This document shows, piece by piece, positions 1-64,000 of a DNA stretch of 64,000 bases. The first letter of the stretch is position 1. Every line of letters begins with the position of its first letter. The notes beneath the pieces are model-generated. The model was not told where the DNA came from, did no database searches, and saw only the letters and a list, made by a program, of their open reading frames with translations. The translations under genes were made by a program, and so were the position numbers. This stretch comes from Convolutriloba macropyga (taxonomy: Eukaryota): positions 82,274,001 to 82,338,000 of the forward strand of contig NC_134469.1 in NCBI RefSeq assembly GCF_964194025.1. Direction: 5' to 3'.

Positions 1-22
1 ATAACAAGTGGAGAGGAAAGCA

Positions 23-24
<2 letters not shown>

Positions 25-62
<38 letters not shown>
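25..62. repeat. (TA)n microsatellite inside the CRE 3' region
   Basis: Pure TA run; the sequence on both sides is shared with the TA run at 5838-5869. Confidence 0.95.
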
Positions 63-63
<1 letters not shown>

Positions 64-150
64 CACACATAGGGAAATAGAATGGAAGGATTAAAATAAA
101 AATGGAACATCAAGGAATAAGCAAATGAAAAAGGATAAGCAGCCAAACAC

Positions 151-1341
151 TCAGTGCAGCCTTCCCTCCTCCACGACGGCGCTAATCGAAGTCTCACTGA
201 GAACACGAGGCTTGAGGGCACGACATCCCCTCAAGCAGAGAACGCAGCTCCTCAGAAGTGCGAAGCTGATTTTCGTTCGGATGTAGCTTATAGTGTCGGC
301 GTACGGCTCTCCGCGTTTTTCGCTGATCTTGGTTGCGAGTTGTTTCATAACGCGCGATGCTGATGGACCTGCACCACCCGAACAAGCAAAAACCAGTGCA
401 TTGAAGCTGCTGTGTTCGGTTTCGCGGATTCGCTCTTTGTACTTATTTCGCTTGATGCTCTCGTGATATTTGTATGCATCTTTTATGGTCTTAGGGCAGC
501 TCTTCGCATGAGGGTTGAAAATCTTCACATCGAAGAAAGTGCGATTAAAGCGGGAGCCCCACAGACCGTTTGCCTTGATGTCCAGTCGAGCGTCATCATC
601 AGTGGTGGTGGAATTACTCGAGAAGATTTCTCCATCGAGCGACTGAAGTTTTGGCTCTATCTGTACATCGTGGCAAACGTCATCCATCAGGTTTGCAAAC
701 ACATCTCTAATTTCGTTGTGTCGTAGGTGCGTATAACCACCTTTAGCGCAATGGAGGGCATGGGTGAGGCTGAATTCTTTCCCGCATGGGCATATGGCTG
801 GCGTGTTCTTCGCTTCCCAGGTGTAGCGAAGTGCTATTCCATCACGGAACTCAGTCTTCGTGAGGTCAAAACCATGTTTTGACAACGGAAGCGCGTTAAG
901 CCAGCTTGATGCTCCTTTCTCCGAGGCCAGCTGGATGGTATACTTCATTTCTGGTAGATTGTTTTCGATTCTGGATTTTTTCGAGATGAGTTCACGTTGA
1001 TTGTCTGCTTTCTGTCTGAGACTGATCTTGGTTTGTTCTACTTCACATTGTTGAATATTATTGAATGACGCCAATGGTCTTGAGAGTTCAACTGATTGCT
1101 CAAGATTTTTGTGAAGATCTTGTGGGAGGGCGATGTTAAGCCCACCCATTCTGAGAGGGAGAGAAAAAAAGTTCTCTTTCCTCTTGGATTACTTCTTTGC
1201 CGACGATGTTCGGTATGACTCGGCCAAGCCGCTCCTCCACCTTGTCCAGAACCCCGTCCATGGAAGGTGTAGTACGCGAGAGGAAGCTCAACTTCTGTTG
1301 AACCCCCTTCGTCAAACATGCATAGGCATTCTGGGGAGAGG
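151..1341 (-). pseudogene. C-terminal fragment (thumb, CCHC, RLE endonuclease) of the CRE ORF
   Basis: ORF 151-1149 (332 aa) almost matches the C-terminus of the 918-aa frame. An extra base in the A-run near 1163-1170 shifts the upstream part; the RT core is absent. Confidence 0.85.
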
Positions 1342-3021
1342 CATTCTGTGATTATAGAAAAGATAATGCAGGAATACAATCTAAAATAGACAGAGGTCTT
1401 TATTGAAGTCAAATAGTCTATAAAAAACCCGTTCCTTGATCCTAATGACTCTCCCTATAAAGCCATTTGTAACTTACAAAGTTAATAGTGAGTCGAAGAG
1501 TTCCCCATAAGGAACATACCACATATGGTAAAACATTAGTATTTTGAAATATCAAGTAACTATCAACCGTTCGACTGGATTTCTGGAGGATAAAATTACA
1601 AACCCAAATGAACTTCGAGAGAACGCAAACAAACTAATTATCACAAGGATCGAGACGGCTCTTGTGAGTCGGTGCCATGCATCTCACCTATTTTGTATTT
1701 TTCCCAAAAAGTGTTGTTTTTGAGCTACGAGAGGTGATAAAGACTATATATTTTACTCTCTCAATTAGCTGATAACATGCACTCTAGAAAAATTGTACCC
1801 TTGTGCTTATGGGAGTTTAAGGCCCAATTGGGGAAACTTAATTTGCTAATGACAAAAATAGCAGAAAATCTAAACCCGATATCAAACTCTATTTTGCACA
1901 CTGTTTTTCGTTTGAAACTTCAAATTGCCTTAGGACCGACGTCAAGTCCCATAAAAAGATTTATTGAAATATTCGTACACTGTTTTTTTGCAATGACAAA
2001 ATAAAGTAATTTTTTGTTAAAACATGGCACGTGCGCTTGGGCATGCTAAAAATATGAATCAACTAAACTTGGGGGGGGGGGGGGGAGGGAGGGGGACTGT
2101 GATTACAAATGCAAGTAGGAACTGTGATTATAGAAAAGATAAATAATGATAATATGATCTGAAATGGCCTTTTACCAAAAAAACTAAAAGGAACAAAGAG
2201 TCTGTTGATAGACTTGCAAGTATATGATCAATCTTAGCAAAACCACTGATAAATATAAATGGAAAATCGAATGAACAGCACCAGCTGACTCCTTTCTGAT
2301 TTCTTCTAACAAAAAATCAGTTAAAGCGTATCATTACAAATTTCCTTACTAGACTTCAAAACAAAAGTATAAATCTTACACTTTGGAAACTTGGCTGACT
2401 GACAAGGAAAGCATTTTTAATTGAGAAACTGAGGATCAAAAGAGTGCAAAATCTTTCTTTTTGCTACGCGAACAATACCAAGGAAGAAATATACTAAACT
2501 TGCATACAAAATCAACCGCAATGATAGGGATAGCAGTTTCCGACAATCTATCTAAAATTCAGACAATAAATATTTACACATCACAGGCAGCACGTAGAAA
2601 GAATTTTGTGCACTTCAAAATGGGTGTTTTGAAAACAAGCAACATTTCAGCTGCTATATCTTTTTCTTGTCTGTTGTATCGGGACATGAACAACAGTTAC
2701 ACAACAACACATTACGTAATTTTAACAAAGACATGCAATGAAATTCTCCGTAAAAAATCAAAAATATGCATTAATACCATACCAAAATATTAGTAGTGTA
2801 TAAAATATGCTATGCAACCACTTAAAAATATGTTAAAAACGCGTAATTTAGGTTACTTAAAAAAAATTAAGACTCCCTATTCGGCAGATTTTTCCTAAAT
2901 GAAGTTTCAGTATATGTCGACATATGTTGACATATTTTAGAATGCCGAGATATGTTGATATATTTTTGGTTTTAGTTTACATAAGAGTAGTAGGTAACAT
3001 GTGATATTTCAGCAACTTATA

Positions 3022-5757
3022 TATATACCGCGCGAAATATACCGCGAGGTCGTCACTTGGAAGCCCTCGTTCTTCACGCTCGGTAAGAATAAGACAGGGG
3101 AACAGTTCGCCGAAGCCCTTCACAGTGTCCTCTCCCCGATTGCCGTAAACACGGATAGATCCGATATATCTCTGACCCTCTGTATGATACTTCCGCATCT
3201 AACCCTCAGTCGAACAAAGAACACGGACGATGGATCGAACAATAAGACCATCAAGCGCAGACTGCAAGCATGGTACAGCTGCAACTTCTCAGAACTGTTC
3301 TGTGAAGCGAAGGCAATCCAAATGAGAATGAATTCAAGGAACAAACAGCAGCACTCTGACCTCAAGATGTTCAACGATTTCATGTCTCGTGGTAAGATCA
3401 GTAATGCTATTCGCGTTCCTTCGGATGAGCACAAAGGCGGCGTGCTCGCACCTACCGATCTCATAGACGGTAGACCGGTCCTCGAGATTTTACGCGACAA
3501 ACATCCTGAAGGTCAACCCTTGGAGCCCAATTGCATTCAGAGCGAACATCCACGCACGCTTCCTTACCACCCCGCTGTCTTCGACAAACTCAGTGCCAGG
3601 CTCGTCCGAAAGCATGCAATGAAGACTCATGGCAGTGCCGGGCCTTCAGGTCTCGATGCCGATGACTGGCGTAGACTACTTTCTGCTTTCGGGCAAACCT
3701 CCACGAACCTGAGCAAGCTTGTTGCCAAGTTTGCTAAGAGGCTGGCCACGTCCTCAATACCACCGGATGATTTGATTACATACAATGGTTGTCGACTAGT
3801 TGCTCTGGATAAATGTCCAGGAGTGAGAACTATTGGTATTGGTGAAGTAATGCGTCGCATCACCGGACGCATAATCGTTGACTGCATCAGGCAAGATCTA
3901 ACTTCCCTCGGTGGAAACATGCAACTGTGCCTGGGCCAGAAATGTGGCATAGAACATGCCATACATTCGCTTCGCCACAGTTTTGATGATCCCGAAAACG
4001 AAGCAATTCTTCTAATTGATGCCAAAAACGCTTTTAACGTGCTCAATAGACGAACAGCATTAGAGAACGAGAAAGCTTCATGCCCATCTTTGCATGTTGC
4101 CTTACAGAATTCCTATAGCCACCCGTCCCATCTCTACATCGGTAAGTCAACCATACTGTCTCAGGAAGGTATGACACAAGGCGATCCCCTTGCGATGGCA
4201 ATGTATGGAATCGCAATCCTACCCCTAATAGCAAGACTTCATAATGACTCTTTGACAGAAAAATGGTTTGCTGATGATGGTAGCGTCGTCGGTAAGTTGA
4301 AAGATATCAGGGCACTCTTCGACAAGCTCACTGAGCTCGGTCCCAGGTATGGATATCTTGTCAATCCTCCGAAGTGTCAGTTGATAATTAAGCCAGGAGG
4401 CGAGCGCCAAGCTTCAACTGTGTTTGCAGGCACAAATGTGGAAATCACGCAGGGCGCTCGAGTCCTGGGATCAGTTATCGGAAGCTCTGAGGCCAGTAAA
4501 AATTTCCTAAAAGATGCAGAAACTAAATACACAAAATGTTTAGACAGACTTGGTAAATTTGCTCTCACCTCTCCCCAGAATGCCTATGCATGTTTGACGA
4601 AGGGGGTTCAACAGAAGTTGAGCTTCCTCTCGCGTACTACACCTTCCATGGACGGGGTTCTGGACAAGGTGGAGGAGCGGCTTGGCCGAGTCATATCGAA
4701 CATCGTCGGCAAAGAAGTAATCCAAGAGGAAAGAGAACTTTTTTCTCTCCCTCTCAGAATGGGTGGGCTTAACATCGCCCTCCCACAAGATCTTCACAAA
4801 AATTTTGAGCAATCAGTTGAACTCTCACAACCATTGACGTCATTCAATAATATTCAACAATGTGAAGTAGAACAAACCAAGATCAGTCTCAGACAGAAAG
4901 CAGACAATCAACGTGAACTCATCTCGAAAAAATCCAGAATCGAAAACGATCTACCAGAAATGAAGTATACCATCCAGCTGGCCTCGGAGAAAGGAGCATC
5001 AAGCTGGCTTAACGCGCTTCCGTTGTCAAAACATGGTTTTGACCTCACGAAGACTGAGTTCCGTGATGGAATAGCACTTCGCTACACCTGGGAAGCGAAG
5101 AACACGCCAGCCATATGCCCATGCGGGAAAGAATTCAGCCTCACCCATGCCCTCCATTGCGCCAAAGGCGGTTATACGCACCTACGACACAACGAAATTA
5201 GAGATGTGTTTGCAAACCTGATGGATGACGTTTGCCACGATGTACAGATAGAGCCAAAACTTCAGTCGCTCGATGGAGAAATTTGCTCGAGTAATTCCAC
5301 CACCACTGATGATGACGCTCGACTGGACATCAAGGCAAACGGTCTGTGGGGCTCCCGCTTTCGTCGCACTTTCTTCGATGTGAAGATTTTCAACCCTCAT
5401 GCGAAGAGCTGCCCTAAGACCATAAAAGATGCATACAAATATCACGAGAGCATCAAGCGAAATAAGTACGAAGAGCGAATCCGCGAAACCGAACACAGCA
5501 GCTTCAATGCACTGGTTTTTGATTGTTCGGGTGGTGCAGGTCCATCAGCATCGCGCGTTATGAAACAACTCGCAACCAAGATCAGCGAAAAACTCGGAGA
5601 GCCGTACGCCGACACTATAAGCTACATCCGAACGAAAATCAGCTTCGCACTTCTGAGGAGCTGTGTTCTCTGCTTGAGGGGATGTCGTGCCCTCAAGCCT
5701 CGTGTTCTCAGTGAGATTTCGATTAGCGCCGTCGTGGAGGAGGGAAGGCTGCACTGA
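3022..5757 (+). CDS. Reverse transcriptase / restriction-like endonuclease polyprotein of the CRE element (open frame, N-terminus truncated)
   Basis: RT motifs GSAGPSGLDA, RTIGIGE, LLIDAKNAFN, QEGMTQGDPLAMAMY, WFADD, GYLVNPPKC; LFSLPLRMGGL; CCHC; RLE ARLDIKANGLW...FFDVK. The track's GTG start at 3001 lies in flanking DNA; first internal ATG is at 3184. Confidence 0.85.
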   Translation, partial: YIPREIYREVVTWKPSFFTLGKNKTGEQFAEALHSVLSPIAVNTDRSDISLTLCMILPHLTLSRTKNTDDGSNNKTIKRRLQAWYSCNFSELFCEAKAIQMRMNSRNKQQHSDLKMFNDFMSRGKISNAIRVPSDEHKGGVLAPTDLIDGRPVLEILRDKHPEGQPLEPNCIQSEHPRTLPYHPAVFDKLSARLVRKHAMKTHGSAGPSGLDADDWRRLLSAFGQTSTNLSKLVAKFAKRLATSSIPPDDLITYNGCRLVALDKCPGVRTIGIGEVMRRITGRIIVDCIRQDLTSLGGNMQLCLGQKCGIEHAIHSLRHSFDDPENEAILLIDAKNAFNVLNRRTALENEKASCPSLHVALQNSYSHPSHLYIGKSTILSQEGMTQGDPLAMAMYGIAILPLIARLHNDSLTEKWFADDGSVVGKLKDIRALFDKLTELGPRYGYLVNPPKCQLIIKPGGERQASTVFAGTNVEITQGARVLGSVIGSSEASKNFLKDAETKYTKCLDRLGKFALTSPQNAYACLTKGVQQKLSFLSRTTPSMDGVLDKVEERLGRVISNIVGKEVIQEERELFSLPLRMGGLNIALPQDLHKNFEQSVELSQPLTSFNNIQQCEVEQTKISLRQKADNQRELISKKSRIENDLPEMKYTIQLASEKGASSWLNALPLSKHGFDLTKTEFRDGIALRYTWEAKNTPAICPCGKEFSLTHALHCAKGGYTHLRHNEIRDVFANLMDDVCHDVQIEPKLQSLDGEICSSNSTTTDDDARLDIKANGLWGSRFRRTFFDVKIFNPHAKSCPKTIKDAYKYHESIKRNKYEERIRETEHSSFNALVFDCSGGAGPSASRVMKQLATKISEKLGEPYADTISYIRTKISFALLRSCVLCLRGCRALKPRVLSEISISAVVEEGRLH

Positions 5758-5834
5758 GTGTTTGGCTGCTTATCTTTATTCATTTGCTTATTCATTTTTA
5801 TTTTAATCCTTCCATTCTAGTTCCCTATGTGTGC

Positions 5835-5837
<3 letters not shown>

Positions 5838-5869
<32 letters not shown>
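5838..5869. repeat. (TA)n microsatellite inside the CRE 3' region
   Basis: Pure TA run with the same context as 25-62. Confidence 0.95.
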
Positions 5870-5871
<2 letters not shown>

Positions 5872-6947
5872 TGCCTTCCTCTCCACTTGTTATTTATTTT
5901 TGTGACTGGGCCGTCTTTTCACTGTCTGGAGGGGAACAGCTTGGAGTGCAGCATCCGGCTACTAAGTGCTACCCATCATGCCCTATTTTTCGACCTACAT
6001 CCATTGATGCCGGATGGTGTACACGGCCCTTTATTGAGATATTAGAATATATTATAAACATAAAGTGCAGATTGCCGGAAAATAGCCGCGATAGACGCTT
6101 GTGGCCTCCCATGGAATTGAAATAACAGATTGAGCACCAGCCTTTTCACAGACCACTAGACTTTTTGGGTAAGATTTAGACTGTCATTTTTATAGTCACA
6201 AAGGCTCTATAAACAAAGCCCTAATAGAGCTTTTTCAAAAACGAAATTCGAAATCAAAAACTCAAGACATTAATACTCAAGAATTTGGGCACATACGTTT
6301 GGCACAACTTAGATGCACACAATTGAGCAGTTTTTACATATGTCGTTCCAAGAGATTGAAACATCATAACCTGACAAATAAGGAAATTTTCTGTCGTTAC
6401 AAATTTACCAGTTTCAAACGATATCAATTTATAACATTCAGGCATTTTTATAACTGATTAACAGTTATATAGGCTATCCCCATTTGAAAAAAGAAATCGT
6501 GTTTTAAACAACATGAAGTCTATTGAAAATGGCTACCACCTAAAAACCGATTATCGAGAATTGACAAGAACAAGCCTTCTAACTGACATGATCAAAGTAA
6601 AAAACAAAGAAAACGCAAAATAGAAAAAATATTACAAATGATTGTATTAACAGCAAAACAATAACAATATAAAAGCTGATGAATCGGCTGTTTTTCAAAT
6701 TCTTTAAAATTTAAAAGCAATATTTTATAGAAGACAGGAATGAAAATAGGAGTAATAACAATTATCAACTAATTATCTTATTCAGCGCGTTATCCACAAA
6801 ATTTGGTGCAAAAAAGTTTTGTCGAAAAAATGCTTTCAAGACCTCAATTTTGATATTAAAAAAACAATCTTGCATTGAAGCACTTACAGAATTTAGGTTG
6901 TATGAGCTCAAATTGTAAAAAGTGCTGTTCACGTCAACGGTTCAGCT

Positions 6948-7598
6948 CCCAGGTCGAGGTGTCACCGCTAAAAATTGCTAAAAGATGTAAGATTTGCGGT
7001 GAATTTGAGGTAAAAGTGTAAGATTTGCGCTCATTAAAATGAATGCGGTGAAAAAATCTTTTAAGCGGTAAAAGAAATTTTTTCACAGCTACCAGCAGAA
7101 TGCCGTGAACAAAAATTTTTCACCGCTAAAATCGCAAACCTTACAAATATTCATCGCTAATTTCAACGCTTATTTTAAATTCACTGGAAATATTATTGAA
7201 GTAAGTGACAAATGGCGCAGCGGAATAAGAAGTTGGAGACCTGCAGGAGGTGAGTGGTTCGAACCCGTGTATAGCAGTTTCTTTTCTGTAAGAAATCCGG
7301 TGATTTCTGTAAGAAAAAAATTCTGTAAGAAAAAAATTCTGTCTTTTCTGTAAGAAAAAAATTCAGAAGAGATTCAGTTTATGATTTATTTTAAAACAGC
7401 ATTCTGTTGGTAGCGCTGAAAAATTTATTTTTGCCGCATTCTGTTGGTAGTGGTTAAAATTTCACCGCTAAGTCCGCAATTCTTACAAAAATTCACCGCT
7501 TTCACCGCATTCAACGCTAAAAGATGAGGGCACTTTGCAGTAAAAAGTTTTTGCCAACGCTAATCTTGCATTATTATTTGGCAAAACCTGGACCCGGG
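6948..7598. mobile_element. Foldback MITE-like element, one per macrosatellite unit (e.g. also 8926-9576, 12639-13272, 26252-26885)
   Basis: Imperfect terminal inverted repeats CCCAGGTCGAGG-TGTCA ... TGACAAAACCTGGACCCGGG (TGGCA in units 1-2). Many sub-terminal CACCGCTA/GCGGTG motifs and inverted CTACCAGCAGAATGC / GCATTCTGTTGGTAG blocks. No clear TSD. Confidence 0.6.
7213..7266 (+). promoter_or_regulatory. tRNA-type (Pol III type 2) A-box/B-box pair inside the MITE, repeated in every unit
   Basis: A box TGGCGCAGCGG (7213-7223), 32-nt spacer, B box GGTTCGAACCC (7256-7266), T-run about 17 nt downstream. Consensus-like boxes also start at 20627, 22605, 24560 and 26516; mutated in units 2-6. Confidence 0.6.
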
Positions 7599-10329
7599 TG
7601 TGAAATTCACAAAGCGAATTAAATTTTACAAGCAGCGACAAATTTCTTCCAAAACTTCCAAAATCCGTTTCTGCAGAAAATTTCTTGAGATGGATAAGAT
7701 ACGAGAGACACTGATTTTTAAACGTTGAGCAAAATCAGAGGCAAACCAGCGTAACAACAAATAAGCTGACGTGTCCAGCAGGCATCTGTGATAGGACAGC
7801 TTTTATTGCTAAAAAAACGTATTTCTATTATGCTAAATCAGTGATTAATTAGGCAACATTCCGTATCTGTAAACACTAATACAAATTAATCAACACAGCT
7901 GGAGCAGGGGCAGACTGTCAGAAAAAAGCGCCATAGTCTTGTAAATCTGCGGTGGCAAAATGAAAAAAAAAAAGAAAAACAGGCAAAATGGAAAAATTGT
8001 TATTCTTACTAAATGTGAACCAGTGCAACATACTTCTGCTTCTATTCAAATAGATTGACGCACGCTCATCTGAACATTTCTTTTTGAAGAAGAGTACAGA
8101 AAAGTAATTCTGAGAGTGAGGGAATCCATTCATTTTTGAGAGAGTTAAGTTGCTCGGAACCAAAAACTGAAGCATAACCGACTAAAGTCGGGCGAATTGC
8201 TCTCAAACGACCGGCGAGCGGTTGGCTTTGTCAGTAGCTAGCCACGGTTTAGTGAGGATAGCTTTGGTTTAATTAAGGAGCGTGAGGTGAGGGTAATAGA
8301 TGGTGACATCACACCACATAACAGCTGAAGTTAAGCATCAACAAGAGATATGGAAAAAGAGAGAGAGAGAGAGAGAGATTGAGTGTGCGAGAGATGAAAC
8401 ATGAACGAGAAAGAGAAGGAAATGAACCCGAAACAACATAGAGAGAGGGAGTGCTAAGAATATTTTCCATGCTGAAATAGGACTCTGCAACTGAAGTCTA
8501 TTGAAAATGGCTTCCACCTAAAAACCGATTATCGAGAATTGACAAGAACAAGCCTTCTAACTGACATGATCAAAGTAAAAAACAAAGAAAACGCAAAATA
8601 GAAAAAATATTACAATTGATTGTATTAACAGCAAAACAATAACAATATAAAAGCTGATGAATCGGCTGTTTTTCAAATTCTTTAAAATTTAAAAGCAATA
8701 TTTTATAGAAGACAGGAATGAAAATAGGAGTAATAACAATTATCAACTAATTATCTTATTCAGCGCGTTATCCACAAAATTTGGTGCAAAAAAATTTTGT
8801 CGAAAAAATGCTTTCAAGACCTCAATTTTGATATTAAAAAAACAATCTTGCATTGAAGCACTTACAGAATTTAGGTTGTATGAGCTCAAATTGTAAAAAG
8901 TGCTGTTCACGTCAACGGTTCAGCTCCCAGGTCGAGGTGTCACCGCTAAAAATTGCTAAAAGATGTAAGATTTGCGGTGAATTTGAGGTAAAAGTGTAAG
9001 ATTTGCGCTCATTAAAATGAATGCGGTGAAAAAATCTTTTAAGCGGTAAAAGAAATTTTTTCACAGCTACCAGCAGAATGCCGTGAACAAAAATTTTTCA
9101 CCGCTAAAATCGCAAACCTTACAAATATTCATCGCTAATTTCAACGCTTATTTTAAATTCACTGGAAATATTATTGAAGTAAGTAACAAATTGCGCAGCG
9201 GAATAAGAAGTTGGAGACCTGCAGGAGGTGAGTGGTTCGAACCCGTGTATAGCAGTCTCTTTTCTGTAAGAAATCCGGTGATTTCTGTAAGAAAAAAATT
9301 CTGTAAGAAAAAAATTCTGTCTTTTCTGTAAGAAAAAAATTCAGAAGAGATTCAGTTTATGATTTATTTTAAAACAGCATTCTGTTGGTAGCGCTGAAAA
9401 ATTTATTTTTGCCGCATTCTGTTGGTAGTGGTTAAAATTTCACCGCTAAGTCCGCAATTCTTACAAAAATTCACCGCTTTCACCGCATTCAACGCTAAAA
9501 GATGAGGGCACTTTGCAGTAAAAAGTTTTTGCCAACGCTAATCTTGCATTATTATTTGGCAAAACCTGGACCCGGGTGTGAAATTCACAAAGCGAATTAA
9601 ATTTTACAAGCAGCGACAAATTTCTTTCAAAACTTCCAAAATCCGTTTCTGCAGAAAATTTCTTGAGATGGATAAGATACGAGAGACACTGATTTTTAAA
9701 CGTTGAGCAAAATCAGAGGCAAACCAGCGTAACAACAAATAAGCTGACGTGTCCAGCAGGCATCTGTGATAGGACAGCTTTTATTGCTAAAAAACGTATT
9801 TCTATTATGCTAAATCAGTGATTAATTAGGCAACATTCCGTATCTGTAAACACTAATACAAATTAATCAACACAGCTGGAGCAGGGGCAGACTGTCAGAA
9901 AAAAGCGCCATAGTCTTGTAAATCTGCGGTGGCAAAATGAAAAAAAAAAGAAAAACAGGCGAAATGGAAAAATTGTTATTCTTACTAACTGTGAACCAGT
10001 GCAACATACTTCTGCTTCTATTCAAATAGATTGACGCACGCTCATCTGAACATTTCTTTTTGAAGAAGAGTACAGAAAAGTAATTCTGAGAGTGAGGGAA
10101 TCCATTCATTTTTGAGAGAGTTAAGTTGCTCGGAACCAAAAACTGAAGCATAACCGACTAAAGTCGGGCGGATTGCTCTCAAACGACCGGCGAGCGGTTG
10201 GCTTTGTCAGTAGCTAGCCACGGTTTAGTGAGGATAGCTTTGGTTTAATTAAGGAGCGTGAGGTGAGGGTAATAGATGGTGACATCACACCACATAACAG
10301 CTGAAGTTAAGCATCAACAAGAGATATGG

Positions 10330-10365
<36 letters not shown>

Positions 10366-10465
10366 AGTGTACGAGAGATAAAACGTGAACGAGAAAGAGA
10401 AGGAAAGAAACCCAAAACAACATAGAGAGAGAGAGTGCTAAGAATATTTTCCATGCTGAAATAGG

Positions 10466-12205
10466 ACTCTTGTGAAAAAATGTACCCTTGTGCTTATGGA
10501 AGTTTAAGGCCCAATCGGGGAAACTTAATTTGCTAATGACAAAAATAGCAGAAAATCTAAACCCGATGTCAAATTCTATTTTGCACACTGTTTTTCGTTT
10601 GAAACTTCAAATTGCCTTAGGACCGATGTCAAGTCCCATAAAACAGATTTATTTATTGATGTATTCGTACACTGTTTTTTGCAATGACAAAATAAAGTAA
10701 TTTTTTGTTAAAAGATGGCACGTGCGCTTGGGCATGCTAATAATATGAATCAACTAGGCTTGGGGGGTAGGGAGGGGGACTGTGATTACAAATGCAAGTA
10801 GGAACTGTGATTATAGAAAAGATAAATAATGATAATATGATCTGAAATGGCCTTTTACCAAAAAAACTAAAACGAACAAAGAGTCTGTTGATAGACTTGC
10901 AAGTATATGATCAATCTTAGCAAAACCACTGATAAATATAAATGGAAAATCGAATGAACAGCACCAGCTGACTCCTTTCTGATTTCTTCTAACAAAAAAT
11001 CAGTTAAGGCGTATCATTACAAATTTCCTTATTAGACTTCAAAACAAAAGTATAAATCTTACACTTTGGAAACTTGGCTGACTGACAAAGAAAGCATTTA
11101 TAATTGAGAAACTGAGGATCAAAAGAGTGCAAAATCTTTCTTTTTGCTACGCGAACAATACCAAGGAAGAAATATACTAAACTTGCATACAAAATCAACC
11201 GCAATGATAGGGATAGCAGTTTCCGACAATCTATCTAAAATTCAGACAATAAATATTTACACATCACAGGCAGCACGTAGAAAGTATTTTGTGCACTTCA
11301 AAATGGGTGTTTTGAAAACAAGCAACATTTCAGCTGCTATATCTTTTTCTTGTCTGTTGTATCGGGACATGAACAACAGTTACACACCAACACATTACGT
11401 AATTTTAACAAAGACATGCAATGAAATTCTCCGTAAAAAATCAAAAATATGCATTATTACCATAAAATATTAATAGTTTATAAAATAAGCTATGCAACCA
11501 GTTAAAAATATGTTAAAAACGCGTAATTTAGGTTACTTAAAAAAATTAAGACTCCGTATTCGGCAGATTTTTCCTAAATGAAGTTTCAGTATATGTCGAC
11601 ATATGTTGACATATTTTAGAATGCCGACATATGTTGATATATTTTTGGTTTTAGTTTACATAAGAGTAGTAGGTAACATGTGATATTTCAGCAACTTATA
11701 AATTCAAAAATTTTGTTATAAAAATATAGATATCATAAACATAAAGAGCAGGAAAATAGCCGCGATAGACGCTTGTGGCCTCCCATGGAATTGAAATAAC
11801 TAAAGAAATAAGATAGACAGATTGAGCACCAGTCCTTTCACAGACCACTAGACTTTTTGGGTAAGATTTAGACTGTCATTTTTATGGTCACAAACGCTCT
11901 ATAAACAAAAACCTAATAGAGCTTTTTCAAAAACGAAATTCGAAATCAAAAACTCAAGACATTAATACTCAAGAATTTGGGCACATACGTTTGGCACTAC
12001 TTAGATGCACACAGTTGAGCAGTTTTTACATATGTCGTTCCAAGAGATTGAAACATCATAACCTGACAAATAAGGAAATTTTCTGTCTTTACAAATTTAC
12101 CAATTTCAAACGATATCAATTTATAACATTCAGGCATTTTTATAACTGATTAACAGTTATATAGGCTATCCACATTTGAAAAAAGAAATCGTGTTTTAAA
12201 CAACA
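10466..12205 (+). repeat. Block A' (duplicate of block A lacking the CRE insertion)
   Basis: Aligns with 1781-3021 and ~6040-6513; contains the empty site GCAACTTATA|AATTCAAAAATTTTG... Confidence 0.9.
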
Positions 12206-15200
12206 TGAAGTCTATTGAAAATAGCGTCCACCTAAAAAACCGATTATCGAGAATTGAGAAGAACAAGCCTTCTAACTGACAAGATCAAAGTAAATAACAA
12301 AGAAAACACAAAAAAGAAAAAATGTTACAATTGATTGTATTAACAGCAAAACAATAACAATATAAAAACTGATGAATCGGCTATTTTCCAAATTCTTTAA
12401 AATTTAAAACCAATATTTTATAGAAGACAGGAATGAAAACAGGAGTAATAACAATTATCAACTAATTATCTTATTCAGCGCGTTATCCACAATATTTGGT
12501 GCAAAAAAACTTTGTCTAAAAAATGCTTTCAAGACCTCAATTTGGATATCAAAAAACCAATCATGCATTGACGCATTTACAGAATTTAGATTTTGAGCTC
12601 AAATTTTAAAAAGTGCTGTTCACGTCGACGGTTCAGCTCCCAGGTCGAGGTGTCACCGCTAAAAATCTCTAAAAGATGTAAGATTTGCGGTGAATTTGAG
12701 TTAAAAGTGTAAGATTTGCGCTCATTAAAATGAAACCGGTGAAAAAAAACTTTTAAGCGGTAAAAGAAATTTTTTCACCGCTACCAGCAGAATGCGGTGA
12801 ACAAAAATTTTAAACCGCTAAAATCGCAAACCTTACAAATATTCATCGGTAATTTCAACGCTTATTTTAATTTCACTGGAAATATTATTGAAGTAAGTGA
12901 CAAAGGGCGCAGCGGAATAAGAAGTTGGAGACCTGCAGGAGGTGAGTGGTTGGAAGCCGTGTATAGCAGTCTCTTTTCTGTAAGAAATCCGGTGAAAAAA
13001 ATTCAGAATAGATTCAGTTTATGATTTATTTTAATACAGCATTCTGTTGGTGGCGCTGAAAAATTTATTTTTGCCGCAATCTGTTGGTAGTGGTTAAAAT
13101 TTCACCGCTAAGTCCGCAAATCTAACAAACAATCACCGCTAAATTCAATGCAATTCATACAAAAATTCACCGCTTTCACCGCATTCAACGCTAAAAGATG
13201 CGGGCACTTTGCAGTAAAAAGTTTTTTCCACCGCTTATCTTGCATTATTTTTTGACAAAACCTGGACCCGGGTGTGAAATTCACAAAACGAATTAAAGTT
13301 TAAAGGCAGCGACAAAATTCTTCCGAAACGTCCAAAATTCGTTTCTGCAGAAAATTTCTTGAACTGGTTAAGATACGAGAGACACTGATTTTTATTTGTT
13401 GAGCAAAATCAGAGGCAAACCAGCGTAAAAACAACTAAGCTGACGTGTCCAGCAGGCATCTGTGATAGGACAGCTTTAATTGCTAAAAAACGTATTTCTT
13501 TTATGCTAAATCAGTGATTAATTAGGCAACATTCCGTATCTGTAAACACTAATACAAATTAATCAACACAGCTGGAGCAGGGGCAGACTGTCAGAAAAAA
13601 GCGCCATAGCCTTGTAAATCTGCGGTGGCGAAATGAAAAAAAGAAAAACAGTCAAAATGGAAAAATTGTTATTCTTATTAACTGTGAACCTGTGCAACAT
13701 ACTTCTGCTTCTATTAGATGCTCTCAAATATTCAGATAGATTGACGCACGCTCATCTGAACATTTTTTTTTTGGAGAAGAGTAAAGAAAAGTAATTCTGA
13801 GAGTGAGGGAATCCATTCATTTTTGAGAGAGTTGAGTCGCTCGGAACTAAAAACTGAAGCATAACCAACTAAAGTCGGGCGAATTGCTCTCAAACGACCG
13901 GTGATCGGTTGGCTTTGTCAGTAGCTAGCCACGGTTTATTGAGGATAGCTTTGGTTTAATTAAGTAGCGTGAGGTGAGGGTAATAGATGGTGACATCACA
14001 CCACATAACAGCTGAAGTTAAGCATCAATAAGAGATATGGAAAAATAGAGAGAGAGAGAGATTGAGTGTGCGAGAGATAAAACATGAACGAGAAAGAGAA
14101 GGAAATAAACCCGAAACAACATAGAGAGAGGGAGTGCTAAGAATATTTTCCATGCTGAAATAGGACTCTGCAACTGAAGTCTATTGAAAATGGCTTCCAC
14201 CTAAAAAACCGATTATCGAGATTTGACAAGAACAAGCCTTCTAACTGACATGATCAAAGTAAAAAACAAAGAAAACACAAAAAAGAAATAATGTTGCAAA
14301 TGATTGTATTAACAGCAAAACAATAACAATATAAAAGCTGATGAATCGGCTATTTTTCAAATTCTTTAAAATTTAAAAGCAATATTCTATAGAAGACAGG
14401 AATGAAAACAGGAGTAATAACAATTATCAAATAATTATCTTATTCAGCGCGTTATCCACAATATTTGGTGCAAAAAAACGTTGTCTAAAAAATGCTTTCA
14501 AGACCTCAATTTGTATATCAAAAAACAATCATGCATTGACGCACTTACAGAATTTAGATTCTATGAGCTCAAATTTTAAAAAGTGCTGTTCACGTCGACG
14601 GTTCAGCTCCCAGGTCGAGGTGTCACCGCTAAAAATCTCTAAAAGATGTAAGATTTGCGGTGAATTTGAGTTAAAAGTGTAAGATTTGCGCTCATTAAAA
14701 TGAAACCGGTGAAAAAAAACTTTTAAGCGGTAAAAGAAATTTTTTCACCGCTACCAGCAGAATGCGGTGAACAAAAATTTTAAACCGCTAAAATCGCAAA
14801 CCTTACAAATATTCATCGGTAATTTCAACGCTTATTTTAATTTCACTGGAAATATTATTGAAGTAAGTGACAAAGGGCGCAGCGGAATAAGAAGTTGGAG
14901 ACCTGCAGGAGGTGAGTGGTTCGAAGCCGTGTATAGCAGTCTCTTTTCTGTAAGAAATCCGGTGAAAAAAATTCAGAATAGATTCAGTTTATGATTTATT
15001 TTAATACAGCATTCTGTTGGTAGCGCTGAAAAATTTATTTTTGCCGCAATCTGTTGGTAGTGGTTAAAATTTCACCGCTAAGTCCGCAAATCTTACAAAC
15101 AATCACCGCTAAATTCAATGCAATTCATACAAAAATTCACCGCTTTCACCGCATTCAACGCTAAAAGATGCGGGTACTTTGCAGTAAAAAGTTTTTTCCA

Positions 15201-17982
15201 CCGCTTATCTTGCATTATTTTTTGACAAAACCTGGACCCGGGTGTGAAATTCACAAAACGAATTAAAGTTTAAAGGCAGCGACAAAATTCTTCCGAAACG
15301 TCCAAAATCCGTTTCTGCAGAAAATTTCTTGAACTGGTTAAGATACGAGGGACACTGATTTTTATTTGTTGAGCAAAATCAGAGGCAAACCAGCGTAAAA
15401 ACAACTAAGCTGACGTGTCCAGCAGGCATCTGTGATAGGACAGCTTTAATTGCTAAAAAACGTATTTCTTTTATGCTAAATCAGTGATTAATTAGGCAAC
15501 ATTCCGTATCTGTAAACACTAATACAAATTAATCAACACAGCTGGAGCAGGGGCAGACTGTCAGAAAAAAGCGCCATAGTCTTGTAAATCTGCGGTGGCG
15601 AAATGAAAAAAAAGAAAAACAGTCAAAATGGAAAAATTGTTATTCTTATTAACTGTGAACCTGTGCAACATACTTCTGCTTCTATTAGATGATCTCAAAT
15701 ATTCAGATAGATTGACGCACGCTCATCTGAACATTTTTTTTTGGAGAAGAGTAAAGAAAAGTAATTCTGAGAGTGAGGGAATCCATTCATTTTTGAGAGA
15801 GTTAAGTCGCTCGGAACTAAAAATTGAAGCATAATCGACTAAAGTCGGGCGAATTGCTCTCAAACGACCGGTGACCGGTTGGCTTTGTCAGTAGCTAGCC
15901 ACGGTTTATTGAGGATAGCTTTGGTTTAATAAAGTAGCGTGAGGTGAGGGTAATAGATGGTGACATCACACCACATAACAGCTGAAATTAAGCATCAACA
16001 AGAGATATGGAAAAAGAGAGAGAGAGAGATTGAGTGTGCGAGAGATAAAACATGAACGAGAAAGAGAAGGAAATAAACCCGAAACAACATAGAGAGAGGG
16101 AGTGCTAAGAATATTTTCCATGCTGAAATAGGACTCTGCAACTGAAGTCTATTGAAAATGGCTTCCACCTAAAAAACCGATTATCGAGAATTGACAAGAA
16201 CAAGCCTTCTAACTGACATGATCGAAGTAAAAAACAAAGAAAACACAAAAAAGAAATAATGTTGCAAATGATTGTATTAACAGCAAAACAATAACAATAT
16301 AAAAGCTGATGAATCGGCTATTTTTCAAATTCTTTAAAATTTAAAACCAATATTCTATAGAAGACAGGAATGAAAACAGGAGTAATAACAATTATCAAAT
16401 AATTATCTTATTCAGCGCGTTATCCACAATATTTGGTGCAAAAAAAACGTTGTCTAAAAAATGCTTTCAAGACCTCAATTTGTATATCAAAAAACAATCA
16501 TGCATTGACGCACTTACAGAATTTAGATGCTATGAGCTCAAATTTTAAAAAGTGCTGTTCACGTCAACGGTTCAGCTCCCAGGTCGAGGTGTCACCGCTA
16601 AAAATCTCTAAAAGATGTAAGATTTGCGGTGAATTTGAGTTAAAAGTGTAAGATTTGCGCTCATTAAAATGAATGCGGTGAAAAAAAACTTTTAAGCGAT
16701 AAAAGAAATTTTTTCACCGCTACCAGCAGAATGCGGTGAACAAAAATTTTTCACCGCTAAAATCGCAAACCTTACAAATATTCATCGCTAGTTTCAACGC
16801 TTATTTTAATTTCACTGGAAATATTATTGAAGTAAGTGACAAAGGGCGCAGCGGAATAAGAAGTTGGAGACCTGCAGGAGGTGAGTGGTTCAAACCCGTG
16901 TATAGCAGTCTCTTTTCTGTAAGAAATCCGGTGAAAAAAAATTCAGAACAGATTCAGTTTATGATATATTTTAATACAGCATTCTGTTGGTAGCGCTGAA
17001 AAACTTATTTTTGCCGCATTCTGTTGGTAGTGGTTAAAATTTCACCACTAAATCCGCAAATCTTACAAACAATCACCGCTAAATTCAACGCAATTCATAC
17101 AAAAATTCACCGCTTTCACAGCATTCAACGCTAAAAGATGCGGGTACTTTGCAGTAAAAAGTTTTTTCCACCGCTTATGTTGCATTATTTTTTGACAAAA
17201 CCTGGACCCGGGTGTGAAATTCACAAAACGAATTAAAGTTTACAGGCAGCGGCAAATTTCTTCCGAAACTTCCAAAATCCGTTTCTGCAGAAAATTTCTT
17301 GAACTGGTTAAGATACGAGAGACACTGATTTTAATTTTATTTGTTGAGCAAAATCAGAGGCAAACCAGCGTAAAAACAACTAAGCTGACGTGTCCAGCAG
17401 GCATCTGTGATAGGACAGCTTTAATTGCTAAAAAACTTATTTCTTTTATGCTAAATCAGTGATTAATTAGGCAACATTCCGTATCTGTAAACACTAATAC
17501 AAGTTAATCAACACAGCTGGAGCAGGGGCAAACTGTCAGAAAAAAGCGCCGTAGTCTTGTAAATCTGCGGTGGCGAAATGAAAAAAAGAAAAACAGTCAA
17601 AATGGAAAAATTGTTATTCTTATTAACTGTGAACCAGTGCAACATACTTCTGCTTCTATTAGATGCTCTCAAACATTCAGATAGATTGACGCACGCTCAT
17701 CTGAACTTGTTTTTTTGGAGAAGAGTAAAGAAAAGTAATTCTGAGAGTGAGGGAATCCATTCATTTTTGAGAGAGTTAAGTCGCTCGGAAACAAAAACTG
17801 AAGCATAACCGACAAAAGTCGGGCGAATTGCTCTCAAACGACCGGTGAGCGGTTGGCTTTGTCAGTAGCTAGCCACGGTTTATTGAGGATAGCTTTGGTT
17901 TAATTAAGGAGCGTGAGGTAAGGGTAATAGATGGTGACATCACACCACATAACATTTGAAGTTAAGCTTCAACAAGAGATAT

Positions 17983-18024
<42 letters not shown>

Positions 18025-19771
18025 AGTGTGCGAGAGATAAAACGTGAATGTTGCAAATGATTGTATTAACAGCAAAACAATAACAATATAAAAGCTGATG
18101 AATCGGCTATTTTTCAAATTCTTTAAAATTTAAAACCAATATTCTATAGAAGACAGGAATGAAAACAGGAGTAATAACAATTATCAAATAATTATCTTAT
18201 TCAGCGCGTTATCCACAATATTTGGTGCAAAAAAAACGTTGTCTAAAAAATGCTTTCAAGACCTCAATTTGTATATCAAAAAACAATCATGCATTGACGC
18301 ACTTACAGAATTTAGATGCTATGAGCTCAAATTTTAAAAAGTGCTGTTCACGTCAACGGTTCAGCTCCCAGGTCGAGGTGTCACCGCTAAAAATCTCTAA
18401 AAGATGTAAGATTTGCGGTGAATTTGAGTTAAAAGTGTAAGATTTGCGCTCATTAAAATGAATGCGGTGAAAAAAAACTTTTAAGCGATAAAAGAAATTT
18501 TTTCACCGCTACCAGCAGAATGCGGTGAACAAAAATTTTTCACCGCTAAAATCGCAAACCTTACAAATATTCATCGCTAGTTTCAACGCTTATTTTACTT
18601 TCACTGGAAATATTATTGAAGTAAGTGACAAAGGGCGCAGCGGAATAAGAAGTTGGAGACCTGCAGGAGGTGAGTGGTTCAAACCCGTGTATAGCAGTCT
18701 CTTTTCTGTAAGAAATCCGGTGAAAAAAAATTCAGAACAGATTCAGTTTATGATATATTTTAATACAGCATTCTGTTGGTAGCGCTGAAAAACTTATTTT
18801 TGCCGCATTCTGTTGGTAGTGGTTAAAATTTCACCACTAAATCCGCAAATCTTACAAACAATCACCGCTAAATTCAACGCAATTCATACAAAAATTCACC
18901 GCTTTCACAGCATTCAACGCTAAAAGATGCGGGTACTTTGCAGTAAAAAGTTTTTTCAACCGCTTATGTTGCATTATTTTTTGACAAAACCTGGACCCGG
19001 GTGTGAAATTCACAAAACGAATTAAAGTTTACAGGCAGCGGCAAATTTCTTCCGAAACTTCCAAAATCCGTTTCTGCAGAAAATTTCTTGAACTGGTTAA
19101 GATACGAGAGACACTGATTTTAATTTTATTTGTTGAGCAAAATCAGAGGCAAACCAGCGTAAAAACAACTAAGCTGACGTGTCCAGCAGGCATCTGTGAT
19201 AGGACAGCTTTAATTGCTAAAAAACGTATTTCTTTTATGCTAAATCAGTGATTAATTAGGCAACATTCCGTATCTGTAAACACTAATACAAGTTAATCAA
19301 CACAGCTGGAGCAGGGGCAAACTGTCAGAAAAAAGCGCCGTAGTCTTGTAAATCTGCGGTGGCGAAATGAAAAAAAGAAAAACAGTCAAAATGGAAAAAT
19401 TGTTATTCTTATTAACTGTGAACCAGTGCAACATACTTCTGCTTCTATTAGATGCTCTCAAACATTCAGATAGATTGACGCACGCTCATCTGAACTTGTT
19501 TTTTTGGAGAAGAGTAAAGAAAAGTAATTCTGAGAGTGAGGGAATCCATTCATTTTTGAGAGAGTTAAGTCGCTCGGAAACAAAAACTGAAGCATAACCG
19601 ACAAAAGTCGGGCGAATTGCTCTCAAACGACCGGTGAGCGGTTGGCTTTGTCAGTAGCTAGCCACGGTTTATTGAGGATAGCTTTGGTTTAATTAAGGAG
19701 CGTGAGGTGAGGGTAATAGATGGTGACATCACACCACATAACATTTGAAGTTAAGCTTCAACAAGAGATAT

Positions 19772-19815
<44 letters not shown>

Positions 19816-22800
19816 AGTGTGCGAGAGATAAAACGTGAACGAGAAAGAGAAGGAAATAAACCCGAAACAACATAGAGAGAGAGAGAGTGCGAAGAATATT
19901 TTCCATGCTGAAATAGGACTCTGCAACTGAAATCTATTGAAAATGGCTTCCACCTAAAAAACCGATTATCGAGAATTGACAAGAACAAGCCTTCTAACTG
20001 ACATGATCAAAGTAAAAAACAAAGAAAACACAAAAAAGAAATAATGTTGCAAATGATTGTAATAACAGCAAAACAATAACAATATAAAAGCTGATGAATC
20101 GGCTATTTTTCAAATTCTTTAAAATTTAAAACCAATATTTTATAGAAGACAGGAATGAAAACAGGAGTAATAACAATTATCAAATAATTATCTTATTCAG
20201 CGCGTTATCCACAATATTTGGTGCAAAAACACTTTGTCGAAAAAATGCTTTCAAGACCTCAATTTTGATATTAAAAAAACAATCTTGCATTGACGCACTT
20301 ACAGAATTTAGATTTAATGAGCTCAAATTTTAAAAAGTGCTGTTCACGTCAACGGTTCAGCTCCCAGGTCGAGGTGTCACCGCTAAAAATCGCTAAAAGA
20401 TGTAAGATTCGCGGTGAATTTGAGTTAAAAGTGTAAGATTTGCGCTCATTAAATTGAATGCGGTGAAAAAAAAATTTAAGCGGTAAAAGAAATTTTTTCA
20501 CCGCTACCAGCAGAATGCGGTGAACAACATTTTGCACCGCTAAAATCGCAAACCTTACAAATATTCATCGCTAATTTCAACGCTTATTTTTAATTCACTG
20601 GAAATATTATTGAAGTAAGTGACAAATGGCGCAGCGGAATAAGAAGTTGGAGACCAGCAGGAGGTGAGTGGTTCGAACCCGTGTATAGCAGTCTCTTTTC
20701 TGTAAGAAATCCGGTGAAAAAAAAGTTCAGAATAGATTCAGTTTATGATTTATTTTAATACAGCATTCTGTTGGTAGCGCTGAAAAATTTATTTTTGCCG
20801 CATTCTGTTCTTAGTGGTTAAAATTTCACCGCTAAGTCCGCAAATTGTACAAACAATCACCGCTAAATTCAACGCAATTCTCACAAAAATTCACCGCTTT
20901 CACCGCATTCAACGCTAAAAGATGCGGGCACTTTGCAGTAAAAAGTGTTTTTTTCACCGCTAATCTTGCATTTTTTTTTTGACAAAACTTGGACCCGGGT
21001 GTGAAATTCACAAAGCGAATTAAAGTTTACAAGCAGCGACAAATTTCTTCCAAAACTTCCAAAAACCGTTTCTGCAGAAAATTTCTTGAATTGGTTAAGA
21101 TACGAGAGACACTGATTTTTATACGTTGAGCAAAATCAGAGGCATACCAGCGTAAAAACAACTAAGCTGACGTGTCCAACAGGCATCTGTGATAGGAGAG
21201 CTTTTATTGCTAAAAAACGAAATTATGTTATGCTAAATTAGTGATTAATTAGGCAACATTCCGTATCTGTAAACACTAATACAAATTAATCAACACAGCT
21301 GGAGCAGGGGCAGACTGTCAGAAAAAAGCGCCATAGCCTTGTAAATCTGCGGTGGCGAAATGAAAAAAAGAAAAACAGTCAAAATGGAAAAATTGTTATT
21401 CTTATTAACTGTGAACCTGTGCAACATACTTCTGCTTCTATTAGATGCTCTCAAATATTCAGATAGATTGACGCACGCTCATCTGAACATTTTTTTTTGG
21501 AGAAGAGTAAAGAAAAGTAATTCTGAGAGTGAGGGAATCCATTCATTTTTGAGAGAGTTAAGTCGCTCGGAACTAAAAACTGAAGCATAACCGACTAAAG
21601 TTGGGCGAATTGCTCTCAAACGACCGGTGATCGGTTGGCTTTGTCAGTAGCTAGCCACGGTTTATTGAGGATAGCTTTGGTTTAATTAAGTAGCGTGAGG
21701 TGAGGGTAATAGATGGTGACATCACACCACATAACAGCTGAAGTTAAGCATCAACAAGAGATATGGAAAAAGAGAGAGAGAGAGAGAGAGAGAGATTGAG
21801 TGTGCGAGAGATAAAACGTGAACGAGAAAGAGAAGGAATTAAACCCGAAACAATATAGAGAGAGAGAGCTAAGAATATTTTCCATGCTGAAATAGGACTC
21901 TGCAACTGAAGTCTATTGAAAATGGCTTCCACCTAAATGACCGATTATCGAGAATTGACAAGAACAAGCCTTCTAACTGACATGATCAAAGTAAAAAACA
22001 AAGAAAACACGAAAAAGAAATAATGTTACAAATGATTGTATTAACAGCAAAACAATAACAATATAAAAGCTGATGAATCGGCTATTTTTCAATTTCTTTA
22101 AAATTTAAAACCAATATTTTATAGAAGACAGGAATGAAAACAGGAGTAATAACAATTATCAAAGAATTATCTTATTCAGCGCGTTATCCACAATATTTGG
22201 TGCAAAAACACTTTGTCGAAAAAATGCTTTCAAGACCTCAATTTTGATATTAAAAAACAGTCTTGCATTGACGCACTTACAGAATTTAGATTTAATGAGC
22301 TCAAATTATAAAAAGTGCTGTTCACGTCAACGGTTCAGCTCCCAGGTCGAGGTTTCACCGCTAAAAATCGCTAAAAGATGTAAAATTTGCGATGAATTTG
22401 AGTTAAAAGTGTAAGATTTGCGCTCATTAAAATGAATGCGGTGAAAAAAAATTTTAAGCGGTAAAAGAAATTTTTTCACCGCTACCAGCTGAATGCGGTG
22501 CACAAAATTTTTCACCGCTAAAATCGCAAACCTTACAAATATTCATCGCTAATTTCAACGCTTATTTTAATTTCACTGGAAATATTATTGAAGTAAGTGA
22601 CAAATGGCGCAGCGGAATAAGAAGTTGGAGACCTGCAGGAGGTGAGTGGTTCGAACCCGTGTATAGCAGTCTCTTTTCTGTAAGAAATCCGGTGAAAAAA
22701 AGTTCAGAATAGATTCAGTTTATGATTTATTTTAATACAGCATTCTGTTGGTAGCGCTGAAAAATTTATTTTTGCCGCATTCTGTTCTTAGTGGTTAAAA

Positions 22801-25694
22801 TTTCACCGCTAAGTCCGCAAATTGTACAAACAATCACCGCTAAATTCAACGCAATTCTCACAAAAATTCACCGCTTTCACCGCATTCAACGCTAAAAGAT
22901 GCGGGCACTTTGCAGTAAAAAGTGTTTTTTTCACCGCTAATCTTGCATTTTTTTTTGACAAAACTTGGACCCGGGTGTGAAATTCACAAAGCGAATTAAA
23001 GTTTACAAGCAGCGACAAATTTCTTCCAAAACTTCCAAAAACCGTTTCTGCAGAAAATTTCTTGAATTGGTTAAGATACGAGAGACACTGATTTTTATAC
23101 GTTGAGCAAAATCAGAGGCATACCAGCGTAAAAACAACTAAGCTGACGTGTCCAACAGGCATCTGTGATAGGAGAGCTTTTATTGCTAAAAAACGAATTT
23201 ATGTTATGCTAAATTAGTGATTAATTAGGCAACATTCCGTATCTGTAAACACTAATACAAATTAATCAACACAGCTGGAGCAGAGGCAGACTGTCAGAAA
23301 AAAGTGCCATAGTCTTGTAAATCTGCGGTGGCAAAATGATAAAAAAAAAGAAAAACAGTCAAAATGGAAAAATTGTTATTCTTACTAACTGTGAACCAGT
23401 GCAACATACTTCTGCTTCTATTAGATGCTCTCAAACATTCAAATAGATTGACGTCCGCTCATCTGAACATTTATTTTTGAAGAAGAGTAAAGAAAATTAA
23501 TTCTGAGTGAGGGAATCCATTCATTTTTGAGAGAGTTAAGTCGCTCGGAACCAAAAACTGAAGCATAACCGACTAAAGTCGGGCGAATTGCTCTCAAACG
23601 ACCGGCGAGCGGTTGGCTTTGTCAGTAGCTAGCCACGGTTTAGTGAAGATAGCTTTGGTTTAATTAAGGAGCGTGAGGTGAGGGTAATAGATGGTGACAT
23701 CACACCACATAACATTTGAAGATAAGCATCAACAAGAGATATGGAAAAAGAGAGTGAGAGAGAGAGAGAGATTGAGTGTGGGAGAGATAAAACGTGAACG
23801 AGAAAGAGAAGGAAAGAAACCCGAAACAACATAGAGAGAGAGAGAATGCTAAGAATATTTTCCATGCTGAAATAGGGCTCTGCAACTGAAGTCTATTGAA
23901 AATGGCTTCCACCTAAAAAACCGATTATCGAGAATTGACAAGAACAAGCCTTCTAACTGATATGATCAAAATAAAAAAACAAAGAAAACACAAAACAGAA
24001 AAAATGTTACAAATGATTGTATTAACAGCAAAACAATAACAATATAAAAGCTGATGAATCGGCTATATTTCAAATTCTTTAAAATTGAAAACCAATGTTT
24101 TATAGAAGACAGGAATGAAAACAGGAGTAATTCAGCGCGTTATCCACAATATTTGGTGCAAAAAAACTTTGTCGAAAAAATGCTTTCAAGACCTCAATTT
24201 TGATATTAAAAAAACAATCTTGCATTGACGCACTTACAGAATTTAGATTTTATGAGCTCAAATTTTAAAAAGTGCTGTTCGCGTCACGGTTCAGCTCCCA
24301 GGTCGAGGTGTCACCTCTAAAAATCGCTAAAAGATGTAAGATTCGGGCTGAATTTGAGTTAAAAGTGTAAGATTTGCGCGCATTAAAATGAATGCGGTGA
24401 AAAAACTTTGAAGCGGTAAAAGAAATTTTTTCACCGCTACCAGCAGAATGCGGTGAACAAAATTTTTCACCGCTAAAATCGCAAACCTTACAAATATTCA
24501 TTGCTAATTTCAACGCTTAATTTAAATTCACTGGAAATATTATTGAAGTAAGTGACAAATGGCGCAGTGGAATAAGAAGTTGGAGACCTGCAGGAGATGA
24601 GTGGTTCGAACCCGTGTATAGCAGTCTCTTCTCTGTAAGAAATCCGGTGAAAAAAAATTCAGAATAGATTCAGTTTATAATTTATTTTAATACAGCGTTC
24701 TGTTGGTAGCGCTGAAAAATTTATTTTTGCCGCATTCTGTTGATAGTGTTTAAAATTTCGCCGCTAAGTCCGCAAATCTTACAAACAATCACCGCTAAAT
24801 TCAACGCAATTCTTACAAAAATTCACCGCTTTCACCGCATTCAACGCTAAAAGATGCGGGCACTTTGCAGTAAAAATTTTTTCAAACACCAATCTTGCAT
24901 TATTTTTTGACAAAACCTGGACCCGGGTGTGAAATTCACAAAGCGAATTAAAGTTTACAAGCAGCGACAAATTTCTTCCAAAACTTCCAAAAACCGTTTC
25001 TGCAGAAAATTTCTTGAATTGGTTAAGATACGAGAGACACTGATTTTTATACGTTGAGCAAAATCAGAGGCATACCAGCGTAAAAACAACTAAGCTGACG
25101 TGTCCAACAGGTATCTGTGATAGGAGAGCTTTTATTGCTAAAAAAACGTATTTCTATTATGCTAAATCAGTGACTAATTAGGCAACCTTCCGTATCTGTA
25201 AACACTAATACAAATTTATCAACACAGTTGGAGCAGAGGCAGACTGTCAGAAAAAATCGCCATAGTCTTGTGAATCTGCAGTGGCGAAATGAAAAAAAGA
25301 AAAACAGTCAAAATGGAAAAATTGTTATTCTTATTAACTGTGAACCAGTGCAGCATACTTCTGCTTCTATTAGATGCTCTCAAACATTCAGATAGATTGA
25401 CGCACGCTCATCTGAACATTTTTTTTTTGGAGAAGAGTAAAGAAAAGTAATTCTGAGAGTGAGGGAATCCATTCATTTTTGAGAGAGTTAAGTCGCTCGG
25501 AACCAAAAATTGAAGCATAACCGACTAAAGTCGGGCGAATTGCTCTCAAACAACCGGCGAGCGGTTGGCTTCGTCAGTAGCTAGCCACGGCTTAGTGAGG
25601 ATAGCTTTGGCCTAATTAAGGAGCGTGAGGAGAGGTTAATAGATGGTGACATCACACCACATAACAGCTGAAGTTAAGCATCAACAAGAGATAT

Positions 25695-25730
<36 letters not shown>

Positions 25731-27623
25731 AGTGTGCGAGAGATAAAACGTGAACAAGAAAGAGAAGGAAGGAAACCCGAAACAACATAGAGAGAGTGCT
25801 AAGAATATTTTCCATGCTGAAATAGGACTCTGCAACTGAAGTCTATTGAAAATGTCTTCCACCTAAAAAACCGATTATCGAGAATTGACAAGAACAAGCC
25901 TTCTAACTGACATGATCGAAGAAAAAAACAAAGAAAACACAAAATAGAAAAACTGTTACAAATGATTGTATTAACAGCAAAACAATAACAATAAAAAAGC
26001 TGTTGAATCGGCTATTTTTCAAATTCTTTAAATTTTAAAACCAATATTTTATAGAAGACAGGAATGAAAACAGGAGTAATAACAATTATCAACTAATTAT
26101 CTTATTCAGCGCGTTATCCACAATATTTGGTGCAAAAAACCTTTTCAAAAAAATTTGGATATCAAAAAACCAATCATGCATTGACGCATTTACAGAATTT
26201 AGATTTTGAGCTCAAATTTTAAAAAGTGCTGTTCACGTCGACGGTTCAGCTCCCAGGTCGAGGTGTCACCGCTAAAAATCTCTAAAAGATGTAAGATTTG
26301 CGGTGAATTTGAGTTAAAAGTGTAAGATTTGCGCGCATTAAAATGAATGCGGTGAAAAAAACTTTTAAGCGGTAAAAGAAATTTTTTCACCGCTACCAGC
26401 AGAATGCGGTGAACAAAATTTTTCACCGCTAAAATCGCAAACCTTACAAATATTCATCGCTAATTTCAACGCTTAATTTAAATTCACTGGAAATATTATT
26501 GAAGTAAGTGACAAATGGCGCAGCGGAATAAGAAGTTGGAGACCTGCAGGAGATGAGTGGTTCGAACCCGTGTATAGCAGTCTCTTTTCTGTAAGAAATC
26601 CGGTGAAAAAAAATTCAGAATAGATTCAGTTTATAATTTATTTTAATACAGCATTCTGTTGGTAGCGCTGAAAAATTTATTTTTGCCGCATTCTGTTGGT
26701 AGTGGTTAAAATTTCACCGCTAAGTCCGCAAATCTTACAAACAATCACCGCTAAATTCAACGCAATTCATAAAAAAAATTCACCGCTTTCACGGCATTCA
26801 ACGCTAAAAGATGCGGACACTTTGCAGTAAAAAGTTTTTTCCACCGCTTATCTTGCATTATTTTTTGACAAAACCTGGACCCGGGTGTGAAATTCACAAA
26901 ACGAATTAAAGTTTACAGGCAGCGACAAATTTCTTCCGAAACCTCCAAAATCCGTTTCTGCAGAAAATTTCTTGAACTGGTTAAGATACGAGAGAAACTG
27001 ATTTTTATACGTTGAGCAAAATCAGAGGCAAACCAGCGTAAAAACAACTAAGCTGACGTGTCCAGCAGGCATCTGTGATAGGACAGCTTTTATTGCTAAA
27101 AAACGTATTTCTATTATGCTAAATCAGTGATTAATTAGGCAACATTCCGTAACATCTGTAAACACTAATACAAATTAATCAACACAACTGGAGCAGGGGC
27201 AGACTGTCAGAAAAAAGCGCCATAGTCTTGTAAATCTGCTTGGCAAAATGAAAAAAAAAGAAAAACAGTCAAAATGGAAAAATTGTTATTCTTATTAACT
27301 GTGAACCAGTGCAGCATACTTCTGCTTCTATTAGATGCTCTCAAACATTCAGATAGATTGACGCACGCTCATCTGAACATTTTCGTTTTGAAGAAGAGTA
27401 AAGAAAAGTAATTCTGAGAGTGAGGGAGTCCATTTATTTTTGAAAGAGTTAAGTCGCTCGGAACCAAAAACTGAAGCATAACCGACTAAAGTCGGGCGAA
27501 CTGCTCTCAAACGACCGGCGAGCGGTTGGCTTTGTCAGTAGCTAGCCACGGTTTAGTAAAGATAGCTTTGGTTTAATTAAAGAGCGTGAGGTGAGGGTAA
27601 TTAAGCATCAACAAGAGATATGG

Positions 27624-27664
<41 letters not shown>

Positions 27665-27783
27665 TTGAGTGTGCGAGAGATAAAACGTGAGCGAGAAAGA
27701 GAAGGAAAGAAACCCGAAACAACATAGAGAGAGAGAGAGAGGGTGCTAAGAATATTTTCCATGCTGAAATAGGACTCTGCAAC
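12206..27783 (+). repeat. ~2-kb macrosatellite, units 3-10
   Basis: Unit starts at 12206, 14175, 16143, (18047, via a 1789-bp duplication junction), 19928, 21907, 23887 and 25837. Each holds the MITE, the A/B boxes, the CCGACTAAAGTCGG hairpin module and a (GA)n tract. Confidence 0.95.
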
Positions 27784-29215
27784 TTCTAGTTTTCTAGCCT
27801 TGTTAGTAATTAAACCATATAATAAAAACTAAGAGTGCAAAATCCGAAAGAAAATTTTCCACATTTCGCAGTGAAAAAATTGTTCGAAGTTCTTTCGTGT
27901 GATCCATCTGCAAGAATTGAAAAGTTTCGTTGGACAGTAATGATCGTTAAAAATAGGAAAAGACAAAATTATTCAAAAATTTTAAAAATAATTGCCAATT
28001 TTAAGAAAAATCTTGTTAAAAATCGTGATATTAATATCTTCAGAGCCATTTCATTGTCTCAAGAGACTATCCAGTGTCCCTGTTTTAAGCCTTAAATAGT
28101 TTCACGGGCTAAAAGATCTATAAACTTGGAACATGCTAAACATTTTTTCGAAAATTTGAAAAAAAATCAAATTTCAACAAAGTTGTAAAAACTCGAGTCA
28201 ATAAAATATTGATAACTGTTCAATAAAACCTAAAAACTATGCAGCAGCTCAACATCAAACCTCGGAGGAGGATCCTAGGCCCATGGTGCGGGAAAAATTG
28301 AAAAAAACAACAAAAATATATAAAAAAAACATGAAAATATTTTTCAAAAGGAGAAGCCTGAAAAATGACAAACATTTTTAAACTAAACAAAGTTGCAATT
28401 TTACTATAAAAATGGTTTCAATTAGTGATATTACAAAATTGAAAACTATTCCACGGCCAATATAAATTTTAAGTAACCTATTATCAAACCGTTCTGGAGG
28501 TTTTCTGGCCGCTGTGTGGAAAAACTTAATAATGACATTAACTGCAAAAAATTTTTTGAAAAATTGCATGTTTTTTTTGTACAAAATACTAAAATTCGTG
28601 CTATTAAAATGTTGAAAACCATTCCATTACCACTAAAAACTGCATTTTTCTATTAGAGGAAGTTCTTTGACACCTAGGGCTGAAAAGCTCAAAAAAGACA
28701 AAAAGTTTCAATAAGCTTGAAAAAAATTATGAGAATTTACATATTTGCGTGTTTCTGTTTAGATTTCCAAAACAAATAGCTCTTAAGTTGGTCAAAGAAA
28801 GTAAAGTACTCAGGTTTTGCAAAACACCTTTATCAAGTTTAAACCGCTTCAATTTTAGACTGATCCAACAAAAATTCGAAAAAGGACAAAAAACATGAAA
28901 AATTGCACCATTTTGGGCTCAAAAACTCCTAAAAATGACATTTTAACCATAAAATACGGCCTTCCCGGTAGCTTCATCTCACTAAGCACTTGAAGGACTA
29001 CTGAAAACGGTTAAAGGCTTATAATGAAACTTAACGCCCGCTGGACGCTACATGTTTATCCCGTTTTTAAGGACGAAAAATCAAATGGGTCGAACGGAAA
29101 ATCAGTCAGGCAAAAAATCGCATTAAAAAAGACCAGCAGCACTAATAAAATTGCTTCAAAATTTGTTTCAGAGCAATTAATCGGGCGAATACTATAAAAA
29201 TTTTGCGCGATTTGA
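27477..29215 (-). mobile_element. Putative Helentron-associated non-autonomous element (HINE/DINE-1-like), longest copy
   Basis: One end reads ATTCGC-CCGACTTTAGTCGG-TTATG on the minus strand (sub-terminal motif plus hairpin). The other end carries TCGGGCGAAT with an inverted copy (29179-29212). It contains a (GA)n tract and internal degenerate tandem repeats, and has a diverged relative at 30833-32280. Confidence 0.5.
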
Positions 29216-30832
29216 ATAATAGATTTAATCGCGCGAATACATAAAAACTCACTCCGTTAAGAGTGAAAATTGACGCCACTCACGCAGTTCAGTCGAATTT
29301 ATATAAAAAAACACGGAATTGCACTGATTATGACCTCAACTGGTCGTAACAAAAATTAAGACAGTGAAAACTAAAAAACAGCAGGACAAGTCCCGAGCTA
29401 CAATTCAAAAATTTTAAATTGACTCAACAAAAATTTTAAATGTAGAGGGCTAAAAGTTGATTCGAAAAACCATTTAAACGATAAAAAAAATCAGAAAACA
29501 GTAAAAACAAATCAAAAATGCCGCACGTGAATAAAACAGCCGGAAGAATTCTGGAAAATTAACAACCGAAAAGTATCTGTCAATAACTGATAAATCATCT
29601 GATAAAAATTTCTTTACAAGAGACACAAAAATAACTATTGACAAAACACCTTGCGGCACTTAGTTTTATTTGTCCGAAAAACCACCAATAGAAAAAAAAA
29701 TCAGCAAAAAAGTTCATTTATGAAAGACGCGGAAAAGGAAGGTCTAAGAAGGACGAAGTAAAAAAATCATTCGCTACAAAATTCTTGGTCAAAATCATTC
29801 ACAAACTGCTACGGAGCTACTTCCCAACTACTATTTGAGGGGAAAAAAATCTTCTTCCTACTTATTTAACCGCCCAAAGCCTGGCCGAAACATTAATCAG
29901 CCAAAAATTACAAAGAAAAGAGAAAATAAATTTGATTCAAAAAAAATGTTACTGAAAAGCGCTCTGTCTATCCTTCAGTGGCACCTTTGAGGAGTAAAAC
30001 ATGAAAAAATAGATTTATTTTGATTTCAAAGAAAAATAAAAACATAATTAAAAATTAAAAAAAAAGTATAGCGTGCAGTTCGTAATTTGAAGAAATATGC
30101 AGCAAAATTAATGAAAACTTACCAAAATTCCTTATGCTCCATAGATAAAAACTTATTTTTGGCAATTTTATTACCCATAAGCAACACAAACTATAAGGCA
30201 TACAATATAAAAAAGCTCATCCACTAAAAAGGTAGCACGACAACATATAGATGAAATTATTAAGAAAGATATAAAAGAAAAAATCTCCAGAAGATCTCAT
30301 CTGAAGCACAAACGGTTACTTTATCTTGACCTCTAGTTTTTTTTCAAAATAACCCAGAAGAATAATGGGTAGTCAGCGTTTCGTTGAGTTAAATCGTCAC
30401 AAGTTTTTGGTTATTTGGTATACCCCCAAGTCGACCACTAAAAACAGAACAACAGCAGGGAGATTGCGAGAAATCCGCAATAGCTTCTTCTATTTGTAGT
30501 CTCAAAAATATAGTAAAAGAAAGACAAAATAAAATTCTTTTAATTAAATGCTGATATATTATATTTTGATTAACAATGTGTTTGATTTATTGTAGATTCT
30601 ATTAGCTGGTCTCGAAAAATCTTCAATCGACACACTCACTTCAATTTGCTTCTCTAAATTGAAGTAAAGAAAAGTAAATTTCAGAGTGAGGAAGTAATTT
30701 TTCTGAGGTAAGTCTCTGCGGTGTGGCCTTTTAAGAGTACTAAGAGTCATCAAAAGTAATAATGACGTCACTCACGCAACTACGTTAAAATTTTATGAGC
30801 AAATGAACAAACAGTAGATTTAAAGAGATTAA

Positions 30833-32280
30833 CATAACCGACTAACGTCGGGCGAAATTCTCTCAAACGACCGGCGACCGGTTGGCTTCGTCAGTAGCTA
30901 GCGACGGTTTAGTGGGGCTAGCTTTAGTTTGATTCGACTCTGTAACTTTTAGTTTCCTACCCTTGTTATTAAATAAATCAAATAAAATTCTAAAACTTTA
31001 AAATTTGCAAAATTTAGAAGAGAATTTTTCAGATTTTGCAGTGAAAAAAACTCGAATCCATTTCTTTTCTTTCTGGAGTTCTGTCAAGTTACCGATCTGC
31101 AAAACTTACAAAGTTTCGTTGGCCAATAATGAGAGATAAACTCAGAAAAGGACAAAAATATTCAAAAATTTTGAAAACAATCGCAAATTTTAACAAAATC
31201 TTGCAGCTATTCATGATTTTAAAATCTTCAAAACTATTTCATTGTCTCAGGAGACTATTCAGTATCCTTATTTTAAGCATTAAATATTTCACTGGCTCAT
31301 AAAGATCCACAAAATCGGAATATGATAATAATTTTCCAAAAACTTGAATAAAAATTGAACTTTATCAAAAAATGGCTAAAGCTGCAGTCATTAAAAAATT
31401 GATAAACATTCATGAGCTCTAGAAATTACGCAACAGTTTATTATCAAGCCTTGGAGGAGGTCCTTAAGACCCTGGAGCCGGAAAAAATTAAAGAAAACTT
31501 AAAATTGCAAATAATTTCTAAAAATTGCTTAAATTCGTGATATTAAAATCTTGCAAACAGTCCATTGTATCCAGAAGCTATGCAGTAACCTATTATCCAA
31601 GCCTAGAAAAAATTGCAAATTTATTAAAAAAAACATTAGCTAAATTTTGCGGTAATAAAAAGTTAAAAACTAATCCACGGCACAAAAAAGTTTTCAACTA
31701 AATTATTATAAAAACCTAACGTGTTGTGACCCCTGAGAATGAAGAAATCTGAAAAATGAAAATAAGTGTCAACAGAATTGAAAAAAACTGCAAGTTTTTT
31801 TTAAAAAAATGCTAAAAATTGTAATGTTAAATTCTCGAAAAACATTCCATTGCATCTAGAAATTATACAGTAACCTATGGTCAAACCCTAGAGAAGGTTC
31901 TTTGAGGCTAGAGAAACCTAAAAAACAACAAAAACTTTTGAACACTTGAAAAAAGTCAAGTTATATAAAACAAATTGCTCAAATTTTTTTGATATTAAAA
32001 ACTTTAAAACTATTCCATAGCAAATAAAAAAATTTTCCAGTAACTTATTCTGAAACTCTTGAGGATTTTTTCTGGCCACGTTTTGTCAAACAAATTGCTA
32101 CAATTCGTGATGTTTAATTTTTGAAACTATTCCACTACCACTACATAGCATGCAGTAGCTTACTATCGAACCGTAAAGGAGGTTCCTTACACCAAGGGCT
32201 GATAAATGTCAGCATATGAAAAAAAAACTTCTAAAAAGCTTGAAAAAAATTGTGATAATTAGTACAAATTTGCGTGTTTT
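30833..32280 (-). mobile_element. Diverged, truncated second copy of the HINE-like element
   Basis: Starts CATAACCGACTAACGTCGGGCGAA, lacks the ~215-bp GA-rich block, then aligns with ~27774-28750. Has roughly 140-170-bp internal repeats (AATTCGTGATATTAAAA...TTCCATT...CAGTAACCTAT). Confidence 0.5.
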
Positions 32281-33059
32281 TAGCGAGCAGTGTTTTGTCA
32301 GCAGCTAGCCACAGGGAGGGGTGGGTTGCACGGGGGGGGGGGGCTGAAGGGAGATGTTGGGGCAACAGTGGGGCGGGGGTCTCCTACAAAAATTGATTCT
32401 ACAAAACTATTACAAAAATTGATTCAATCAAGGAAAGGCAAAAGAATCAGAATAATATTGAAAGACGTAAAAATTGTTTACAACCCGAACCGGGGCATCA
32501 AGAGTATTCACACAATTGAATTATCAGTCAAAATTTTTGCAGGAACTCCTGCAGATTATCAATGCCGTTTTACATAAACTGAAGACAATGTTAAACAAAA
32601 CAAGTTTTTAACAAATGATTTTAAAAAAAGGGAATTAAACTAAAGATCTTCATCAAATTCTCGAGATGCATGCTAGAATGTGGGTATTGAATTTATCGTT
32701 CCATTTAAAAAAACAATGAAAACAAAACATTTTCTTGATTTTAGAAGGTTTTAAACAAATTATAAAAATTGAAGTAGAGAACTAATACGTTTCATTTTTT
32801 TGCATTGAAGGTTTAGAAAAATGAAAAAATCCTCCTCCTGTTTAGATCAAACAGTGATGATTTGAAATTTAATTTTGCAAAAGATCAAAAAATATTAAAA
32901 TCGCATTTATGAAAAAATGGTCATTAAGTTTAATATTAAGACTTAACGCCAAAAAAGATTCGTTGAACAAACGGAAAAGATCCAAAAAATGGTATATTTG
33001 GCCGGGGTGTCTAATTTCTAATCTCAAGCAGGAAAATTGGAAAATTCTGTAAGAGCAGT

Positions 33060-33280
33060 TAAGCATTCCCTCAGGAGGATGTCTTCAGTAGGTTTGCTTC
33101 CTCTCAGCAACCGACATCCTCGCAGGCAGAGAAAACAGATTCGATGGAGAATGAAGCTGATTTTGGTCCAAATAATGGATATAAATTCTGCGTACGGCTC
33201 CCTGGGCTTTTCGCCTATCTTAGCGGTGATTCGTTTGAGAGCTTTTGTTGCTGCAGCGGCAAAAAATTTATCTCGCTGAG
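33060..33280 (-). pseudogene. Degenerate CRE C-terminal tail fragment
   Basis: Translation ATKALKRITAKIGEKPREPYAEFISIIWTKISFILHRICFLCLRGCR matches the CRE tail ASRVMKQLATKISEKRGEPYADTISYIRTKISFALLRSCVLCLRGCR. Confidence 0.8.
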
Positions 33281-33722
33281 AAACAATTAGTTCATACGGC
33301 AATTTATTTCACTGCTTTTAGGTTGAAACGTTGTCTGAACGAATAGTACTTCTGGTTTAAAAAAATTCATTAACACAACAATAGAGAACGTTTTGTATTT
33401 TCTCAAAATTGCTCGCTAAACACAAGCAATATGCTTTCTCTCTTGGGAAAACTCTAGGAAAAAAATTTCGAGACATTACATTTAACAGACAGCCTCCAGA
33501 AAAGGAGTTGTTAACAACTGAGGTGATAAAAAGTAATTCAACTAATCTAATAAAAATTACAGGAACATGAAGGCTGTCAATGTGCTTGAGCTAAAGTCAC
33601 TGTTCCAGTCTCTGACCTCGTTCAGTTGCATATTTATTCATGAAAAAATGACATCAATGTTTCCCATAAAAGCAATCACAGAAGTCCGTCGTAATCTATG
33701 TTACAAAAACCTCTAAAGAGCT

Positions 33723-34115
33723 TGTCTTATAACGCTTACATTAGTATGCACTATTAAGTGTGTGATTACTCTATAGTTCAAGTCATCGGATGAATAGTGA
33801 ATTCGATTTGGCTATACCCTTTGTAAATAATTTGTGCACAACTTCAATTCAGTCTATCTATCTTTTCTGTTTGTCAGCCATCTTTTTTTCCCTATCAACT
33901 CTTCTTCAAGTCAAAATTCTTGGTAAGACAACTTCACAACTTCCCTATTTTTCAGGTTCTATTCAATAACTTTAAGTCTTTGAATAGAAATAAAACAATC
34001 TTTTTATCCAATCAGGATAAACTATAAAACCACACCTTCAAAGATATCAACAATCAAACAATTCAATCTATAATAATCATGATCGAATTCTAATCTTGTT
34101 ATTTCGTTCATGACA
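33723..34115 (-). repeat. 3' LTR
   Basis: TG...CA termini with short inverted ends (TGTCTTATAAC ... GTTCATGACA); homologous to 48055-48442 and 56040-56427. Confidence 0.85.
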
Positions 34116-34375
34116 CTGCGTCTTGCATTAATGAAACTTAGTTTAGCATTTTCGTATAAGCATAGTAAATTCATATAAGCAATGACATTGCGCCTTGTTT
34201 TAATATGACTAATTTTTGGATGTGGCAACTATATTACAGAAATACTTAGAGTGACTGAGTGGAATGCGTTGTTCTTTTTCATTGATTAGTGTTCAGTCTA
34301 ATTTATTTGTTTTACACATGCAGTCTTTTGCTCTTAGTTATAGAATATTAGTTCCGATAGTTAGCTGAACTGAGT

Positions 34376-36450
34376 TCAGGGTTTAATTTGTAGAGCAATC
34401 TGCTCACACAAAGATTGCATAAGATTTTGTTCTTCGTATTGTGGTGCTCTTGCTGTAGTATTAGTCACTAGTGTTGCCTCCCTTAGATCTTTCTCATTTA
34501 GAAGCTTTTGAAGCTTTTGAAGCTTTAGGAAGTTAAACTGCATATCACTGATAACCACTACTGGTCTCGGCTGAATGATAGTTCCTCAGGCAAGAATTTT
34601 TAACATATTATACTGACGTTCGTATTTGTTTGTCAAATAACCACAGAGTAATTGTGGGACATAAGAAATAAGAAATGATGTGACACTAATGGCAATCGTT
34701 ATCTTCTATGTTGAGCTATCTGTGAAGCAGTTTCTGAAGCTTGGTCTAATGGTTTTCATGTCTCCGATTATCAGTTTAGTTAAGTCGTCAAGACGATCGA
34801 ATGATTTTCGGTGGTAGTCTGTTACATTGGCAAATTCAAGTTGTACTTTTTCAATAACCTGTTCTCTTGCCTGTGTCAAAGTTGAGATACGTGGCATCTC
34901 GTTCAAAGAGTTTTTTTTGAAAAAAAATGTCGTAAGGGATCCGTAAGGTTGACATCGATTCTAACTGCATTATCATTTCAACATGAGAACAAGTTAGCTC
35001 TTAGTTCCACGAATCTTGTTTCTATCTTTGTCCCAGACTGTAAATCTATCACGCACGTTTTACATCCTGGCAATTTGTTCGTTTTATGGGGCCATTATTA
35101 GTAATTCTGTAGAGCCATTGTACCAATTCTGTAGAGCCGCAAACTGGTTTCCGATGAGGAGAGCTCCAAGACTTGTGTCTTCTGTTGTCTCAAGGGAAAA
35201 AAATTTGTGCACACTGAGAAACTGCTTGATCCAATACATGAAACAGTTTCGGGTTGAGATAGAAGAGCAATTCGTCTGGTTGATTCAGCAATTGCTATTT
35301 AATCCGCTTCAGTCTCATATTGAGAGGCGTATCCGTCTCTATCATTTGTTGGCATAGGTATCGTGATAGCACGACAAATATTGAGTGCAGTTGACCCCGA
35401 TTCAAAAGGTACGGCGAGATGAAAAATCATTCCATAATCTTCTACCACGAAATTTGTCAGCAGTTTTGTTTCATAATAAGTAAGGCTTTGAGAGGGAGGC
35501 ATTGTTAACGTTAATCGATCATCCTCTTTTGTCTGCTCAGTAGCTAAAGATTTAAGTATTTTGTCAAGTATTTGTTTTGGAACCAAAGCCATTGGTATGA
35601 ATTTACTAACCATTGTCAAAATCGAGTTGAGTATTGTTAACTTTTAAGAATAGGTAGCGATTTGATAACTCTTGATTTCATTCATAAGTGCCAATAGAGA
35701 ACTTGCTAAGTTTGTATGCAATTTCAATTTCTGGTCTCGTGCGTAGAAATATTGTGTGCAAGGCATCAGTTTTCTCGAGTTTGAGTTTATGACATCTATG
35801 GCTTTATTCGCAGTACTTTCGTGTTTTTTCGGCGTTAGAATATTTTGTTTTTGAGTTTGTTCAACGCCTTTCATTTCCGATGCTACGATATAAAATTTGT
35901 TATCAAGTTTGCTTTGAACTTCGATCCATGGGTTTTCTTTTTCTTCAAGTTTTTGTAGAGCAAAATCAATGGCAGCACGATTTTTGTCTGAACCGTCACA
36001 AACCCAAAATATACTTCCAATCGAGCACGCGATTCTTGCTCTTGCTGTAACAGCAGTAAGAGCTCCAAAGGCAATCAAAGAGACTCCACGTTTCTTTCAG
36101 GTGAATCATTTCTCATCAATGCTTCCGAATTATCTGTTCGTATGTCTTGTAGATCTTTACGTGCAAGATGTAATTGTTTCTCAAATAATCCGGAAAAGTG
36201 ATCAAAACTTCGTGAGCTTTTGTTGGCATTCATATAAGTCAGGTTGCTTCCGTTTTGTCGGGCAACGAAGGAAAAGGAATTATGAATTCTACATTGATAT
36301 ACTTTTCCGCGATTGACTTTTTCTGTTGATAAAGAAATTCAATGCCCTTGTTGGTAATTTTATCATTATAGAAGTCAGTTTGTGTAATCATTAGGAAAAA
36401 AAATTCTCTAAAGTGTTTTGAGGTCCAATTTAATTAATCATGAGTAATTC
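34376..36450 (-). pseudogene. env: env-like class I fusion glycoprotein (F-type), fragmented
   Basis: Furin-like (R)KKR site at 36088-36099 (first codon now TGA) followed by a hydrophobic peptide GVSLIAFGALTAVTA, then a heptad-like helix, FIPMALVPKQILDKIL, YYETKLL...MIFHLAVPF...RAITIPMP, and a TM-like ITIAISVTSFLISYV near 34660-34705. Lies just inside the 3' LTR. Confidence 0.7.
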
Positions 36451-37393
36451 TTTTCATTATTACTTGAATGAAATTTATAATTCGGAAAATTAAGTAAGAA
36501 CAGGACTTAAGTTTTTTGCTTCAGTTGGCCAGACAAAAGCATTTTTCACTGCCCACAGGAAATGAACAAAGTTGAATTTAAAATTTGTAATTTTGACTAT
36601 AAATTAACAGAATGCAGTCATCCCAATGTGGGAATTACTCCTGTAGAGCTATTACAGCTGAGAGAAAGTAAGAGCTTCGCTTGTAGTCTAAACAAGCCTC
36701 AAGGAGGAAGCAATAACTGATAGTGAATTCGAAGTTTTTCTCAAAATTGTTTATTGTGAGCCGAGATATTTAATTATAATCTCTATGTATGACAATGTTT
36801 TTGCGCTCGAGGTAATAATTAGTTTTCATAGGCATGGATAATATATATAAGTAAAGTTTAAGCTGTTCTCAAGGCGCAGTCTCATAAAATGTCTGTTGAA
36901 ATTTGTACTAAATAACTTTGTTTCTTTTGAGATCTTCACTTGTAATGTATAACTTTTTAAAGAAATACGACTCAAACAGGAAATGGTCTTTTAGTTTAAT
37001 AATTCATCTCATCTTTCTGTTCGCCCTATTTTTTGTTCAACTTTCTGTTGTACTAAAATTGAGTATGACATGACGCAAAAACAGAGGTTCTGTTTTGTCA
37101 AGGCAAAATGTCCTTCGTTGAGAATGGCGTTGTGGTGTTTTCAACTGACAAGTTGGAGTACCCTTGTGAGGCGTCAATTGCTGTTAGTGACGGTGACTCC
37201 TCTGTGCTGGGATGGGTGATCGGGCTAATTCTCTGCTTTGTAGCGGGGCTCTGTGTAATTCCAGCACGAACTGCTCTAATAATCAAGTGTCGTTACTAAA
37301 TTAAGTTTATTGTAACTGAACTTTTCCTTAAAGCAATTTAAGTGACATTTTTATTTTGCAAAATCAACTGACAATAAATGTTTTTAAGATGAA

Positions 37394-38095
37394 ATGGCAA
37401 ATACTCGTTGTAAGTCAAATTTTCGGGATATTCAGACACGAATTCGGAATTTTAATAATGAATACAGAAACCGAGATAAGTTAAAATTGATTGGTTGGCG
37501 ACCAGTACCCGTAGTTAACGTAAATCAATCTACCAATTGGCTGCAAGTTAGCATGGATTTAATATCTACAGGATATTTGAAATTTGTGGAGAACGATTGG
37601 GTGAAAACTCCCATTGCTATATCAAATCATCACTTACTTGAGCTCAATCCGGAATTTGTTTTTTTGTTAAATAATGTTAATAGCGAGTCTGATTTTCTTA
37701 CAAAAATTATTAAGCAGTTTAATTTTCCATCAGAAATAATTAACGGTGGACAAGAATATCGCTTGTATTCAAAACTGAAGAGTCCAGAGGAGAGTTTACG
37801 TAGAGGTTTATGGTGTCATAGTATGAATATGCAAGATCTCGTAAAGTACAAAGTTCCATCATGTTTAAAGGAAACAAAATGCGATGCTATTAATCAATAC
37901 AATTGCTGTTGGTCTGATGGACATATTGAAACAGGAGACAAAAATTCGATCTTAGTAACTTCGATTGGGGAGAAATTATGTTTTATTTGCATGCCTGGTG
38001 TCCATTCTGTTAGTTTCGAAAAACGAATGCGTACATTTGACGATTTTTCAAAATTTATTTCGAAAAATTTATTTATGGTCCTGAAAGTTCAATAA
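37394..38095 (+). CDS. Hypothetical 233-aa ORF antisense to the LTR element, between pol and env
   Basis: ATG-initiated, stop-free 702 bp in AT-rich DNA; Cys/Trp-rich C-terminal half; no recognised domain. Confidence 0.45.
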   Translation: MANTRCKSNFRDIQTRIRNFNNEYRNRDKLKLIGWRPVPVVNVNQSTNWLQVSMDLISTGYLKFVENDWVKTPIAISNHHLLELNPEFVFLLNNVNSESDFLTKIIKQFNFPSEIINGGQEYRLYSKLKSPEESLRRGLWCHSMNMQDLVKYKVPSCLKETKCDAINQYNCCWSDGHIETGDKNSILVTSIGEKLCFICMPGVHSVSFEKRMRTFDDFSKFISKNLFMVLKVQ

Positions 38096-38249
38096 TTCAG
38101 AAAAATGTTTTCTATTACATTCCCAAACTTGATTATTTTTGTGCCAGCCCAGTTTATGTGCACATGCAGTATTTACTTCAAGCGTTGGTATACCATCTGT
38201 GTGGGGTTGGGAAGCGTGTTACATGAAGGATTTGAATTGGGCTGAGCGT

Positions 38250-41200
38250 ACACTTAGACGTTATGGAACGGGAAATAAGCAGGAAGTGTTTAAATCGCTT
38301 TTGAATTATGCTGGATCTGAAGGCGCGCTTCAGATAAGCCAAGAATTGGATAAAAGAACAAAACTGTAACAATTGGTTTAACAGAACATTTGTATGCGTT
38401 TGCACAGTCCTGTCAGTTTACTTTATCAGATAATAATTCTAGAACAAAGCGGGGGCGAAAAACGGGTATTGACGGTGCGAGTAAGCGAATGAAAAGAAAT
38501 TTTTGATTTCCAGCCAACAAAGACAAATAACGCGCAACGGGAGCTAAGGAAGAAGGTTAATCCATCATAAGAATGGGTAAATATTTAATATTATAGTTTA
38601 TTTGTATTTGTTATTTAGGATAGTGGATAAAACATATAAAAAAATTCTCCTGGCGCGAATGTGTGGCAACTTGTGCTGATATTGTAACTTTGGAGCACAG
38701 CTCATTGTTACTGGAAATCACAAAATGCCTGGAATACAGCCAGTATGGATATAGTTGTTTCAAAATGGCTTCCAGGTACATTGAGTCAGGCAGAAAGTCA
38801 TGATTTCGTTTCAATAAGATATTACAATTGGTTCTAATTAATTACCCCTTTAGTTCTGAGTATATGCTATGAAACATATTATAGACCAAGTGATAGGTAA
38901 TGACAAGTCGAACAATGCTGTGGATGTGGACTTTTCAATTTCTGTCTTGAAAAAGATTTTTCACTTTTGTTAATGATAACATGTATAAGCATGGTAAATG
39001 ATTATGGAAGTTTAGAGTTTCAAACTGTGGAACTTATGAACCAAGATATTCCTAATTTGCCTACGGGTTGTATAGAGTTGTTTCAATGTAATATTTTAAG
39101 AGTTAAGGTTTCTTTCTATGAGTCACTAATTTGCAATGGTTAAGTTTACTTAAGACAAAGTGCAGTAAGCAAACGAACGGAAAATTTGAATGCTAATTAA
39201 GCTAAAGAAGATTGAGATAATTAGTTAATTGTAAGGAAAAGAATTCAATTTAATCTGGTTTTTGTGTATGTGATAATTCAAGAACTATTTACAAGAAAAA
39301 AAAACTGCTTTTGTTTTCTTTGACGATCATATCGTGACGTAGCATCAGCAACTGAGGTCCCGTCTTCGTTTTTTAGTACTGGTTGTACAACCGATTGTGT
39401 TTGTGTAGGTTGAGAGAATGTCGGAGAGATTGAAGGTTGTTGCTCTGTTATATTTGTTTGCTTCATTGCTCACGCTTTTCTTTTATTTACCTTGCTAAGT
39501 TAGACGTTGGTTGTTGCATGGAAGTAGAGGTTTGTGTTTGCATTGGTGACGATGTTGCTGATGTCTCTGAAGTTGGTGTATTATATAGCTCATGTGTTAG
39601 AAATTATGGCGATGTTTGGGAGCTAGTTGTAGATTGGGAGTTATTACTCCCAGGGTTGTAAGTGCTTCTGCTAAATGTAATGCTACTGGTGTTGAAGTAG
39701 GGTCTGATTGTGGCAGTCTTTGTTGTAGAGAAACTTTTGATGTTATGTGTGGTGTACTTCTATCATCTAGAGGACGATAATTTGTGTTTTCTACGTGTGC
39801 ATCAAAAAGTTGGGGTTCTTTAAGTGCCTCAGGAATTGACGGAACTTCGAGAAATTTTTGTTCAACAACGTCATTGATATCTTCAATTTTAAACTGCGGT
39901 ATAAATGGTTTCAATCTGACTCTATGAACAATTTGTGTATAATTTGTTTTTCTTTTCCGAATTAGGTAGTTACTTCCAATCAGAACCTTTTCAGCACGGT
40001 AGAAACCTGTCCACTTACTTTGTAACTTCCCTAATTTCTCATGTTCTGTTGTTATTAGCGGACGGAGTATCATACAATAGTCATTTACTTTCAACAGTAA
40101 GGCTTTTGCTTTTCTATCATAATAATCTCTGTATTTGCTAAAGGGAGCAACTAAATTTTCCTTGGATGTAGCAAAGATGTTATTTGACTTAGTTTGTAGA
40201 TCACTAACGTAATCGAATCTACTTGAGTAGTTAGGCAGTGTTTTGATGTTGAAACGAAAATCAATAGGGTTCATTGGTATCCTGCCATGAAAACTCAAAG
40301 TTCATGGGCATCCGAGTACTGTATGATAGCTTGTGTTGTGTTGGAATAGAGCCAGATCCTGTCATGTTTAAGTTGGAATATGCCTGTCATGTTTAAGTTC
40401 GTTCTCATAAATCTTATGATGTCGTTTCAATGGTCCATGAAATCGTTCAAGAGGGCCGATTATCTGGGCGTGTTTAACCGTTGCATGATTTAGTAAATTC
40501 AAGCATTTCTGAAAAGCTTTGAATTAGTTTTGATGTGAACACTGAACCTTTGTCTGTTAGGATTCCTAATGGAATGTAGGAGTGTCCCGAGAACCATCGC
40601 ATTAATATTTTAGCCACTGTTTCAGCAGGGGGTGATGTAATTGGCTGAGCAAACATATACTTTGAGAAAAAATCCATTGCGGTAATCACGCACGACACTT
40701 AGACTTTATGGAACGGGAAAAAAGCATGAAGTGTTTAAATCTTTTTTGAATTATGCTGGATCTGAAGGCGCGCTTCAGATAAGCCAAGAATTGGATAAAA
40801 GAACAAAACTGTAACAATTGGTTTAACAGAACATTTGTATGCGTTTGCACAGTCCTGTCAGTTTACTTTATCAGATAATAATTCTAGAATAAAGCGGGGG
40901 CGAAAAACGGGTATTGACGGTGCGAGTAAGCGAATGAAAAGAAATTTTTGATTTCCAGCCAACAAAGACAAATAACGCGTAACGGGAGCTAAGGAAGAAG
41001 GTCAATCCATCATAAGAATGGTTAAATATTTAATATTATAGTTTATTTGTATTTGTTATTTAGGATAGTGGATAAAACATATAAAAAAATTCTCCTGGCG
41101 CGAATGTGTGGCAACTTGTGCTGATATTGTAACTTTGGAGCACAGCTCATTGTTACTGGAAATCACAAAATGCCTGGAATACAGCCAGTATGGATATAGT

Positions 41201-43220
41201 TGTTTCAAAATGGCTTCCAGGTACATTGATTCAGGCAGAAAGTCATGATTTCGTTTCAATAAGATATTACAATTGGTTCTAATTAATTACCCCTTTAGTT
41301 CTGAGTATATGCTATGAAACATATTATAGAATTATAGACCAAGTGATAGGTAATGTCAAGTCGAACAATGCTGTGGATGTGGACTTTTCAATTTCTGTCT
41401 TGAAAAAGATTTTTCACTTTTGTTAGTGATAACATGTATAAGCATGGTAAATGATTATGGAAGTTTAGAGTTTCAAACTGTGGAACTTATGAACCAAGAT
41501 ATTCCTAATTTGCCTACGGGTAAATTGAAAGGGCTTGCGTATATTGCTATCTCCCATACTGTTGAAAACACATTTATGTAATACGTTCAGTAAAGCGCTA
41601 TATTGGGTTGTTTCAATGTAATATTTTAAGAGTTAAGGTTTCTTTCTATGAGTCACTAATTTGCAATGGTTAAGTTTACTTAAGACAAAGTGCAGTAAGC
41701 AAACGAACGGAAAATTTGAATGCTAATTAAGCTAAAAAAGATTGAGATAATTAGTCAATTGTAAGGAAAAGAATTCAATTTAATCTTGTTTTTAATGTGA
41801 TAATTCAAGAACTATTTACAAGAAAAAAAACTGCTTTTGTTTTCTTTGACGATCATATTGTGACGTAGCATCAGCAACCTGAGGTCCCGTCTTCGTTTTT
41901 TAGTACTGGTTGTACAACCGATTGTGTTTGTGTAGGTTGAGAGAATGTCGGAGAGATTGAAGGTTGTTGCTCTGTTATATTTGTTTGCTTCATTGCTCAC
42001 GCTTTTCTTTTATTTAACTTGCTAAGTTAGACGTTGGTTGTTGCATGGAAGTAGAGGTTTGTGTTTGCGTTGTGACGATGTTGCTGATGTCTCTGAAGTT
42101 GGTGTATTATATTGCTCATGTGTTAGAAATTATGGCGATGTTTGAGAGCTATTTGTAGATTGGGAGTTGTTACTCCTAGGGTTGTAAGTGCTTCTGCTAA
42201 ATGTAATGCTACTGGTGTTGAAGTAGAGTCTGATTGTGATAGTCTTTGTTGTAAAGAAACTTTTGATGTTATGTGTGGTGTACTTCTATCATCTAGAGGA
42301 CGGTAATTTGTGTTTTCTACGTGTGCATCAAAAAATTGGGGTTCTTTAAGTGCCTCAGGAATTGACGGAACTTCGAGAAATTTTTGTTCAACAACGTCAC
42401 TGATATCTTCAATTTTAAATTGCGGTATAAATGGTTTCAATCTGACTCTATGAACAATTTGTGTATAATTTGTTTTTCTTTTCCGAATTAGGTAGTTACT
42501 TCTTGTCAGAACCTTTTCAACACGGTAGAAACCTGTCCACTTGCTTTGTAACTTCCCTAATTTCTCATGTTCTGTTGTTATTAGCGGACGGAGTAACATA
42601 CAATAGTCATTTACTTTCAACAGTAAGGCTTTTGCTTTTCTATCATAATAATCTCTGTATTTGCTAAAGGGAGCAACTAAATTTTCCTTGGATGTAGCAA
42701 AGATGTTATTTGACTTAGTTTGTAGATCACTAACGTAATCGAATCTACTTGAGTAGTTAGGCAGTGTTTTGATGTTGAAACGAAAATCAATAGGGTTCAT
42801 TGGTATCCTGCCATGAAAACTCAAAGTTCATGGGCATCCGAGTACTGTATGATAGCTTGTGTTGTGTTGGAATAGAGCCAGATCCTGTCATGTTTAAGTT
42901 GGAATATGCCTGTCATGTTTAAGTTCGTTCTCATAAATCTTATGATGTCGTTTCAATGGTCCATGAAATCGTTCAAGAAGGCCGATTATCTGGGCGTGTT
43001 TAACCGTTGCATGATTTAGTAAATTCAAGCATTTCTGAAAAGCTTTGAATTAGTTTTGATGTGAACACTGAACCTTTGTCTGTTAGGATTCCTAATGGAA
43101 TGTAGGAGTGTCCCGAGAACCATCGCATTAATATTTTAGCCACTGTTTCAGCAGGGGGCGATGTAATTGGCTGAGCAAACATATACTTTGAGAAAAAATC
43201 CATTGCGGTAATCACGCACG
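38250..43220. repeat. Tandem duplication inside the LTR element (38250-40694 and 40695-43220)
   Basis: Junction CACGCACG-A-CACTTAGAC at 40695 joins integrase sequence (cf. 43211-43221) to sequence starting at 38250. Integrase C-terminal ORFs 39597-40298 and 42123-42824 are paralogous. Confidence 0.92.
39280..40694 (-). pseudogene. Duplicated integrase C-terminal half
   Basis: ORFs 40474-40698 (ITAMDFFSKY, ILTDKGSVF) and 39597-40298 (YYDRKA, LQSKWTGFY, VHRVRLKPF). Confidence 0.85.
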
Positions 43221-46200
43221 AGTAACCTCCTGATTTTGGAAGTTGTCCAGCAATATCAACTTGTAACAAATCTGCAGGAAAACTTTTATTAGATGTAAAT
43301 GGGTTGAATGGTGGCGTCAAATTTTCAGGCTTTGGTGATTTTGTTTGAATACAAGACAGGCAATTATTAATATAAACAATTAAAATTTCAGTAAAACCAG
43401 GAAATAAATGTTTATTGCGGAGTTCAAAAATTGTTTTTGAAATGCTTAGATGACCTTTTAGTTTTGAATTATGAATTCTAAAAATTAGTTCTTCTCGCAA
43501 TTGTCTTGGCACAACAGTTTGCTTTGTGAATTTTTGGCCAGTGTGATCAAAAAATTTTCGATAAAGAATTCCGTCATCCATAACTAATCCTTTGAGTTGT
43601 TTAGGATAATTTTGACAATCGTAAGATGAATAAGTTGTATCAGGCCTAGTTTTGTTTGTTATCTAAGTTTTTGCTTTTTGAATATCCTCATCTTTTGTTT
43701 GTTCTATTTTGATATTCAATGGTGTCAGTTTTGACTCTAAGTTCATTTCTTTTAACGGATTAGTTGTATCTCTATTGAAGTAAATTCATCAATGATGGTA
43801 TCAATTTCGGATTTCTCAGTTTCAATTACAATTGTTGGTATTTTGAAATTGTCTTCATTTTTTGCTGTCTTCAATAGGTGCAGATTCGCAAAGTTGATTT
43901 TTGGGCGTATTCTGCTGAAAGGAATTGTTTATTTTTCTCACTGCTACTTTTTTTTCTAATTTCAGACCCATTTTTGTAGCTGGATTTAAATTGATTCGCG
44001 ACAAGTAATCTGCAGCCGCATTTGCTTTTCCAGAGATGTGGCCAATTACAAAATTGAAAGATAAGATGTAATCTACAGCATTCCATAGGTTTCCAGGAAT
44101 GACCTTCGCTTTTAAGAATTTAGTCACAGTTTTGTTATCAGTCAATACAAGAATTGGTTTGTTAGATAATCCCCATAAGTAGAGTTCAAACGTTTTAAAT
44201 GCTAAATGAACGCTCAGAAATTTTTTCAAATAAATAGAATGCTTGAGTTGATTCAGAGAGAATAAGTATGATCCAAAAGCGACTGGAGCATACGATTTTT
44301 CTATGGGTGTTTTTGCGTGATAATCATAATCTTCAATCAGTAAGATAAATCCTGCTGCATAAAAGCTAGCGTCACATGCAAGAAAAAAATGAGAGTTCGG
44401 TTTGGCCATTTTAACTGATAATTTGCAGGCTTGATTCAAATCTTGTTACAATATCTGAATGCTTTCCGTGTGTTCATTTTTGATATTGAATTCTTCTTTT
44501 TTGAGGTAGTAACTTGAGAAATGGGTGTAATTTGACAGCTAATTTAGGTAGAAGTTTTTCAAAATATTGAATGAAACCAATAAATTTGTGAACTTGTTTA
44601 ATAGTTTTCGGCATATTAATGTTGTTAATGCAATTCTGAACTTTATCTTTATTAGGGCTCAGGCCGGTTTCCGTAATGGTGTGTCCAAGAAACTGAATCT
44701 GAGAAATGCCGAACTGGCATTTTTCTATTGACAACTTAAATCCTGATCGTTCTATGCTTTTAAAAGTTGCATCGCTTTCCAAGTCATCAAAACAGACAAA
44801 AGATTATTCATTGGCTACACACGTTCCAATTGTTTACTAACACACGAACTGAAAGCCGTTGGTGATCTGCTAAGTCCTTGCGCTGACCTTTTGAATGCAA
44901 AAGTTCCTCCACCGAAATTGACAGCTAACAGCTGTACACTCTTTCATCTGCCATCTGCATTGAGAAGCAAGCTTGACTACAATCCATTTCCGCGAAAGTT
45001 TTCTTTCCTGCTAAATGTGCGGAGGCATCACATATATTAGGGATAGGGAAACTGTTATTAGTATAGTCATGTCGAAGAAGATGGTTAATCCTCCTAAGAT
45101 CAATTAGTATTCTTAATGTCCCTGAAGATCTACTTTGTGCAAATATCGGTGATGAATACTTTGGAAACGGGAGTGATGCAATAATGTCAAAGTACTGCAT
45201 TAATGCAAGTTCTATAAGAATTTCATTGCGTAGGTGTATTGTGTTGTAGGGTTCGATGTGTATATTGGTTTGTCATTCTTTGGCGTCAGTTTTACTAGAC
45301 AGTCAGTGTTTGCAAAATCCAGCCTGTGTCGCGTAAATATCTGATGATGTTTTACAAGTAAGAGGTCAATTTTGCATCGTATCATTTTTGAAAAAAACGG
45401 AATAATTGCAGTTGAATTTTGGCAAAAATTGTTCTCTGTGTTCCTCGTTGATTGTAGGATCCAGAAGTTCTGTTTGTTTGAAAAGTTTTATTGTATTATA
45501 AATGGTTTTTTGAATACCATTCAATTTGGACGAATCATTGCAATTTTGTGAGGTACCAAAAAAGTCTGAAGACTAATTATCCTTTTGTTGACTTGGTTTA
45601 TTCTCATTAATCGTGTTTAAATCTGTATGACAGTCAATTATTGATGGATGTATTGGTAACAAATAAGATGCTTGTTTTTGTGTGACCAATTGCAAGTTTG
45701 CGGAGACACCGTTACTTTGTAATGCCGGAAGTTAATTATTCCAAATTTGTTTCGATTGTTAGAATCAGTTTTGCTAATGGAAAATATGACACACAATCCA
45801 GATTTTCGCTCAAAGAGTAATGACGGCTCAAAAATTCCAATAAAGTTTTGTTATGATGTGTGGGTTTTTTCAAGTTTACATTCAGTTATCTCTTGCTGAT
45901 TTGGTAATATGGTTATTTTGGAAATGTTTACCAGTACTAAGGTTCTTAGTACTGATTTTGATGAATTAATGTTGTTCAAACTGAGCGTAATATCAGGTAG
46001 GTAAAGCAATCTTTTGTGAGGATGTGAAATAATATCATTGTTTTCGGAGAAGGGCATGCGTAGTAATGGTGAGTTCATTTCTTTCAAAACAAGGAACTGC
46101 TCATTGAAGAATGTGCCATCGATGTAAAATACGATTTCAACATTATAAATAACAGATACTTTTTCTCCATTAGCTAGTTTAACAAGTTTGGGAAATGAAA

Positions 46201-46330
46201 AACTTGAGGATGAAATATACTTTGTTGCTTGTTTCTGGATAAGTTGAAACGATTTGAGAGGTAGAGCACTCTAAAATGCTCCACTATCAACAAGAGCATC
46301 AATATAAAATTTGGGGAAGCTCAATTGTAT
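41820..46330 (-). pseudogene. pol: Gypsy pol (protease, RT, RNase H, integrase), fragmented
   Basis: Protease ALVDSGA (~46280). RT YSSPIF...LRILIDLRRIN, EMDCSQA, and CFDD in place of YxDD (~44785). RNase H LACDASFYAAG, VLTDNK, ANAAADYLSR. Integrase H..GH...CLSC, LQVDIAG, TDKGSVF. Confidence 0.9.
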
Positions 46331-46399
46331 GTAATAAGGTTTGTCTTCATGCAATTGAATAGATAATGTACGGTTAGTTGTGAGTATTGATGGAAGTAG

Positions 46400-47475
46400 A
46401 ATATCTGACTGTGGCTGTGCTAGTTTTTTTGAGTTTCCTATGTAGTAGTTGAAAGGGATAATTCCCTCCACGCTGAGCAGGTTGTCTTAAGAGACAATCA
46501 CGTTGCATGTAAGCCAGGTTGACCACATATTCAACATATGACAGGGTTAAACCTAGCTCTATGTGTTTGACCTCTTGTTGAGCTGTACTGTGACCGCGGG
46601 AACGAGTGTCTGTAGTTTGTCCATGTTGCGGCTGCATTATTATGATTGTATCGTTGTCCAAAATTGCTGCAATTGTTGCTGTTTCTCCTTTCTATATTTG
46701 GTCCACCACAGTTCAATTATCGAACAGTTTAGTCTATTTGCCTTTTCTGTTGTCCAATGTTCTTCTGTGTTTGTGCCAGATCTTTTTGAGCTTCAACGAC
46801 TGAGTTTAGTACTTGTGTAAAGCTAGTAGATGGCTGAGTACTCGAGAAGCATTGAATGCAGTCGAAACCTAATATTCATCAATTAATATGCATTTCAAAA
46901 CTGGTTGTTTAGAAATTTGGGTAAAGAGCGTGTCAATTGTATCTGTATCTGGTCGCATGAGTAACTTCAATTGCAGCTATGTTGGCATTACTGCTATAAA
47001 GGCGTCTCGGATTCTTCGAGTTTGCTCGCTTGATCTATCTACTCCTCCAGAATTAGCAAAGGCAATGTGTGCTAGCTTTGTTAGGTCTTTAAAGAAATCT
47101 TCTTGTTTATTTTGAGGTATCGAATTTCTTTTGTTGAAATTTGAGTTTGTAGAATTCATGTTGATTTGCACTAAAATAACGTCTTTCTAATGCTGTAAGT
47201 GCTGTCGCCAGGTCTGCTTTTTCTGCCGCTGATAGTTCAAGAAAGTAGCTGAGTGCACCACCTGCTAAATGGAGTTTTAGAAAAACAATTTTACCTGCAT
47301 CTGGGACTTGCGCGAGTGTTATAAAGCTCCTGATTTGCTCTCTAAATACTCTGAAATCTTCAGTTGGTCCTCCAGAAAAAAGATTAATGTGAACAGCTGG
47401 AGGTGCTTGGCTTGTAGCTAGACTTGTCGTTATTGCGTTGGCAAAATCTGTAGCTGCTGCTGCTACATCAGCCAT
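46400..47475 (-). pseudogene. gag: gag, fragmented
   Basis: ORF from ATG at 47475 (LFSGGPTEDFRVFREQ...LKLHLAGGALSYF...ALERRYF, retrotransposon-gag-like); degenerate zinc knuckle C*ICGQPG..H...C near 46495-46536; lies directly upstream of the protease. Confidence 0.8.
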
Positions 47476-48054
47476 TGTCAGATTATATAATCAAATAATG
47501 AATTAGTGATTAATTTGTTACGTAATTGTTTATATAAGAGAAGTTTCGTAAGGTGAGAGACAAAATTAATAGAATTTATTCGTTTTGTAAGTCTTTTGAT
47601 ATAATCATTGCTATGACATGATAATAGGGGTCTGAAAATATTGCAAGTACTGTAGCATTGCAGTCAGGTAATTTGAAGAACGTTTGTTCGGGGTGGAAAG
47701 TAGGAAAATTTTTGTTGTCACTCAATGAATCGTAAAATATATCTATCAATCTGGGCAACGTTATCTTGCAAGATTAGCTAATTTTTAAGTATGGTCAAGT
47801 TCAATAATTGTGTTCGTTTTGTATAGTGAGTTAAAAATAGATTCATAATTTGAATGAGATTTTTGTAAATTATAAATTCCCACGTGAAAGGTTAAAAAAT
47901 TTTCATAAATTAGATAAATATAAAAAGTCTCAATGTGAATGTGAAAAAAATTGAGTTTTACAATTTTAGATTATAATGCGAGAAAAATTTTTTGTTTGCT
48001 AACATATGTGCTTATAAAATCAGGCATTTTTATTTAGTCACTTTAAACGGTCAA

Positions 48055-48442
48055 TATTTTATAATGCTTACATTAGTATGTTCTATTAAGTATCTGATTA
48101 CTCTATGATTCAGGTCTTCAGACGAATAGTGAATTCGATGTGGCTATACCTTTTGAAAACATTTGTGCACAACTTCAATTCAGTCTATCTATCTTTTCTG
48201 TTTGTCAACAAACTTTGTTTTTCTATCAACTCTTCTTCAATTCAAACTTCTTGGAAAGACAACTTCCCTAATTGTCAGGTGCTATCCAATAACATTTAAG
48301 CATTTGAATAGAATTATAACAATCTTTCTTATCCAATCAAGATCAACTAAAAAAAACCACACATTCAATGATATCAACAATCAAACAATGCAATCTATGA
48401 TAATCATGATCAAATTCTAATCTTGATATTTTGGTTATGACC
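48055..48442 (-). repeat. 5' LTR
   Basis: Homologous to 33723-34115 over its full length; termini decayed. Confidence 0.85.
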
Positions 48443-50119
48443 GCTTGCTATGCAATGTCCATGAAAGATCCAGCGAAATGTTCAAAAAAAGAATGAAAGG
48501 CCGTAAAACGCTTCAGTTTACTAATTTTTTATCAACAAAAAGTAAGCCAAGTTCATTTTAAAAGTTTGTCAAATTATGTAACTACGCAAGTTTAACGCAC
48601 CCTTTTAGTCAAACAGACTGTTTTGAGCAGTCACAAATGTGATAAGTCATACCAATGCTCGGATTCTATAGAATAAGTTGCAAAATATTACCCAATTATA
48701 TTTTGCTTCCGAGGGGTTATCTAGGATTATGATGGCTAATGCATAGACCACATTAATAAAGCCATATTTCCAAAACTTGTGAAAAAAAAGTTGATTAGGA
48801 GAAAGCACCTCCCCTAAAAGGGTAGTCGGGGGGCAGCAAGTCAACTCCTATGTGCAATTAAAATTCCTGACAGTAGTCAAAAATTGAAGCATCAGATGCA
48901 AAAGATAAAGAAATTAAAGCATCAGAATTATAATCAAAATAGATATGGTAAATAGCAATTAAAGTATAAGGTGCAGTGATTTTCAAACAAGATTAGAAAA
49001 GATATTAAGCATTTAGCACAACAGCTTCAATTCCTCTACAATGGTTCCTATTGATGCTTCTACTGCAGAGCGCCGGCGCATGGAGCGCGCGCCACGGAGG
49101 TTGATTATGGAGCTGCGCAAAAGAGCTAACCTTAATTTTGTCCTCAGGTACGTGATCACGTACCATGATTCGGGCGGGGGCTATGAATAACCATGATTCG
49201 GGCGGGGGCTATAAATTATCTGACCACTAAGCTGGGGGGGGGGGGCGATAATGGGAAATACCCGACTAAGCTTCAGGCGACCACTGCATCTCGTGTGTCG
49301 AGCCTTTGTTTGATCAGGCAATAATTGCTCTAATTGAATCGCAATTTCCACAAGATCATATGACTCTCTAAGAACAACAGTCGAGTTCATCGCGGCTTCA
49401 AAGCAAAAAACCTCAAATATGCAAAGAGAAACAATTTGAAGTTATCCTTATTTTCAGATTTGATCAAAAAGAACTGATGAAAGCAGTATTTACACAGAAC
49501 GCATAAGAGTTCTTTGGCTTGTTTTTAATTGATGTAACAAAGTAAGTCTATTGAAAGATTTAAAAAAGATCGTCAGTTAAAATAGTTTTCTTACGAAAGT
49601 TTTCAAACTCATCGTCAGGTTCATCGTCAGGTTACAAAGAATACAAAATGGTAGGATAAACAACCAGAAAAAAATGCATATCATTAAAATCGACTCATTC
49701 AAGAAAATTAAAAACGAATTTTTACGTATTTACAACCGTATTTACAAAATTTGTTATCTATATGTTTTCAATTTGATGTAGCAGATGCATATGTTTCGTT
49801 TTGTAGCAATCTCTATAGAAACTTTTTCAATACATTTCATTTCAATAGGGTACAATCTTTTCGTTTACGATCTCTAATGTAAAGTTCTCTATTGAAATTT
49901 TGTCCGTTTATGCCCCCCACCCATTACGTAATGCGCCCCCAGTTACAGAGCACGGTTCATTATATAGTAAATCTTTGTTAAAACATGGCACGAGCTTCTG
50001 AGGATGCAAATAGTACGCTCTCGCTAAGCTGCGGCACATAGGGATGAGATCCGAAAAATGATATCACTTGGGGGGGTCTCGTATTTCCAAACTCAAGGAT
50101 GAAAAGGAAAACGCTTTAA

Positions 50120-50340
50120 GAGCCGTTCAGCCTTCCCTCAAGAAAAATGGAGGATGAGTTATCAGTAGGTTCGTTTCTTCTCAGCGACCTACAACCTTGC
50201 AAAAAACTTCTATAGAGGGCTAAGCTTTTTTGGTCCAAATAAAGGATATAAATTTGGCGTGCAGTTCCCTGCGCTTTCCGCTGATTTTAGCTGCCATTCA
50301 TTTGAGAGATTTTTCTGCCGCGGCGAATAAGTTTCTCGGG
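50120..50340 (-). pseudogene. Degenerate CRE-tail fragment (second copy ~58105-58325)
   Basis: Minus-strand translation LFAAAEKSLK*MAAKISGKRRELHAKFISFIWTK; homologous to 33060-33280. Confidence 0.65.
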
Positions 50341-50544
50341 CAATATGTAACATTGTTGATTCTGTTTTGGATCCCCCACCTGCTCTACGTTTTGATATTT
50401 TATTAGAATTTTTGAATCGAACTATAGAAAAGCAAGTAAACTAAGATTATAATGTGAAGGATGAACAGCAAGGATTCTATAAAGCACACAAAAAGAATAA
50501 ATTAACAGCCTCCCTTCTTCTCTAAACTCCAATCGAACAATAAC

Positions 50545-51890
50545 CAATTTTATGTGCACATAGTTTCCACTGTTAAGAGGAACCCTCAAGTGCATCTTGA
50601 GTGAGCAAATTTTCTTCACAAAAATTAACAATTCCCTCTCGGAACACCCTAAGGTAATGGAAATCTGGGGCTCCTAGATATGATCATAAACGTAAGCGAT
50701 GAAAAATTAGCTGCCATTGGTATCAGAAATCTATTCATACCTGCACGATCTTAGATTTCCATAGCTGTGCACCGTTGCAACATTAAGAAAATATGATTCA
50801 AGGGACTGTAGATAGGATTTTAGATGCAACCAGTGAATGGCAATCCTTTGACGTAGCTCTTAAAAAAACAAAGAAATCTGGCCTAAAAACCAGCATCCAA
50901 CTGAGTGGTTTTCCAGTATTGTGATTGAGACTTCGGATAAAATAGTCACAAAAGAGAAGGTTGCCTGAAAAACCCCCAAAATTAAACAATATTTTAAAAA
51001 AATTGAAAGTCTTTAAAAAATGAGCTTGATCCGATGTTTTTCTTCAATAAAGGATGAAATTTACTCAATTATTGCGAGTAGACAGAAAAATTGATTTGAA
51101 AAAAATTTTCACAACTTGCTTGGATACCCTGAATCATCTTTTGATAAAAATTTGAATTTGCTCCTGTTATATAAAGCTAAAATTAATGAAATCAATTCCA
51201 TCTATGTTGGCCAAAACAGCAAAAATCTTACAACTAGAAATTAGAAGCAGCAGAAGAAAGATTCCCCAACGGGAAAACACCCCGTTGATATTGTGAAACA
51301 GCGCATAAAATTGAATGGGAAATTCTTGTTGCATTTTGGGGGTTGAAAAAATATTGACAATCGAAGTGATTTACATCAAAAAGCTGAAACCGCAAGTAAA
51401 AACGCGCGACAACTGCCGCGGCGGGAATTGAAATTGAAGTATTAGCTCAAGTGAAAAGAGTTTGACTTTTGAAATACAAATGCTATATTGCTACATGCTT
51501 AAGCAAAACTTTGTCCACCTCAACAAGTAAAGGATAATAACAGATAGGAAAGAAAGCAAGTAAATACTCCTGTTGAGGAAACTAATACAAAATTTCAAAA
51601 GCTAAACGGAAAATGGATTGAAAAAAGATGTGAGAGTGATTTTAACTTTAAATAATTTTAAAAAATTCGTTGTTATATTCACTGTTTTTGTAGAATTTGA
51701 TAGATAAAGTTAATGACAAGTTTATATACTTTGTAAATTTTCTTATTTGATTGTGAAATCAATTTTAGGTAAACTGACCATGAAAGCGATTTTCGAAAAC
51801 GTGCAATTTTTAGTTCAATTAAAATTTTAATTGACAAATTTTTGGTCTCTACAACCGATGACGATCCTCATCCTCGGATGGAGATAACCA
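50545..51890 (+). mobile_element. Decayed Penelope-like element A (RT C-half, GIY-YIG, 3' region); copy at ~58530-59890
   Basis: Frame-broken translation: IVSTVKRNP..ANFLHKN.QF..GNLGLLDM, CHWYQKS..ILDFHSCAPLQH..IQGTVDRI, SIYVGQNSKNLTTR, IEWEIL, LTIEVIYIKKLKPQVKTRD..RELKLKY* (stop at ~51445). Confidence 0.8.
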
Positions 51891-51899
51891 AACGCCTTA

Positions 51900-52916
51900 G
51901 ATGAGCAAAATTTGATTTTGTTATCAAAGGAATCATCATGTCAGCATGGTTATGTGATGTACACCAATATTCTTAGTGCTGAAATTTAAGAAATTTTGAG
52001 AAATACTCTCCTCACACTGGTTGAATACTGACCGGTTCTCCAGCTCTATATCTTCATAAAACATTTGTTTTTTTTTCTGAAATTATCAAAAAAGGGAAGA
52101 TAAAAACGAGGAGAGATGAATGCAACCATAAACTGGTGAATGCAACCGTAATGTCACAAATAGAGGAAAAGGATTCAAATGTGAAGAATCTGGGAGTCAA
52201 AGGTATTTTTTCCATGCAATATGTGAGAACCTTAAAGATCGGCTCTACCCCGAAGTGAAACACTTGGTTTGCTGTGGCTCTTATTGTCAAATTTTCAACA
52301 AAATAGTGAACCGAAAACAAAGACAATTATTGAGAAGGTATGTAGACGGAAAATTTTTGCTCTGTAAATGGTGAGCTAAACAGTTTGAGGTTTGCTTAGA
52401 TAAGTCAACAAACTGCACAAGAGAGCAGAACTCAGAGAGGAGCAGACACAAAAATATGGTAGTTTAGCATTTTTAGACATGAACAACAAGGTAAATAGCT
52501 GTAGAAATAGGTTTTGAGTTGTCCCAGAAACCAGAGGAAACGGAAATTGAGTTCTGAGAAGCAAAACGATATAACAAAAGTTTGACCAAGCTCGGAAGAA
52601 AAACGTAAGTAGTATGTCAAACAATCAATACAATTGGTGGTGAACTTCTGTTTTCATCAATGTTGGTTCACAAAAATTGAAAAAAAACCCAACTGGGAAT
52701 TGATGGCAAAAAGTGCAACAGAGTGGATACGAATCATAAGAAAAAAGACCATCATTTTTCCGCAGTACCGACGTAACATCAGCTTGCTATTGGAGCGCAA
52801 TGTGCAACGACATTGTGAAATGACAACGATCTTCAACCCTCGTAAAGCAAACACGTCCCTGAAATCAAGTATTGATAGCAATCTGAAATCTCATGTGGTG
52901 TTGCTTTAGATGCAAT
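51900..52916 (+). mobile_element. Decayed Penelope-like element B (PHD-like finger inside RT), cut by the duplication junction
   Basis: GECNRNVTNRGKGFKCEE...FHAIC...CCGSYC then LRRYVD, LH.., GSLAFLDM, QKPEET, QYRRNIS...LKSHVV. Confidence 0.75.
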
Positions 52917-55900
52917 TGTACACTCTTTCATCTGCCATCTGCATTGAGAAGCAAGCTTGACTACAATCCATTTCCGCGAAAGTTTTCTTTCCTGCTAAAT
53001 GTGCGGAGGCATCACATATATTAGGGATAGGGAAACTGTTATTAGTATAGTCATGTCGAAGAAGATGGTTAATCCTCCTAAGATCAATTAGTATTCTTAA
53101 TGTCCCTGAAGATCTACTTTGTGCAAATATCGGTGATGAATACTTTGGAAACGGGAGTGATGCAATAATGTCAAAGTACTGCATTAATGCAAGTTCTATA
53201 AGAATTTCATTGCGTAGGTGTATTGTGTTGTAGGGTTCGATGTGTATATTGGTTTGTCATTCTTTGGCGTCAGTTTTACTAGACAGTCAGTGTTTGCAAA
53301 ATCCAGCCTGTGTCGCGTAAATATCTGATGATGTTTTACAAGTAAGAGGTCAATTTTGCATCGTATCATTTTTGAAAAAAAACGGAATAATTGCAGTTGA
53401 ATTTTGTCAAAAATTGTTCTCTGTGTTCCTCGTTGATTGTAGGATCCAGAAGTTCTGTTTGTTTGAAAAGTTTTATTGTATTATAAATGGTTTTTTGAAT
53501 ACCATTCAATTTGGACGAATCATTGCAATTTTGTGAGGTACCAAAAAAGTCTGAAGACTAATTATCCTTTTGTTGACTTGGTTTATTCTCATTAATCGTG
53601 TTTAAATCTGTATGACAGTCAATTATTGATGGATGTATTGGTAACAAATAAGATGCTTGTTTTTGTGTGACCAATTGCAAGTTTGCGGAGACACCGTTAC
53701 TTTGTAATGCCGGAAGTTAATTATTCCAAATTTGTTTCGATTGTTAGAATCAGTTTTGCTAATGGAAAATATGACACACAATCCAGATTTTCGCTCAAAG
53801 AGTAATGACGGCTCAAAAATTCCAATAAAGTTTTGTTATGATGTGTGGGTTTTTTCAAGTTTACATTCAGTTATCTCTTGCTGATTTGGTAATATGGTTA
53901 TTTTGGAAATGTTTACCAGTACTAAGGTTCTTAGTACTGATTTTGATGAATTAATGTTGTTCAAACTGAGCGTAATATCAGGTAGGTAAAGCAATCTTTT
54001 GTGAGGATGTGAAATAATATCATTGTTTTCGGAGAAGGGCATGCGTAGTAATGGTGAGTTCATTTCTTTCAAAACAAGGAACTGCTCATTGAAGAATGTG
54101 CCATCGATGTAAAATACGATTTCAACATTATAAATAACAGATACTTTTTCTCCATTAGCTAGTTTAACAAGTTTGGGAAATGAAAAACTTGAGGATGAAA
54201 TATACTTTGTTGCTTGTTTCTGGATAAGTTGAAACGATTTGAGAGGTAGAGCACTCTAAAATGCTCCACTATCAACAAGAGCATCAATATAAAATTTGGG
54301 GAAGCTCAATTGTATGTAATAAGGTTTGTCTTCATGCAATTGAATAGATAATGTACGGTTAGTTGTGAGTATTGATGGAAGTAGAATATCTGACTGTGGC
54401 TGTGCTAGTTTTTTTGAGTTTCCTATGTAGTAGTTGAAAGGGATAATTCCCTCCACGCTGAGCAGGTTGTCTTAAGAGACAATCACGTTGCATGTAAGCC
54501 AGGTTGAACACATATTCAACATATGACAGGGTTAAACCTAGCTCTATGTGTTTGACCTCTTGTTGAGCTGTACTGTGACCGCGGGAACGAGTGTCTGTAG
54601 TTTGTCCATGTTGCGGCTGCATTATTATGATTGTATCGTTGTCCAAAATTGCTGCAATTGTTGCTGTTTCTCCTTTCTATATTTGGTCCACCACAGTTCA
54701 ATTATCGAACAGTTTAGTCTATTTGCCTTTTCTGTTGTCCAATGTTCTTCTGTGTTTGTGCCAGATCTTTTTGAGCTTCAACGACTGAGTTTAGTACTTG
54801 TGTAAAGCTAGTAGATGGCTGAGTACTCGAGAAGCATTGAATGCAGTCGAAACCTAATATTCATCAATTAATATGCATTTCAAAACTGGTTGTTTAGAAA
54901 TTTGGGTAAAGAGCGTGTCAATTGTATCTGTATCTGGTCGCATGAGTAACTTCAATTGCAGCTATGTTGGCATTACTGCTATAAAGGCGTCTCGGATTCT
55001 TCGAGTTTGCTCGCTTGATCTATCTACTCCTCCAGAATTAGCAAAGGCAATGTGTGCTAGCTTTGTTAGGTCTTTAAAGAAATCTTCTTGTTTATTTTGA
55101 GGTATCGAATTTCTTTTGTTGAAATTTGAGTTTGTAGAATTCATGTTGATTTGCACTAAAATAACGTCTTTCTAATGCTGTAAGTGCTGTCGCCAGGTCT
55201 GCTTTTTCTGCCGCTGATAGTTCAAGAAAGTAGCTGAGTGCACCACCTGCTAAATGGAGTTTTAGAAAAACAATTTTACCTGCATCTGGGACTTGCGCGA
55301 GTGTTATAAAGCTCCTGATTTGCTCTCTAAATACTCTGAAATCTTCAGTTGGTCCTCCAGAAAAAAGATTAATGTGAACAGCTGGAGGTGCTTGGCTTGT
55401 AGCTAGACTTGTCGTTATTGCGTTGGCAAAATCTGTAGCTGCTGCTGCTACATCAGCCATTGTCAGATTATATAATCAAATAATGAATTAGTGATTAATT
55501 TGTTACGTAATTGTTTATATAAGAGAAGTTTCGTAAGGTGAGAGACAAAATTAATAGAATTTATTCGTTTTGTAAGTCTTTTGATATAATCATTGCTATG
55601 ACATGATAATAGGGGTCTGAAAATATTGCAAGTACTGTAGCATTGCAGTCAGGTAATTTGAAGAACGTTTGTTCGGGGTGGAAAGTAGGAAAATTTTTGT
55701 TGTCACTCAATGAATCGTAAAATATATCTATCAATCTGGGCAACGTTATCTTGCAAGATTAGCTAATTTTTAAGTATGGTCAAGTTCAATAATTGTGTTC
55801 GTTTTGTATAGTGAGTTAAAAATAGATTCATAATTTGAATGAGATTTTTGTAAATTATAAATTCCCACGTGAAAGGTTAAAAAATTTTCATAAATTAGAT

Positions 55901-56427
55901 AAATATAAAAAGTCTCAATGTGAATGTGAAAAAAATTGAGTTTTACAATTTTAGATTATAGTGCGAGAAAAATTTTTTGTTTGCTAACATATGTGCTTAT
56001 AAAATCAGGCATTTTTATTTAGTCACTTTAAACGGTCAATATCTTATAATGCTTACATTAGTATGTTCTATTAAGTATCTGATTACTCTATGATTCAGGT
56101 CTTCAGACGAATAGTGAATTCGATGTGGCTATACCTTTTGAAAACATTTGTGCACAACTTCAATTCAGTCTATCTATCTTTTCTGTTTGTCAACAAACTT
56201 TGTTTTTCTATCAACTCTTCTTCAATTCAAACTTCTTGGTAAGACAACTTCCCTAATTGTCAGGTGCTATCCAATAACATTTAAGCATTTGAATAGAATT
56301 ATAACAATCTTTCTTATCCAATCAAGATCAACTAAAAAAAACCACACATTCAATGATATCAACAATCAAACAATGCAATCTATGATAATCATGATCAAAT
56401 TCTAATCTTGATATTTTGGTTATGACC
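52917..56427 (-). mobile_element. Duplicated 5' half of the Gypsy element (partial RT, PR, gag, 5' LTR at 56040-56427)
   Basis: Near-identical to 44933-48442. Confidence 0.9.
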
Positions 56428-59400
56428 GCTTGCTATGCAATGTCCATGAAAGATCCAGCGAAATGTTCAAAAAAAGAATGAAAGGCCGTAAAACGCTTCA
56501 GTTTACTAATTTTTTATCAACAAAAAGTAAGCCAAGTTCATTTTAAAAGTTTGTCAAATTATGTAACTACGCAAGTTTAACGCACCCCTTTAGTCAAACA
56601 GACTGTTTTGAGCAGTCACAAATGTGATAAGTCATACCAATGCTCGGATTCTATAGAATAAGTTGCAAAATATTACCCAATTATATTTTGCTTCCGAGGG
56701 GTTATCTAGGATTATGATGGCTAATGCATAGACCACATTAATAAAGCCATATTTCCAAAACTTGTGAAAAAAAAGTTGATTAGGAGAAAGCACCTCCCCT
56801 AAAAGGGTAGTCGGGTGGCAGCAAGTCAACTCCTATGTGCAATTATAAATCCTGACAGTAGTCAAAAATTGAAGCATCAGATGCAAAAGATAAAGAAATT
56901 AAAGCATCAGAATTATAATCAAAATAGATATGGTAAATAGCAATTAAAGTATAAGGTGCAGTGATTTTCAAACAAGATTAGAAAAGATATTAAGCATTTA
57001 GCACAACAGCTTCAATTCCTCTACAATGGTTCCTATTGATGCTTCTACTGCAGAGCGCCGGCGCATGGAGCGCGCGCCACGGAGGTTGATTATGGAGCTG
57101 CGCAAAAGAGCTAACCTTAATTTTGTCCTCAGGTACGTGATCACGTACCATGATTCGGGCGGGGGCTATGAATAACCATGATTCGGGCGGGGGCTATAAA
57201 TTATCTGACCACTAAGCTGGGGGGGGGGGGCGATAATGGGAAATACCCGACTAAGCTTCAGGCGACCACTGCATCTCGTGTGTCGAGCCTTTGTTTGATC
57301 AGGCAATAATTGCTCTAATTGAATCGCAATTTCCACAAGATCATATGACTCTCTAAGAACAACAGTCGAGTTCATCGCGGCTTCAAAGCAAAAAACCTCA
57401 AATATGCAAAGAGAAACAATTTGAAGTTATCCTTATTTTCAGATTTGATCAAAAAGAGCTGATGAAAGCAGTATTTACACAGAACGCATAAGAGTTCTTT
57501 GGCTTGTTTTTAATTGATGTAACAAAGTAAGTCTATTGAAAGATTTAAAAAAGATCGTCAGTTAAAATAGTTTTCTTACGAAAGTTTTCAAACTCATCGT
57601 CAGGTTCATCGTCAGGTTACAAAGAATACAAAATGGTAGGATAAACAACCAGAAAAAAATGCATATCATTAAAATCGACTCATTCAAGAAAATTAAAAAC
57701 GAATTTTTACGTATTTACAACCGTATTTACAAAATTTGTTATCTATATGTTTTCAATTTGATGTAGCAGATGCATATGTTTCGTTTTGTAGCAATCTCTA
57801 TAGAAACTTTTTCAATACATTTCATTTCAATAGGGTACAATCTTTTCGTTTACGATCTCTAATGTAAAGTTCTCTATTGAAATTTTGTCCGTTTATGCCC
57901 CCCACCCATTACGTAATGCGCCCCCAGTTACAGAGCACGGTTCATTATATAGTAAATCTTTGTTAAAACATGGCACGAGCTTCTGAGGATGCAAATAGTA
58001 CGCTCTCGCTAAGCTGCGGCACATAGGGATGAGATCCGAAAAATGATATCACTTGGGGGGGTCTCGTATTTCCAAACTCAAGGATGAAAAGGAAAACGCT
58101 TTAAGAGCCGTTCAGCCTTCCCTCAAGAAAAATGGAGGATGAGTTATCAGTAGGTTCGTTTCTTCTCAGCGACCTACAACCTTGCAAAAAACTTCTATAG
58201 AGGGCTAAGCTTTTTTGGTCCAAATAAAGGATATAAATTTGGCGTGCAGTTCCCTGCGCTTTCCGCTGATTTTAGCTGCCATTCATTTGAGAGATTTTTC
58301 TGCCGCGGCGAATAAGTTTCTCGGGCAATATGTAACATTGTTGATTCTGTTTTGGATCCCCCACCTGCTCTACGTTTTGATATTTTATTAGAATTTTTGA
58401 ATCGAACTATAGAAAAGCAAGTAAACTAAGATTATAATGTGAAGGATGAACAGCAAGGATTCTATAAAGCACACAAAAAGAATAAGTTAACAGCCTCCCT
58501 TCTTCTCTAAACTCCTATCGAACAATAACCAATTTTATGTGCACATAGTTTCCACTGTTAAGAGGAACCCTCAAGTGCATCTTGAGTGAGCAAATTTTCT
58601 TCACAAAAATTAACAATTCCCTCTCGGAACACCCTAAGGTAATGGAAATCTGGGGCTCCTAGATATGATCATAAACGTAAGCGATGAAAAATTAGCTGCC
58701 ATTGGTATCAGAAATCTGTTCATACCTGCACGATCTTAGATTTCCATAGCTGTGCACCGTTACAACATTAAGAAAATATGATTCAAGGGACTGTACATAG
58801 GATTTTAGATGCAACCAGTGAATGGCAATCCTTTGACGTAGCTCTTAAAAAAAACAAAGAAATCTGGCCTAAAAACCAGCATCCAACTGAGTGGTTTTCC
58901 AGAATTGTGATTGAGACTTCGGATAAAATAGTCACAAAGGAGAAGGTTGCCTGAAAAACCCCCAAAATTAAACAACATTTTAAAAAGATTGAAAGTCTTT
59001 AAAAAATGAGCTTGATCCAATGTTTTTCTTCAATAAAGGGTGAAATTTACTCAATTATTGCGAGTAGACAGAAAAATTGATTTGAAAAAATTTTCACAAC
59101 TTGCTTGGATACCCTGAATCATCTTTTGATAAAAATTTGAAACTGCTCCTGTTATATAAAGCTAATATTAATGAAATCAATTCCATCTATGTTGGCCAAA
59201 ACAGCAAAAATCTTACAACTAGGAATTAGAAGCAGCAGAAGAAAGATTCCTCAACGGGAAAACACCCCGTTGATATTGTGAAACAGCGCATAAAATTGAA
59301 TGGGAAATTCTTGATGCATTTTGGGGGTTGAAAAAATATTGACAATCGAAGTGATTTACATCAAAAAGCTGAAACCGCAAGTAAAAACGCGCGACAACTG

Positions 59401-59899
59401 CCGGGGCGGGAATTGAAATTGAAGTATTAGCTCAAGTGAAAAGAGTTTGACTTTTGAAATACAAAAGCTATATTGCTACATGCTTAAGCAAAATTTTGTC
59501 TACCTCAACAAGTAAAGGATAATAACAGATAGGAAAGAAAGCAAGTAAATACTCCTGTTGAGGAAACTAAGACAAAATTTCAAAAGCTATACGGAAAATG
59601 GATTGAAAAAAGATGTGAGAGTGATTTTAACTTTAAATAATTTTAAAAAATTCGTTGTTATTTTCACTGTTTTGGTAGAATTTGATAGACAAAGTTAATG
59701 ACAAGTTTATATACTTTGTAAATTTTCTTATTTGATTGTGAAATCAATTTTAGGTAAACTGACCATGAAAGCGATTTTCGAAAACGTGCAATTTTTAGTT
59801 CAATTAAAATTTTAATTGACAAATTTTTCGTCTCTACAACCAATGACGATCCTCATCAGCATATCTCATCCTCGGATGGAGATAACCAAACGCCTTAGA

Positions 59900-61060
59900 T
59901 GAGCAAAATTTGATTTTGTTATCAAAGGAATCATCATGTCAGCATGGTTATGTGATGTACACCAATATTCTTAGTGCTGAAATTTAAGAAATTATGAAAA
60001 ACACTCTCCTCACACTGGTTGAATACTGACCGGTTGTCCAGCTCTATATCTTCATAAAACATTTGTTTGTTTTTCTGAAATTATCAAAAAAGGGAAGATA
60101 AAAACGAGGAGAGATGAATGCAACCATAAACTGGTGAATGCAACCGAAATGTCACAAATAGAGGAAAAGGAGTCAAATGTGAAGAATCTGGGAGTCAAAG
60201 GTATTTTTTCCATGCAATATATGAGAACCTTAAAGATCGGCTCTACCCCGAAGTGAAACACTTGGTTTGCTGTGGCTCTTATTGTCAAATTTTCAACAAA
60301 ATAGTGAACCGAAAACAAAGACAATTATTGAGAAGGTATGTAGATGGAACATTTTTGCTCTGTAAATGGTGAGCCAAACAGTTTGCGGTTTGCTTAGATA
60401 AGTCAACAACCTGCACTAGAAAGTAGAACTCAGAGGGGAGCAGACACACAAATATGGTAGTTTAGCAATTTTAGACATGAACAACAAGGTAAATAGCTGT
60501 AGAAATAGGTTTTGAGTGGTCCCAGAAACCAGCGGAAACGGAAATTGTCTAGAATATCCGTAGCTGTTTGCCACTTCAACATAAAAAAACCGTAGAATGA
60601 ACTCTTTGCCGAGTTCTTAGAAGCAAAACGATATAAAAAACAGTTTGACCAAGCTCGGAAGAAAAACGTAAGTAGTATGTCAAACAATCAATACAATTGG
60701 TGGTGAACTTCTGTTTTCATCAATGTTGGTTAACAAAAATTGAAAAAAAACCCAACTGGGAATTGATGGCAAAAAGTGCAACAGAGTGGATACGAATCAT
60801 AAGAAAAAAGACCATCGTTTTTCCGCAGTACCGACGTAACATCAGCTTGCTATTGGAGCGCAATGTGCAACGACATTGTGAAATGACAACGATCTTCAAC
60901 CCTCGTAAAGCAAACACGTCCCTGAAATCAAGTATTGATAGCAATCTGAAATCTCATGTGGTGTTGCTTCAGATGCAATGGAACCAACGTCGGCCAAACT
61001 AGTGGGCATCTTACCACGCGTAATTCGGAGAAGGGAAACATTGATTCGCCAGGGAGTAAA
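59900..61060 (+). mobile_element. Decayed Penelope-like element B, longer copy reaching into GIY-YIG
   Basis: PHD-like motif from 60133, RRYVD, WSQKPAETEIV*NIRSCLPLQHKK, then LKSHVV...CFRCNGTNVGQTSGHLTTR..DSP (GIY-YIG VGQT.RHL.TR motif). Confidence 0.8.
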
Positions 61061-62519
61061 AGTGTTTTGGACTGCTGTGGTGCACTGACAGTCTTTAACT
61101 ATAAATTAATAGATCTGTGACCAGATAAATAACAATAAAAAACTAAAAGTTTAAAATCAAAAACAAATAATACTCTACACATTTGTAGGTGCAAGCCACA
61201 ATTGAACACGCGGGATGAGTACCAGAGCCAACGATTTAGATTCAAAAAATTATGTGCATGGATCTTTTCGTTTTTTGCCCCCTCTTATTGGGTGCATGGT
61301 GCATGTTAATTGTAACCCCCAGACACACGTGCTGTATTTTAAAAAAATAATTTACCAGACAATTACACATGCTCTGTAATCGTAAGTGCATAACGTTCTG
61401 GGGGCACAAATTGAGGAAATACAAGTGCAGAAACCTAGATTTTTAATATATTATGTGTGCAAAATTAATTTGGCTATAAAAACAAAATATCCGATTAAAA
61501 GCTCACTTACAGAAAGACACATTTGGAGTTATTTTAACGAAGTGCTAACATTTTTAACAAAACTGCAACGCGAAAACCTAAACAATTTTGAGGACATTTT
61601 GCAAAACTAAATAGATAATCAAGACACGTTACTGTATTTAAGAAAATTTGTAAATTTTATTAAAAAAAAACAGTTTTTAAACTCCTGACAATGCGAGTTA
61701 TATTTAAAGCGTTTGAGTTTTTCAACTATTTTAGATAAACTTTTCACTCTTTTTAGCTTTCTCATATAGTTATTCTCCAGCCTAGTAGTCAGATAAACTA
61801 GAGCCGTCCTAATAATTAATGCTTTTCATTTTTTAATGATCGACCCTCAATTATTTCAATGCCATTAAATGATTTTTGAGGTTTTGCATGAAACCTTTTT
61901 TCATAACAGGTTGTTCAATCTGAGCCCTTAACTTCAACAGAAAAGGCGAAATGTTGTTTTACCAAACGGTTTTCCAAGCACTAGACGTCTCCTGTTTAAA
62001 ATTTTCTTACATAAAATAGATAAAAAAATTTATCGAAAATAGGTTGATGCCAAAGTTTTGTAACCTAAGATTTTTAAACAGCGAAAGAAGTTCGGTAACC
62101 TGCTGACCCTAGTTTGCAAAATAGGAAAAAAAGCCCGTAGAACATTCTTTGAACTCAATTTTTTTGAAGTACCTTCTTTACAAAACTGATTCTGAAAAAA
62201 CTTCAGCTTTTGTTCAGTTTTGACTTACAGTTCAACAGTTGCTTTTCCAGATGCTTCACTAAACTGAAAGCTAAAAATGTTTCGAATTAATTGTTACATT
62301 GGATTTTTATGACTACGAGATCTTCAATAAAAAAAGGTAACGTACACCACATGGATCGAAGAGTGAGCTTACACTATGAACCATCACAGCAGCGTAATTG
62401 AATAGCACCGTCACAAGGTTCAAATATTACCATACTAATTAGATATCCAGCCTTCCAGCCCGATCAACCACACTATAAGCATTTTTGACCTCACTTACAC
62501 GTTTAGTACCAAGGCAGAC

Positions 62520-62690
62520 TGACTTTGAGACAGATAATTGCGCTGAGGAAAATATCTGCGGACAAAAGAACGTCATTGCATCCGAGCATGTAAACTGTTT
62601 TCCTTGCAGAGATTTTTGCTCCTTGTTGTGTTATAGTGCCTGCTGCAGTAAGCTCTGCTCCTCCTATGCAGGAAAACAAGAGCGTAACTT
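62520..62690 (+). pseudogene. Possible heavily decayed GIY-YIG (Penelope) remnant
   Basis: SLLCYSACCSKLCSSYAGKQERNL resembles VVY...C..C..SYVGQT.RHL. Confidence 0.35.
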
Positions 62691-63500
62691 AGTTATTTTT
62701 TTCTATTGCCGAAATTTGTTGTTCATATTCCAGTTTTTTTTATTGCTTCATGATATTTGTACGCTTCCGTGGCTTATTTTGGGGCATCACATTAGCAAAA
62801 AATTAACAAATTTCACGCCGAAGAGAATACTACTGAATCTAGACTAACACAATCTGTCTTCTTCGATGCCAACTCCTACTTTGTCATCAGTGCTAGTAGA
62901 TTTGTTCAAAAAGCCGCCTTCCATTATCTGAAGAACTGGTTGAAATTTGACGACAAAGCATCTTGTAGTAGCTTTGCCAATGTGTTCCTAATATTTTTGT
63001 TCACCGCATGTGGTTAAAAACTGTTTTGCACAATTGAGAGCATTAGTTAGAGGGAAATTTTCCCTAAAAGGGAAGTTGATAGCTGTGTATTTGGCTTCAA
63101 GATGTTATTGAACGCAATAATCGTCACGATCGTAAAATTTTAAAATTTTGTTGGCGTAAAACCACAGAGTGGAAAATCAACTAGCCAATTGGAGGCCCTT
63201 TTTGATGCCAAGCCGACAACGTGATTTTTGTCTTAAACATCACGCGGATAAAATTTTTTTGATAGGCTTAAGTCGCCCGTATTGACATAAAGGTTAGTCA
63301 GGTTGTGCGTTGCGTCCGTTTTGTGTAATCCTATTTGTATGAGATTAATATTTGTGAAATTTTGCAAGAGACTCGACAGCAGCCAGTGACGCAGAGTAGT
63401 CACTATCGAATTCCGTTGGCTCCTCGAGTTGTGTCAGCCCTCTATGGTTGGTAGGGAATACAACTGGGTTGCATCGTCGCTAACGGGTTACAAAAAAGAT
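62690..63500 (-). pseudogene. Old, heavily decayed CRE fragment (thumb, CCHC, RLE)
   Basis: Frame-broken translation QLYSLP, GLASKRASNWL, LTNALNCAK, IRNTLAKLL, STSTDDKVGVGIE...SRFSSILFGVKFVN, AYKYHEAIKK.EYEQQI is collinear with the C-terminus of the 918-aa frame. Confidence 0.75.
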
Positions 63501-64000
63501 TTGTTGAATATTATATACAAATTTGAATACACGATCGCAAATTAAGGCCTCTGGTGGTTCATGAAATATGAATAAACGAAACTTGAGCCCCATTTTGGTG
63601 GTTTTTATTGTTTGGATGACCAAGACGCACCCGAAGCATTTTCACGATGATTTTTTTCAATCATTTAATGGCTTTTGTTTTTTAAATGGAGATGCAGCAA
63701 ACGATATTGATCTGCGAAAACTTAAACTTGATTTCCAAATTGTTATAGTTGAATTTAATTTAGCATAGAAAAAACAACTACAAATTTGAATTTATTGTTA
63801 AGAGAATGCAAGTGTTGTATCTTGCTATTTTGACTTGAAGAGAGAATCTATTTCATTCAAAATTTTAATCTCCTTGGAAATTACGCAAAGAGTATCTCTC
63901 TATAGAGCAATAATCATTTCATCTTTTTTAGATGAAAGCAAAACGGCAAAACGTTGCAAAACTCTTCATGTTTGAAAGGAAAACTTTGCACTAGATGTTG

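Follow-up and report, generated by a model that had tools for sequence, protein, structure and literature searches.

An endogenous Ty3/Gypsy element with an antisense cassette

The window, a 64,000-nucleotide stretch of the Convolutriloba macropyga genome, contains a dead Ty3/Gypsy element with a broken F-type envelope gene, which occupies positions 33,725–48,442 on the minus strand (14,718 bp). The element is flanked by target-site duplications (TSDs) of the 5-mer GCTTG (33,720–33,724 and 48,443–48,447) and bounded by a 3′ LTR at 33,725–34,115 and a 5′ LTR at 48,057–48,442, both on the minus strand. With gaps counted, the LTR pair is 85.5% identical; of 379 aligned sites, 11.6% differ by a substitution (K2P 0.126). 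The divergence of about 15% estimated by eye in an earlier, sequence-only reading was therefore fair. Inward of the 5′ LTR and on the same strand lie a decayed primer-binding site (48,040–48,056), which in young sisters matches the 3′ end of a host tRNA-Leu, a broken gag (46,377–47,475), and a pol gene with many stops and frame changes (42,123–46,430). Its domains follow the Gypsy order of PR, RT, RNase H and IN, with a weak dUTPase-like domain between PR and RT that was detected in two of six pol proteins scanned (E = 0.00095 and 0.022). The best PDB match to Pol is Ty3 Gag-Pol (E = 1e-43, the next being 4e-27), which together with the pol order and the LTRs with TSD places the element in Ty3/Gypsy (Metaviridae), as first proposed. 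Five-base-pair TSDs are also present in 11 of 14 sisters. With env, pol and gag all broken in the window, the copy is dead, again as first judged. Two other groups were considered and rejected: Troyka, for which a 3-bp TSD, CG...CG termini and no env are expected (PMC12440569), where we find a 5-bp TSD, other termini and an env, and Odin, described in the accessible text of PMC9040795 as being without the env gene that is present here.

An internal tandem duplication accounts for about 2.5 kb of the length. The extra copy (38,250–40,694) holds the 3′ part of a JmjC gene, a spacer and the 3′ part of the integrase, and is 97.6–97.8% identical to its partner (40,695–43,221). Subtracting it leaves about 12.2 kb, in line with the ~12 kb previously quoted, and seven of the nine sisters of the same layout (layout A), those measured, span 11.5–12.4 kb. 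This unusual length is due to a two-gene antisense cassette between pol and env. The sequence-only reading had spoken of a multi-ORF genome but had not identified this content. The first gene, on the plus strand at 37,031–37,299 and broken near its 5′ end, encodes a small membrane protein with a signal-like start, a Cys-rich ectodomain and a TM helix; it measures 91–100 aa in sisters, and neither of two sister proteins matched Pfam. As a guess, it might serve as a surface or particle-trafficking accessory. Just downstream, also on the plus strand, lies a gene for a JmjC dioxygenase of about 380 aa (37,394–38,560), which is open to 38,095 and then runs out of frame.

The cassette occurs at two positions (layouts A and B) in recently active families, and in the L035/L037 family the JmjC gene lies downstream of env. 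An env is found within 1.5 kb on the opposite strand at 28 of 30 JmjC loci, and the JmjC gene is carried by 9 of 15 further env loci; at locus L125, IN and env have no cassette between them. One metagenome contig likewise places the cassette next to an F env. Trees of IN, env and JmjC, composed only of elements collected in the present analysis, each split layout A from layout B. The window copy has a long branch in the JmjC tree only because a single frame was read through the break. Of the 14 sisters in which both LTRs were found, 11 show at least 99% identity between the two, so the lineage is more than a relic and its families were recently active. Contigs from four sequencing runs (library type unspecified) cover element and flank alike, and these runs are therefore uninformative on expression; no RNA record was listed as containing a sister stretch that was looked up.

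The F-type envelope

The env gene (34,382–36,430, minus strand; 5′ end approximate) contains several stops and frame changes. Its translations nonetheless contain the features recognised earlier: a stretch resembling a fusion peptide, a heptad region, the block IPMALVPKQ/YYETKLL/RAITIPMP and, towards the C terminus, a hydrophobic segment followed by a tail. The transmembrane segment is a hydrophobic stretch at 34,622–34,705 on the minus strand (coordinates counted from the translation), and a helix is predicted at residues 627–660 in a sister model. The cleavage-site region and the fusion-peptide-like stretch lie at 36,040–36,099 (minus strand), where the frame breaks. The 12-mer TGA-AAG-AAA-CGT is found at 36,099–36,088 of the minus strand, but its description as one change from R-K-K-R is not supported: the frame breaks at the cleavage site, and the sisters have R-N-R-R or R-E-K-R there, with one R-N-G-R. 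Of 28 env rows in the alignment, 24 carry an R-x-x-R/K motif; the four that lack it are short at the N terminus.

Some sister elements have a naturally open env. Sister env proteins are 740–800 aa long, and we modelled an open one as a monomer (pLDDT 70; below 50 in the fusion peptide region). Against the PDB, all 40 matches listed for this model are paramyxovirus or pneumovirus F proteins (best E = 2.4e-7); against BFVD, the matches listed include chu-like glycoproteins and baculovirus F, with E between 1e-18 and 3e-20. The fold comparison proposed in the sequence-only reading thus supports a class I, F-type env, in that the open sister model resembles both paramyxovirus and baculovirus F. 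In sequence searches, the match of an env profile to paramyxovirus F was no better than E = 0.009, single env proteins retrieved nothing useful from Pfam or PDB sequences, and none of 101 candidates from viral contigs proved to be an env relative. The env is common to sister copies and belongs to the element, which rules out an unrelated insertion, and its dN/dS is 0.06–0.16 in three unsaturated pairs.

With an env downstream of pol that has an F fold as modelled, a furin-type site, a fusion peptide and a TM, the element fits the F-type env Ty3/gypsy group, an “errantivirus” as PMC13524379 uses the term operationally. The available parts of that paper describe such “ancient errantiviruses” in non-insect animals (Chary and Hayashi). 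Shared with these are the LTR-gag-pol-env plan, the F env with its signal-like start, furin-type site, fusion peptide and TM, the occurrence as multicopy young elements, and tRNA-Leu among the reported primers. Rotifer TelKA, as far as described in PMC5408684, likewise has a paramyxovirus-like F env, a dUTPase between PR and RT (weak here) and, commonly, extra ORFs; however, its env is about 600 aa. As a novelty, the earlier suggestion of a possibly undescribed lineage is not supported, since both sources describe F-type env Ty3/gypsy elements from animals other than insects, and the envelope by itself would be just one more member of a published group. What differs is the antisense cassette of JmjC and membrane-protein genes: the terms “JmjC”, “demethylase” and “antisense” are absent from the main text and seven supplements of PMC13524379, and “JmjC” from the accessible text of PMC5408684, where the extra ORFs of TelKA are of GDSL, DEDDy or TM types.

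Fold, ligands and selection of the JmjC gene

The antisense gene product is predicted to adopt a JmjC barrel fold (model pLDDT 86.9), and its Atlas matches are JmjC clusters at 0.95. Foldseek places PHF2/KDM7A at ranks 1–16 (best E = 4.8e-9), with many FIH/JMJD5 rows following KDM7; matches to solved JmjC structures have identities of at most 16% and TM-scores of 0.35–0.42. By VIA Z score, KDM7/KDM2 (ceKDM7A 14.6 over 260 residues, PHF2 13.7, KDM2A 13.6) share the top ranks with JMJD5, which lies within one Z unit (14.0, rmsd 3.1, 189 residues); JMJD6, TYW5 and FIH come next at 12–13. That JMJD5, a hydroxylase, scores level with the demethylases and has the lowest rmsd argues against a histone demethylase, and raises the alternative of a protein hydroxylase of the JMJD5/JMJD6/FIH kind, whose substrate would be a host factor of defence, splicing or translation, or one of the element's own proteins, instead of histones. 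We regard this as unlikely, though the most serious competitor. The many FIH/JMJD5 rows behind KDM7 speak for it, as does a Pfam scan that found no PHD or other reader domain; against it, the KDM7/KDM2 alignments extend over 247–260 residues and take in the helical region past the barrel, compared with 189 for JMJD5, all three matches of the JmjC family profile in the PDB at E ≤ 10 are KDM7, and the protein has a basic tail.

The first His and Glu codons of the ligand motif lie at 37,922–37,930 and the distal His codon at 38,163–38,165 (plus strand). We take H-x-D/E...H to be the iron ligands and the Thr and Lys to be 2-OG-binding. Across the 26 rows covering these positions, the Thr, first His, Glu/Asp and distal His are kept in all and the Lys in 25. 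Thr at His−3, Lys at His+17 and the distal His are shared with KDM7/PHF2/PHF8, KDM2 and JMJD5, whereas the motif reads H-x-E (Glu in 25 of 26 rows) rather than the H-x-D of the KDM7 matches, and ten residues past the His a Ser/Thr (24 of 26) stands in place of the Tyr of PHF2. In contrast to these proteins, the family is also compact, without a PHD and with a basic tail (17–30% Lys+Arg in 18 of 21 rows); even a loose pattern picks out an AT-hook-like core in no more than 9 of 21 tails. The Pfam JmjC cut-off is not reached: one of 27 rows matches, at E = 0.018, and the best score is 16.8 bits against 24.

Four unsaturated pairs give JmjC dN/dS values of 0.12, 0.15, 0.19 and 0.23; two near-identical pairs, with few changes, give 0.60 and 3.7. 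No opposite-strand frame over the gene exceeds 132 aa, so the constraint is not explained by an overlapping ORF, and a chance or shadow ORF was rejected on both counts. The substitution pattern thus indicates a gene under purifying selection with conserved catalytic ligands. A cassette carried passively, whether captured from the host or inserted as a nested sequence, and serving the element in no way, is suggested by its antisense orientation, its lineage-dependent position and its absence from L125. However, purifying selection and ligands kept down to about 27% identity largely refute this reading. Intron-free open frames, a JmjC tree that broadly follows the IN and env trees, and a family profile that matches none of the six host JmjC loci tested also speak against it; we consider it most improbable. 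Those loci came from an exon-wise Pfam search, so that six is a lower bound, and a host donor is possible. Of five candidates from viral contigs, none is a JmjC relative.

A proposed element-borne anti-silencing enzyme

We propose, with about even confidence, that the modelled JmjC protein is an element-encoded enzyme that removes repressive histone methyl marks and would let the element escape host silencing. The substrate would be a methylated histone, most plausibly H3K9 or H3K27; the basic tail may carry the enzyme to the nucleus, and the cassette would be transcribed separately in the antisense direction, with an internal promoter in layout A and a start close to the 3′ LTR in layout B. 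The env, by analogy, may let particles move between cells, as insect errantiviruses do, and the element may once have been infectious, as first suggested. The KDM7/PHF2/KDM2 structural matches favour a histone demethylase. KDM7 and KDM2 are characterised by an H-x-D motif together with PHD or CXXC reader domains and act on mono- and dimethyl marks; animal transposon silencing is mostly H3K9me3, and this mark preference tells against an anti-silencing role. Against a histone demethylase also stand the low identity, the H-x-E motif, the Ser/Thr in place of the PHF2 Tyr and the lack of a reader domain by Pfam.

Favouring the proposal further, the accessible text of PMC9289625 offers a Gypsy-borne precedent: orchid Ogre-like Gypsy elements carry an additional 2-OG/Fe(II) dioxygenase, which is proposed to work against control by the host. 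There it is an AlkB-family enzyme acting on m6A RNA, recently captured in a plant host, whereas here the fold is JmjC, deeply diverged, antisense and accompanied by an F env. The same precedent of RNA demethylation lends something to an enzyme acting on nucleic acid (the tRNA primer or element RNA, as TYW5 or, functionally, the orchid AlkB would), as do TYW5 at Z 12.7 and a basic tail that could bind RNA; yet the best matches are protein-substrate enzymes, and AlkB-type and other 2-OG folds score below JmjC proteins, making such a substrate very unlikely.

The filamentous DNA virus LbFV of a wasp carries JmjC genes proposed, in the available text of PMC5381508, to change host chromatin. LbFV is a large dsDNA virus whose JmjC has clear eukaryotic homologues, in contrast to a 12–15 kb retroelement for which we found no close cellular homologue. 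By this precedent, a demethylase could instead be aimed at host genes, such as those for immunity, cell fate or the germline in the cell that the element enters. The structural evidence is the same as for the anti-silencing reading, and we found no sequence-specific DNA-binding module for aiming at the element; but an integrating element would profit most directly by reopening its own chromatin, and we consider host-gene targeting rather improbable. Conserved antisense ORFs between pol and the 3′ LTR are also known from Grande, RIRE2, Retand and Boty; their function is called unknown in the accessible part of PMC7264820, whereas the present gene is predicted to encode an enzyme fold, retains the ligands and belongs to animal elements with an env.

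Among the papers screened by title and abstract opening, we found no JmjC-encoding retrotransposon, and the nearest published cases are the orchid Gypsy AlkB and the LbFV JmjC genes. The analysis would add to the JmjC proteins a compact and deeply diverged family that escapes Pfam, so that similar genes may have been overlooked in other repeat libraries. Tentatively, and somewhat short of even confidence, we envision an old enveloped retroelement lineage, present in more than one host, that carries a histone demethylase of its own on a mobile antisense cassette, which relocates and is exchanged between families, the small membrane protein being the product of a second accessory gene. Such “complex” errantiviruses would counter host defence by directly erasing heterochromatin marks. 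Few anti-silencing enzymes encoded by the elements themselves have been described, and a retroelement-borne JmjC makes it possible to test, with a single purified protein, how young animal transposons keep their activity in the face of piRNA-guided and heterochromatin silencing.

The Gypsy element and its envelope

The window holds a Gypsy element, as the sequence-only reading proposed; it lies at 33,725–48,442 on the minus strand. It is flanked on both sides by GCTTG, and its pol domains follow the Gypsy order, with RNase H and integrase above the Pfam cut-off and a weak match for RT in the window; Ty3 was the best PDB match of an open sister pol (E 1e-43). The copy was rightly called dead, because stops and frame changes occur in gag, pol and env alike. 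Its LTRs, put at about 15% divergence, are 85.5% identical with gaps included (11.6% differences over 379 aligned sites), and the estimate of about 12 kb without the duplication also held, as an internal tandem duplication of ~2.5 kb extends the element from 12.2 kb to 14.7 kb.

Several other repeats share the window. The segment 44,933–52,549 recurs at 52,917–60,547 (7.6 kb, 99.0% identity). The copied sequence takes in flank, the 5′ LTR, gag and pol in its 5′ half, and so includes a third LTR copy (56,042–56,426); either it was duplicated in tandem recently or the assembly produced it as an artefact. At 1–5,893 lies an element with inverted arms of ~1.2 kb (98–99%) and (TA)n boundaries, containing a 919-aa reverse-transcriptase ORF (2,998–5,754; RVT_1, E 3.7e-10) whose 3′ part recurs in an inverted arm. 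A unit of ~1.97 kb, repeated in tandem about 10 times, occupies ~6,400–28,000, with no ORF of at least 120 aa at 6,400–10,500.

Among the 14 sister elements with both LTRs found, LTR pairs are at least 99% identical in 11, the 5-bp target duplication is retained in 11, and a primer site beginning TGG(T/C)GACA is present in 13, with 16 bases of one such site matching host tRNA-Leu. The tRNA-Leu 3′ pattern has dense tandem matches in the host genome at G000:C11:45.17–45.22 Mb and C1:80.69–80.73 Mb; tRNA-Leu genes were confirmed only in loci L104 and L106. Sister LTR ends differ from TG...CA, being, by family, TG...GA, TG...TA, AG...GT/CT or TA...TA.

The env motifs quoted earlier are present in the window; the proposed R-K-K-R cleavage site is not upheld, as the reading frame is interrupted at that point and sisters have R-N-R-R or R-E-K-R. 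Searching the element's own genome with a 150-aa piece of env scored 150 matches among 912 candidates, several in open frames of 740–794 codons. One naturally open sister env of 742 aa had 925 relatives among protein representatives and no match in sequence searches of Pfam and PDB. Its model (pLDDT 70, built with 28 sequences) matched 202 PDB chains at E≤0.001 (best 2.4e-7), the listed ones being paramyxovirus and pneumovirus F, and in BFVD matched chu-like glycoproteins, baculovirus F and an abalone herpesvirus protein. TM-scores were low (0.2–0.4), as a monomeric model would be expected to give when the protein can adopt two conformations. Because of these F matches, together with the Atlas clusters Baculo_F and Fusion_gly, the class I F-type reading is right. 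Such envelopes are also already known: published reports describe Ty3/gypsy elements with F-type env across animals (PMC13524379) and in rotifers (PMC5408684), and the present envelope is unremarkable within that group. Wnt genes in the host genome mark the host as an animal. Overall, the earlier observation is confirmed and its interpretation upheld in part.

An antisense JmjC cassette

The extra length of the element is filled by a cassette in the pol–env interval. Here, on the plus strand of the window, a 235-codon JmjC frame (37,388–38,095) is followed by a continuation in a different frame as far as about 38,560; in sisters the gene is open over 379–400 codons. A 379-aa sister protein gave 108 scored matches out of 899 candidates in the genome, and env lies within 1.5 kb in 28 of the 30 best loci, on the opposite strand in all 28. 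Fifteen further env loci were chosen for having no listed match of this query alongside: the JmjC gene was present at nine, one had the small gene only, three were internally deleted, one lacked the cassette, and for one the stretch covered was too short to score. Individual copies include the internally deleted L114, L116 and L123, the rearranged L118, and L125, with IN and env and no cassette. Four tandem JmjC-region copies (L045–L048; G000:C6:30,432,272–30,445,710; period 4.1 kb) each hold an open 379-aa frame.

The cassette is antisense in both layouts. Layout A, to which the window's copy belongs, runs pol–cassette–env; in layout B the order is pol, env, small sense ORFs, cassette, 3′ LTR. 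The protein of its small gene has a signal-like start, then a Cys-rich ectodomain and a TM helix. This gene directly precedes the JmjC gene in layout A and, within layout B, in L072, L087, L089 and L090; L091 and L077 do not have it there. The sense ORFs of layout B are 3–4 in number and small, of 77–151 aa between env and the JmjC gene (L071:6713–8064; L075:6749–7908; also L078, L088 and L090), with no Pfam match in the three scanned.

Sequence signals for the antisense protein were weak: Pfam JmjC scored under cut-off (E 0.0095–0.018), the sole PDB profile matches were KDM7 (E 0.06–0.1), and Atlas gave JmjC clusters at 0.95. The confident model (pLDDT 86.9) had PHF2 and KDM7A as its top Foldseek ranks; VIA Z left ceKDM7A (14.6), JMJD5 (14.0), PHF2 (13.7) and KDM2A (13.6) tied, above JMJD6 (12.9), TYW5 (12.7) and KDM4–6 (10.4–11.9). 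Both His, Glu/Asp, Thr and Lys are retained in 25–26 of 26 covering rows of the family alignment, even in rows of about 27% identity. Judged by predicted fold and retained ligands, the protein is a JmjC dioxygenase. It differs from KDM7 in its H-x-E motif and in having no reader domain detectable by Pfam, and is therefore not filed there.

dN/dS was 0.12–0.23 in four unsaturated pairs, and 0.60 and 3.7 in two near-identical pairs with few changes; synonymous sites were saturated in distant pairs. No frame above 132 codons exists on the opposite strand, so it is the antisense gene that is under constraint.

Cassette history

In IN, env and JmjC trees of 12 elements each (the L081 env row being short and the window JmjC row read across its frame break), layouts A and B separated every time, and the groups {window, L021, L040} and {L027, L081} were common to all; L025 and L085 shifted place. 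The cassette thus mostly travelled with its elements, and it changed position at least once. It also seems to have passed from family to family within layout B, because the JmjC of L088 is only 66% identical to that of L075 and L078 despite env identities of 97.5–99% among the three.

JmjC relatives (28–35% identity) occurred in 6 of 60 candidate metagenome-contig stretches. On contig L098 the gene and the beginning of an F-type env are arranged head-to-head around a small Cys/TM ORF; being divergent and separately sourced, this contig probably derives from another host. The other five (1.4–2.2 kb) had no env or integrase match. On metagenome contig L103 (1094–2152), a JmjC relative is convergent with an ORF whose end resembles a Macro domain weakly (E 0.016) and which may be the last part of a pol gene. 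Comparison with six host JmjC loci turned up no close donor.

A proposed role in element expression

Young enveloped elements carry a conserved antisense gene with a predicted JmjC fold and intact catalytic residues. The product is predicted to work as a JmjC dioxygenase, with methylated histone as its putative substrate. The gene would be transcribed on its own transcript, and its protein, entering the nucleus through a basic tail, would strip repressive histone methylation so that the element stays expressed, a scheme we regard as evenly poised. A protein hydroxylase is a less likely alternative, the same demethylase directed at host genes is unlikely, and an RNA-modifying enzyme seems improbable. 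Extra antisense ORFs are known from plant and fungal elements (PMC7264820), and two further reports describe a large DNA virus with JmjC genes (PMC5381508) and an AlkB RNA demethylase carried by a Gypsy element (PMC9289625). The literature searched, from which most subscription journals are missing, yielded no description of a retrotransposon bearing a JmjC gene. The antisense JmjC cassette, rather than the envelope, is the finding that merits testing.
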